This document shows positions 1 to 56,119 of a DNA stretch of 56,119 nucleotides, one piece after another. Source of the stretch: Deltaproteobacteria bacterium (GTDB taxonomy: Bacteria; Myxococcota_A; Polyangia; Fen-1088); the NCBI GenBank assembly GCA_033763315.1, contig JANRKS010000003.1, forward strand, positions 1-56,119. Direction: 5' to 3'. Made by a program: the position numbers and the translations under genes. Numbering within the stretch: the stretch's first letter is position 1; each line of letters opens with the position of its first letter. A model generated the notes under the pieces. That model was not told the origin of the DNA and made no database searches. It saw only the letters and a program-made list of their open reading frames with translations.

Positions 1-177
1 CACCGTGCTGCCACCATCAGTGATGCCGCCATCGGCGGCGGCCCCGGCGCCCCCGCTTCCCCCGCCCGCCCCAATCCCGCCCCCACCGCCGCCGCCACGA
101 TCCGCCCCGCATCCCACCAGAAGGCCTACAAGGCCGCCAATCACAAAGAAGAGACGAAAGGACTCCCGTTTACGCAT
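1..177 (-). CDS. Partial lipoprotein (5' end only; runs off the window start)
   Basis: Manual translation MRKRESFRLFFVIGGLVGLLVGC-GADRGGGGG...: basic N-terminus, hydrophobic stretch, lipobox LVGC, Gly-rich linker; GGAG just upstream of the ATG. Not in the ORF track. Confidence 0.7.
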   Translation of the reverse strand, partial: MRKRESFRLFFVIGGLVGLLVGCGADRGGGGGGGIGAGGGSGGAGAAADGGITDGGSTV

Positions 178-316
178 GAGAACTCCAAGGCGAAGCAGGT
201 GCTGGTCCATCCGACAGCGGAAGAACCGAAACGCTAAACAACAAGATATGACTTTAGCTTCGTCTGAATGCGCTTGTTGGAAGAAAACTTCAAAACGATT
301 GCATTTTTCGGCCCGG

Positions 317-886
317 TCACGTGTTCGTCGTCATCAAGTAACCGCCACGTTCCAATGCATGGCGGATCATGCGTCGCAATTCCGCAACGACGCCGTCCAC
401 GCCCATCCACGCCGGATCGATCACGGCAGGTTCGATGCGTCCCACAGCGCGGTTGAGGTCGGCCTCGAACACCGCACGTACGTCTTTGTCGGACAGCACC
501 TTGGCGGCTGTGCGGCCCCGGATGGTTTTCGTGGGCAAGGCGGCGACAAAGCGTCCAAGCGGTTCGTAAAGCGGTCCCAGCAATTCCTCCAATTGGCTCG
601 TTTCTTTGGCGAGCAACAACAAACCGCGAAAGCTTGCCCCTTGCGCCACCACCTGCGCGGCCGCCACCCGCAGCACGAAGGCGTCATCCACGAAGCCCAA
701 GCCCTCGAAGTGGTCGGGGAACATATCGAAGCTATCAAGCGCGTATTGCAAAGCGCCCACCAGCAGCAAACGACCTTCGTGATCGACGCTCTCGTCCTCC
801 AGGGCCGCACGCACTCGCCCCAAATCCAATACAAAGCCATCCGCCAATTTCTGCAACCAACCCAGGGCCGAATTCGTGTCTGACAT
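317..886 (-). CDS. YkvA/DUF1232 family protein
   Basis: Motif DMFPDHFEGLGFVDDAFVL resembles the DUF1232 core; start moved to ATG 886 (MSDTNS), which has GGAGG upstream. Confidence 0.75.
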   Translation of the reverse strand: MSDTNSALGWLQKLADGFVLDLGRVRAALEDESVDHEGRLLLVGALQYALDSFDMFPDHFEGLGFVDDAFVLRVAAAQVVAQGASFRGLLLLAKETSQLEELLGPLYEPLGRFVAALPTKTIRGRTAAKVLSDKDVRAVFEADLNRAVGRIEPAVIDPAWMGVDGVVAELRRMIRHALERGGYLMTTNT

Positions 887-1204
887 TGTCTGCCTCCCCT
901 TGCCGTGATCACGCGGCCACCCGTGGCCGCGGCCCAAAACTAACACGCGGCAAAGCCATCGAACCAAGATTTGCAGGTGGCGCGCGGCGCCCGTGGGCCC
1001 TGGTGACGGCGACGTAAACGAGGCTGATCCGCGCGATGGCCCCTGCGTTGCCAGCGGTGGCGGCCGCAGCCGCCGCCGGCGCCCCACATGTGTGCTCAAA
1101 AAACTTCGCGGTCTTAAGCGCCGACAAAACCTGACGATTGCACTTCTTAAGCGCACGGCACGCTGACCAGGATTCCAGTGAACGCAAGACAGCGGCAAGA
1201 GACC

Positions 1205-2203
1205 ATGACCCTTCCCAACGCCTCGGATAGCGATACCGAGGAGCGTCCGGCGCCGCCTGGCGACACGCAAAGTGTCCTGCCCGCCTTCGACATCTCGGTG
1301 GACGCCTTGCTGCCACCGGTTCCCGTTGTCGAAAAAACCACGAGTCTGGGTGGCCCGCTGGAAGACCCCGGTCTGCCGCGCGATCCACGTTTGATTATTC
1401 TATCTGGCGGTCACGAAAACGACATCCTCACGATTCCGAAGGATCGCCCGTTCGTGATCGGACGCGCCGAAGGCTGTGATCTCACGCTGGACGATGAAGG
1501 CGTGTCTCGCCGCCATGCCCAAGTGACACTCACGCCCGACGGATGCCTGCTGGAAGACTTGGGCAGCCGCAACGGCGTCTTTATCGGCAATCAAAAGGTG
1601 CAGCACCACCGCCTCATGCCCGACGACATCATCCGCGTCGGCGTGCAGACCATCATCAAGTTTTCGATGATGGATCCTTTGGAAGAGGAATACCAACGGC
1701 GGCTGTTGCAAGCGGCGTTGCGTGATTCGCTCACGGGCCTTTACAACCGCCGGCATTTCGACGAGCGTCTCACCGCTGAATCCGCCGCTTGCCGACGGCA
1801 CGGCCGATTGTTGTCGCTGGCGATCTTCGACATCGACAATTTCAAACAGCTCAACGACAAATACGGTCACAGCGTGGGTGACGAAGCGCTGCGCGAAGTG
1901 GCGCGCGGCCTTAGCCATCAGGCGCGCAAAGAAGATTCAATCTTCCGTTATGGCGGTGAAGAGTTCTGCATCCTGTTCCGTGAAACCGGCATCGAAGGTG
2001 CCATCAAAGCCACCGAACGACGCCGCGAACACATCGAGCGCAGCACCGTGCGCTTTATGGGCAAAGAGCTGCACCTGACCGTCAGCGCGGGCGTGGCCGA
2101 GTGGAAGCCTGACGACGACGAGATCAGCTTGCTCAAGCGCGCCGATCGTGCGCTTTACGAAGCCAAGCACCTTGGCAAAAACCGCGTGCGTATCGCGCCG
2201 TAG
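1205..2203 (+). CDS. FHA domain-GGDEF diguanylate cyclase
   Basis: FHA motifs IGR..CD, VSRRHA, DLGSRNGVF; GGDEF domain with DSLTGLYNRR, DIDNFKQLNDKYGH and RYGGEEF. Confidence 0.92.
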   Translation: MTLPNASDSDTEERPAPPGDTQSVLPAFDISVDALLPPVPVVEKTTSLGGPLEDPGLPRDPRLIILSGGHENDILTIPKDRPFVIGRAEGCDLTLDDEGVSRRHAQVTLTPDGCLLEDLGSRNGVFIGNQKVQHHRLMPDDIIRVGVQTIIKFSMMDPLEEEYQRRLLQAALRDSLTGLYNRRHFDERLTAESAACRRHGRLLSLAIFDIDNFKQLNDKYGHSVGDEALREVARGLSHQARKEDSIFRYGGEEFCILFRETGIEGAIKATERRREHIERSTVRFMGKELHLTVSAGVAEWKPDDDEISLLKRADRALYEAKHLGKNRVRIAP

Positions 2204-2316
2204 TTTTTTTGACCGCCCCGAGCGGCTGCACGGGTCTTAAGGTTGTTCACGCGCCGCTGGCCAGCTGTGCAATCCCCAAACCTCGACGCCCTTTGCGTTG
2301 CTGTGGAGCCATTGCC

Positions 2317-3056
2317 ATGCCATTTGAAGCTGTGCTTTCGCGAGGCGCGGATCGCGCGCAAACGCAACGATTCAAGCAAACGCTGTTGTTGGCTTTCGTT
2401 GCACACGCCATGCTGTTTTGCGGGGTCGCCCTGCGTGGCGGCTGGCACGTGGAAGAGTTAACGGCGCCCGTGCGCCCATTAATGCTGATGCAACCGCCGC
2501 GCATCCAATCCGCCCCGCCCGCGGCGGCGCCTCCTGGGCCCAGCGAGGCGCGCCCCGCGCAGCGGCGAAAGCAGGACACGCCTCACGTTCCTGTGGTTTC
2601 AGATCCGCCACGGCAGCAAGAGTCGTTGCCATCGAGCGCGTCCTCCAGCCCCGCCCCCTCCGCCAGCGTCGTTGACCTTGGCAGCAACAGCACTGACGAT
2701 GGTTCTGACGGAGCCTCAGGCGCGGCCCGCAATGGCTCGGGACACGAAGGCACCGGATCCGGCGCCGCGGTTGCTGTTGTGCCGCCCAAGGTAGGCGCGC
2801 AGCGCTGCCTGGACTGCCCCCTGCCGCAGTTGCCGCCCGCGTTTCTGCATGTGGTTTCGAAGGCGACGTTGGTGTGCAAGATCTGTGTGAATAAGGCGGG
2901 CCACGTCTCGTCAGTTGACGTGCGCCAAGGCCTCTCCACAGCGCTGGACGCCCAGGTGGTCAACGCCGTTTCCGCGTGGCGCTTCGCCCCCATCACGATC
3001 AACGACAACCCGGTGCCCTTCTGTTATCCCGCCGTATTCGTTTGGCAAAGCGTTCC

Positions 3057-3060
<4 letters not shown>
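2317..3060 (+). CDS. TonB-family energy transducer-like protein
   Basis: N-terminal TM helix with His (AFVAHAML), Pro/Ser/Gly-rich linker, C-terminal TonB_C-like segment ([10 protein letters not shown]...[16 protein letters not shown]); GGAG RBS before ATG 2317. Confidence 0.75.
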
Positions 3061-5255
<2,195 letters not shown>

Positions 5256-5426
5256 CCGCGCCGTGCGTGCCGCCGGGTTAATTCCGAAACTCACCGTTAA
5301 CCACCCGCCCTTCTGAGGCCGGGACCAGCCCGATGCGATGTAAGTCTGCGTCCGCCCTGCAAAAACCGCCCCAAGTTCGGGCCGATTGCGCACTTTGCTA
5401 TTGGCTTTTGCGGTCTGCGACGCTAG

Positions 5427-7585
<2,159 letters not shown>

Positions 7586-7587
7586 TC

Positions 7588-8457
7588 ATGTCGGTATTGG
7601 TTGGCAAAAATACGAAGGTTATCGTTCAAGGTCTCACGGGCTCGGCGGGCACCTTCCACGCCAAGCAAATGCGCGAGTACGGCACCCAGGTTGTGGGTGG
7701 CGTCACGCCAGGCAAAGGTGGCCTCGTTCACGAAGGCTTCCCTGTGTTCGACACGGTGGCGCAAGCCGTAGAGAAAACGGGCGCCAACGCTTCTGTTATC
7801 TACGTGCCGCCCCCCGGTGCCGCAGACGCCATCGTGGAAGCGGCGTTCGCCGGCATCCCGCTGGTCATCTGCATCACCGAAGGCATTCCCACGCTCGACA
7901 TGGTGAAGGCCAAGCGCGCGCTGGAATCATTCCCCAACACCCGTTTGGTGGGCCCCAACTGCCCCGGCGTCATCACGCCTGGCCAGTGCAAGATCGGCAT
8001 CATGCCGGGCTACATCCACACCCCGGGCAAAGTGGGCGTGGTGTCGCGTTCGGGCACGTTGACCTACGAAGCCGCTCACCAGTTGACGGGCTTGGGCCTG
8101 GGTCAAACCACCTGCATCGGCATCGGTGGCGATCCTGTCAAAGGCATGGACTTCATCGACGCGCTCAAACTGTTTGAGTCTGATCCCGACACGAAGGCCG
8201 TGTTGATGATCGGCGAAATCGGCGGCGCTTCGGAAGAAGAGGCAGCCGCATTCGTGAAGCAAAACATGTCGAAGCCGGTGGCGGGTTTCATCGCTGGCGT
8301 CACGGCACCTCCGGGCCGCCGCATGGGCCACGCGGGCGCCATCATCAGCGGAGGCAAGGGCGGCGCAGGCGACAAGATCGCGGCGATGCTTGAAGCCGGA
8401 ATCAAAGTGGCAGCCACGCCCGCCGAACTCGGCAAAACTGTGGCAGCGCTGTTCTAA
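7588..8457 (+). CDS. sucD: Succinyl-CoA synthetase alpha subunit
   Basis: [26 protein letters not shown] (phospho-His). Confidence 0.98.
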
Positions 8458-8487
8458 TCAATCGTTCCGTTTCTTAGAGGTACTTGT

Positions 8488-8910
8488 ATGTCCATCGAAC
8501 GCACTTTCGGCATCATCAAACCGGACGCCGTGGCCAACGGCTCCACCGGCGGGATCTTAGCCATGATTGAGAAAGCAGGCTTCAAGCTGCTTTCCTTGCG
8601 CATGACGCGCATGACGAACACGGAAGCCGCTGGCTTCTATGCGGTTCATAAGGCCCGCCCCTTCTTCAACGACTTGATCAGTTTCATGACGTCGGGCCCG
8701 TGCGTGCTTATGGCGCTCGAAGCTGAAAACGCCATCACCAAATACCGAGAGCTCATGGGCCCCACGGATGCCGCCAAGGCCCCGGAAGGCACCATTCGCC
8801 ACGCCTTTGGCACCAACATCGAGAAGAACGCAGTGCACGGCAGCGACGGCCCCGACACCGCCAAGTTTGAGTTGGGTTGGTTCTTCCGCGGCTCCGATCT
8901 GGGCCTGTAA
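8488..8910 (+). CDS. ndk: Nucleoside diphosphate kinase
   Basis: ERTFGIIKPDAV, FMTSGP, NAVHGSD. Confidence 0.98.
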   Translation: MSIERTFGIIKPDAVANGSTGGILAMIEKAGFKLLSLRMTRMTNTEAAGFYAVHKARPFFNDLISFMTSGPCVLMALEAENAITKYRELMGPTDAAKAPEGTIRHAFGTNIEKNAVHGSDGPDTAKFELGWFFRGSDLGL

Positions 8911-8946
8911 GCGATCACCAATCACGTTCGCCGCATTTGCAGCGGC

Positions 8947-8991
8947 AAATAAAAACGGCGCCCCACTTCTGGTTGGGCGCCGTTCTTATTT
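8947..8991. terminator. Probable bidirectional intrinsic terminator
   Basis: AAATAAAAACGGCGCCC-loop-GGGCGCCGTTCTTATTT inverted repeat with A and T flanks, between convergent ndk and the Cys-rich gene. Confidence 0.75.
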
Positions 8992-9023
8992 GGCCGCCCC
9001 GCAGGGCGGCCTCTTGTCATGAA

Positions 9024-12000
9024 CTAAAGGATGATCAGCTCAGTGCAGGTGTTCGTGCATTGGTTGCCACCGTCACACGCTTCTTTGTCGGTTTGAATGC
9101 GGCCATCACCGCAGAACGGAGCGATCGTGCATGAGGTGGAGCACTTGTTCGGGCCGTAAGGCGTCTTCTCATTGCCCGAGCCCTTGTCGCATTCTTCAGG
9201 ACCGCTCTTCATGCCGTCGCCGCAGTAGCCCGCCAACGTGCAGTTCGCGTTGCATGTGCCGTAACTGCCGTCGTTCTTGCCGTCATCGCACTGCTCGCCG
9301 CTTTCCTTGATGCCGTTGCCACACCGGTTGCGGCAACGGATGTCGCAGCCACTGTCAGCGGTACCGTTGCTGCCGCCCTTATCGCATTGCTCAGGCGCTT
9401 GGATGATGCCGTCACCACACGAAGGCAGCGGAATGTAAGCCTTGCAATCAGTGGCGCACGATCCCGGCTGGCCGCTGTTCACCCCATCATCGCAAACTTC
9501 GTTGAAGCTGGAATCAACGGCTTTGTCTCCGCAGTAAGGTGCCGGCTTGCACGCCACAGAGCAGATGTTCTTGCCGTAGGCCATCGACATGTTGGATGCA
9601 CCCTTGTCACAAACCTCGCCCGCCGTGTCTTGAACCACCATATCGCCGCAGCGTGGCCCAAGCACGCAGCCGGGTGCGCACTGGCCATAGGTGCCGTCGT
9701 TCTTGCCATCGTCACACACCTCAGGGCCATTCTTGAAGCCATCGCCACACCGAGGCCCAAGCTTGCACGTGGGCTGGCAAGCGCCGTACGCGCCCGTGTT
9801 TTTCGCTGCCCCCTCGTCACACTGCTCGCCCGCATCCAACACGCCGTTGCCACATTTCAGCGTACACATACCCGTGCACAAGCTGCTCGAGGTGCCGTTC
9901 TTGCCAGCGCCGTCATCGCACTTCTCGCCGTCGGTGATGATGCCATCGCCGCAACGAGGCCCAAGCTGGCAGCTGCCCCCGCAGCGGTTGTAGCCCGTGC
10001 CATTGCTCATCCCCTCGTCGCACGCTTCACCATTGGCGCCGTCCACCTTGCTGTCTCCGCAGTAAGGCGCAAACACGCAGCCTGGTGCGCACATCTTCGC
10101 GCTGCCACCATAAGTCGAGCTGTTGAGGCCGTTGTCGCACTGTTCGTTGCCGTTGACGATGGCGTCTCCGCAACGGGCGGAGAACGTGCAGTTTGCATTG
10201 CAGGTGCCGTAGGCGCCCGTGTTCTTGGCGGTGCCCAAGTCGCATGCCTCGTTCGGCGTCACGATGCCGTCGCCACACACGGGCGTGCACGTGCTCTTGG
10301 CGGAGACGAAGCCTTTCAAGGTCAGGTTGAAGTTGGATTCGCCCGTGTGGCGCTCGGCGTGGAACAGCACGAACTCGTAGATGTTGCCGGCCACCAAGCC
10401 AAGTTCTGTGGCCTTCGCTGCATCCAACACAACCGTACGCTCGCGTCGTGGGTGCAAACCGCCCAAGTCCAGAGCCAGCTTGCGGTTGATGAACACCCAG
10501 ACGTCGTCGTCGCCCGAGAACGTCAGGCTCTCGCCACCATCGAAGGTGAACCACCAACGGAACTCGCTGGTGAAGCCGAAGTTATGGTTCGACGCTGTGC
10601 CTTCTCTGTTCTGAGCCACCCAGCCCTGCCCGTCCAAGGGGAACAGCTGGCGACCGGGATCTTTGGCGCCATTGATGACAGGGAAGAAGTAGGAATTGTC
10701 TGGCTGCTTCACCAGCGGCAATTTCGTGAGCACTGGCACGTTGACGCCCGGCACATCGCGGTACCACTGGTCGAAATCAGCCTTGGTCGTCATTTGGCGA
10801 CCGTAAGGGCAGCTCATGTTGGCGGCGTTGTCGCAACGGTTGTTGTAAACGGGCTTGCCATCGGCACCAAGGGTCGACTGCACCAGTTCTAAGGTCGCGT
10901 CACTGCCCGAGATCCCATCCTCGAAATTCGGGTGCCGCGTGGCCCCGTTGATGGGGAACGCCACCATGTCGCGGAACAAGATGGGGATCTCCAACGTGTC
11001 AGGCAACACGCCCGTCATGGCTTGGCAGGCGTAACCCGCTTCGATCTTGCACGTGGACGAACAACCATCGCCGTTGCGGCTGTTGCCGTCGTCGCACTGT
11101 TCATTGTCGGTGGCCAAGATCAAACCATCGCCGCAACGTGAGTTGCAAGGACCGCCAGCCGTGGGGCACGACGGCTCGATTTGGCAGTAAGGCGTGCAGC
11201 CATCGCCCACCACGTTGTTGCCATCGTCGCAAGCTTCAGAGCCTTCCTTCATGCCGTTGCCGCACGTGGTGCGCACACACTTTACGCCCACGGTCGGGCA
11301 CACCCAACCGCTGCCAGAGTCATCGGGTGGTTCAAGCGTACAGCTTGCCGAGCAGCCATCGTTGGCCATGCTGTTGCCGTCGTCGCACACCTCAGCGCCG
11401 GCGATGATCTTGTCACCACACATCGCCGCGCGGCAGGTGCTGCCTTGCGGGCACACATAGCCAGATTCAAGTTGGCACGTGGCCGAACAACCATCCTTCG
11501 CCACCACGTTGCCGTCGTCGCATGTCTCGGCGCCTGTCACACGGCCATCGCCGCACTTGACGGTCGAAACACACAACATGCCCGGCTCAGGGCAAACGTA
11601 GTTCGCTTCGATTTTGCACGTTGAACTGCAACCGTCGTTGCTGGCCACGTTCTTGTCGTCACACTGTTCGCCGCTGGCGATGCTCAACTTACCGTCGCCA
11701 CACTTTTCCACCAGCTTGCAAGCGGCGCCCGCCATGTCGCAGGTGTAACCAGGCTCCACTTTGCAATCCGTCGTGCAGCCGTCGTTGGCCGATGTGTTCC
11801 CATCGTCACAGTATTCACCGTATGACAAACGCCCATCGCCGCATTTTGGCATCGGCACGGCTTGGCACATGCCGCCCACGCCTTGGGCTGTGGGGCACGT
11901 GAAGCCTGGCTCCACAGATTTACAATCGGCGGCGCAACCATCGTTGGCGGCCTTGTTGCCATCATCACAAGCTTCGTCGGCCATCACTTTTCCGTCGCCG

Positions 12001-12830
12001 CAGATGATCGTGGTGACACACGGCTTGCCCACCATCGGGCAGGCGAAGAAAGCTTCAAGCTTACAGGTGCCTGTGCAGCCATCACCGGGCGCCGTGTTGG
12101 CGTCGTCGCATTGCTCGTTTGAATCAAGCTTGCCGTCGCCACAAACTTCGTCTTTCACACACGGCATGCCAGGTGTGCCGCAGGTAAAGCCTCCTTCGCG
12201 CTGACAGGTCGCAGAACAACCGTCGAACGAAACCTGGTTATTGTCGTCACACGTCTCGCCTTGGTTCACAACGCCGTCCCCACAACGCGCGGTGATGACA
12301 GCCTTGCACGGTTGGCCAGGTGTCTCGCAGGCAAACCCCTGCTCCACAGTACATTGCGACGAACAACCATCGGCGTTGGCCGTGTTGCCGTCGTCGCACG
12401 CTTCGCCACCCGTGATCTTCTTATCACCACAAACAACGGTGCTCACGCACGCTTGGCCCGCCGTGGGGCAGGCAAAGTTTGGTTCAACACGGCACAAACC
12501 CGAACAGCCATCACCGGGAACCGCGTTGTTGTCGTCACATTCTTCGGCGTTATCCACCTTGCCGTTGCCGCAAGTGGTGCCGCCGTCGCCCGAACCAATC
12601 GGCACGTCGCCGAGGCTCCCGTCCTGCGGCACAGGGCCCGCTTCAGGCAACTCAAACATGAAGCCACCTGAGCCTCCCATGCCTGCCGCATCCTCATCGT
12701 CAGGCTCGACCGCAGCGTCAGCGCCTGTGACGTCGACCAAGACGCGCGTTTGGCACGCTGTGAGCGCCAAGAGGGGCAGCACCCATTGGCAGCGAAAATA
12801 CCGCGATTTAAGACAGGATAGGTTAAACAT
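9024..12830 (-). CDS. Large lipoprotein with Myxococcus Cys-rich (DUF4215-type) repeats and a central fibro-slime/PA14-like domain
   Basis: Lipobox LTAC; about 23 CG(D/N)x...E.CD.G repeats; central HNFGFTSEFR...FSGDDDVWVFIN..LALDLGGLH...FHAERHTGESNF. Start taken at ATG 12830 (uncertain). Confidence 0.88.
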   Translation of the reverse strand: MFNLSCLKSRYFRCQWVLPLLALTACQTRVLVDVTGADAAVEPDDEDAAGMGGSGGFMFELPEAGPVPQDGSLGDVPIGSGDGGTTCGNGKVDNAEECDDNNAVPGDGCSGLCRVEPNFACPTAGQACVSTVVCGDKKITGGEACDDGNTANADGCSSQCTVEQGFACETPGQPCKAVITARCGDGVVNQGETCDDNNQVSFDGCSATCQREGGFTCGTPGMPCVKDEVCGDGKLDSNEQCDDANTAPGDGCTGTCKLEAFFACPMVGKPCVTTIICGDGKVMADEACDDGNKAANDGCAADCKSVEPGFTCPTAQGVGGMCQAVPMPKCGDGRLSYGEYCDDGNTSANDGCTTDCKVEPGYTCDMAGAACKLVEKCGDGKLSIASGEQCDDKNVASNDGCSSTCKIEANYVCPEPGMLCVSTVKCGDGRVTGAETCDDGNVVAKDGCSATCQLESGYVCPQGSTCRAAMCGDKIIAGAEVCDDGNSMANDGCSASCTLEPPDDSGSGWVCPTVGVKCVRTTCGNGMKEGSEACDDGNNVVGDGCTPYCQIEPSCPTAGGPCNSRCGDGLILATDNEQCDDGNSRNGDGCSSTCKIEAGYACQAMTGVLPDTLEIPILFRDMVAFPINGATRHPNFEDGISGSDATLELVQSTLGADGKPVYNNRCDNAANMSCPYGRQMTTKADFDQWYRDVPGVNVPVLTKLPLVKQPDNSYFFPVINGAKDPGRQLFPLDGQGWVAQNREGTASNHNFGFTSEFRWWFTFDGGESLTFSGDDDVWVFINRKLALDLGGLHPRRERTVVLDAAKATELGLVAGNIYEFVLFHAERHTGESNFNLTLKGFVSAKSTCTPVCGDGIVTPNEACDLGTAKNTGAYGTCNANCTFSARCGDAIVNGNEQCDNGLNSSTYGGSAKMCAPGCVFAPYCGDSKVDGANGEACDEGMSNGTGYNRCGGSCQLGPRCGDGIITDGEKCDDGAGKNGTSSSLCTGMCTLKCGNGVLDAGEQCDEGAAKNTGAYGACQPTCKLGPRCGDGFKNGPEVCDDGKNDGTYGQCAPGCVLGPRCGDMVVQDTAGEVCDKGASNMSMAYGKNICSVACKPAPYCGDKAVDSSFNEVCDDGVNSGQPGSCATDCKAYIPLPSCGDGIIQAPEQCDKGGSNGTADSGCDIRCRNRCGNGIKESGEQCDDGKNDGSYGTCNANCTLAGYCGDGMKSGPEECDKGSGNEKTPYGPNKCSTSCTIAPFCGDGRIQTDKEACDGGNQCTNTCTELIIL

Positions 12831-12937
12831 GCTCAAGATACTACCGCTGGCGTTGTGTACGCTCCAAGACAAATGCAAAGACTTGAGGTCAAGATTTTGC
12901 AAAGCGGCGCGTGGCATCCACAAGCGGCCTGGCGCTT

Positions 12938-14068
12938 ATGACCGTGCTACAACTTCGCACCTTGGATCTTCGTGGCTTTTCCCCGGCTGAGCTCAAAGAA
13001 CGCGTCGTAGCGCTAGGGCATCCTGCGTACCGCGCGGAGCAGGTGTTCCGTTGGCTGCATGGGCCGGGCGCCGGCGGCATGGGTGCGGTTAAAGATCCTT
13101 CCGCGCCTTGTAACGTTCCGGCCGCGCTGCGTGACACCTTGGCAAACGACGCGGCGCCGGTGGCCTTGCGCCTTGACGTGGAACAAAAGGCGGCCGACGG
13201 CACCCGCAAGTTTGCGTTCCTCACCCACGAGGGGCGCTCGATCGAAGCGGTGTTGATCCCCGACGACAACAAAGAACGTGACCGCCTCACGCTTTGCATC
13301 TCGTCTCAGGTGGGTTGCGCCATCGATTGTAAGTTCTGCGCCACAGCCACGTTGGGCTTCGGCCGGCACCTGACCGCCGGCGAGATCGTCTCCCAGGTTT
13401 ACTGGGCCACGGAGATTGGCGGCCGCCGCCCCACAAACATCGTGTTTATGGGCATGGGCGAGCCGCTGCACAACTTCGACAACGTGCGGCGCGCGTTCGA
13501 ATTGCTTTGCCACCCCTGGGGTGCCGCCTTTTCGCCACGTCGAGTTACAATTTCAACGTCCGGTTTGGTCAATGGCATAGAAAAACTCTCGGCCCTCGAA
13601 CCGGTACCCAACCTGGCCATCTCGCTGAACGCCTCATCCGATGAAGTGCGCGATCAGATCATGCCCATCAATAAGAAGTGGCCTATTGCCGCCTTGATGC
13701 AGGCGGTGAAGGCGTTTCCGCTGGGTCACGGCCGTAAAGTAACGTTCGAATACGTGATGCTTGCGGGGGTCAACGATTCTGATGTCGATGCCGACCGGCT
13801 TGGCAAGTTGGTGTCGAGCGTGCCGTGCATGGTGAACTTGATTCCTTGGAATCCCTTCAACGGCCCGAAATTTCAGCGCCCCAGCACAGAACGCGTGTTG
13901 GCGTTTCAGGCACGCGTGCGCGCCAAGGGCGTGCCCGTTTACGTGCGCATTCCGCGTGGCGACGACATCGATGCGGCCTGCGGCCAATTGGCGGCCCGCG
14001 CCCCCGCCCCGCCCAAGGACGTCGACGTATCGCTGTTGCGTGCGCTGCGCACGCCGGCTGCACCGTAA
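12938..14068 (+). CDS. rlmN: 23S rRNA m2A2503 / tRNA A37 methyltransferase RlmN
   Basis: TLCISSQVGCAIDCKFCAT, NIVFMGMGEPLHN, DIDAACGQL. Confidence 0.95.
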   Translation: MTVLQLRTLDLRGFSPAELKERVVALGHPAYRAEQVFRWLHGPGAGGMGAVKDPSAPCNVPAALRDTLANDAAPVALRLDVEQKAADGTRKFAFLTHEGRSIEAVLIPDDNKERDRLTLCISSQVGCAIDCKFCATATLGFGRHLTAGEIVSQVYWATEIGGRRPTNIVFMGMGEPLHNFDNVRRAFELLCHPWGAAFSPRRVTISTSGLVNGIEKLSALEPVPNLAISLNASSDEVRDQIMPINKKWPIAALMQAVKAFPLGHGRKVTFEYVMLAGVNDSDVDADRLGKLVSSVPCMVNLIPWNPFNGPKFQRPSTERVLAFQARVRAKGVPVYVRIPRGDDIDAACGQLAARAPAPPKDVDVSLLRALRTPAAP

Positions 14069-14084
14069 CCGCCCGCGATCCGTT

Positions 14085-14654
14085 ATGGCCCCGTCGCCAG
14101 GCTCTCAGAACGACTTGCTCGCCGCGCGCACGTTGGGCATGGAAACCTGTGGCCGGATCGCCGCCTTCTGGGGCTTCACGCGCACCATGGGCCGCGCCTT
14201 CGGCCTTCTTTATTTGTCCCCGCAGCCGCTGTCGCGCGCCGACGTGCAAGAGCAACTTCACATTTCTGTCGGCAGCGCTTCGATGACGCTTTCAGCCCTG
14301 GTTCGCTGGGGCGTGGTGAAGAAGGTGCGTGAAGAAGGCAAGCGCCTGGATCTCTACGAAGCCGAGACTGACTTTTGGAAAGTGATCTCCGGCGTCCTCA
14401 ACGAGCGCGAACGCAAAGAGATCCGCGCCGCCTCAGGCCTCGTGGAAAAGGCATGTCACCACGCGCGTGCCGCGAAAAAACAGGCAAAGAGCACCGCAAA
14501 GCAAGAAGCGGGCGTGATGCTGGATCGCTTGGAACAGCTGGCTGCCGTGTGCAGCGTGGGCGAAACCATGCTCGATATGCTGCTCGGCAACACCGACCTC
14601 GACCTGAGCGCGTTTCGCGACGCCCTCGCCGCGCCAAGCTCAAAGCCCCCCTGA
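14085..14654 (+). CDS. GbsR/MarR family transcriptional regulator
   Basis: FWGFTRTMGRAFGLLYLSPQPLS...LHISVGSASMTLSALVRWGVV winged-HTH pattern. Confidence 0.82.
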   Translation: MAPSPGSQNDLLAARTLGMETCGRIAAFWGFTRTMGRAFGLLYLSPQPLSRADVQEQLHISVGSASMTLSALVRWGVVKKVREEGKRLDLYEAETDFWKVISGVLNERERKEIRAASGLVEKACHHARAAKKQAKSTAKQEAGVMLDRLEQLAAVCSVGETMLDMLLGNTDLDLSAFRDALAAPSSKPP

Positions 14655-14754
14655 ACAACGCCCGCTGAAGTGAGCGCATCGATGCCGATTGTTGGCGCCG
14701 GCGCAGCCCCTGCTGAACACGGGTTCACCGTTTCAGGTTTTACCCAACCAGTCG

Positions 14755-17700
14755 ATGCGTCTTCGGGCATTCATGCGCTCACAACGAACCCGCGTCGCAT
14801 CACAGTACGGCAGTCGCCTTCTGCTTTGTTTGGTTGTAGCTGCAGGAGCCTGCGGCGACGAGCCAGAAATGGCTCCGGTGGACCCGCCAGACGACGACGA
14901 TCCACCGCCGCTAAACGCGATCGATAGCACGGTCGTTTGTCCCGCAGGCCAGATCGGCTGGGACTTCTCCACGGGGGGCGGCAATAAGAATGTGGATGGC
15001 GGCGTGCCCACCTCGGGCAAGGTGTGCATTCCCAAAGTGTGTAAGGGCAAGCAGCAGCGTGACGCACGGATGATGTGTGTCGATAACCCGGCCATGCGCT
15101 CGGTGTCGCTGCCAGCACCCACGCAGGCGCAAGGCCAGCCGTTTGTCATGGTGCCAAGCTCGCTCGACTATTCGCAAGAATGGATCCGCAAGACGAAGGC
15201 AGAGGGCGCTCGTGAGGACTATCGCGATACCATCACATTGTCTGAAGGTATCTGGGGCGACTGGTCGCCGATGATGTATTGCCCCGCTGGTTACTACGCC
15301 AACGGCTTTCGTCAACGCGTGGAAGGAGAGCAGGGTGGCGGCGATGACACCGGGCTCAATGCGATCGAACTTTCATGCATCAATCTACAGGGAGCGAGCA
15401 CCTCGTTTCGCCCTCACGATGGGATCTGGGGCGATTGGTCAAGCAGCTCATACTGCGCCAACAATCAATTCATCCGCTCGGGTGAGCTGAGGCTCGAAGG
15501 AAACCAAGGCGGGGGCGACGATACGGCCGGTGCCAACGTGCGATTCCGTTGCACCGACAACAACCTGATCACGGCGAACAATGGCGTGCCCTTCGGCGAT
15601 TGGCGAGGCGAGAAAACCTGCGGCGCCAACCGCGTTGTTTGCGGCGCGCAGGTGCGCTTCGAGGGCAACCAAGGCGGGGGCGACGACTCCGCGTTAAACG
15701 GGGTTAAGCTTGCCTGCTGTGACGCGCCCGGCGCGCTGGCAAACGATGCAAGCAATAGTCTGCGTCCCATCTACCAGCAGGTGCCGTATCGGTATAAAGC
15801 CGGCGTTCAAACAGGCGGAGATGCTTTTCAAACCAAGCTCGCCGTGTGGGTGACGAAAAGGTTCAAGGACAGGCGCCGTTCACAGCCCGAACTGCCCCAA
15901 GACGTGATGCCCACAGTTGAGGGCTTCGTTTGCACATTGACGGATCTCGACATCAAAAAATCTGTGGCAGGCACCGGCGAGGCGACCGCGAACTCCACAG
16001 AGATTGGCGAACTCATCTCACCTGAATGCGTTATCGGTGAATCGAATGCGCTTGGAGACGCAGTTATGTTCGCTCTTGAAGAAGAGGCCACCCAACGCGC
16101 ATCCAAGAAACCTTTGTCTGAATCCTGCGTCTCGCGCTGCCGCAACGAAGCCGCTTGCTTGCAAAAATGCGCTCAAGAGAATGTCTTCGCTGAGCGCGAG
16201 CAGTTGAGCTTTGGCATTCGCAACTACGATCAAGGCGAGCTTGTATTCCACGTTTCGTTTGATCCGTGGGGCGACGTCGCCATTCCTGCGGGGCAAGGTG
16301 CAGGCCTGCGCTTCAATAGCACCAACGCCGATCAAGCACCCAACCCGCCCGGGTTCTTCTACAACGAAAGAAAGCGCCGCATAAACAACATTGCGTTCTT
16401 GCGCCAGCGCGAGATCGCTCTGTACAGCGCCCGTTCGGAAACCTCACCACGCACTGACAATGCATTGTTGCACGAGGTGTCACAGTCTACGTTTGCCGTT
16501 CCGACGAAGCTTTTGCTGGCGATCGAGCAGATAAGCGTGACGTCGCCCGTGATCGTTGTGAACCCCTTCGATCCGGTCCCTCCCGCTGTATACGTGGATG
16601 TGGAATGGCAACGATACGGCGACATCGAGGCCAATCCCTATTCCGACAAACGAGGATCTCCTCGGGTAGACGGCGTCTCAAAATTGGGGGAACTGTCTCC
16701 TCGCGTGGCGATCGAGATCCGTCCCACAGGCGCACCATCGAATGAGCCTTGGCTCAAAATGGGCGAAGACACGTTGGCCTCTGACAAAGCGGTTGCCACC
16801 GGTTCGGTGAACAATGTGATCGCGCGGCCCGTGCAAAGCACGCTTGAGAGGCTGTTCATTTCATCGGCAGCCAACACGCGCGCGAATTGGGCCGCTGCAA
16901 CCATGTTCGACGTGCGCGCTTGCATGGATGTGAACGGTTTGCGCAGCCGCCCCGAATCCACAACCAATCTGCGATTGCCGGCCATCGCAAACGGCGGCTA
17001 TCAATTTGTGGCTGGCTTCGACACGGTGGACTCGGCCTGCAAAACAAAAGCCGCCGCACTCATGGTGCAGCGAGAGTTCATCATGCGCCCCTCGCCTCCT
17101 CAGCGGGCGAACGCCGACATGGGCATGGTTGATGCCACGCGGTCGGGCAGCCCGGACTCTGAAGGCAAATCTGATTCGGGCTCCGAGGAACGCTGTGTAT
17201 CGAACGATGCCACGCGCACGCAAACCTGCACCACAACGTCCCGGCAGACGCTGGGTGGTGAGGGTATGTTCAGCCGCACGATGTACTCGTCGTCATCGGC
17301 GGGAACCAAGACGGAATCGGAGACCGCAGGCAAAGCCTCCGCCAAATCGCAGGGCGAAGTGATGGGCTTTCAGGTCATTGACACCAACGACGCTGGCAAT
17401 GAAAAAAATTGGCAGGCGGCGCCGGCGGAGATCTCTATCGTGATCGTGCCGCCCTGGGACCTCATCATCAAGACGTCAGAGGCCGCCCCTCCCCCGCCAC
17501 CACCGGCTCCGAAGCCGAAATTTACGAAGAAAACGGGTCACCTTGAAGGCCTTGCCGTGGGCCTTGAGGCCAAGGGCCGCATCTTGATCGGCCCCATTCC
17601 TGGAACGCTTACCGCTGTGGTGTCGGCGGGCGTGGGCGTGGCCTTGGAGTTGAAAATGAAGTTTAAGCCCGATGAGCCCTACCCTTGCATCAACAGCCGC

Positions 17701-20370
17701 GGGAAGAAGTGCTTCATGCTGGAAGAAGCACGCCTCTCTCAAACGCAGGCCGCACGCGCATGCGTGGAGGCCGGCGGCCGCTTGGCCGAGGTGCGCACAC
17801 GGTCGGATCTGGAGGGCATCATGGCCGCGGCCGAGGACGATGACAATTACTGGATCGGCGGCCAATTGGCGTATGTGTACGCGTCGGCGGATTGCCGCAA
17901 CATCACCAATTCGAACCGTGCGTCGTGCGCCAACGGCAGCAAGACGTCGTACCGTTGGATCGGCAGCGACCGCGAGTTCGCGCGCTCGAACAACACGCAA
18001 GCGGCCGTGGATTTTCTGGGCTACACCAACATCCCCGTGCGGCCTCCGGGCGGCGTGCGGCTTGAAACCTATGTGCCGGATCGCGCGGGCATCGCTTACC
18101 AGGGTGAATTCAAGCAACTCAATACGCTTCCCGAAGCCTTGAAGCTGCCCTCGGTGTGCGAATTCGACGCCGCTCCACGCGTGGCCTATTCCGACTTTAG
18201 CCTGGGCCTGAAGTTGGCAGCGAGCGCCGGCGTAGAATTGAGCTTCTTCATCCCCGATCCGAACATCGGGTTTGGAATCGTGGGTAGTTTGGCGTTTATC
18301 GAAGTGGCGTTGACCCCCACCATTGGTCGTTCGGCATTCGATCTATACGATACGAACCGCAAGTGGCTGGGCACGCGGGCCAATGCGTACACGAACGCAC
18401 CGTGGAGCGTGACGTTGATGAGTGCCAGTGTCGAAGCGGTGGCAAACTTTGTCATCGCATCGCTGCGATGGCCCATCATAACCTTCGATGGATTCAAAGT
18501 GGCCGAGGGCATGCTGTGGGACATCGTTTGGCCCGCACGCCAAGGTCCCGAGCTCAGCCTGGGCGATGTCACACCTGACACATCTACACCGGCGGGAACA
18601 CGCGTGGTGTTCGAAGCCACCGCGCCCAGCACGCGCCATACGGTTGGTCGCTTGGACACCAACGGAGGCTGGAGCGCGAATCCGTCTCAAGATCCCGCTG
18701 GATACCTTGTTCAAACGCCGGCCACGAATTTGGTGGGAGCTGGCCAAAACACAGTTGAGGTGCGTTTGCGAAGTGATGCCAACGGCGGGCAGCAAGCGGT
18801 GGCCATCGAAGTTCTTGAAGCGGCCACAGGCAGAGTGATCGCAACGCGCTGGGTATCCACAGGCGAACTCGCGTCCGCCAACGTTTGGACCGACATCACG
18901 CTGCAATTTAACCAAACCACGGCCAACACACCGCTGTCGTTCCGCGTGTATTATGCCGATCAAGCCAACGTCAGCATCGATCGCATTACCGTGGGCGCGC
19001 TGCGCGGCGACTACCGCGGGGTCGTGACCATCGGGGACGGCATCTGGGGTGATTGGCTTGGCATGCGTTATTGCCCCGAGGGCAGCTACGCAAGTGGTTA
19101 CCGCATGCGGGTGGAAGGCGACCAAGGCGGCGGCGACGACACCGGCCTCAACGCTGTTGAGCTTTTGTGCACGGAGCCTGGCGATCTGGCATCGGAGGCC
19201 GTGCGTTCGAATGCGGGCGACTTCGGCAGTTGGCGCGATGCCCGCAGTTGCACGATCAACAATTACATTCGTGGTGGCCGCATCCGAATTGAAGGCAACC
19301 AAGGCAGCGGCGATGATACCGCTGCCAACAGTGTGGAAGCCCAATGCACCGACAACCAAGCGATTGAAGCGCCGGGCGCCACGCCATGGGGAGGCTGGAG
19401 CGGTGTCACCAACTGCCCGGCGGGCCAAGTGGTGTGTGGCCTGGAAGCGCGGGTGGAAGGCAATCAAGGGGACGGCGACGACACGGCACTCAATGGGCTG
19501 CGCTTTGCCTGTTGCGCCGCGCCCGGACCGTTCGTGAACTTCAAGGACGGAGCCACGTACGAGCTGCAACCAAGCCACGTCACGGGCAAGTGTGTGGACG
19601 TCTCGGGCACGCTCATGGCGCCCACAACCAACGTTCAGATCTGGGACTGCTACGGCATACTCGGGCAAAAGTTCCGCGCCGAATCAAGCGGTGGCGGTTG
19701 GTTTGCCTTGCAAGCCACACACAGCGGCCAGTGTTTGGAAGTGGCTGACGCCAGCACGGCGGCTGGCGGCAACATTCGACAAAACAGCTGCAACGGCGAC
19801 TACCACCAGCAGTGGAAGCTTGAAGCGGTCGCTGGCGATCTATACCGCATCGCGAACCGCAACAGCGGCTTGTACATGGAGATGGCAGGCGCCCAGGCCA
19901 CCAACAACGGCGTCAACATCCAGCAAGGAACCTACGATGGCTCGGGCGATCAGAAATACCGCGTTCTGCCCACCCGAGGCGATCACGTGGCGCTCGTGAG
20001 CGTGAACTTCCCGCGTGCAGGCATGCGGAACCGCAATGGCGAAGTGTGGCTGGAAGAAGGAACGACGGATGACAAGTTGTTCAAGATCAGGCCAGGCCTA
20101 ACAGATTCCTCGTGCGTCTCGTTTGAAAGCAAGTCGCAGCCTGGTCGTTACCTTCGCCACCTCAATGGGTTGATGTTCATTCAGGAGGCCCCAGAAGATG
20201 ATGGAACGTTCTGCCTCAAGACCGGGCTCGCGTCTTCCGGGTACAGCCTCGAACCGAAAAACTTGCTGAACTCGTACGTACGACATCAGAACAACCGCTT
20301 GAGGGTGTCCCCGTTCGAGAACACAAATGCCTATAAACTGGATGCAGCTTGGAGCTTGGTACAGCAATGA
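14755..20370 (+). CDS. Giant multi-lectin lipoprotein: VOMI beta-prism x2, C-type lectin, ricin B-type lectin, AbfB/CBM42-like domain
   Basis: Lipobox-like AAGAC; two three-fold repeated GxWGDW...C...RVEGxQGGGDDTxLN domains; CF...ARACVEAGGRLAEV...YWIGG; QxW/QxF ricin repeats; C-terminal VSFESKSQPGRYLRH. Start may be 14773. Confidence 0.85.
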   Translation: MRLRAFMRSQRTRVASQYGSRLLLCLVVAAGACGDEPEMAPVDPPDDDDPPPLNAIDSTVVCPAGQIGWDFSTGGGNKNVDGGVPTSGKVCIPKVCKGKQQRDARMMCVDNPAMRSVSLPAPTQAQGQPFVMVPSSLDYSQEWIRKTKAEGAREDYRDTITLSEGIWGDWSPMMYCPAGYYANGFRQRVEGEQGGGDDTGLNAIELSCINLQGASTSFRPHDGIWGDWSSSSYCANNQFIRSGELRLEGNQGGGDDTAGANVRFRCTDNNLITANNGVPFGDWRGEKTCGANRVVCGAQVRFEGNQGGGDDSALNGVKLACCDAPGALANDASNSLRPIYQQVPYRYKAGVQTGGDAFQTKLAVWVTKRFKDRRRSQPELPQDVMPTVEGFVCTLTDLDIKKSVAGTGEATANSTEIGELISPECVIGESNALGDAVMFALEEEATQRASKKPLSESCVSRCRNEAACLQKCAQENVFAEREQLSFGIRNYDQGELVFHVSFDPWGDVAIPAGQGAGLRFNSTNADQAPNPPGFFYNERKRRINNIAFLRQREIALYSARSETSPRTDNALLHEVSQSTFAVPTKLLLAIEQISVTSPVIVVNPFDPVPPAVYVDVEWQRYGDIEANPYSDKRGSPRVDGVSKLGELSPRVAIEIRPTGAPSNEPWLKMGEDTLASDKAVATGSVNNVIARPVQSTLERLFISSAANTRANWAAATMFDVRACMDVNGLRSRPESTTNLRLPAIANGGYQFVAGFDTVDSACKTKAAALMVQREFIMRPSPPQRANADMGMVDATRSGSPDSEGKSDSGSEERCVSNDATRTQTCTTTSRQTLGGEGMFSRTMYSSSSAGTKTESETAGKASAKSQGEVMGFQVIDTNDAGNEKNWQAAPAEISIVIVPPWDLIIKTSEAAPPPPPPAPKPKFTKKTGHLEGLAVGLEAKGRILIGPIPGTLTAVVSAGVGVALELKMKFKPDEPYPCINSRGKKCFMLEEARLSQTQAARACVEAGGRLAEVRTRSDLEGIMAAAEDDDNYWIGGQLAYVYASADCRNITNSNRASCANGSKTSYRWIGSDREFARSNNTQAAVDFLGYTNIPVRPPGGVRLETYVPDRAGIAYQGEFKQLNTLPEALKLPSVCEFDAAPRVAYSDFSLGLKLAASAGVELSFFIPDPNIGFGIVGSLAFIEVALTPTIGRSAFDLYDTNRKWLGTRANAYTNAPWSVTLMSASVEAVANFVIASLRWPIITFDGFKVAEGMLWDIVWPARQGPELSLGDVTPDTSTPAGTRVVFEATAPSTRHTVGRLDTNGGWSANPSQDPAGYLVQTPATNLVGAGQNTVEVRLRSDANGGQQAVAIEVLEAATGRVIATRWVSTGELASANVWTDITLQFNQTTANTPLSFRVYYADQANVSIDRITVGALRGDYRGVVTIGDGIWGDWLGMRYCPEGSYASGYRMRVEGDQGGGDDTGLNAVELLCTEPGDLASEAVRSNAGDFGSWRDARSCTINNYIRGGRIRIEGNQGSGDDTAANSVEAQCTDNQAIEAPGATPWGGWSGVTNCPAGQVVCGLEARVEGNQGDGDDTALNGLRFACCAAPGPFVNFKDGATYELQPSHVTGKCVDVSGTLMAPTTNVQIWDCYGILGQKFRAESSGGGWFALQATHSGQCLEVADASTAAGGNIRQNSCNGDYHQQWKLEAVAGDLYRIANRNSGLYMEMAGAQATNNGVNIQQGTYDGSGDQKYRVLPTRGDHVALVSVNFPRAGMRNRNGEVWLEEGTTDDKLFKIRPGLTDSSCVSFESKSQPGRYLRHLNGLMFIQEAPEDDGTFCLKTGLASSGYSLEPKNLLNSYVRHQNNRLRVSPFENTNAYKLDAAWSLVQQ

Positions 20371-20990
20371 AGAACGCTATGTTTCACTTTCGCGGTCGGG
20401 CAGGCCGGTCATTGTCTACAGGCTTGCTATCGATTGCTCTGTGTTCCGGCTGCGGTGACGACAACGATGACACCCCTTCGGTTACGGCAGACGCGGGCGT
20501 GGACGTTCTGCGCCAGGTCATGTTGCCCCCCAGCACCGGTGCCTCGATTCCCCCCGCGGGCGACGCCGGCACGTTGCAAGTCACTTTGGATTCTGGCTAC
20601 ACAAATCCCGAAGCGTGCTGCCCGACGACGCTGTGGATCGCCGACGTGGACGGCAATGAAGCGACCGCTAAGGTGATCGGCGAGTTGCCACCGCTTTCAC
20701 AAGGGGTGGCGCTGGCTTGGAGCGGCGGCCGCTGGAGCGCGTCCGTGTGTCTGCCGCTAAACTCGCTATTGTCGTACCGCTTCTACTTCGGCAAAAAGCC
20801 AGTGGAGGCGACAGATCAAGACGCGGCTACCAACACAGAAGACGGCGGCGTGGACGCGGCTGCCCCTGAGACCACCGACGATTACCGCTACAACCCGCTG
20901 TTACCCACGGAACAGGCGGGCTTCGACGAACCCACCAACGTGTTCTTGCCCACGACTGTGTGTGCCGGCCCCAACGACGGCGGCGCCTAG
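20367..20990 (+). CDS. Hypothetical lipoprotein, translationally coupled to the giant lectin gene
   Basis: ATGA overlap with the upstream stop; signal and lipobox LCSGC, acidic DAG linkers, small beta-rich domain. Confidence 0.7.
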   Translation: MKNAMFHFRGRAGRSLSTGLLSIALCSGCGDDNDDTPSVTADAGVDVLRQVMLPPSTGASIPPAGDAGTLQVTLDSGYTNPEACCPTTLWIADVDGNEATAKVIGELPPLSQGVALAWSGGRWSASVCLPLNSLLSYRFYFGKKPVEATDQDAATNTEDGGVDAAAPETTDDYRYNPLLPTEQAGFDEPTNVFLPTTVCAGPNDGGA

Positions 20991-20999
20991 CCACGGCGG

Positions 21000-21032
21000 C
21001 GCCCACCTTTGCCGCATGGCCTCAGGTGGGCG
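21000..21032. terminator. Hairpin between convergent genes
   Basis: CGCCCACCT...AGGTGGGCG inverted repeat; no U-tract. Confidence 0.35.
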
Positions 21033-21049
21033 TGGGGGCCCAGAGCCCG

Positions 21050-23026
21050 TTAGCCCGCCATGCCTTGGTTGATCTCACTGGCATCAAGGTAGTGGCTTAG
21101 CACTTTGATCAAACCCTCATTGTGATCGATCTCGATTTTCACCTGGCGAATGAGGGCGGCCTTGGCCTCGGGGAAGCGATCTTTCGCATCGCCTAGGATT
21201 CGGATCAATGACTGCCGCGTAAGCGGGCTGGGTTGCGCCGCCAGATCCACAATGGCCTGCGAAATGATCGCGCGATCCGCCTGCGTTTGTGCGTCCGCTG
21301 TCTGCAACGAAATTACGTGATAAAGCTCGCGTTTGACTTCGGGATCGGACTCACGCCGCAGCCAGTCCGCCGTCATGCCCGCCGTCTGCTCGGGTGGCAT
21401 GCGCCGCACCGAAATGGCCGCGGCCGATCTCACGCCTGGATCATTGCTGTAGACATAGGGCGCCACATTCGCCAGCAAAGCCGGATCGCCGATGTTGGCG
21501 ATGGCACCAAAGGCGGGGCTCAGGCTTGCTTGATCCGTTCCTTGATGCAACAGATCCAACGCCGACGCCACGGCCACGCGCTTGACCTCTGGGTCGCTTG
21601 CGCCTTTGAGGCCCCCCATCATGCCCAAGGCCAACGCCGCTTCGCGCGCAAAAATTCGCGACATGCGATCCGCACCCGTATTGACGTCTTTGGCATCGGA
21701 GGCCAAAGATTTTGCGAGCTCCACGCCCACGTCCTTGCGATCGACGAGCGCAAACGCCGCGCGTGCGCGATCCATCGTGCGGGCCTTGGAATCGTCTTTG
21801 AGAGACCAAAGGGCCTGCCTTGCTTCTGGCACATTGGCCTTGCCCAACGCCAAGAACGCGGCCGCGGTTCCTTCTGCCGGGATCTCGAGCTTGCGCAACA
21901 TCGCCGCCAACTTGGCCGCCATCTCGGGGCGCGCCTCAATGTATTTCGACAACATTGGCCACAACTTGGCGATGTTCTCGTCTTTCTCCAAGAGTGCATA
22001 GAACCGCTCAAGCGCCTGGTCGAGCGTAAGCGTGCGCAGTTCGGCCAATTCCTTTTGGTTGCGCACGCCTTCGGTATCATTCGCAGCCATATCCAGCGGT
22101 CGCAGGAACAAATTTTCCCACACATAGCGGCTTCGCTCTGACGGGGCATCGTCCAGCACACCTGGTACGAAATTTCCCTTTTCGACGCTCACTTGGTTGT
22201 CGGTATCGATGATTGCAAGGCCTTCGAGGACTTCGCGGCTCTTGAGCGAATCGAACCACGGCAACATTCCCAACGTCACTTCTTGCACTGAAATCTTAGG
22301 GGCATCCACCTTCACCGCGGGCTTAAAGCCAATGGAGGCGTCGCGCCCCCACACCTGCCGGTAGGACAGAATATGCCGGGTCACTTTTGCTAGGGCGCCT
22401 TCGTCAAACCGCTCGAACGAAGCCGAGAACGCGCCAAAGCTGCTTTCGCCGTTCGTCAACGTTCGTTGCCCTGCAGGTACGGTGAACTGCAGCTCATAAG
22501 CGATGGCCTGCTGCGTTCGGGCCAGGGGGATCTCGGTGGTGTCAAGCCGCGCAAACTGTTCAAGCTTGCAGCTTGCAGAGACGCGCAGCAAGAACGGCGC
22601 CGATAGATCGCCGGCTTGCGCGACCGTTTCAGAATCTACATCTGATAGCCGCCCCAGTAGCACTGTTCCGTCATCGCCCTCGTTGGCCAAAGCGCGCAGC
22701 GAAAGCACGGCGTGGGTGGATCGACGAGGCGCCGGCGCGTTCACCTGCACGCCGGACGGTAGCGTGGCGTTCTTGGTTGCCAACTTGATGTCGGTGGTGA
22801 TGTTGATGTCGTAGGCCCATTGCACGCCCGTGTCGAACACACACGCGGTTCGCCCATTGACCATCGGCACGGCGGCTTGCTGCACGGCCTGGGTCGGGGT
22901 CCGCCCGGCCTGTTTGCTGGAGCCACCCGCCCAAAGAATCGCGGCCGCGCCACCTCCCACGAGGCCCGCGGCGGTTAGCATCTTCGGCCATTTCGCTTTT
23001 GTTTGTGTTGCGTTTGCTTTTTTCAT
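21050..23026 (-). CDS. Membrane-anchored or exported protein: N-terminal beta-rich domain plus C-terminal HEAT-like helical repeats
   Basis: N-terminal hydrophobic segment; AFLALGKAN.PEARQAL, AIANIGDPALL, DPGVRSAAAISVRR, ESDPEVKREL are HEAT-like repeats. Confidence 0.75.
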   Translation of the reverse strand: MKKANATQTKAKWPKMLTAAGLVGGGAAAILWAGGSSKQAGRTPTQAVQQAAVPMVNGRTACVFDTGVQWAYDINITTDIKLATKNATLPSGVQVNAPAPRRSTHAVLSLRALANEGDDGTVLLGRLSDVDSETVAQAGDLSAPFLLRVSASCKLEQFARLDTTEIPLARTQQAIAYELQFTVPAGQRTLTNGESSFGAFSASFERFDEGALAKVTRHILSYRQVWGRDASIGFKPAVKVDAPKISVQEVTLGMLPWFDSLKSREVLEGLAIIDTDNQVSVEKGNFVPGVLDDAPSERSRYVWENLFLRPLDMAANDTEGVRNQKELAELRTLTLDQALERFYALLEKDENIAKLWPMLSKYIEARPEMAAKLAAMLRKLEIPAEGTAAAFLALGKANVPEARQALWSLKDDSKARTMDRARAAFALVDRKDVGVELAKSLASDAKDVNTGADRMSRIFAREAALALGMMGGLKGASDPEVKRVAVASALDLLHQGTDQASLSPAFGAIANIGDPALLANVAPYVYSNDPGVRSAAAISVRRMPPEQTAGMTADWLRRESDPEVKRELYHVISLQTADAQTQADRAIISQAIVDLAAQPSPLTRQSLIRILGDAKDRFPEAKAALIRQVKIEIDHNEGLIKVLSHYLDASEINQGMAG

Positions 23027-23098
23027 AAGGGCCAGGGGCGGTTACACGCCGCTTGGCCCATCGACAGCTTCTTGACGCCACTGAAGCGTCTTTGACGC

Positions 23099-26000
23099 TC
23101 AATTGCAAACGCAGCTTGATCGACAGCGATAGCCATTGAGGCGCGCGTCGAATTCACACTGGTTGCCGGCCCCGCTCGACACGGAACAGGTGCCCTGGCA
23201 CCCACCCCCCGAACAGGCAGCCACCGCGGCGTCACGGGCGGTGCTCCACGAAGAGGCGGAAGTGCCACACCCTGCGCATGTGCCTTCCCATACGTACGTC
23301 GGCAAGAAGCAACTCGATCGGCACCAGTAGCCATTGATGGCTCCATCAAAACCACAGTTGTCGCCCGCCCCGGTGGAGACCGTGCACGACCCTGGGCATC
23401 CCGAAGAGGAGCAGGCCGAGACCGCGTTGCTCCGTGCTGTGCTCCATGAGCTGGCGCTGGTGCCACAACCGTTGCAGGTGCCGAAGAACGAGTTCGGCGT
23501 CTTGGCGTAGGGTGTGGCCAGGCACGCCAGAACCGTTTGGCATTGAGCGCCGCCAAAGCCCGGAGGGCACGCGCAGGTGAACGCATTGACGCCGTCGGTG
23601 CACGTGCCACCGTTTTGGCACGGGTTGGGTGCGCACTCGTCTATGTTTGTCGCGCACGTGAGGCCGGCGAAGCCAGCTTCGCATGAGCAAGTGAAGCTGT
23701 TCACTCCATCAGTGCAGATACCGCCGTTTTGGCACGGATTCGGCTCACACTCGTTGTTGTTCGTGGCGCAGTTCGCACCGCTGTAACCGGGCGCGCAGCT
23801 GCAAGAGAAGCTGTTGATGCCATCGGTGCACGTGCCACCGTTTTGGCATGGGCTGGATGCGCACTCGTCTATGTTGGTCGCGCATGTGACGCCCGCGAAG
23901 CCAGGTCCGCATGAGCAAGTGAAGCTATTGACTCCATCAGAGCAGGCGCCGCCGTTTTGGCACGGATTCGGCTCGCAATCGTTGTTGTTCGTGGCACACG
24001 TGGTGCCGCTATATCCGGACGCGCAGCTACAAGAGAAGCTGTTGATGCCATCGGCGCAGGTCCCGCCGTTTTGGCACGGGTTGGGTGCGCACTCGTTGAT
24101 GTTGCTGGCACACGTGACGCCATCGAAGCCGGGGGCGCATGAGCAGGTGAAACTATTGGCACCATCGATGCACGTGCCGCCGTTTTGGCATGGATTCGGC
24201 TCACATTCGTTGTTGTTCGTGGAACATGTTATGCCGCTATATCCAGGCGCGCAGCTGCAAGAGAAGCTGTTGACACCATCGGTGCAGGTCCCCCCGTTTT
24301 GGCACGGGTTGGGTGCGCATTCATTTATGTTGGTCGCGCACCTATCCCCCGTATACCCTGGCGGGCATACGCACGAATAAGCGGTGATGCCATCGACGCA
24401 GGTGCCGCCATTGACGCAAGCGTTGGCCACGCAGTCATCAATGCGCGTCTCGCACGCCAAGCCGGTATAGTCCGCTTGGCACTCGCATTTGGCCACACCA
24501 CTGGCGTCGTTGCATGTTCCGTTGCCTGAGCAGGCGTTGAGACCATTGGACGCACACGAGGCGGAGCAAGTTCCGTTGGCATCGTTGTCTTGAAAGCCGA
24601 TCGCGCAAGCGGCACACGCCACACCTTCGTACCCGGTGCTGCACTTGCAAACGGGGGTGCTCAAGGTGTCATCGCAGGTGCCATGCGCATTGCAGTTGAG
24701 CACCGTATTGGCGCACGTGGCGGGCGGCTTTGGACGTTTGTCCTCCAACGCCAACATTTCCTCGGCCACACCATCGCCGTTGGCGTCCACCTGTGCGGGC
24801 AGCGTCGCGCCGCCATTGCTCCATTGTTGAATCAACAGGGTTGTGCTTCCCATTTCAGGTAGCCTCACCGTGCCCACAAAGGCTGTAGCCCCTGTCGCAT
24901 TCGAGCGTGCGACTTCCACTCCCACAACAATGTCTCCCATGGACTGCGTGGTCAGCTTCGCGTTGCCGGTGTCAGCGTCGAACGTAATCACCGTGTTGGT
25001 GCCCATAGCTTTGACTTCGGGGACCTTGATTTTCACCAACACCTGCTCGCCGGTGCTGGTTTCTTGGGCCGACAGGAACGTACCCGCCGCGCCGGGGCTG
25101 GGGCTATACGTCACGGTTTTGCCATCCGCGCTGATCGTGATGAGTTCTGTCTCGCCCATGACGACACTGGCATTCTCAATGCCCACCATGCCTCCAGGGG
25201 TAAAGGAGAAGACCGACGACGTGCCCTGCCCGCCCCGCGTGCCCGTGAGCTGCAGCGACACATCGTTAACGGAAGGCACCACCATGGTCAGCGGACCACG
25301 ATCTTCCCAGAGCTCTTCGCTGAATCCAGGCGTCACCACCGTGTTGGGAATGTCGGAGATCACTTGCCCGCGCACTTCGCCAGACTTGCGCCCAGAGCTA
25401 TCTTGCACAGTCAATTCCGCGCTGCCGAACCCGAAGATTTGGTTGAGAGCCATCTCGTCCTGCATCGTGTTCCCGGTGCAGAAGGGGCAAGGATGTGTTC
25501 CTAAGCGCGCGCTGACAGCACTTAGGAACATTTTGTTCTTGTTCGTGGCATCGCCGAAATACAAGCTGCTCGAAGCGTTGGGATCGGTTGACGCTTGGTA
25601 CTCCCATCGGTTCGCTGCCGTATCCACTTTGATTGTGCGTTCAGCGTCGGGGTGGTTGTTGTCGTAAACCTTGATCACGTACTGATTGGCCACACCGGTG
25701 GGCGCGACGCCTGTTGCCAAGATGGCGTGGCCCCCCGTGCGTGAGCCAAATTCATCCAAGCGCACGATGCCAATGCGGTAAAGGTCATGTTGCGGCTTCG
25801 CATACTCCGCCGCCAAGAACTTCACCGCGTCTGTTGCCAGCAGCGCCTTCGTGGACGCCTTGACCACGTCCTTGAGGTACTGCGTTGAATACCAGTAAGC
25901 GATCTCTTCACCCAAGGCTGCGTTGTCTTGCAGCGAAAGCATGCGCGCGGTCATGGCCCCGTACTCTGACGGGTTCGCTTTGCCCAGGTACATCAGGCCC

Positions 26001-26359
26001 GTCAAGATGGCAAAGCCTTCGCAGCGGCCCCCCGCCATCGAGCGATTCACGCTTTGAGCGTATTGTTCGGCGATCGGGGTTGGCTTACAAGCCACTGCGT
26101 CCCCGGCCGCGCACACCTTGTCCATGCCGAACATGCGAGAAAGCGCCAACGGTTTGATCTTCGCCAGGTCACTTTCGCCGCCGAAGTTTGGAAACCCGAA
26201 AGCGTTGGTGGCCATAACAAAGCCGCTGGCCACTTCGGCCGAGGGCAAAGGCTGGTCAGGCACCGAATCGACGGGCGGGCCTGCCATCTTCTTGCCTCCC
26301 CCACCGCACGCCTGCAGCAGGAGTACCAAAGTCACCAGCCCCGTTTTTGTCGTACGCAT
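23099..26359 (-). CDS. Lipoprotein with a putative Cys-His-Asp papain-like domain and tandem calcium-binding EGF-like repeats
   Basis: Lipobox LQAC; GGRCEG, GGHAI and YDNNHP motifs; 8 canonical 38-aa EGF repeats plus 2 divergent ones; duplicated C-terminal Cys-rich module. Confidence 0.85.
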   Translation of the reverse strand: MRTTKTGLVTLVLLLQACGGGGKKMAGPPVDSVPDQPLPSAEVASGFVMATNAFGFPNFGGESDLAKIKPLALSRMFGMDKVCAAGDAVACKPTPIAEQYAQSVNRSMAGGRCEGFAILTGLMYLGKANPSEYGAMTARMLSLQDNAALGEEIAYWYSTQYLKDVVKASTKALLATDAVKFLAAEYAKPQHDLYRIGIVRLDEFGSRTGGHAILATGVAPTGVANQYVIKVYDNNHPDAERTIKVDTAANRWEYQASTDPNASSSLYFGDATNKNKMFLSAVSARLGTHPCPFCTGNTMQDEMALNQIFGFGSAELTVQDSSGRKSGEVRGQVISDIPNTVVTPGFSEELWEDRGPLTMVVPSVNDVSLQLTGTRGGQGTSSVFSFTPGGMVGIENASVVMGETELITISADGKTVTYSPSPGAAGTFLSAQETSTGEQVLVKIKVPEVKAMGTNTVITFDADTGNAKLTTQSMGDIVVGVEVARSNATGATAFVGTVRLPEMGSTTLLIQQWSNGGATLPAQVDANGDGVAEEMLALEDKRPKPPATCANTVLNCNAHGTCDDTLSTPVCKCSTGYEGVACAACAIGFQDNDANGTCSASCASNGLNACSGNGTCNDASGVAKCECQADYTGLACETRIDDCVANACVNGGTCVDGITAYSCVCPPGYTGDRCATNINECAPNPCQNGGTCTDGVNSFSCSCAPGYSGITCSTNNNECEPNPCQNGGTCIDGANSFTCSCAPGFDGVTCASNINECAPNPCQNGGTCADGINSFSCSCASGYSGTTCATNNNDCEPNPCQNGGACSDGVNSFTCSCGPGFAGVTCATNIDECASSPCQNGGTCTDGINSFSCSCAPGYSGANCATNNNECEPNPCQNGGICTDGVNSFTCSCEAGFAGLTCATNIDECAPNPCQNGGTCTDGVNAFTCACPPGFGGAQCQTVLACLATPYAKTPNSFFGTCNGCGTSASSWSTARSNAVSACSSSGCPGSCTVSTGAGDNCGFDGAINGYWCRSSCFLPTYVWEGTCAGCGTSASSWSTARDAAVAACSGGGCQGTCSVSSGAGNQCEFDARLNGYRCRSSCVCN
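23538..24449 (-). repeat. Coding tandem repeat, 114-bp unit (EGF array)
   Basis: Recurrent CCGTTTTGGCA(C/T)GG spaced 114 bp apart, encoding PCQNGG. Confidence 0.9.
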
Positions 26360-26434
26360 CGCCAGGGGCTTCTCGACGCCTTGCGCCCGGTTCTTTAGGT
26401 TCGCGGTTTCACCAGGCCCGGCAGAAGACCCAGC

Positions 26435-26471
26435 AAAAAGCCCGGCGCCGTCGATGACGGGACCGGGCTTT
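26435..26471 (-). terminator. Intrinsic terminator after the sigma factor gene
   Basis: On the minus strand AAAGCCCGG-loop-CCGGGCTTTTT. Confidence 0.75.
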
Positions 26472-26490
26472 CGGCGTTTACACCTGAGTG

Positions 26491-28035
26491 TCAGCCGCGC
26501 GGTTGCGTGCCGCGGGCCGCGGCGTTGTTGTTCGTGTTGCCCGTGGCCAAGTATTGGTTCAAGGCGCCACGCAGTTTGTTGAGCGCGCGGTCTTGCACCT
26601 GCCGGATGCGCTCACGCGAGAGGCGGTGTTCGTCACCGATCTCTTGCAGCGTGCGCTCGCGGCCATCGTGCAAGCCAAAGCGCTTGCGCAAGATGTCCAC
26701 TTCCACGGGCTTGAGCTGTGCCATCAAGCTGATCATGGCGCGCTCGGTTTCCGTTTGGGCCAAGCGATCCACAGGCTCGGGTCCGGGTTCTGGATCGGCC
26801 AAGGTGTCCATGCGCGAGCGATCGTCGTCTTCGTCCGAGAACGGCTCGTCCAAAGACAGCGGGCTTGAGCTTGGCAACGCGTTGATGCGCTCCACCTCTT
26901 CCACATCCAATCCGGTTTCTTTCGCGATCTCAGCGGGCGTGGGCTTGCGGCCCAACTGCGCGGTCAACGCACGACGGGTTTTCTCCACCTTTTGTTGCGC
27001 GTCCAAGACGTGCACAGGCAAGCGGACCAATCGAGCCTTGTCAGCCAAGGCGCGACCGATGGCGTGGCGAATCCACCACGACGCGTACGTCGAGAAGCGG
27101 AAGCCCTTGCGGTAATCGAAGCGGTCCACAGCCTTCATCAAGCCGATGTTGCCTTCTTGAACCAGGTCCTCGAAGGTCAAAAGCTCGCGGCTGTAACGTG
27201 CTGCCACAGCCACCACCAAGCGCAGGTTGGCGCTCACGAAGTCGTTCTTCGCCAACCGCAAGCGTGCACGGGCGATGCGAAGCCCCGCCATGTAAGCGTC
27301 AAAGCCCGAAACCATCGCCGTGCGCGAAGGGGGCAGATCGGTCATGAAGTCGACGATGTTTTCCACCGCGGTGCCTTCAGGATCGGCCGCGCCTGCGGCA
27401 TCCGCGAACGATTGCAACAGCTTCTCCAAAGCCGCCGAGCGCACGGGTGCCTCGCCCTTGCCCGACGTGGCCTTCTTGCCAGCCGCGGCCTTTGTGGGCT
27501 TGGCCGTTTTGCCAGTGGCCGAGGCCTTGGGCTTCACAGCCGCAGCCACGTCTTTGAAGACGAGCTCCTTATAAGCGTCCCAATCTGGGAACTTCGTTTC
27601 CAGCAAACGTTCCACAGCCTCTACGATCAGGGCGCCCGCAGGACCATGGCCCAAAATGGCGTACCACAGCTGCAGCTTTAGCGATTCGATCTGGCGGGCC
27701 ATCGCGAACTCTTGTTCGGGAGCCATCACGTCCAGCCCGTTCACGTCGCGCAGATAGCGGCGGAACAAGCTTTGATCGCGATCGCCATCGCTGCTTGAGC
27801 CTGAGGTTTTTGCTTTGGCCTTGGCACGGGCGGCGTTTTTCACCACCTTTGCCACCACTGCAAATTCCTCGGACTCCGGCTCGAACTCAGCCAAAGACTC
27901 TTCCCCGTCCACCTCGGCGTCCAAAGCCACCTCGGGTACTTCGTCCTCGTCGGGCGCCGCTTCCACGGGAGCCACGGGGGCCGCTTGTACCGGAGCCTTC
28001 GTCGTCGTCTTCTTCTTTAACCGGACCAATCTCAT
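26491..28035 (-). CDS. Sigma70 family RNA polymerase sigma factor (RpoD/RpoS-like, probably non-primary)
   Basis: Region 1.2 RRYLRDV; region 2 NLRLVV..DLVQEGNIGLMKAVDRFDYRKGFRFSTYASWWIRHAI; region 4 RTLQEIG..LSRERIRQ. Confidence 0.93.
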   Translation of the reverse strand: MRLVRLKKKTTTKAPVQAAPVAPVEAAPDEDEVPEVALDAEVDGEESLAEFEPESEEFAVVAKVVKNAARAKAKAKTSGSSSDGDRDQSLFRRYLRDVNGLDVMAPEQEFAMARQIESLKLQLWYAILGHGPAGALIVEAVERLLETKFPDWDAYKELVFKDVAAAVKPKASATGKTAKPTKAAAGKKATSGKGEAPVRSAALEKLLQSFADAAGAADPEGTAVENIVDFMTDLPPSRTAMVSGFDAYMAGLRIARARLRLAKNDFVSANLRLVVAVAARYSRELLTFEDLVQEGNIGLMKAVDRFDYRKGFRFSTYASWWIRHAIGRALADKARLVRLPVHVLDAQQKVEKTRRALTAQLGRKPTPAEIAKETGLDVEEVERINALPSSSPLSLDEPFSDEDDDRSRMDTLADPEPGPEPVDRLAQTETERAMISLMAQLKPVEVDILRKRFGLHDGRERTLQEIGDEHRLSRERIRQVQDRALNKLRGALNQYLATGNTNNNAAARGTQPRG

Positions 28036-28088
28036 TTTTTTGCCTGAATTATGGTTACGTCTGCGTCTACTTAGGGCGTCACGGTGGT

Positions 28089-28643
28089 CTAGTTTTCCCC
28101 TAGGGGACCTTTGGACAACGCGACCGGATTAACCGATGTGGTCTCGTCTTGCAACCTGGTTCGTATTCCAGCTTGCAAGTTTCCACGCAGCCAAACGTTC
28201 GCTTGGCCTTGCAAATGATCTGCCAAATGGCCTTCACCGTTTATCAGATGACTGAGCTGCGTCCGATGGAGCACATTTTGTATGGCGGCGTCTAAAGCCG
28301 TCCACAGCGTGCGGATTGAACAGTCAACCTTATGAACGCACACGCCATTGTCGCCGGCGTGTTCGCCACAAAAGGCGTCCGAGTACAGCCGGCCGCCCAA
28401 GGCGCCCAACACCATGCCCACGTTAATGTCTTGCGGAGGTAATCCCAATTCGAAACCGCCCTTTTGGCCGCGCACACTACGCACGAAGCCGGCACGCCGC
28501 AAAATCCTCATCAACTTCGCCACGTAGGCAGTTGAAAGCGCTTCACGCCTGGCCACCTCAGGAATGGTCAGAAACCGCTCCGGAGCTGAGGCGATCTGCA
28601 GCAGACACCGCAGACCATACTCTTCTTGTGAAGTCAGCTTCAT
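28089..28643 (-). CDS. Rrf2 family transcriptional regulator (three Cys, IscR-like)
   Basis: MKLTSQEEYGLRCL, VRSVRGQKGGF, C...C.....C cluster. Confidence 0.9.
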   Translation of the reverse strand: MKLTSQEEYGLRCLLQIASAPERFLTIPEVARREALSTAYVAKLMRILRRAGFVRSVRGQKGGFELGLPPQDINVGMVLGALGGRLYSDAFCGEHAGDNGVCVHKVDCSIRTLWTALDAAIQNVLHRTQLSHLINGEGHLADHLQGQANVWLRGNLQAGIRTRLQDETTSVNPVALSKGPLGEN

Positions 28644-28856
28644 GACAAATGTGGACGGCAAAGTACTGTATCCTCGCCGCCCCAGAGTCAAGGTGAATCG
28701 ACCCTACATGCTACCACCAGGGCTTTTCTGTGCTAAGGGCGGCCCAATCCCCCGGAAAACGCGCAGGTTTTGCGGTTGCCGCCTTTCAATTTTTTTTGAA
28801 TATTTGTCCTGCCCTTCGCCAACCACCGGCATCAAAATCACTGCTAGGTAAAGCCC

Positions 28857-29921
28857 ATGCCAGAACCATCGCCTGCCCCCACCGCCACCCTCAGTGGGGC
28901 TTCGACGCCTGCGCAGGCCCAACCTTCAGACACCGTGGCCGCGTTCGCGCAGGCGCGCAGCATGGTTGATTTGGCGGTGGCCCTGGTGGCCGACGAGATG
29001 CGCGACGTTGAGCAGCGGCTGAAGGTGGCGATGGAGAGCCCCGTGGGTCCGATTCCTCAGGTGGGATCGCACTTGCTGGCAGCAGGGGGCAAACGCTTGC
29101 GCCCGCTGATGGCCGTTTTGGCGGCACGGGCCACGGAAGCACCGATTCAAGCAGCGATCGCGGTTGGCTGTGCGGCCGAACTCATTCACAGCGCCACTTT
29201 ATTCCACGACGACGTCGTGGATGACGGACGCGTGCGCCGCGGCCGCCCCGCCGCCCGCATGGTGTACGGCAATGGCATCGTTGTGCTGGTGGGCGATTTT
29301 TGTTTGGCGCGCGCCCTGGCCATCGTGGCCGAGACCGGCAAGCTTCCTGTCATTCAGTCATTGGCGGCCACGGTCACCGAAATGGCGGAAGGCGAAGTGG
29401 CGCAATTGGAACGCGCAGGCAACGCTGACGCCACGGTTGAGGCCTATTACGATGTCATCGATCGCAAAACCGGCGCGCTCATTGCTTGGTGTTCGCGCGT
29501 GGGCAACATGCTGCCGACCGAACAACACGAAGCGCTTGATGTGTACGGGCGAGCCGTGGGTCGCGCGTTTCAGATCGCCGACGACATTTTAGACTGCGCC
29601 GTGGACGAGCTCACCGCAGGGAAGTCGGTGGGCCACGACCTTGTGGAAGGCAAGATGACGCTGCCTGTGTTGCTGGCATGCGATCGTGATCCGACTGTGT
29701 TACAGGTGATTCGCGCGCATATGACCGAGCACGGCGTACCCGCTGAAGCCACGAACAAAATCCTGCGGCTGGTGCAGCAAGCGGGCGGCGTTGAGGCCGC
29801 GCGTGAGCGCGCGAATGCCTTGGTGAAGGAAGCCCTGGCGGCGCTGGGCGTCTTGCCCGCCAGCCCTTACCGCGACGCTTTGGGTGCGTTGGCGCGTTTG
29901 TCTGTTGAAAGGGTGGTCTGA
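28857..29921 (+). CDS. Polyprenyl diphosphate synthase (IspB/HepT-like)
   Basis: GGKRLRP, HDDVVD..RRG, FQIADDILD. Confidence 0.93.
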   Translation: MPEPSPAPTATLSGASTPAQAQPSDTVAAFAQARSMVDLAVALVADEMRDVEQRLKVAMESPVGPIPQVGSHLLAAGGKRLRPLMAVLAARATEAPIQAAIAVGCAAELIHSATLFHDDVVDDGRVRRGRPAARMVYGNGIVVLVGDFCLARALAIVAETGKLPVIQSLAATVTEMAEGEVAQLERAGNADATVEAYYDVIDRKTGALIAWCSRVGNMLPTEQHEALDVYGRAVGRAFQIADDILDCAVDELTAGKSVGHDLVEGKMTLPVLLACDRDPTVLQVIRAHMTEHGVPAEATNKILRLVQQAGGVEAARERANALVKEALAALGVLPASPYRDALGALARLSVERVV

Positions 29922-29923
29922 GC

Positions 29924-30643
29924 GTGGTCGCCCCCAAGGCTGCGGCTCCGTTGGCTGCCACCACAAACGTGCGTGGCATGTTTGATCGCATCGCCTTTCG
30001 CTATGACGCCGCCAACCGCGTGATGTCCGCAGGCGTGGATAAACTGTGGCGCCGAGCCGCCATGGCGCCTTTGCTGAAGGGCACCGGCGCGAACCCGTGC
30101 ATTTTGGATCTGGGCGCTGGCACGCTGGACGGATCGCTGGCCATAGCAAGGCGTGCGCCGGGGGCCCGCGTGGCGTCGGCCGATTTCGCTCGCCAGATGT
30201 TGCGCGTGGGTCAGCAAAAGTTAGGCACGCAAGCGGCGCGCATCGGCGCGCATGTGGCTGATGGGCATTGTTTGCCGTACGCCACTGCCGCTTTTGATGG
30301 GGCCTTCAGCGCGTTTTGCGTGCGCAACCTCGTTCACCGGGACGTTGCGTTCGCAGAGTTGCGCCGCGTGGTGAAGCCCGGCGCGGCCGTGGTGATTTTG
30401 GAGTTCTTCCGACCTGAGAAACCGCGCTGGTTCTTCGACCAGCTCTATAACAAATACGTTCTGCCCTGGGTGGGCTTCGCCATCACAGGTGATAAAGACG
30501 CCTATCAGTATCTCCCTGAATCAATCGCTGCGTTTGCCACGCGCGCTCAGTTGCAGGAGGAATTGCGGGCCGCCGGCTTTGCATCTGTGAGCGGCAAAGA
30601 ACTTTTTCCCGGCGGCGTGGCTTCCCTCGTGGTGGCGCGATGA
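29924..30643 (+). CDS. menG: Demethylmenaquinone methyltransferase UbiE/MenG
   Basis: MFDRIAFRYDAANRVMS.G.D..WR, LDLGAGT, YQYLPESI. Confidence 0.9.
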   Translation: MVAPKAAAPLAATTNVRGMFDRIAFRYDAANRVMSAGVDKLWRRAAMAPLLKGTGANPCILDLGAGTLDGSLAIARRAPGARVASADFARQMLRVGQQKLGTQAARIGAHVADGHCLPYATAAFDGAFSAFCVRNLVHRDVAFAELRRVVKPGAAVVILEFFRPEKPRWFFDQLYNKYVLPWVGFAITGDKDAYQYLPESIAAFATRAQLQEELRAAGFASVSGKELFPGGVASLVVAR

Positions 30644-31248
30644 CCGGCGTGCGAACCCGCAAGATCGTGGTCGCCGTGGGCGGCGCTTCGGGATCCATCT
30701 ACGCGCAACGGCTGTTGGCTTCGTTGGAAGCGATCGCCAAGCAAGGGCAACCACTGGAGGTGGGCCTGTGCTTCTCGCGTTCGGGCGAAGAGGTGTGGAA
30801 ACACGAGTTGGGTGCGTTGCCCGAAACGCCGTTTCGCCGTTATGCGCTCAACGATTTCCGTGCGCCGTTTGCGTCGGGCTCCGCAGGCTGGGACGCGATG
30901 GTGGTGATCCCCTGCTCTTCAGGTGGCTTGGCGCGCATTGCCCATGGCATTTCAGACGATCTGATCGGCCGCGCGGCCGATGTGATGCTCAAAGAGCGAC
31001 GGCCCTTGGTGTTGGTGTTTAGAGAAACGCCCCTGTCCACGGTGCATCTGGAAAACATGATGGCCGCGACGCGCGCCGGGGCGCTGATCTTGCCCGCGTC
31101 GCCCTCCTTTTACAGCAGGCCCGCGGGTGTGGAGGCGTTGGTTGACACAGTGAACGCCCGGGTGCTTGACCACTTGGGCATCGACAACAAGTTGATGCCG
31201 CGTTGGGGAGATCCCGAAGCCCCCCTGCAAGGAAACAAACATGATTGA
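30640..31248 (+). CDS. ubiX: Flavin prenyltransferase UbiX family
   Basis: GGASGSIY, ASGS, RAADVMLKERRPLVLVFRETP, PSFY. Confidence 0.93.
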   Translation: MTGVRTRKIVVAVGGASGSIYAQRLLASLEAIAKQGQPLEVGLCFSRSGEEVWKHELGALPETPFRRYALNDFRAPFASGSAGWDAMVVIPCSSGGLARIAHGISDDLIGRAADVMLKERRPLVLVFRETPLSTVHLENMMAATRAGALILPASPSFYSRPAGVEALVDTVNARVLDHLGIDNKLMPRWGDPEAPLQGNKHD

Positions 31249-31981
31249 AGCGATCGAAACCGCAGCGGACGCTGTTGTACGGCCGGCGGCCGAAGGAGGA
31301 GCCGCGGATCTGTTTAAGCTCGGCCGCGCGGCCAGCGTTGTGTATTGCAATTTGCACGGCAAAGCGTGCTTGTTTTCGCGCTCGCGCCGTTTGTTGAACA
31401 CGGGCGCTTGGCACGGCCCCAAAGATGCGGCGGAATCATTCGTTGAAGAGGCCGATGTGGCAGCCAACGGTGGGTTGGCGGCGTGCGCGGCGGCCGGGGT
31501 GCGCACACTGATTGCCAGCAGCCTCACCGCAGCGGCCGAGGCCCAAGCGTTGCAGATGCGCTGTTTGCTGCGGTTGCCCTATCAATCAGGAGAACTGCCG
31601 CAGGATCGCGCTGAACGACTTCGACAAACGCAACAGGCGCTGTCACAAGGGTTGACCTTGGATGGTGTGGTGCCCTCCCCCATCGGCGAAGCGTTTGGCC
31701 TCGATACCCTTTTGTTCTTTGCACAATGCCGAATGCAGTTGAATGTGCCGCACGTGGTGGCCGATTTCGCGCGGCTTGGCCATCGTCTGGCCCAGATGGC
31801 GTTGGCCTTTGGCGCAAGCGAACTGCACGGGCCGATCGTTTCCGAGCGCGCTTTGCGGCTAGGCGACAACGCAAACAACCCTTCGATGACCCGCAAAGAA
31901 GTGGTGGTGTTCATCAAAGGCGCCGCGCTTGTGGCGCACGAGCGGCTGCATGGCGGACGCATTGAAGAGGTGACGTTATGA
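31241..31981 (+). CDS. Degenerate CofH/MqnC/MqnE-like protein lacking the radical-SAM CxxxCxxC motif
   Basis: C-terminus QMALAFGASELHGPIVSE...VAHER aligns by eye with MqnE QTALWFGANDLDGTVQEE...PVER; overlaps both neighbouring genes. Confidence 0.65.
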   Translation: MIEAIETAADAVVRPAAEGGAADLFKLGRAASVVYCNLHGKACLFSRSRRLLNTGAWHGPKDAAESFVEEADVAANGGLAACAAAGVRTLIASSLTAAAEAQALQMRCLLRLPYQSGELPQDRAERLRQTQQALSQGLTLDGVVPSPIGEAFGLDTLLFFAQCRMQLNVPHVVADFARLGHRLAQMALAFGASELHGPIVSERALRLGDNANNPSMTRKEVVVFIKGAALVAHERLHGGRIEEVTL

Positions 31982-33129
31982 CCCTGCCTTCTTTCGCTTC
32001 GATTCGCGACAAAGTCAAAGCCCAAGAGCCGCTAAGTTTTGATGATGGCGTGGCCTTATTCCACCATAAGAACCTGCTGGATGTGGCCTCGCTTGCCAAC
32101 GAAGTGCGTGAACGCATGCATGGCGATCGAACGTACTTCAATCGGAACTTTCACATCAACGCCACGAACGTGTGCGTGGCGGGATGCCGGTTCTGCTCGT
32201 TCGCTCGGCTTGAAGAAGGCAGCCCCCAGGCGCAAACACTGACGCATGAAGAAGCGTTCGCAAAACTGCAGCGCCGTGTGGACGCCAACGAAGCGGTGAC
32301 GGAGATCCACATCGTGAACGGCCTGCACCCTGGCTTGCCGTTCGACTATTACACGAAGCTGCTCAGCGGGCTCAAAGCCATCAAGCCCAGCATTCATCTC
32401 AAAGCTTTCACCGCTGTTGAGATTCACTACTATCACCAACGCTATGGCATGAGCATCGAAGAGGTGCTGCGGCAATTGCACGCCGCCGGCCTTGATTCAC
32501 TGCCTGGCGGCGGCGCCGAAATCTTCGCCCCACGGGTGCGCAAGAAGATCTGCGATGACAAATGCAACGCCGAAGAATGGCTAGCGGTGCATCGGGCGGC
32601 CCACGCCATGGGGATGCGCTCCAACTGCACGATGCTTTACGGCCACATCGAAACGCTCGAAGAGCGCGTCGATCACATGCTGCAGTTGCGCGCGCTGCAG
32701 GACGAAACGGGCGGCTTTCAAACGTTCATTCCGCTGGCCTTCCACCCGGACAACAACGCGTTGATGAAGTTGCCCGGCCCCACCGGGGCAGAAGACCTGC
32801 GCACCTACGCCGTCGCACGGTTGCTTTTGCACAACATCCCACACCTGAAGGCCTACTGGGTGATGCTGGGCGTGAAGACTTCGCAAACCGCGTTGTGGTT
32901 CGGCGCCAACGATCTGGACGGCACCGTTCAAGAAGAGAAGATTTATCACATGGCCGGCGCCGAGACGCCGCAGACGCTCACGCCCGACGAGATCGTGCGC
33001 TTGATCGTCAACGCAGGCCGCACGCCGGTGGAGCGCGACACGCTTTACAACGTGATCGCCGAAGGCGAGGCGCTGGTGCCCAACAAGCCCTTCCGCCGCA
33101 ACGTGCGCTCACTGGAGGTGGTGCAATGA
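31978..33129 (+). CDS. mqnE: Aminofutalosine synthase MqnE
   Basis: NATNVCVAGCRFCSF, HLKAFTAVEI, FIPLAFHPDN, HLKAYWVM. Confidence 0.92.
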   Translation: MTLPSFASIRDKVKAQEPLSFDDGVALFHHKNLLDVASLANEVRERMHGDRTYFNRNFHINATNVCVAGCRFCSFARLEEGSPQAQTLTHEEAFAKLQRRVDANEAVTEIHIVNGLHPGLPFDYYTKLLSGLKAIKPSIHLKAFTAVEIHYYHQRYGMSIEEVLRQLHAAGLDSLPGGGAEIFAPRVRKKICDDKCNAEEWLAVHRAAHAMGMRSNCTMLYGHIETLEERVDHMLQLRALQDETGGFQTFIPLAFHPDNNALMKLPGPTGAEDLRTYAVARLLLHNIPHLKAYWVMLGVKTSQTALWFGANDLDGTVQEEKIYHMAGAETPQTLTPDEIVRLIVNAGRTPVERDTLYNVIAEGEALVPNKPFRRNVRSLEVVQ

Positions 33130-35084
33130 AGAAGATTCGTCTGGCCGCCGTTTCGTTTTTGAACTCACGGCCCATCACGTATGCGCTGGAGCGTGGCCAG
33201 GGGCGCATGGGCGAGAAGTTCGATCTGCGATATGAACTGCCTTCGCGGTGTGCCGACCTACTGGCGCAAGGTGAAGCGGATTTGGCCCTGTTGCCCAGCG
33301 CCTCCTATGCAGCGATCAGCGACGATTTGCGCATCGTGCCTGGGATCGCTGTGGCCGGCAAAGGCCCCGTTCGCACCGTTTTGCTGGTGGGCCAGGTTCC
33401 GTGGGAGCGCATGGACGTCATCGGCACCGACAGCGCCTCGCGGACGTCAGCCACGTTGGTGCAGTTGCTCACGCGCGATCGGGGTTTGTCGCCACGCTTT
33501 GAAACCACCACGCACGCCCACATCATGGACACGGTCGTGGGCACACGCGGCGCCTTGATGATTGGCGATCCAGCCTTCATTGCCGCTGAGCGTTTTCCTT
33601 ACGTCTACGACCTAGGCCAAGAGTGGACCAAGTGGGTGGGCTTGCCGTTTGTTTACGCCGTGTGGGCGGGCCGGCCGGGGGCCATCGACGCCGAAGGCGT
33701 CAAACTCTTGCAAGAGAGCTTGCGTTTGGGCCTGCAACACCGTGCGGAGATCGCACGCGGTTGGGCAGAGAATTCGCACCTGACGCCCGAGGCGTGTGAA
33801 TCGTATCTGCAACACAACATTCGCTATCAGTTGGGCGCCGAAGAGTTGTCAGGCGCCACCGCGTTCTTTGATCGTGCGTTCAAGGCGGGCCTGCTGCCAC
33901 GCAAAGCGGCCTTGCGGTTCTTCGATGATGGCCGCCCTGAACGCCCCATCACCACTGTGCGGACGGCGCCACCCCTGCCCGTGCCACGCACCGGAACGGA
34001 TCATCCGCAAAAATCTTTGGATGCCTTGCTCACGGACGCGGCCGCAGGCCAGAGGCTGGGTTTCGAGGACGCTTTGCGCTTGTATGACAAGGCCAGCACG
34101 ATCGATCTGGGCATGGCCGCCGATCTGCGACGCCAGGCGCTGCATGGCGACGGCACGGTGACGTACATCATCGATCGCAACGTCAACTACACCAACGTGT
34201 GTGTGACCCGATGCAAGTTCTGCAACTTCTATCGCCCGCCCGGACGCGCGGATGGTTACACGCATTCGAAAGAAGTGTTGGCCAAGCGTCTGCAAGAAAC
34301 GGTGGATCTGGGCGGCGTGCAGATCCTTTTGCAAGGCGGCTTGAACCCTGACTTGCCGCTGGCTTATTACGAAGACTTGTTTCGCTGGATGAAAGCGAAC
34401 TTTCCTCTCGCGATTCACGGTCTATCGCCTGAGGAGATCCGCTACATTGCTGAGCTTGAGAATATGTCGCTGCGAGGCGTGATCGAACGCTTGGTGGCGG
34501 CGGGCCTGGATTCCATTCCTGGCGGCGGCGCCGAGATCTTGGACGACGAAATCCGCGAACGCATTTCGCCGCTCAAGTGCTCAACGGAAACATGGCTCGA
34601 AGTGATGCGACAAGGGCACGCGCTGGGGCTACGCACCACGGGCACGATGGTTTTCGGGTTTGGCGAAACCCCACAACACATTTTCAACCACCTGGAACAC
34701 CTGCGCGCCTTGCAAGATGAAACGGCCGGATTCACCGCCTTTATCTGCTGGCCGTTTCAAGCGGAAGGCACGCGCTTGAAACTCAAAGACGATACGACGG
34801 CGATGCGCTATCTGCGTGTATTCGCGTTGTCGCGGCTTTACCTCGATAACTTCCCCAATCTGCAGGTGTCGTGGCCCACGATGGGACCTGACGTTGGGCA
34901 AGTGGCCTTGCGGTTTGGCGGCAACGACTTTGGCAGCGCGATGATCGAAGAGAATGTGGTTTCGCAAGCGGGCGCCGTGTTCAAGCTTTCGGGCGACGAC
35001 ATCGAACGCTATGTGCGGGAGGCTGGCTTCGTTCCACGGCGCCGCAACATGCGCTACGAGCTGCTGGCCGCGCGGCAGGTTTAA
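33126..35084 (+). CDS. mqnA-mqnC: Fused chorismate dehydratase MqnA - cyclic dehypoxanthinyl futalosine synthase MqnC
   Basis: N-half VSFLNSRP, SRTS, LMIGD, DLGQEW..GLPFVYAVW (MqnA); C-half TYIIDRNVNYTNVCVTRCKFCNFYR, GGNDFGSAMIEENVV (MqnC); one frame from ATG 33126, overlapping the mqnE stop. Confidence 0.9.
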   Translation: MKKIRLAAVSFLNSRPITYALERGQGRMGEKFDLRYELPSRCADLLAQGEADLALLPSASYAAISDDLRIVPGIAVAGKGPVRTVLLVGQVPWERMDVIGTDSASRTSATLVQLLTRDRGLSPRFETTTHAHIMDTVVGTRGALMIGDPAFIAAERFPYVYDLGQEWTKWVGLPFVYAVWAGRPGAIDAEGVKLLQESLRLGLQHRAEIARGWAENSHLTPEACESYLQHNIRYQLGAEELSGATAFFDRAFKAGLLPRKAALRFFDDGRPERPITTVRTAPPLPVPRTGTDHPQKSLDALLTDAAAGQRLGFEDALRLYDKASTIDLGMAADLRRQALHGDGTVTYIIDRNVNYTNVCVTRCKFCNFYRPPGRADGYTHSKEVLAKRLQETVDLGGVQILLQGGLNPDLPLAYYEDLFRWMKANFPLAIHGLSPEEIRYIAELENMSLRGVIERLVAAGLDSIPGGGAEILDDEIRERISPLKCSTETWLEVMRQGHALGLRTTGTMVFGFGETPQHIFNHLEHLRALQDETAGFTAFICWPFQAEGTRLKLKDDTTAMRYLRVFALSRLYLDNFPNLQVSWPTMGPDVGQVALRFGGNDFGSAMIEENVVSQAGAVFKLSGDDIERYVREAGFVPRRRNMRYELLAARQV

Positions 35085-35093
35085 GGAGCCACC

Positions 35094-36323
35094 GTGACGG
35101 CACTGCTCATCGCCGCAGACTGGGTGGTGCCAATCACCCAGCCCATGGTGCAAGATGGCGCTGTCGTTGTTGATGAGTCTGGCACCATCTTGGCGGTGGG
35201 CGAAGCCGATGAGCTTCGACGGGTTTATCCTTCCGCACCTGAGCGGCGCGTTCATGGCGCTTTGTTGCCAGGCTTAGTCAACGCGCACACACACGTTGAA
35301 TTGTCGGCGTTGGCGGGGATGGTGCCTGGCGGTGAAGGCCTTGTGGCGTGGGTGCAAAAGCTGATGCCGCTTGCGAAAGGGTTGGCGGCCGAGCAGAAGC
35401 AGGACGCTATGCGTGCGGCGGCGCAAGCGCTGTTCGATGCGGGAACGGCGGCCGTGGGCGACGTGGGCAATGGCTTGCAAGCCGTGGCTGCGTTGGGCAC
35501 ACAGCCGTTGCAGGGCACATTCTTTCACGAGCTGCTTGGCTCGGCGGATAGCGTTCATTCTGATGTCTTGGCCGCCGCGCGAAGCGAGCATGAGGCGATG
35601 AAGGGCGCAAACGCATGGCCCCAGCGGTTTGCATACGTGCAGGCGCCCCACGCGCCTTACTCTGCCAGCCCTCGTCTATTGCAACGCCTCTTCGCATCGG
35701 CCGCGGCGCGCGGCGAACGCACCACGATTCACGCGGCAGAAGATGCAGACGAGATCGCGTTGCTTGTTCACGGCAAAGGCCAATGGCCGGCCGTGCTGAA
35801 TCGGCTTGGCGTGCCCGCAGGCGAGCGCACGCCGCAACAACGCCCCGTGCCCTATCTCGCGCAACAGGGGGCGTTTGCCGGGGCGCACCCTTGTGCTTTG
35901 GTTCACATGACGGAAGCCGACACCGAGGACATCAATGCGGCGGCAAAAGCTCACGCTCCGATTGTGTTGTGCCCACGATCAAACCTGCATATCGGGGCGG
36001 CCTTGCCACCGGTGAAGCGGTTCATTGAGGCCAACATGACGCTCGCGATCGGCACTGATAGTTTGGCGTCCAACAAGTCCCTGTCGTTGTGGGATGAGAT
36101 GGCAGAACTTTCGCATCAATTCCCTGACGTGCCCGGGCAACATTGGCTGCAAGCGGCAACGCTGGGCGGGGCGCACGTGCTGAACAGGCCCTGGCTGGGC
36201 TCACTCGCGGTGGGCAAACGTCCGGGCTTGTTGGGTGTGCGGTTGGCCGCCTCACAAGACACGCTCCTATCGACATTGACGAGTCGTCCGCCATCGAACA
36301 TCAGCTGGGTGGTTGAGCCATGA
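35094..36323 (+). CDS. Amidohydrolase, probable aminofutalosine deaminase
   Basis: PGLVNAHTHVELS, PHAPYS, HAAE, CPRSN, GTDSLASN; lies inside the mqn operon. Confidence 0.82.
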   Translation: MTALLIAADWVVPITQPMVQDGAVVVDESGTILAVGEADELRRVYPSAPERRVHGALLPGLVNAHTHVELSALAGMVPGGEGLVAWVQKLMPLAKGLAAEQKQDAMRAAAQALFDAGTAAVGDVGNGLQAVAALGTQPLQGTFFHELLGSADSVHSDVLAAARSEHEAMKGANAWPQRFAYVQAPHAPYSASPRLLQRLFASAAARGERTTIHAAEDADEIALLVHGKGQWPAVLNRLGVPAGERTPQQRPVPYLAQQGAFAGAHPCALVHMTEADTEDINAAAKAHAPIVLCPRSNLHIGAALPPVKRFIEANMTLAIGTDSLASNKSLSLWDEMAELSHQFPDVPGQHWLQAATLGGAHVLNRPWLGSLAVGKRPGLLGVRLAASQDTLLSTLTSRPPSNISWVVEP

Positions 36324-37195
36324 CAACATTTGTGAGCCAAGTCCAAACGTTTGGACGCATGATCAAATTCAGCCACACAATCTTCGCCTTGCCCTTCGCG
36401 TTGGCGGCCGCGGCCATCGCCGCACGTGGCCACGGTCTATCGACCGATCGGTTGTTCGCAATCATTGTGGCTATGGCAACGGCGCGCACAAGCGCGATGG
36501 GCTGGAACCGGATCGTGGATAGGCATTACGACGCGCAGAACCCGCGCACAGCCACGCGCGAGATCCCGAGCGGGAAGATCTCCGTGCGAACCGCGACGGG
36601 CATCGTGGTGGTTTCAAGCTTGCTGTTCTTGGCCGCGGCCGCCTATTTGGGGCGCCTGTGCTTTACGTTGTCGCCAATCGCGTTGGGGCTGGTTCTGGGC
36701 TATTCGTACACCAAGCGCTTTACCTGGCTTTGCCACTTGTTTTTGGGCTTCGCGATCGCGGCCGGGCCGGCGGGCGCGTGGATTGCCGTGACCGGTTCGC
36801 TTTCGCCACCAGCTCTGTGGCTGGTGCTGGCTGTCACAACATGGATTGGCGGCTTCGACGTTCTCTACGCGCTCTCCGATCGTGAGTTCGATCAACATGC
36901 CAAGCTAAGGTCAATTCCGGCGCGTTTCGGCGTGGTGAAGTCGCTGTGGATCTCGGGTCTGCTCCACGTTGCCACGGCGGCAGCTCTGCTAATGACGGGA
37001 GTGACCGCGCGCTTGGGGTTGGCGTACTTCACGGGCGTGGCTGTGATCGTCGCCATTTTGATTTGGGAGCACAGCATCGTGAAGCCCAAGGATCTATCGC
37101 GGCTGAACATGGCGTTCTTTGGCCTCAATGGTTACGTGTCGATGGCCTTTCTGCTCGCCACGTTGGTGGATGTGGGTTTGCGTTACTGGCTTTAA
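36320..37195 (+). CDS. mqnP: UbiA-family prenyltransferase (MqnP-like)
   Basis: IKFSHTIFALPFA, ARTSAMGWNRIVD...NPRT..REIPSG, YSYTKRFT. Confidence 0.88.
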   Translation: MTTFVSQVQTFGRMIKFSHTIFALPFALAAAAIAARGHGLSTDRLFAIIVAMATARTSAMGWNRIVDRHYDAQNPRTATREIPSGKISVRTATGIVVVSSLLFLAAAAYLGRLCFTLSPIALGLVLGYSYTKRFTWLCHLFLGFAIAAGPAGAWIAVTGSLSPPALWLVLAVTTWIGGFDVLYALSDREFDQHAKLRSIPARFGVVKSLWISGLLHVATAAALLMTGVTARLGLAYFTGVAVIVAILIWEHSIVKPKDLSRLNMAFFGLNGYVSMAFLLATLVDVGLRYWL

Positions 37196-37286
37196 TCCGG
37201 CAGCAGGACCTCTCTTTCATTTTTCGCAACACAATGTTGTGAACGATGCGTCTTGCGCAATGAAAATGCGGCGTTAGTCTTTGACC

Positions 37287-39170
37287 ATGCTGCACCCCAA
37301 AGGATTCCGAAGCCGCACCACCACCGCCGGCCGCAACATGGCAGGCGCCCGCTCGCTGTGGCGGGCCACGGGCATGAAGGACGCCGACTTCGAAAAGCCC
37401 ATCATCGCGATAGCGAACAGCTTCACGCAATTCGTTCCAGGCCACGTCCACCTGTGGGATGTGGGCCAACGCGTGAAGAAGGTGATCGACGAAGCGGGCG
37501 GTTGGGGCGTGGAATTCAATACCATCGCGGTGGATGACGGCATCGCCATGGGCCACGGCGGCATGTTGTATTCGTTGCCCAGCCGCGATCTCATCGCCGA
37601 CTCGGTGGAATACATGGTGAACGCCCACTGTGCCGACGCCCTGGTGTGCATCTCCAACTGCGACAAGATCACGCCGGGCATGTTGATGGCGGCGATGCGG
37701 TTGAACATCCCCACGATCTTCGTTTCGGGTGGCCCGATGGAGGCCGGCAAAATCGTGGGTACGCACGATCGCAACGGCAAGGCCACGGTGCGCAAGTTGG
37801 ATCTCATCGATTCGATGATTGCTTCTAGCGATTCGAAGGTCAGCGATGAAGAGCTTTTGAATCTTGAGCGTTCGGCGTGCCCCACGTGTGGCTCGTGTTC
37901 GGGCATGTTCACGGCCAACAGCATGAACTGCTTGAACGAGGCTCTGGGCTTGGCCCTGCCCGGCAACGGCACCTTGCTGGCCACGCACGCGCGGCGCTGG
38001 GAATTGTTCGAAGCCGCCAGCCACCGCATCGTTGAGATGGCAAAGCAGCACTATGTGGACGGCGACGACAGCGTTCTGCCGCGCAACATCGCCACCTTCG
38101 ACGCGTTCGAGAACGCGATGGCATTGGACATCGCGATGGGCGGCTCGACCAACACGGTGTTGCACATCTTGGCGATCGCCAAAGAAGCCGGCGTGAACTT
38201 TACGATGGCCGACATGGATCGCATGAGCCGCAAAGTGCCGAACCTGTGCAAGGTGGCACCATCAAGCTCGTACCACGTGGAAGACGTGCACCGCGCGGGT
38301 GGCATCTTCACGATCTTGGGCCAGCTCGACAAAGCGGGCCTGTTGCACCGCCACGTGGGCACTGTGCATTCAAAGACGATGGGCGAAGCCGTGGATCTGA
38401 ATGACGTGCACCGCCCCACGGCCACCGCTGCCGCAAAGGCACGTGCTTTGGCGGCGCCAGGCGGCGTGCCCACGAAGGTGGCCTTTTCGCAGGACAAGTA
38501 TTTCGATAAGCCCGACGTGGATCTCGAGCGCGGCTGCATCCGCGACGCGGAACACGCGTTTAGCAAAGAAGGTGGTTTGGCGGTTTTGTTCGGCAACTTC
38601 GCGCAAGAAGGCTGCATCGTGAAGACAGCCGGCGTTGACGAATCTATCTGGAAATTCGAAGGCCCCGCGCGCGTCTTCAACTCACAAGATTCTGCGTGCG
38701 ACGCCATCATGGCGGATCAGATCAAAGCGGGCGACGTGGTGGTTATCGTTTACGAGGGCCCGCGTGGTGGCCCGGGCATGCAGGAAATGCTTTACCCAAC
38801 CTCGTTCTTAAAAGGCAAAGGCCTTGGCAAAGCGTGCGCGTTGATCACCGATGGGCGCTTTAGCGGTGGTACCAGCGGCTTGAGCATCGGGCACGTTTCA
38901 CCTGAAGCGGCCGAAGGCGGCAACATCGGCCTCATTGAGGAAGGCGATCTCATCAAGATCGATATTCCCGCGCGCAAAATCGACGTGGCGGTGAGCGACA
39001 GCGTTTTGCAGGAGCGTCGCGAAAAGATGATGGCGAAGGGCAAAGACGCCTTCCGCCCCAACCGCGATCGCTATGTGTCACAAGCGCTGCAAGCTTACGC
39101 GCTTATGACCACCAGCGCTTCAAAGGGCGCCGTGCGCGACATCGCGCAGCTGGAACGCAAGCATAAGTAG
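37287..39170 (+). CDS. ilvD: Dihydroxy-acid dehydratase
   Basis: [49 protein letters not shown]. Confidence 0.97.
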
Positions 39171-39212
39171 CGGCCAAACAAAGCGCCCTGCCACATCAAC
39201 GGCAGGGCGCGT

Positions 39213-40241
39213 TCAAGAGGCCACGCTACGGCCATCGAAGCGCCACGTGCCGGCGGCTTCTTGTTCGGCGTGCACCACGCGGCCCATGAACTTGGAAATC
39301 GTTTCAAGCTGCGTGCGCGCGTGCATTGTGGGTGTGGACGTGCGAAAGCAGCTGCCCTGGGCCAACGCCAACAGCAGAACAAGTTGATCGGCCAAGTGCG
39401 GGCCCACGGGCACGTCACTCTCTAGATATTCAGTGGCGGCGGTCGCGACTTCTTCCGCGACCGCTTCGGCGCGCACGCGCTTTTCACCGAAGCCCACCAT
39501 CACCTCAGTGACGTGTTCAGCCTCAACGTAAACCAGCACCGCGTTGCCCGGACCCGCTGAATCGCTGCGCTGTTCAATCACGCAATCCTGGGACGCCAAG
39601 CCCAAGCGGGAGGCCACAACTTCAACCTCGCGCGCGGCGATGGCGCGCGGCAAGTTGGCGATGAGCACGCGGGCGTGCCGCCGCTTGATGGCGCCGCGTT
39701 CAAGCAAAACCAACGGCGACAAGCTCGGCGTGGGTGCGACCTCAACGCGCAGCCGACCGCCGCCCGCCGGATAGAACCCGGGGCGCTCAAGCACAACCTT
39801 CACCTGCGGGCCCATGCGTGCGACCAGCGGCAAATAAACGTCGGCCAGAAAGTCAAACGGGGGCGCGCTGGGGTTGTGGGTGCCACCTTCAAGAATGATC
39901 GTGGAAGGTGCAGGTGCCGTAAGCAAGGCGGGCAAAACGGTTTGCAGCACAAGCGTGGTGCTGCCCGCCGTGCCGACGGAGAACATGAACGCGCCGCCTT
40001 GCAGCTTCGAAGGCGCAAACGCCACGCTGCGCGCCCCGATCGCGGCGCCCTCCACGCGTGCATTACCGATCGTTGCCGCCGCTTCCACGGCCGTAAGATG
40101 CTGCCGCAGCAAACCCGGGCGCGCGCGGCCCGCACGGATGTTGTCGATGCGAAAGGCCTGCCCCGTGATCAACGACAACGCCAACGCCGAGCGTAGGATC
40201 TGCCCCCCACCCTCGCCTTGTGAACCATCAAGAATAACCAT
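39213..40241 (-). CDS. rtcA: RNA 3'-terminal phosphate cyclase
   Basis: DGSQGEGGGQILR, GGTHNP.AP, GFYPAGGG, HLADQL. Confidence 0.97.
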   Translation of the reverse strand: MVILDGSQGEGGGQILRSALALSLITGQAFRIDNIRAGRARPGLLRQHLTAVEAAATIGNARVEGAAIGARSVAFAPSKLQGGAFMFSVGTAGSTTLVLQTVLPALLTAPAPSTIILEGGTHNPSAPPFDFLADVYLPLVARMGPQVKVVLERPGFYPAGGGRLRVEVAPTPSLSPLVLLERGAIKRRHARVLIANLPRAIAAREVEVVASRLGLASQDCVIEQRSDSAGPGNAVLVYVEAEHVTEVMVGFGEKRVRAEAVAEEVATAATEYLESDVPVGPHLADQLVLLLALAQGSCFRTSTPTMHARTQLETISKFMGRVVHAEQEAAGTWRFDGRSVAS

Positions 40242-40245
40242 TTCA

Positions 40246-41493
40246 TCAACCCTTCACACACACCACTTGGCGAAGCGTGTGTACAATTTCCACCAAGCTT
40301 TTCTGTGCATTCATCACAACGTCGATGGGTTTATAGGCCATCGGCGTCTCATCGATCACGTCGGCGTCTTTGCGGCATTCGATCCCTTGCGTCGCTTCTT
40401 GGTGATCCTTCACCGTGAACCGCCGCCGCGCTTCCGTGCGTGACATCTTACGACCGGCGCCGTGGCTGCAGCTATGAAAGCTGTCGTCGTGACCAAGCCC
40501 TCGCACAATAAACGAGCGCGCCCCCATACTGCCGGGGATGATCCCCATGTCTCCTTGCCGCGCACGCACGGCCCCCTTGCGTGTCACCAACACGTTTTCA
40601 CCGAAATGATGTTCGCGCGCCACATAGTTGTGGTGGCAGTTCACAGCCTCGAGGCGCGCCTCGAACGCAGGCAAGACCTTGCTCTTGCGCAAAGCCCCCA
40701 CCACCTGCGCCATCATCAGCTCGCGGTTAAGCCGCGCGTATTCCTGCGCCCAGTGCACGCCCTGCACATAATCATCAAAGTGCTCGCTCCCCTCAACCAG
40801 GTAAGCCAAATCGGTGTCAGGCAAATTGATAAAGTGGCGCCGCATGTCGCCTTTCGCCAGCTCGATAAAAAAGCTGCCAATGCGGTTCCCCACGCCACGC
40901 GAGCCGCTGTGCAACATCACCCACACATGATTGTCTTGATCCAAACAAAGCTCGATGAAATGGTTACCTGTGCCAAGGGTCCCCAAGTGCTGCACATGTG
41001 AACCGCGATCCAGCTTGGGGTATTTGGCAATCAGGGCGTCGTACCCAGGGCGAAGCTGGGCCCACGCCTCGGCCGCGGCCGAAGGGATGTTTTTCCAGGC
41101 GCCGCGATCGTTGCGTCCGCCATTGTCTGTTCGCCCGTGCGGCACGGCCGCCTCGATCGCCGTGCGCAGCCCGCTCAAATCATCAGGCAACGCAGCGGCG
41201 TTAAGGCTGGTGCGCACAGCCATCATGCCGCAGCCGATGTCCACACCCACGGCGGCCGGCACGATCGCGCCTTTGGTGGCCACCACGCTGCCCACGGTGG
41301 CGCCGATGCCCACGTGCACGTCAGGCATCACGGCGATGTGCTTGTGGATAAATGGCAACGCCGCCATGCGCTCAAGCTGGGCGCGTGCCTCGGGCTCAAA
41401 CGGAACGCCGACTGTCCACGACTTGATGTGCGCGCCGCCTGGCACGTGAAAGGTTTCGTGAGTGGTTGCCACGGGACTGAAAGTCGTTGTCAT
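40246..41493 (-). CDS. rtcB: RNA ligase RtcB
   Basis: MPDVH, VGVDIGCG, LGTLGTGNHF, HSGSRG, CHHNY, PGSMG, SHGAGR. Confidence 0.97.
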   Translation of the reverse strand: MTTTFSPVATTHETFHVPGGAHIKSWTVGVPFEPEARAQLERMAALPFIHKHIAVMPDVHVGIGATVGSVVATKGAIVPAAVGVDIGCGMMAVRTSLNAAALPDDLSGLRTAIEAAVPHGRTDNGGRNDRGAWKNIPSAAAEAWAQLRPGYDALIAKYPKLDRGSHVQHLGTLGTGNHFIELCLDQDNHVWVMLHSGSRGVGNRIGSFFIELAKGDMRRHFINLPDTDLAYLVEGSEHFDDYVQGVHWAQEYARLNRELMMAQVVGALRKSKVLPAFEARLEAVNCHHNYVAREHHFGENVLVTRKGAVRARQGDMGIIPGSMGARSFIVRGLGHDDSFHSCSHGAGRKMSRTEARRRFTVKDHQEATQGIECRKDADVIDETPMAYKPIDVVMNAQKSLVEIVHTLRQVVCVKG

Positions 41494-41506
41494 GTGTGGG
41501 GCAGAC

Positions 41507-41522
41507 TGCAGCCGTCATGCCA
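41507..41522 (-). promoter_or_regulatory. Sigma54 (-24/-12) promoter of rtcBA
   Basis: Minus strand TGGCATGACGGCTGCA = GG-N10-GC, directly upstream of rtcB and divergent from rtcR. Confidence 0.78.
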
Positions 41523-41561
41523 GGCCGGCCGGACGCGGTGGGGCGGGCCCCGCAGCGCGCA

Positions 41562-41592
41562 GTTTATATTCTCATATACGTCGTTTATACTC
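41562..41592. promoter_or_regulatory. Candidate RtcR upstream activating sequence
   Basis: AT-rich island with direct repeat GTTTATA(T/C)TC, two copies 21 bp apart, between rtcB and rtcR. Confidence 0.45.
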
Positions 41593-41601
41593 CTGAATCG
41601 T

Positions 41602-43224
41602 ATGCCGCACCGTCCCCTCACCGTCATTGGGTTTCTTGGCTCTACACTTGACCAAGGCAAGCGCGGCCCCGCGCGTTGGGAGAAGTGGCGTCCCACGGTG
41701 TCGCTGTGCCAACAGGACGATCTTCTGGTCGATACGTTGGTGCTTTTGCACAGCAAGGAATACCAGGGTTTGGCCGATTTCGTGGCGGCCGACGTGCGCC
41801 AGGTTTCACCTGAAACGAAGGTGCAGCTTGAGGTCGTGGCACTCAACGATCCTTGGGACTTGGAGGAGACCTACGGCGCCCTTCGTGACTTCGCCAAACG
41901 CATGGCGTTTGATCCCACGCGCGAGGACTACCTTTGCCATATCACCACCGGCACGCACATCGCCCAGATCTGCATGTTCTTGCTGGTGGAATCACGCCAT
42001 TTTCCCGCACGATTGATCCAAACCTCACCGGGTTCGGGGCGCGATGGCTCTGCAGCCGCGGGCAAGTACAGCATCATCGATCTGGACCTATCGAAATACG
42101 ACGGGATAGCCCAGCGCTTCCGCAAAGAGCGACACGAAGGCCTATCGTTTTTGAAGGCGGGCATCGACACACGGAACGCCAGCTACAACCGCATGATCGA
42201 ACGCATCGAACAGGTGGCGATCGCCTCGCGGGATCCGGTGCTATTGGGCGGCCCCACGGGCTCGGGCAAATCACACCTGGCTCGCCGCATTTACGAACTG
42301 AAGAAAGCGCGCCGCCAAGTGGCGGGTCTGCTTGTGGAAGTCAACTGCGCCACGTTGAGAGGCGACGCGGCGATGTCCACGTTGTTCGGCCACGTACGTG
42401 GCGCTTACACGGGCGCGGCCGAAGCACGCGCGGGCATGTTGCGCAAAGCTGACAAAGGTGTGCTTTTTCTCGATGAAATCGGTGAATTGGGCTTGGATGA
42501 ACAAGCGATGCTCCTGCGCGCCATCGAAGACAAAACCTTCTTCCCTGCGGGCTCGGACAAAGAGGTGCAAAGCGATTTTCAACTCATCGCCGGCACGAAC
42601 CGCGACTTGGTTGGCCGCGTGGCGGAGGGAAAGTTCCGCGAAGATCTCCTGGCGCGCATCAACCTGTGGACCTTCGTGTTGCCAGGCTTGCGCGATCGGC
42701 GCGAGGACATTGAGCCAAACTTCATGTTCGAGTTGGAGCGCGTGGGCGACGCGCTTCATACGCGCCTTTCGATCAGCAAAGAAGCGCTGCAGAAGTACCT
42801 GCAGTTCGCGCGTTCCCCCGAGGCCCTGTGGCCGGGCAACTTTCGCGATTTCGGCGCTTCGTTGCGCCGCATGGCCACCTTGTGCGAAGGCGGCCGGATC
42901 AGCGTGGCCGACGTGACCGAAGAGCTGGCACAACTGCGCGTGCAATGGCGCACGCAAGCCTTGCCAAGCCGCAAAGAAGATCTGCTCGCACAGCTGCTGG
43001 GCGCCGCGGGTGTTGAAGCCTTAGATTTGTTCGATCGCGTGCAACTCGAAGAGGTGGTGCGGGTGTGTCGCGCATCCCACTCGCTTTCGGAGGCGGGCCG
43101 GCTGCTGTTTGCCGCCTCACGCGCGGCGCGTTCTTCCACGAACGACGCGGATCGCTTGCGCAAATACTTGTCCCGTTTCGAGCTGTCCTTCGACAAGATC
43201 CAGGCCGCATTCGCCACTGGTTAA
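41602..43224 (+). CDS. rtcR: Sigma54-dependent RNA repair activator RtcR
   Basis: RWEKWRPTVSLCQQ, DPWDLEE.Y, HITTGTH (RtcR CARF-like domain); Walker A GPTGSGKS, GAYTGA, FLDEIGEL; C-terminal NDADRLRKYL. Confidence 0.96.
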   Translation: MPHRPLTVIGFLGSTLDQGKRGPARWEKWRPTVSLCQQDDLLVDTLVLLHSKEYQGLADFVAADVRQVSPETKVQLEVVALNDPWDLEETYGALRDFAKRMAFDPTREDYLCHITTGTHIAQICMFLLVESRHFPARLIQTSPGSGRDGSAAAGKYSIIDLDLSKYDGIAQRFRKERHEGLSFLKAGIDTRNASYNRMIERIEQVAIASRDPVLLGGPTGSGKSHLARRIYELKKARRQVAGLLVEVNCATLRGDAAMSTLFGHVRGAYTGAAEARAGMLRKADKGVLFLDEIGELGLDEQAMLLRAIEDKTFFPAGSDKEVQSDFQLIAGTNRDLVGRVAEGKFREDLLARINLWTFVLPGLRDRREDIEPNFMFELERVGDALHTRLSISKEALQKYLQFARSPEALWPGNFRDFGASLRRMATLCEGGRISVADVTEELAQLRVQWRTQALPSRKEDLLAQLLGAAGVEALDLFDRVQLEEVVRVCRASHSLSEAGRLLFAASRAARSSTNDADRLRKYLSRFELSFDKIQAAFATG

Positions 43225-43240
43225 GGGCGCCTCGCTCGCG

Positions 43241-43257
43241 TTGGCCCGCTTGTTGCT
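43241..43257 (+). promoter_or_regulatory. Sigma54 promoter upstream of the tRNA-like gene
   Basis: TTGGCCCGCTTGTTGCT, a close match to YTGGCACG-N4-TTGCW, starting 17 bp after the rtcR stop. Confidence 0.72.
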
Positions 43258-43325
43258 GATACCTCGAACGTCCGCTGAACAGCTCAGCGAACGTCACATG
43301 AGGAGCTTCAACAAGACTGACAACT

Positions 43326-43397
43326 GCTCTCGTAAGCATCTGGCGAGGCTGCCCGGCTGTCTACCGGGTGAGACGGGTTCGATTCCCGTCGAGAGCG
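43326..43397 (+). tRNA. Atypical tRNA-Asp(GUC)-like gene
   Basis: Acceptor GCTCTCG/CGAGAGC plus G73; D arm AGC/GCT with GG in the loop; anticodon arm CCCGG-CTGTCTA-CCGGG; T arm ACGGG-TTCGATT-CCCGT; no encoded CCA. Confidence 0.85.
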
Positions 43398-43437
43398 CGC
43401 GCGAATTCAAATCCGCTTTCAAGCGGACGTAGGTAGG

Positions 43438-43471
43438 CACGCGCCTGGGCATCGGTGGGCCCAGGCGCGTG
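43438..43471 (+). terminator. 13-bp GC-rich hairpin after the tRNA-like gene
   Basis: CACGCGCCTGGGC-N8-GCCCAGGCGCGTG perfect inverted repeat; lacks a U-tract. Confidence 0.5.
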
Positions 43472-43531
43472 GGCGCTCGGACGCTCGCGTGTTTGACTCG
43501 CCGGGCGGGCACGCGCAGTGTTGAGCACCGG

Positions 43532-44272
43532 ATGAGACTTTGGTTGCCTTTCACGATCATGCTGTTGGCGTGTGGTGGCCCCACGTCGATGGGGGGCTTT
43601 GCCGAACGCGAGGCCACGGCGACGCTGGTGAGCCAAGAGCCAACGGATGTGTGCGCACAGCACGAGGGGAACCTTGTGGTTGAAGTGCGGCGCGTTCAGA
43701 TCAATGAATACCCACACCACCATGATGACGGCCGCAAACAGCAGCCCTTGCTGGTTCGCTCGTTTGAGCATTCAAGCGTCAAGCCTCGGTCGGGCGACGT
43801 TGAAGCCTGGGTCAGCCCCAATAAATATGCATCGGGTGCCACGGTTGACGTGTTTGATGGCATTGCCGTGGTGAACCAACCTTTGCGCAACCTGCGCGGA
43901 TGGCAATTGGTGATCCGGTTGGCCGAAAACGATCGCACGGGTATCCCGCGCTGGGCGAAGGTGGCCACGAAGAGCTCGGGCGCTTCCACGGGCGTGGCCT
44001 TGGCGGGCGTGCCAGCGCCACCATCATCGCTCATCAAAGATGCGATCGAACAGCTTCGCAAGATCGACAACGACGATCTCATCTTCGTGTGGCGCGTGAA
44101 TGTGGCCGACGTGGAGGCGGCGCTGAAAGAACACACAGGCGGTTGGCCGGCGCACATCTACAAGTTGGCGACAACGCGACGAAGTAAGGGGGGGCCGGCG
44201 GCGACGCTCGAGTTGATGGCGTACGTGCAGCCTGAACTGGGGTGTGGGCGTGGTGCTGTAAAGCGCGATTAA
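43532..44272 (+). CDS. Hypothetical lipoprotein
   Basis: MRLWLPFTIMLLAC lipobox; fills the gap between the tRNA and WYL genes; no recognisable family. Confidence 0.65.
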   Translation: MRLWLPFTIMLLACGGPTSMGGFAEREATATLVSQEPTDVCAQHEGNLVVEVRRVQINEYPHHHDDGRKQQPLLVRSFEHSSVKPRSGDVEAWVSPNKYASGATVDVFDGIAVVNQPLRNLRGWQLVIRLAENDRTGIPRWAKVATKSSGASTGVALAGVPAPPSSLIKDAIEQLRKIDNDDLIFVWRVNVADVEAALKEHTGGWPAHIYKLATTRRSKGGPAATLELMAYVQPELGCGRGAVKRD

Positions 44273-44404
44273 CCTCTGCTTGCCGTGTGGCCCCTGAGCT
44301 CACCTTGTCCCACCATATTTGAGTCAGCAAAAGGTTTTGCTTGTACCCGTGGCGCCACGTGAAGAACATGCCCCTGCCAGGTCATCAGGGACCAAGGAGG
44401 GGCA

Positions 44405-45418
44405 GTGGCGAGAAACGATACGATTGTTCGGACGCTTACGGTGTTGCGGGCGTTGACGGAGTCGAAACGAGGCGTTGCACTCAAGGCCCTGGCCGACAAA
44501 CACGGGTTTGAGAAGCGCAACCTATATCGTGACATTCGAGCTTTAGAGGCTGCAGGGTTTCCGATTGAAAATGCCGACGGCCGCTACTGGCTAAGCGCAA
44601 GCTGGCGCATTCCCGGACCAGCCGGCATCGACGGAGATGAGCTACTAGCGCTGTTCGCGGCGCTGACATTGTCGCAGGGTTTACGCGGAACGAAACTCGG
44701 TAAGGCGCTGCAGCGCCTGTGGGGTAAGTTGGCGCTAAAGAATCAACAAGGCACCCTGCTCCCAGCCACCAATCCTTGGCTTAGTGTGCGTGCGCCTTAT
44801 GCGATCGACTACCGGCCGCTTGAACGCTTGATCAGCACGATCGAAGCAGCAGTCATCGAGAGGAAGGCGCTGCGATGTGTTTACAAGGCGCTGTCCACGG
44901 GCGAGGCAATTGACCGCATCATCGAGCCCACGGAGCTTCACTGGGATCCTGGGCTGGAATGCTTGTACGTCCTTGCCTGGTGCCGGTTGCGCGGCGACGT
45001 ACGCGTGTTTGCAGTGCATCGGTTCTTGGAGGTGGAACGCACCGATGAAGCGTTTGTGCCCCACCCTGAGGCAAACGCGAAGCGCTCGCTCGACAAAGCC
45101 TTTCGTGTATGGCGGGACAAGAATGTGTGCGAAGTGCAGGTGAAGTTCGCGAAACACCTTGCCGCCGAGATCGCGGAACGGCGTTGGAGCCCTGAACAAA
45201 AGCTGATAACCGCGGGCGACGGCAGCGTGCTCTTGAGTTTCCCCGTGGCGGGCTTAGCCGAAGTAGAGCGATGGGTGTTGGGATACGGCTCAGGAGCCCA
45301 AGTGGTGGCGCCGGAAGAATTGGTGGTGCGGGTGCGCGCTCACGTTGCGGGCATGGCGGTGGCGTACGGGGGTGGCGTCGTGGAGCGGAGGGGGACGCGG
45401 CACGAGGTGGCGAAATGA
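44405..45418 (+). CDS. HTH-WYL-WCX (YafY-like) transcriptional regulator
   Basis: HTH RNLYRDIRALEAAGFPI; WYL core LYVLAWCRLRGDVRVFAVHR; C-terminal RWVLGYGSGAQVVAPEEL; AGGAGG RBS before the GTG start. Confidence 0.93.
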   Translation: MARNDTIVRTLTVLRALTESKRGVALKALADKHGFEKRNLYRDIRALEAAGFPIENADGRYWLSASWRIPGPAGIDGDELLALFAALTLSQGLRGTKLGKALQRLWGKLALKNQQGTLLPATNPWLSVRAPYAIDYRPLERLISTIEAAVIERKALRCVYKALSTGEAIDRIIEPTELHWDPGLECLYVLAWCRLRGDVRVFAVHRFLEVERTDEAFVPHPEANAKRSLDKAFRVWRDKNVCEVQVKFAKHLAAEIAERRWSPEQKLITAGDGSVLLSFPVAGLAEVERWVLGYGSGAQVVAPEELVVRVRAHVAGMAVAYGGGVVERRGTRHEVAK

Positions 45419-45669
45419 GTTTGACAGAGGGTGAAAGCCAGCTTGGACATCTTGCTAATGAGTTCAGGTCCGGCGACGGAGGGGCGCATTACTCAACACT
45501 TCCATTGGACCTACGAATTCTGACCTTAGATGCGTCTGCGCGAATGATCGCGCCGGCATTGCAATCCTCACGTTCTCTTCGCATCGCATCGTGTCACGGA
45601 TATTTCGTGGACGAAAGAGTTTGACCCCAGGTGACAACGGACGCGGCCATGGTGGCGAGGAGAGAAGAG

Positions 45670-45747
45670 ATGAACTTTAGTTTTCGCTGGCGGGATTCGC
45701 ACGCAGCTAACTGGGACATCCGTCCGCAGGCAAGGAGTCGCTTATGA
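45670..45747 (+). CDS. Putative 25-aa leader peptide coupled to cas3
   Basis: GAGGAG RBS; MNFSFRWRDSHAANWDIRPQARSRL; stop overlaps the cas3 ATG (ATGA). Confidence 0.4.
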   Translation: MNFSFRWRDSHAANWDIRPQARSRL

Positions 45748-48290
45748 ACTTTGACGATGATTTCGCTCTACTCACCGGCAACGCGCCTTTTCCATGGCAG
45801 CGGGCGCTGTATGAACGCTTCGTCGCTCGCGACTTCCCCAGCGCCTGTGATTTGCCGACCGGGCTTGGGAAAACCAGCGTCATTGCGATCTGGCTGATCG
45901 CCCTTGCCAAAAATCCTCAACTCCCGAGGCGCCTCGTTTACGTCGTAAATCGACGCACAGTTGTTGATCAATCTACAAACGAGGCTGAGCGGCTTCGCGA
46001 ACAGCTTCCGAAGGCGCCACATCTATTGAGCGCACTCACAGGCCTAGCAGCCGTTCCTTCGACACACCCTTTGACGATTAGCACGCTGCGAGGCCAGTTC
46101 GCCGACAACGGCGAATGGCGCAGAGATCCTGCCAAGCCAGCGATTATCGTTGGCACAGTGGACATGATCGGCAGTCGGCTGCTCTTTAGCGGCTATGGAT
46201 GCGGATTCAGAAGCAAGCCCCTGCATGCTGGATTTCTGGGCCAGGACACATTGCTTGTGCACGACGAAGCTCACCTTGAACCCGCATTTCAATCGCTGCT
46301 CACTGCCATCTCCGCCGAACAACGGCGCTGCCATGAACCGCGTGCAATGCATGTCGTTGCGCTTTCAGCGACGAGCCGCATTCGGGCAGATTTCACGCTT
46401 GGAGATGAGGACACGAAAAACCCGGCAGTCCAAAAGCGACTTCATGCAAAGAAGGGTTTGAGACTTCATCAAATCGATGATCGAAAAGATCTTCCCGAGA
46501 AAATCGCTGCAACGGCATCCAATCTCGAAGGCAAGGTTATTGTTTTTCTATCGTCAGTAGAACACGCTGAGAAGTGCGCACAAGCATTACGAAAGAACAA
46601 AGCGAAGGACGTTGCTACACTTACGGGAACGATGCGCGGCGCCGAACGGGACCAATTGGTGCGCGACCCCGTTTTCGTCCGCTTTCTTCCGCGGACAAGT
46701 GACGGAGTGGAACCGCGTCCCGGTACCGTCTTCCTCGTTGCGACATCAGCCGGTGAAGTAGGCATCGATCTGTCCGCCGATCACCTGGTCACCGACCTTC
46801 CGCCGTTCGATGCACTCGCGCAGCGCCTGGGTCGCGTAAACCGCTACGGCGATGGGGATGCCGAGGTGCACGTCTATTGCGAGACCTTGAAGCCTCCAAG
46901 GGAAAAATCAAACAGCGAGGATGGCGCCGATGAAGACTACGCGGTCAATCGCAAGGACGAATACGACCAAGCGCGTTTCTTTGCGCGCGAACTTTTGGCC
47001 CAATTGCCCAATCGCAAGGACGACACCCGCGACGCTTCTCCGATGGCACTTCGCCTTTTGCCAAGCGATGCACGGGAAAAGGCGTCAACGCCTCAGCCTG
47101 ACATTTTGCACGTAGACGACCTATTGTTTGATCGGTGGTCATTCACCACCGTGACGGGTCCATTGCCGGGACGGCCGCCCGTCGCCGACTGGCTACATGG
47201 AAAGGCCGAGTGGGAACCACCTCGCACAGCGGTCGCTTGGAGAAAAGAGGTCGAGTGGCTGACCAAAGAACATCTTGGCCGCGAAACCCTTGATGACTTC
47301 CTCGCTGACTATCCGTTGCGAAGTCGCGAAACCCTAAGTGACCTCACAAGCCGCGTATCGAAACACCTGGAGCGCCTGGCCACGCAAGACCACGTCGGGG
47401 AACACAGCGTATGGCTGATTTCAAACAGGGACTCCGGTCGGATCCTCAAGCTCTCTGAGCTCATCACGAAATCGAAAGAGAGCCCCATCCTTCTTGAAGA
47501 CGTGACGATCGTGCTTGCTCCGCGTACAGGAGGGTTGAATGCGGGCTTATTGGATGGCGCTGCGGCGTTCACTCCTGACATCCACTACGACTTGGGACCG
47601 AAGGACGGAGAACGCATTGTTCACGAATCAGAAGCGCTCGTGGATCCGCCAAAAGGCATGCGGCTTGTGCGGACCCTGAAGCGCACGTCGGAACCAGAAG
47701 ACGAGGTGGTGTGGTGGCACCTTTATGCAGACTCACGCAAACCAGACGACGACGGATCAAGGAACAGTCGCAAAGAGCTGTTGCTTGATGTCCATCTCCG
47801 CTGGACCGAGAAGTGGGCCAAACGGCTCGCCGAGAAATTAGCTCTGTCGGAATCTGAGCAAAAAGCCCTAGCCAAGGCCGGACGAACGCACGACCTAGGA
47901 AAACAGCGACGCGTGTGGCAGCGATCAATCAAGCGGTTCGTCGAACCACCTCTTGCGAAGGGTCCAATGCAACCTTCGGAGTTGAACAACTATCGGCATG
48001 AGCTCGGATCTCTACACGACGGCGACTTCTCTGACTTGAACCAGGCGGAACGAGATCTCGCATTACATGCTGTCGCTTCTCATCACGGGCGCGCTCGCCC
48101 GCACTTCCCTGTTGAAGAAAGCTACGACCCAGAGCTGAAGGACGATGTTGTGGCTGCGCTAGTGCGTGAAGTTCCGCTTCGTTTTGAAAGGCTTCAGTGC
48201 AAGTACGGTCGATGGGGGCTTGCATGGCTTGAATCGATTCTACGCGCTGCTGACGTGCTCGGGTCTGAGGAACAAGAGGTGGCAGAGTGA
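45744..48290 (+). CDS. cas3: Type I-G (I-U) Cas3 helicase with C-terminal HD nuclease
   Basis: PTGLGKT, VNRRTVVDQ, GTVDMIGSRLLFSGYG, DEAH, QRLGRVNR; C-terminal HDLGK, RHE, HHG, RAAD. Confidence 0.95.
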   Translation: MNFDDDFALLTGNAPFPWQRALYERFVARDFPSACDLPTGLGKTSVIAIWLIALAKNPQLPRRLVYVVNRRTVVDQSTNEAERLREQLPKAPHLLSALTGLAAVPSTHPLTISTLRGQFADNGEWRRDPAKPAIIVGTVDMIGSRLLFSGYGCGFRSKPLHAGFLGQDTLLVHDEAHLEPAFQSLLTAISAEQRRCHEPRAMHVVALSATSRIRADFTLGDEDTKNPAVQKRLHAKKGLRLHQIDDRKDLPEKIAATASNLEGKVIVFLSSVEHAEKCAQALRKNKAKDVATLTGTMRGAERDQLVRDPVFVRFLPRTSDGVEPRPGTVFLVATSAGEVGIDLSADHLVTDLPPFDALAQRLGRVNRYGDGDAEVHVYCETLKPPREKSNSEDGADEDYAVNRKDEYDQARFFARELLAQLPNRKDDTRDASPMALRLLPSDAREKASTPQPDILHVDDLLFDRWSFTTVTGPLPGRPPVADWLHGKAEWEPPRTAVAWRKEVEWLTKEHLGRETLDDFLADYPLRSRETLSDLTSRVSKHLERLATQDHVGEHSVWLISNRDSGRILKLSELITKSKESPILLEDVTIVLAPRTGGLNAGLLDGAAAFTPDIHYDLGPKDGERIVHESEALVDPPKGMRLVRTLKRTSEPEDEVVWWHLYADSRKPDDDGSRNSRKELLLDVHLRWTEKWAKRLAEKLALSESEQKALAKAGRTHDLGKQRRVWQRSIKRFVEPPLAKGPMQPSELNNYRHELGSLHDGDFSDLNQAERDLALHAVASHHGRARPHFPVEESYDPELKDDVVAALVREVPLRFERLQCKYGRWGLAWLESILRAADVLGSEEQEVAE

Positions 48291-49036
48291 TTAACATGGA
48301 TGTCGATCCAAGAAACCCCGGTCACTTCTTTGGGTGCTGCGGTGTATTCGAACTCGCGCAGCGCCTTTGGCCCCATGCGACGGCACACTTCAATGGCGTA
48401 CGCTTCTCAATATCCGAAGGCGACTTGGAAGAACTCGTTTTGAAAACAGCACAAACCACGATTGAGGTACTGGAACCAGCAAACGAGACCTCTTCGGCAC
48501 TGAGGTTGACGCAACCGTTCGACCTACGTCTTGATTGGTGGAAAGCAGAACGTGGTTTAAAGACTTGGGCAGGTAGAATGTCGGTCAATCGTATCGCGAC
48601 GAGCCTTCAAAGGGACCTGCCGAACACGTTAAAAAACGGATTTTTCAATGATGGTCATGTCGTTTTCGGAAGTGATGGAAAAAAGGTAGAGCCGTACTAC
48701 TTCGATGGTCGCCGTGGTGCAACCGCACTGCCATTGGATGTTGGCTTTTCGTCCGATGCATTGTCTTTTGAAACGGTTGCCTTCAGCGCCACCGAGTTCT
48801 TCACGCTGGTAGGACTTCAGCGTTTTCGTCCCCGCCCCAGTGAAAAGAAGGCTCGTGTCTACAGCTACCGAGCCTGGCGCGAGCGTTTACCAGTGAGCCT
48901 GGCCGCGTTGGCATCAGCCGGTGTACTTCCCGACGAAGGGCCTCGTTTCCAGTTCGAGAGCACATTTCGTACAGACCAACGCAAGCATAAAGCCTTTTCC
49001 CCCGCAAACCCACTTCAAGGAGACCTCGATGAGTGA
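48287..49036 (+). CDS. cas8: Short type I-G large subunit (Cas8u/GSU0052-like)
   Basis: N-terminal DPRNPGHFFGCCGVFELA and late VGLQRFRP; lies between cas3 and cas7. Confidence 0.72.
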   Translation: MINMDVDPRNPGHFFGCCGVFELAQRLWPHATAHFNGVRFSISEGDLEELVLKTAQTTIEVLEPANETSSALRLTQPFDLRLDWWKAERGLKTWAGRMSVNRIATSLQRDLPNTLKNGFFNDGHVVFGSDGKKVEPYYFDGRRGATALPLDVGFSSDALSFETVAFSATEFFTLVGLQRFRPRPSEKKARVYSYRAWRERLPVSLAALASAGVLPDEGPRFQFESTFRTDQRKHKAFSPANPLQGDLDE

Positions 49037-50111
49037 AGCGATTTTTGACAAGTTACTCGGAGATTCTGCCGACGCACCCGCTGCGCTGGTATTGCGTGAA
49101 TATCTAACTCCTGTGGAAGGTAAAGACGGCGCGTTCTTTCCACCGACCTTTGCAGCAGCAGAAAACTCCAAAGAGTTTCCTGGCGGATACAACATCAACG
49201 ACTTGGGAAACGGAGAAAATGTGTGTTTGGTGGACTCGGTTGGTTCTCAAGCGAATCGCATTGAACCGCTATTCACAACGGAGAAATACGCAGCCCTCGT
49301 ACCGCAGATCCTTGTCGAGGCTGGAGAGAAAAAGATCAGCATTTTGCAGGCCGGCCATCGCGCCGGTGACGCCATCGTTCGGTGCACCGAACTAAAAGAT
49401 GGTTTGCAAGCGGCTTTCCAGTCTCTAAAAAAAGGCAATGCTCTGCCCCTGGCAAAATTGGCTCCAACCTCACTGGTGTTCGGAGTATGGGATTCGCGCG
49501 ACACCCAAGCAAAAGCGCCCCGTTTGTTGGCTGCCACCATTCGCGCGTTCAATGTCGCACCACTAACTCGTTCGGCGCAGTACAACCCCGCGACGGAATA
49601 CGTTGAAGAAGGTCTGCTTGATGACACCGAAGACAAGGCCATGCTCAAAGTCTATTCCGAACGCGGCTTTCGACACGTACCCGCTTCAGGCACCCACGGG
49701 GGCGTCATTGCAAGGGGCGACATTCGTCGCGAAGTAACTTTGCAGTTGGCAGCTCTTCGCCTCCTGCGCGCACCAAGTGAAGACGAGACGAAAAAACTTC
49801 GCGCTTACTTGTTAGGGCTTTCTTTGGTCGCCTTTACACAACCGGCCGTGGGCTTCTTAAGGCAAGGCTGCAACCTAGTGTTGGACGCAGACAAAAAGGC
49901 GGAAGCCAAAGTTGTTTATCCTGACGGGCGGAGGGAGGCATGGATCCTTACGCATATTGATGCGCTTGCGTTTGCGGTGAAGTCTGCCGCAAGTTTTGGC
50001 GTTGGCGAAAGCAAGCAAGTCAAATTCGATACAAAGCTAGCCAAGGACGATACGACCGCTCAAAGCAAGGAAGGTAAGAAGAGCGCACAGAAAAAGGCGA
50101 AGCCTTCATGA
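49029..50111 (+). CDS. cas7: Type I-G Cas7 (Csb1)
   Basis: FFPPTFA, LVDSVGSQANRIE, HRAGDA, PTSLVFGVWDSR. Confidence 0.93.
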   Translation: MSEAIFDKLLGDSADAPAALVLREYLTPVEGKDGAFFPPTFAAAENSKEFPGGYNINDLGNGENVCLVDSVGSQANRIEPLFTTEKYAALVPQILVEAGEKKISILQAGHRAGDAIVRCTELKDGLQAAFQSLKKGNALPLAKLAPTSLVFGVWDSRDTQAKAPRLLAATIRAFNVAPLTRSAQYNPATEYVEEGLLDDTEDKAMLKVYSERGFRHVPASGTHGGVIARGDIRREVTLQLAALRLLRAPSEDETKKLRAYLLGLSLVAFTQPAVGFLRQGCNLVLDADKKAEAKVVYPDGRREAWILTHIDALAFAVKSAASFGVGESKQVKFDTKLAKDDTTAQSKEGKKSAQKKAKPS

Positions 50112-51634
50112 GTCGCTACCTTGTGCTGTCCTTTCGTTTCCTCTCTCCGTATTTTCACGGAAGAGGCGACAATGGATCTCCCGAGTGGCCGCCCTCGCCT
50201 TTGCGAGCGTTCCAAGCTGTGGTCGCAGCAGCCGCGCGCGCTAACACGTTAATCGCAACGCGAGACGCGTTGAAGTGGCTGGAGCAACGGGCAGCGCCGC
50301 TAATTATCGCACCCGAGGCCAGCGAGAGCACTGTCGGCTACATCCTTTCAGTGCCGCACAATGCAATGGATCTCGTGGGCAAACAGTGGAGTAGAGGGGA
50401 CGACGGCACTCCCGAAAAACACCGGGCCATGAAAAACGTGCGTCCACACCAGCTGCCGGAAGATGCAGTTGTGCACTATGCTTGGCAATTGGATGATGAG
50501 GGGTGGGCCGCACCCGCGCTTATCTCTGCAGCGCGTGCGGTGGTGGCGCTGGGATGGGGAGTCGATCTCGTCGTAGGTAACGGCTTAGTCGTTGAAACTG
50601 GTGAGCTTGCGAATCTTTCAGCAAACCTCAAAATCTGGCAGCCTCGTCTTGATGGAAGGCGAGAGCTTCGCACGCCAGTAAAAGGCACGCTTGAAGACCT
50701 TGATGGTCGGCATGCAGCATTCTTGGATCGGGTTAGGCTTGACGAACCCACGATTCGGCCCCCACCCGCGATATCTCTCTTCTCTGCCGTAAGGTACGCG
50801 CGAACCGACCAGCCGCGAATTCTTGAGTTTGCCGGTTTCACGTTAATGCGCGTCGATTCAGATAATTTTCGCGCATTCGAAACCGCACGACGCGGAATGG
50901 CGGTCGCGGGGATGCTTCGCCATGCCGTGCGCACTGCGGCCGAGCGTTCAGGTTGGGACAGTGAACGCGTTCGAGCTTCAATCCTCGGTCATGGGAGTGG
51001 GGACGACGCTCGCTTGATGCTTGTACCAGTTCCCAGCATCGAGTCCAGAAAGCCTGGCGGCGAGTATGTAGGATCCGTGCGTCGGGTGATCGTTTTCTCG
51101 AACGACGCCCAAAGCAACGACACGGCGTGGGCGGCGCGTGCTTTGGGCGGTGCCGACCTGATCAACAACACGACGGGCGAAGTAGAAGCCGTGCTTGCTG
51201 CAACTTCGCGCGAGGACCGCGTATTGCAGCGCTACGTCTCCGAATCGTCCAAGTGGGCATCGGTGACCCCTGTGGTGCTTCCCGGTCATGATGACCCAGG
51301 TGGAGTTCGGGACAAGCTCCGTAAGGCGAAATCCGCTGAGGAACAAACGTCATTGCTCAATCGCCTCACAAAGCGACGCGAAGGGTTGGTGCGAAAGGCA
51401 TTGCGGCAGGCGGGCTTGAGCGATGAGTTGGTGTTTTCAGCTGACATTGAACTCCGAGAAACCGGCTTCATCGCCGGCGTTGAAAAAGCATCTCGGTTCA
51501 CTGTGCCAAGTCATCTTGTCGCAGCGCCGCGGCTCCACGTAAAACTCTCCTGGCCATCGAAGGTAGCCGGGCCGATTTGCGTGGGTAGCGGTCGCTTCTC
51601 CGGACTAGGCTTATTTGCAACGGTAAGTTCGTGA
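50108..51634 (+). CDS. csb2: Type I-G Csb2 (Cas5-Cas6 fusion)
   Basis: EWPPSPLRAFQAVVAA, LGWGVD, WASVTPVVLP, Gly loop GPICVGSGRFSGLGLF. Confidence 0.93.
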   Translation: MSRYLVLSFRFLSPYFHGRGDNGSPEWPPSPLRAFQAVVAAAARANTLIATRDALKWLEQRAAPLIIAPEASESTVGYILSVPHNAMDLVGKQWSRGDDGTPEKHRAMKNVRPHQLPEDAVVHYAWQLDDEGWAAPALISAARAVVALGWGVDLVVGNGLVVETGELANLSANLKIWQPRLDGRRELRTPVKGTLEDLDGRHAAFLDRVRLDEPTIRPPPAISLFSAVRYARTDQPRILEFAGFTLMRVDSDNFRAFETARRGMAVAGMLRHAVRTAAERSGWDSERVRASILGHGSGDDARLMLVPVPSIESRKPGGEYVGSVRRVIVFSNDAQSNDTAWAARALGGADLINNTTGEVEAVLAATSREDRVLQRYVSESSKWASVTPVVLPGHDDPGGVRDKLRKAKSAEEQTSLLNRLTKRREGLVRKALRQAGLSDELVFSADIELRETGFIAGVEKASRFTVPSHLVAAPRLHVKLSWPSKVAGPICVGSGRFSGLGLFATVSS

Positions 51635-51715
51635 GTTTTTGATTTAAACGCTTTGCCGATCGGCGCGCCGGTCGTTGTTTGAGATTTAATCGTGCGATCC
51701 GCCGCAAAGGAAGAC

Positions 51716-52528
51716 ATGGCCACTGCAAGCGACTCTGCCCTTAAAGCCGCACCAAATCTTGAAGTGTCCGATCTTGTGCCCGCGCGCATGCTTAACGAGT
51801 TTGCGGATTGCCCACGCCTATCTTGGTTGGAACTGGTGCAAGGAGATTTTGTGGACGTTCCCGACACGGCGACTGGCCGTGGTGTGCATCGAAAGGTGAA
51901 TCAGGAAGGTGGCGCGCCGCCGGCCGCAGACAATGCAATCGATCTGAGCAACCCCAGTTCGTACGTCGCCATCGCTGTCTTCGACGATCGCATTGAGTTC
52001 CACAGCATTGGTGCGTTCCCGACTGGCATTCATGCGGAACTGCTTACACAGGATCACCGATCGATACCACGCAACCCACTTATCGCTGGTGCCTTCCATC
52101 GAACGGGCGCGATCGAAGTTTGGGGCCGCGGCACCAATCAGGTCATTGAGGCGTGCAGATCATTTGGTGTTCCCGCTCCGACCTTCAGCGAACTTTCGGG
52201 CGCGGTAACGGTGGCGCTTAAGGCCGAAGTTGTTGCTGGCGCGACCAAGTCAGCGTCAACCGGGGCACTAAGTCGGCACCAAGTGCGCACGAAGTCAGCA
52301 CTAAGTCGGGAGCAAGTTCAAGTTCTTGAAATTGCAAGTGTTCCACGATCCTTGACTGAGCTCGCAGCACCGTCAGGGCGTACGGACCGCACTAAGTTCA
52401 GGGACCAAGTATTGCGCCCTCTGCTCGACGCGCAACTCCTGACCATGACAATTCCAGACAAGCCTCGCAGCTCAAAGCAACAGTACGTCAGGACGGACGC
52501 AGGCCGGGCGGCCATTGAGAAGAGATGA
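51716..52528 (+). CDS. Chimeric ORF or pseudogene: Cas4 N-terminal fragment fused to an ATP-binding (HATPase_c_4-like) and winged-helix C-terminus
   Basis: First ~75 aa resemble the start of the downstream Cas4/1 (LVPARMLNEFA.CPRLSWLE.VQGDF); then DDRIEF.S.G..P, PRNPLIA, IEVWGRGT, MTIPDKPRSSKQQY. Confidence 0.7.
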   Translation: MATASDSALKAAPNLEVSDLVPARMLNEFADCPRLSWLELVQGDFVDVPDTATGRGVHRKVNQEGGAPPAADNAIDLSNPSSYVAIAVFDDRIEFHSIGAFPTGIHAELLTQDHRSIPRNPLIAGAFHRTGAIEVWGRGTNQVIEACRSFGVPAPTFSELSGAVTVALKAEVVAGATKSASTGALSRHQVRTKSALSREQVQVLEIASVPRSLTELAAPSGRTDRTKFRDQVLRPLLDAQLLTMTIPDKPRSSKQQYVRTDAGRAAIEKR

Positions 52529-52595
52529 TTCTTGAGCAACCGGCGGCTCTCGTCCACCTGTGAACTTTGGCGCCCGATCAGCCGTAAAGGAAATC

Positions 52596-54350
52596 ATGGC
52601 AAACGCGAACGTTTCGACCTCGACAGCATTGTCTCAGCTTGATGTGCCCGAGCTTGTGCCTGCGCGCATGCTTAACGAATTCGCTTATTGCCCCCGGCTG
52701 TCATGGCTGGAATGGGTGCAAGGTGATTTCGCGGATAGTGCCGATACGGTAGATGGGCGACGTGTGCATCGGCGCGTTGACCAAGAAGGCGGTGCGCTGC
52801 CAGCGGCAGAAGATGCCGTCGATTTGGAGCGGCCTGTATCGGCTCGATCGGTTTATTTGTCGGCTCCGAAGTTGGGCTTGGTGGCGAAGATCGATCTTGT
52901 GGAAGGCCAGGGTGTGGAGGTGACTCCCATCGACTACAAGCGTGGCCAAGCGCCTGACGTACCCGATGGTGCGTGGGAGCCTGAACGAGTGCAAATTTGT
53001 GCACAGGCACTCATCCTTGAAGAAAACGGCTACAAATGTGCGTCGGGCGTTCTCTACTTTGCAGAGTCGCGTCGCCGCGTTGCGATCCCGATTTCTGCTG
53101 AGCTGCGGGCGCGGACATTGGATCTGCTGGCCACCATGCGTGAGACGTTCGCAGGCTCGGTCATACCGCCGCCATTGGAGGATAGCCCGAAGTGCCCGCG
53201 TTGTTCGTTGGTGGGCATCTGCTTGCCAGACGAAGTGAACTTGCTTCGCGTGCGCCGTCCGCCTAAACGGGTGGGCGTGGCAGATGCAGGCGAAGCGGTG
53301 CCGTCGAATGCGCCAGAGCCACGGCGTTTGTTGGCTGCCCGCGACGACGCGCTTCCCCTTTATGTGCAGGCCAATGGTGCGCGCATTGGCAAGAGCGGCG
53401 ATGAGCTGGTCGTCACCCCACGTGAGGGACCAAAACAAACCGCGCGCCTTGGACAAACCTCACACATTGCTTTGTTCGGGAACGTTCAGATGTCCACTCA
53501 AGCAATACAAGCAGCCATCGGACACGGCATTCCGATCACGTACTACTCGTACGGCGGCTGGTTCTACGGCGTCACCACGGGGATGATGCACAAGAATGTG
53601 GAGCTACGTCGCCTGCAGTACCGAACGGCGGATGATCGAGAGGCTTCGCTGACCCTGGCGAGGCGCTTTGTGGCGACAAAGATTCGCAACACAAGGACGA
53701 TGCTAAGACGCAATGCCAGCGAGGTTCCGCAACACGCGCTCGAGAGTTTGCGGGGCTTCGCCGAAGATGCCTTGGTATGCACAGCGGCTGAATCATTATT
53801 GGGGATTGAGGGGAGTGCCGCGCGCGTATATTTCGAGCACTTTCCGCGCATGCTCAAGGTGGATAAAGACCGTCCGATGGCCTTCGATTTCGAGGGGCGA
53901 AACCGGCGGCCCCCCCGCGATCCAGTAAACGCCCTATTGTCGTTGGCGTACTCGCTGCTGGCCAAAGATCTCGCCATCACACTACAAACCGTGGGGTTTG
54001 ATCCTTATCTGGGTTTTTATCACCAACCTCGGTACGGCCGCCCTGCCTTGGCGTTAGACATGATGGAAGAGTTTCGCCCCCTGGTGGCAGATTCAGTGGT
54101 GATTGGTGCAATCAACACTGGCGTGGTGCGCCCGGACGATTTTGGAGGGCGGGGTGGCGCGGTGTTCTTAAGCGATGCCGGGCGTGTGCGTTTTCTGCGT
54201 GCCTACGAGCGCCGCATGGATGAATTGGTCACGCATCCAGTTTTCGGGTATCGGATAAGCTATCGAAGGGTACTCGAAGTGCAGGCCCGGTTGCTTGGGC
54301 GGTTTCTCGCAGGCGAAACACCAGAATACCCTGGCTTTCAAACGCGTTAG
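52596..54350 (+). CDS. cas4/cas1: Cas4/Cas1 fusion
   Basis: Cas4: YCPR, KIDLVE, DYKRG, CPRCSLVGIC; Cas1: LLGIEGSAARVYF, RNRRPPRDPVNALLS, LALDMMEEFRP. Confidence 0.96.
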   Translation: MANANVSTSTALSQLDVPELVPARMLNEFAYCPRLSWLEWVQGDFADSADTVDGRRVHRRVDQEGGALPAAEDAVDLERPVSARSVYLSAPKLGLVAKIDLVEGQGVEVTPIDYKRGQAPDVPDGAWEPERVQICAQALILEENGYKCASGVLYFAESRRRVAIPISAELRARTLDLLATMRETFAGSVIPPPLEDSPKCPRCSLVGICLPDEVNLLRVRRPPKRVGVADAGEAVPSNAPEPRRLLAARDDALPLYVQANGARIGKSGDELVVTPREGPKQTARLGQTSHIALFGNVQMSTQAIQAAIGHGIPITYYSYGGWFYGVTTGMMHKNVELRRLQYRTADDREASLTLARRFVATKIRNTRTMLRRNASEVPQHALESLRGFAEDALVCTAAESLLGIEGSAARVYFEHFPRMLKVDKDRPMAFDFEGRNRRPPRDPVNALLSLAYSLLAKDLAITLQTVGFDPYLGFYHQPRYGRPALALDMMEEFRPLVADSVVIGAINTGVVRPDDFGGRGGAVFLSDAGRVRFLRAYERRMDELVTHPVFGYRISYRRVLEVQARLLGRFLAGETPEYPGFQTR

Positions 54351-54372
54351 GCGAAAGAAAAGGAGAACGCGA

Positions 54373-54663
54373 ATGCGAAACGTGTTCCTCGTTTGCTACG
54401 ACGTGTGCGACGATAAGCGCCTCCGTAAGGTTTATAAGACGATGCGCGGATACGGTGACCATCTGCAACTGTCGGTGTTCCGATGCGAGCTTTCTGCCCG
54501 CGAGAGGGTCGAAATGTTGGCGGCATTGGGTCCAATCATCGACCACGATCAGGACCAAGTGCTCATCGTTGACATCGGCCCAGCTGATGGCCGGGCCGGG
54601 CAAGTCTTCGAAGCCATCGGCAGGCCCTACACATCACCCGAGCGTCTGGCGATCGTGGTTTGA
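54373..54663 (+). CDS. cas2: Cas2
   Basis: LVCYDVCDDKRLRKV, HLQLSVFRC; AGGAG RBS. Confidence 0.96.
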   Translation: MRNVFLVCYDVCDDKRLRKVYKTMRGYGDHLQLSVFRCELSARERVEMLAALGPIIDHDQDQVLIVDIGPADGRAGQVFEAIGRPYTSPERLAIVV

Positions 54664-54914
54664 CCCGGCCATGCTCTTTGACACCTGCATAGCAAAGATG
54701 ACGATCCAGTTCGCGAGCGGTTCGGTGATGCTGAATGGCCGGGAGCCGCTCGCGAACCTTGATTTTCGTTGGCAAGTACGCGGAATTGTTAGGCTGACTT
54801 CGATTGTCCGCGCGAGCGACACCTGCCGAAGATTTGTTAGTCGAAACCCGTTTTGCACAACGCTCGAAAACGCTGTCTCAAACCCTGGATTTCATGCTTC
54901 ATTTCTCCCGAGCC
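54664..54914 (+). promoter_or_regulatory. CRISPR leader
   Basis: Non-coding stretch between cas2 and the first repeat; contains inverted repeat GTTCGCGAGCGGTTC/GAGCCGCTCGCGAAC (54709-54757). Confidence 0.8.
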
Positions 54915-56119
54915 CTTTCCCTCGTTGTTGAACGAGGGCCCCGTTGAAGCGGTACGCCCAAGGACGCTTACGCAGCTCTTGTGCAACTTTCCCTCGTTGT
55001 TGAACGAGGGCCCCGTTGAAGCACGGTCGGCTTGTGTCAGTGGAACCAACCGCGGCCGTCGCTTTCCCTCGTTGTTGAACGAGGGCCCCGTTGAAGCAAT
55101 TTTTTTTGGGTGGTCATAGGGCGGCCTTCCTGTACTCTTTCCCTCGTTGTTGAACGAGGGCCCCGTTGAAGCACCTACCGACGTCATGAGCTTGCCCCAG
55201 GAGTCGATGGTCTTTCCCTCGTTGTTGAACGAGGGCCCCGTTGAAGCTGCTAAACACATTGGGGAGCCCAATCGCGTCGGGCGGCTTTCCCTCGTTGTTG
55301 AACGAGGGCCCCGTTGAAGCCGCCAACAAAGTCGACGAGCGTTTCCTAGTGCCCTCTTTCCCTCGTTTTTGAACGAGGGCCCCGTTGAAGCAGAGCTTTT
55401 TGGACACAATCACAATCCATCGCAGTGTCTTTCCCTCGTTGTTGAACGAGGGCCCCGTTGAAGCAAGCTCGCCCCACATCACGATCCCGCGCTCATCACA
55501 GCTTTCCCTCGTTGTTGAACGAGGGCCCCGTTGAAGCCGCTGAAGACGTATGAGGAGTTTCTGCTGCGGATTGCGCCCTTTCCCTCGTTGTTGAACGAGG
55601 GCCCCGTTGAAGCCGCGCCATGGGCGGCGAGGCATTCCAACTTGCTACGCACTTTCCCTCGTTGTTGAACGAGGGCCCCGTTGAAGCCGGCTGAACGGAT
55701 CGCGGCGGGCAATCGAGAGGTTGTGCTTTCCCTCGTTGTTGAACGAGGGCCCCGTTGAAGCTTTCTGCACCGTGCTCACGATGTGAAGCGGGCACAGGTA
55801 CTTTCCCTCGTTGTTGAACGAGGGCCCCGTTGAAGCAACCTCGGCGCCCTTTTCGATATCGGGGAATTCGCACTTTCCCTCGTTGTTGAACGAGGGCCCC
55901 GTTGAAGCTCTGAATAAGAGGCGTCACTCCCCCCGGTGGTTGCAACTTTCCCTCGTTGTTGAACGAGGGCCCCGTTGAAGCCGGGTTGGCCGCCGGAACT
56001 GCCCGAGCGACGCTGAACTTTCCCTCGTTGTTGAACGAGGGCCCCGTTGAAGCATCACCATCTTGATTTCCGCAGGGACCGCCGCCGGCGTCTTTCCCTC
56101 GTTGTTGAACGAGGGCCCC
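54915..56119 (+). CRISPR. CRISPR array, 36-bp repeat CTTTCCCTCGTTGTTGAACGAGGGCCCCGTTGAAGC
   Basis: 17 repeats (last truncated by the window end) and 16 distinct spacers of 35-40 bp; internal hairpin CCCTCGTT/AACGAGGG; repeat 7 (55356-55391) has one G>T change. Confidence 0.99.

Follow-up and report, generated by a model that had tools for sequence, protein, structure and literature searches.

A tRNA-Asp with an unusual anticodon loop behind a second sigma54-type promoter at a Myxococcota rtc locus

The presence of spare tRNAs in phages and in some bacteria has long called for an explanation, and to our knowledge only one bacterial array, that of Anabaena, has been tied to a regulator. The locus described here raises the question for a single gene: what might a lone tRNA-Asp with an altered anticodon loop be doing directly behind rtcR, the gene of an RNA-damage regulator, and could it be made together with the RNA-repair enzymes RtcB and RtcA? 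The DNA analysed, hereafter the window, is an entire 56-kb contig of a 7.6-Mb Myxococcota MAG.

The rtc cassette and its two sigma54-type promoters

The cassette and the signals around its regulator gene are as follows.

39213-40241, minus strand: rtcA, RNA 3'-phosphate cyclase (Pfam RTC, 1.3e-76, plus RTC_insert)
40246-41493, minus strand: rtcB, RNA ligase (Pfam RtcB, 1.4e-126)
41522-41507, minus strand: first sigma54-type promoter, that of rtcBA, TGGCATGACGGCTGCA (by reading of the sequence)
41561-41590, minus strand: AT-rich stretch with two TATAAAC repeats, a tentative candidate for the RtcR binding region
41602-43224, plus strand: rtcR (Pfam RtcR, 1e-79; Sigma54_activat, 3.7e-46; AAA_lid_14)
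43242-43257, plus strand: second sigma54-type promoter, TGGCCCGCTTGTTGCT, a motif 17 nt past the rtcR stop

The rtcR gene (ATG at 41602, stop codon at 43222-43224) is divergent from rtcA-rtcB, and its product combines a CARF-type RtcR domain, a sigma54-interaction AAA+ domain and a C-terminal DNA-binding part, with GPTGSGKS as its Walker A motif and GAYTGA as its GAFTGA-type loop. The sigma factor itself is also encoded in the genome, rpoN being present on contig C6 (Sigma54_DBD, 219 bits). An equivalent of the rtcBA promoter was found in three related genomes (G026, G020 and G098) and in 39 of the 78 rtcR loci scanned. The TATAAAC stretch may be the region bound by RtcR, its position matching that of the GGATAGG/TTTATCC repeats conserved upstream of the rtcB promoters at Myxococcaceae loci. 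The closest named RtcR loci are those of Myxococcales MAGs.

RtcR is present in 6 of 61 relatives, and the related loci have in common only rtcA, rtcB, rtcR and the second-promoter motif, while their flanks differ; the rtc cassette is thus an accessory module. The same is indicated by the two same-genus genomes searched, which gave no match to the window tRNA or to RtcR (the RtcR Pfam model was run on one of them). We also considered whether the downstream lipoprotein-like ORF, the WYL regulator and CRISPR-Cas might belong to the same unit, and rejected them because they are shared with no related rtc locus and a strong hairpin follows the tRNA.

A first-pass annotation of this DNA had placed a near-consensus -24/-12 promoter just after rtcR, and this holds up well. 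The motif TGGCCCGCTTGTTGCT agrees with the sigma54 consensus at 12 of 14 defined positions, has GG at -24 and GC at -12 at the fixed spacing, and is conserved in the rtcR cassette. Loosely defined as TGGC-N7-TTGC, the motif is no rarity (11 occurrences in the window against 5.2 expected), and the wider form TGG[CT]-N7-[TC]TGC has 3086 sites in the genome, or ~0.057 per 280-nt strand window, whereas the strict form TGGCNCG-N4-TTGCW occurs at only 18 sites on both strands of the 7.6 Mb, with the second promoter among them. Between rtcR and the tRNA, a promoter and terminator scan identified neither a sigma70-like nor a terminator-like site.

We then compared where the motif occurs. It lies 4-24 nt after the rtcR stop in five genomes (G000, which is that of the window, G026, G020, G098 and G034) and at the metagenome loci L310, L312, L316 and L361/L362, and across ten rtcR loci its GG and TTGC are invariant while the spacer is variable. 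The rtcR of G034 is frameshifted. Where RtcR is at least 71% identical to that of the window, the motif is found in five of six genomes (it is missing in L024) and on 5 of 12 metagenome contigs. Of the more distant metagenome rtcR loci, 1 of 39 has it, at +196 and probably by chance; among species-representative rtcR loci the only one of 80 to carry it is that of G020, and the more distant genome loci, namely G019, G047 and the 78 remaining species representatives, have none. In addition, eight tRNA arrays that do not adjoin rtcR have no motif within 400 nt upstream, with one distant match at -864. Judged by this distribution, the predicted second promoter is a property of one rtcR sub-lineage and not of tRNA arrays.

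Which protein would act at this promoter is a further point. No RtcR-site-like motif was detected within 220 nt upstream of it, and in three genomes the regions upstream of the two promoters have no 8-10-mers in common. In the absence of an RtcR-like site, activation would come either from the rtcB-side site 1.7 kb away or from another protein. Enhancer-binding proteins can activate from kilobase distances; myxobacteria also have many of them, so that an activator other than RtcR is possible. We infer RtcR as the activator from co-inheritance. The alternative is that the motif serves another enhancer-binding protein, or is unused, and that read-through from rtcR produces the tRNA. This would agree with the missing RtcR-site-like repeats, the missing terminator between rtcR and the tRNA, and the frequency of the loose motif in a G+C-rich genome. 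It is nevertheless hard to square with a motif that keeps its GG and TTGC in the same place at ten rtcR loci while the spacer between them varies, that is absent from rtcR-less arrays and from all but a few of the other rtcR loci, and whose strict form is so scarce; action over a kilobase range from the candidate rtcB-side site would also remove the need for a nearby one. We therefore regard a locus free of RtcR control as very unlikely.

A tRNA-Asp gene with U37 and A38

Downstream of the second promoter lie the tRNA gene and three inverted repeats.

43268-43294, plus strand: leader hairpin ACGTCCGCTGA / TCAGCGAACGT (inverted repeat, predicted fold)
43326-43397, plus strand: tRNA-Asp(GUC) of the phage/array type (ARAGORN, Rfam, family covariation)
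43414-43429, plus strand: trailer hairpin (inverted repeat, predicted fold)
43438-43471, plus strand: 13-bp G+C hairpin (inverted repeat, 100% complementary, predicted fold)

The first-pass reading of a full cloverleaf with anticodon GUC, U37 and A38 is borne out by both tRNA searches. ARAGORN calls tRNA-Asp(gtc) at 43326-43398, and the Rfam tRNA model (RF00005) aligns from end to end (model 1-71 of 71) at 43326-43397 with 45.7 bits against a gathering threshold of 29 (E 1.7e-07). The anticodon occupies 43359-43361 within the loop CUGUCUA (43357-43363), which puts U37 at 43362 and A38 at 43363; the discriminator G is at 43397, and no CCA is encoded. Compared with a canonical elongator tRNA (7-nt loop, U33, purine-37), U33 is present and position 37 is U. 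All 46 other ARAGORN tRNAs of the genome have U33 and purine-37, and the housekeeping tRNA-Asp on contig C35 has the loop CUGUCAC. Purine-37 is, as far as we know, close to universal in decoding tRNAs, and U37 may therefore weaken decoding.

Two further oddities, a weak D stem and the missing CCA, had been pointed out at the same time, and both are real but say less than they seemed to. The D stem has three Watson-Crick pairs and an A13/G22 mismatch, and since each of the 11 members of the family has this mismatch, it characterises the family and is no sign of decay. Similarly, only 13 of the other 46 tRNA genes of the genome encode CCA at their 3' end, which makes its absence uninformative. 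The thermodynamic fold of the tRNA alone does not give a cloverleaf, and we relied on covariation instead.

In a DNA search, 11 of the 88 other genomes of the order proved to have homologues, as did 10 of the 400 others that were sampled from the phylum. In the 11 homologues of the order, 93.8% of the pair cells are paired, as against 40-49% when the partners are slid, and both sides have changed in 10 of 21 pairs, with none of 500 shuffles reaching the observed values. Throughout the family GUC is invariant and the discriminator G nearly so. The possibility of a decayed tRNA, which a lack of conserved homologues would have favoured, thus finds no support in a family that is conserved with compensatory changes; on this covariation, the predicted tRNA is selected and intact. 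Its origin appears to lie elsewhere: the best host match is a tRNA-Glu, at 74%, and the host tRNA-Asp falls outside the top 10. We therefore rejected a duplication of the host tRNA-Asp and regard the gene as foreign and horizontally acquired.

The same residues bear on whether the tRNA could be charged with aspartate. We take the AspRS identity set from E. coli work to be G34-U35-C36 and G73, with C38, G10 and G2-C71 as minor elements. The window tRNA keeps the major elements, GUC and G73, and has A10, A38 and C2-G71 in place of the minor ones, all three of which are present in the housekeeping tRNA-Asp. Because the anticodon and G73 are retained, aspartate charging is plausible.

Around the gene, the predicted 5' leader of the tRNA is ~59 nt long and includes a partly conserved stretch, ACGT..GAACAGC, that is common to G026 and G020. 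The 3' arm of the trailer hairpin is also complementary to the leader at 43268-43283, and the 13-bp G+C hairpin is terminator-like, has no U tract and was not called by the terminator scan. The distance from promoter to tRNA is ~70 nt, and the window does not have the 300-nt leader that precedes tRNA arrays in related genomes, so that the sigma54 motif is the only promoter-like signal before the tRNA.

All homologues examined sit among other tRNAs, in groups of 3-30 across Myxococcota. The 56-kb contig has one tRNA only and is thus no long tRNA array (L-array); with its homologues in groups and the window copy alone, the gene seems to be array-derived and not itself an array. The 206 array tRNAs from 13 loci differ from the host set in further ways, with 57 C33 and one G33 against 0 of 46, and with tRNA-Leu mostly of 74-80 nt against 83-85 nt. 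Pyrimidine-37 occurs in eight of the 206, and six of those eight are Asp tRNAs of this family. In the order, the loop is CUGUCUA in four genomes (that of the window included), CCGUCUA in three, UUGUCUC in one and CUGUCGA in three; the U37 and G37 forms both recur in other families of the phylum, sometimes within one array. As G37 is found in three array tRNA-Asp copies of the order and in several of the phylum, U37 is frequent but not obligatory.

The loop is also found in phages. The tRNA-Asp of Myxococcus phage Mx1 (OR576727.2) has the same CUGUCUA loop, is identical at 57 of 73 positions and comes from a phage of the same host phylum; it is, however, phage-borne and part of a cluster of ~20 tRNAs, accompanied by RNA ligase A, an HNH endonuclease and a tmRNA, whereas the window gene is chromosomal and lies beside rtcR. 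In the Mx1 stretch analysed, 1 of 19 tRNAs has pyrimidine-37, and it is the Asp. The same CUGUCUA is present in the tRNA-Asp of two alphaproteobacterial phages, Ruegeria phage RpAliso and Erythrobacter phage vB_EliS-L02. Furthermore, a search of IMG/VR with a loop-plus-T-loop pattern returned 53 stretches, of which 19 are ARAGORN tRNA-Asp genes in clusters of 3-29 tRNAs and the other 34 have no tRNA call; the corresponding canonical-loop pattern gave at least 117 stretches, 63 of the 80 listed being tRNA-Asp. The plasmid collection yielded no match to the 73-nt window tRNA, and the G020 array, compared with plasmids and phages, gave single-tRNA and HNH-gene matches only and no syntenic array. 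Given its presence in phages, viral contigs and arrays, U37-A38 appears to be a recurrent minority type of mobile tRNA-Asp and not a local accident.

Cargo behind the promoter in relatives, and known systems

What follows the promoter varies from locus to locus. In G026 the motif leads to an array leader of 300 nt, which is conserved, and then to 7 or more tRNAs. In G020 a T-arm-like element comes first, then a Band_7/SPFH gene with two ORFs, and after these a G026-type leader and 28 tRNAs; an HNH-like stretch is found with the Band_7 gene at this locus. At L311, which has no sigma54 motif, the leader comes straight after rtcR and introduces 13 tRNAs, among them an Asp with CUGUCUA. Between rtcR and the arrays of G020 and G026, Rfam identified only tRNAs and sub-threshold noise. 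Elsewhere the cargo is smaller. At L312 the motif precedes, by ~67 nt, a tRNA(CUA) that stands alone (Rfam 59.7 bits) and is followed by an ORF, and at L316 it precedes an RNA with acceptor, D and T arms in which a ~75-nt insert replaces the anticodon arm. G098 and L310 have a shared structured leader and a Prok-RING_4 protein behind the motif, and L361 has an ORF. Among the forms with tRNA cargo, that of the window is the minimal one.

The whole arrays that follow rtcR in G026, G020 and L311 suggest one way in which the window could have come about, namely that the promoter is real but a larger array has been lost, with the remaining tRNA as neutral baggage. The sporadic occurrence of the cassette, its unshared flanks and the two same-genus genomes that lack a match to the tRNA or RtcR are in line with this. 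The copy is nevertheless intact, its four stems paired like those of its relatives, and Rfam reveals no tRNA relics beside it. Its spacing from the promoter nearly equals that found at L312 for a solitary tRNA, the array leader is missing, and the tRNA retained is the very one with the family-specific odd loop. We therefore consider leftover cargo an unlikely account of the gene.

Comparisons with known systems point in several directions. The closest precedent is the trn operon of Anabaena sp. PCC 7120, an L-array co-regulated with rtcB by the repressor TrcR. Its supernumerary tRNAs, which spread horizontally and are charged, stay silent as long as growth is normal and are induced, along with RtcB, when translation is stressed (PMC8421152, PMC10272220). 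According to its authors, Anabaena has no identifiable RtcR homologue, and TrcR plays the equivalent part (PMC10272220). An HNH endonuclease and a slipin/Band-7 protein are found in the neighbourhood or regulon of the Anabaena array (PMC8421152, PMC10272220), likewise the HNH-like stretch and Band_7 gene at the G020 locus. The wiring differs, however: Anabaena has a sigma70 promoter and a repressor for a megaplasmid array away from rtcB, whereas in the window a sigma54 promoter is joined to rtcR and serves, as predicted, one tRNA.

A second likeness is with the rsr-yrlBA-rtcBA locus of Salmonella, where the tRNA-shaped YrlA is under RtcR/sigma54 control and is made with RtcB and RtcA (PMC7790460). 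As described there, YrlA is a Ro-bound Y RNA with no true anticodon arm, and it lies inside the rtcBA transcript, whereas the window encodes a complete cloverleaf with its own predicted promoter on the rtcR side. We rejected an assignment of the window tRNA as a Y RNA, since between 39000 and 46000 the YrlA model (RF02553) gives no match with E up to 1, and a search of the genome, 90.85% complete, turned up no TROVE gene. Finally, in the CoCoNuT superoperons an RtcR homologue is predicted to drive same-strand downstream genes, as here, but its cargo consists of restriction and HEPN nuclease genes and not of tRNAs; the promoters are unmapped there too (PMC11090510).

The variety of cargo in the relatives, comprising a CUA tRNA, a tRNA-like RNA and proteins, implies that the common denominator is not an aspartate decoder. 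The window tRNA might therefore be a decoy, sensor or feedback RNA, induced with RtcBA and of irrelevant amino-acid identity, that would either titrate an anticodon nuclease or be cleaved into a tRNA fragment with a 2',3'-cyclic phosphate that RtcR would sense. In keeping with this, the cargo of relatives is tRNA-shaped with an inconsistent anticodon (CUA in L312, no anticodon arm in L316, a T-arm-like element in G020), the tRNA-like YrlA controlled by RtcR in Salmonella has been suggested to be a competitive nuclease inhibitor (PMC7790460), and a sponge role has been proposed for the Anabaena array tRNAs, alongside that of spare tRNAs (PMC8421152). The family to which the window tRNA belongs, however, keeps GUC and the discriminator G over wide divergence and, both in arrays and in phage clusters, has near-full sets of isoacceptors beside it, a hallmark of decoders; the lack of a YrlA match and of a Ro/TROVE gene likewise weakens the parallel with Y RNAs. 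On balance, a decoy or sensor strikes us as improbable.

A possible damage-induced substitute tRNA

The reading we prefer, although we give it slightly less than an even chance, is that the gene supplies a damage-induced spare tRNA-Asp, made alongside RtcB and RtcA, whose loop would escape a nuclease reading A37-C38. Damaged tRNA would activate RtcR, which would fire the rtcBA promoter and the second promoter together, with a predicted transcript start near 43267. RNase P and 3' trimming would then free the tRNA, with CCA added post-transcriptionally. Presumably aminoacylated, the product would act as a spare aspartate decoder, and its altered loop would be ignored by an anticodon-loop nuclease that cuts the housekeeping tRNA-Asp with its A37-C38, so that GAY decoding would continue while RtcB repairs the rest. 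As far as we know, none of the described nucleases recognises tRNA-Asp by its position 37 or 38.

Changes in the anticodon loops of phage tRNAs have been proposed as a means of evading anticodon nucleases (PMC10264068), and phage tRNAs with altered loops have been proposed or shown to escape tRNA-cutting defences (PMC11555353, PMC11464382); the recurrence of U37-A38 in phage and array tRNA-Asp fits the former idea (PMC10264068). The likeness to such escape tRNAs lies in a loop change beside the anticodon, with the identical loop in 3 phages and 19 viral contigs. The difference is that they are phage-borne, whereas the window gene is chromosomal and, on the predicted promoter, wired to a host RNA-damage regulator. 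We also considered U37 as an answer to a colicin E5-type enzyme and rejected it, as the determinant published for such enzymes, YGUN at positions 33-36, excludes position 37 (PMC1635277).

In the literature searched on RtcR with tRNA arrays or operons and on Mx1 tRNAs, we found no report of an RtcR- or sigma54-driven tRNA gene, nor of the U37 type of tRNA-Asp. The form with a lone tRNA, the connection with phages and the class of U37 tRNA-Asp are new here. A broader and rather doubtful proposal is that the host took up a phage counter-defence tRNA and put it under its own RNA-damage sensor. The RtcR response would then have two arms, repair by RtcBA and a cut-proof isodecoder; CUGUCUA would be the mark of a widespread nuclease that reads positions 37-38, and the position behind the promoter would be a swappable cargo slot. 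If this were true, such a nuclease would be signalled by the CUGUCUA tRNA-Asp genes of Mx1, of marine alphaproteobacterial phages, of viral contigs and of Myxococcota arrays, and in this rtcR lineage the slot would hold cargo ranging from a single tRNA through a tRNA array or a tRNA mimic to proteins.

At this locus the problem of spare tRNAs comes down to a single promoter, a single regulator and a single tRNA that one loop change defines. Since a phage with this very loop infects a model myxobacterium and can be cultivated, the idea of a nuclease-proof replacement tRNA is directly testable, and the locus points to a tRNA-Asp-specific nuclease as worth looking for. If RtcR does control the second promoter, its regulon would extend beyond repair enzymes and Y RNAs. 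Taken as a whole, the arrangement of the locus suggests that cells may induce a replacement tRNA at the same time as the enzymes that repair their RNA.

RNAs and genes behind the second promoter in related loci

In the metagenome rtcR locus L312 (5743-5897), the second sigma54 motif, a -24/-12 element that in the window lies just after the rtcR stop codon, is followed by one high-scoring tRNA that stands alone and has an amber-reading CUA anticodon in the loop CUCUAGA, and an ORF begins 7 nt past this gene. Its nearest relative among the array tRNAs is a short tRNA-Leu(CAG), with 79% identity. Another metagenome locus, L316, carries downstream of the second motif a tRNA-like RNA (1448-1615) in which the acceptor, D and T arms are present and an insert of ~75 nt replaces the anticodon arm; the tmRNA model matches it partially, at 23.5 bits. 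A structured leader behind the second promoter is common to two further rtcR loci:

L123:6431-6570 (genome G098), GGGAGG...CCCAGGC / GCCTGGG...CCCTCCC
L310:2385-2520 (metagenome), GGGAGG...CCCAGGC / GCCTGGG...CCCTCCC

In G098 this leader precedes an 869-aa Prok-RING_4-domain protein and a HEAT-repeat protein, and in L310 an ORF whose start resembles that of the one in G098.

Downstream of its tRNA-Asp, the window contains the following features:

43532-44272, ORF with an N-terminal lipoprotein-type signal, beginning MRLWLPFTIMLLAC
44405-45418, +, WYL/WCX regulator
45744-48290, +, Cas3-like helicase carrying an HD domain at its C terminus
within 44405-56119, +, GSU0053 and GSU0054 family proteins
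52560-54350, +, Cas4-Cas1 fusion
54915-56119, +, CRISPR array with 17 or more repeats, continuing past the contig end

The ORF gave no Pfam matches and had no counterpart at related loci. The stretch 44405-56119 appears to be a type I-G/I-U-like CRISPR-Cas locus, which was not found at related rtc loci.

Array tRNAs and their leader

Across the 13 Myxococcota array loci (L007-L009, L018, L019, L114-L121), the tRNAs are systematically odd: U33 is missing in 58 of 206 (57 C, 1 G), the majority of tRNA-Leu genes have class-I length (74-80 nt), and some Ala and Trp genes measure just 69-70 nt. Ahead of the first tRNA, at least nine Myxococcota arrays have a conserved leader of ~300 nt:

L018:5684-6030, -, array leader
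L019:5739-6085, -, array leader
L311:1720-2060, array leader
L007, L008 and L114-L117, array leader

It contains a promoter-like block, a G-rich stretch and an invariant intrinsic terminator, followed by GGAGGT..ATG. Base pairing is possible between the G-rich stretch and the terminator's 5' arm, and the leader as a whole looks like an attenuator; it matched no Rfam family, and it is not present in the window.

In genome G021, the stretch L007:4102-9234 (-) encodes, downstream of the 13-tRNA array and on its strand, a 518-aa protein that fits no known family, together with a STAND/NB-ARC NTPase of 1124 aa.

In Myxococcus phage Mx1 (L136), whose tRNA-Asp shares the CUGUCUA loop with that of the window, the tRNA cluster (43.2-49.8 kb) includes a tmRNA, detected by ARAGORN, an HNH endonuclease and a fragment annotated 'RNA ligase A'.

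tRNA-like genes and a candidate operator near rtcB

At four non-myxobacterial rtcR loci, ARAGORN identified odd tRNA-like genes that lie ~400 nt from rtcR, upstream of it and towards rtcB:

L073:5588, L080:5590, L099:5590 and L082:5157, strand opposite to rtcR, odd tRNA-like gene

Their types are Val-AAC, two whose anticodons are undetermined, and Phe with the loop CUGAACG, and they may be Y-RNA-type mimics.

In Myxococcaceae loci among the 78 scanned (L025-L102), the rtcR-rtcB intergenic regions contain GGATAGG-n3-TTTATCC-CATGG-GATAGG repeats, with the rtcB sigma54 promoter lying ~60-90 nt downstream of them; these repeats are a candidate RtcR operator.
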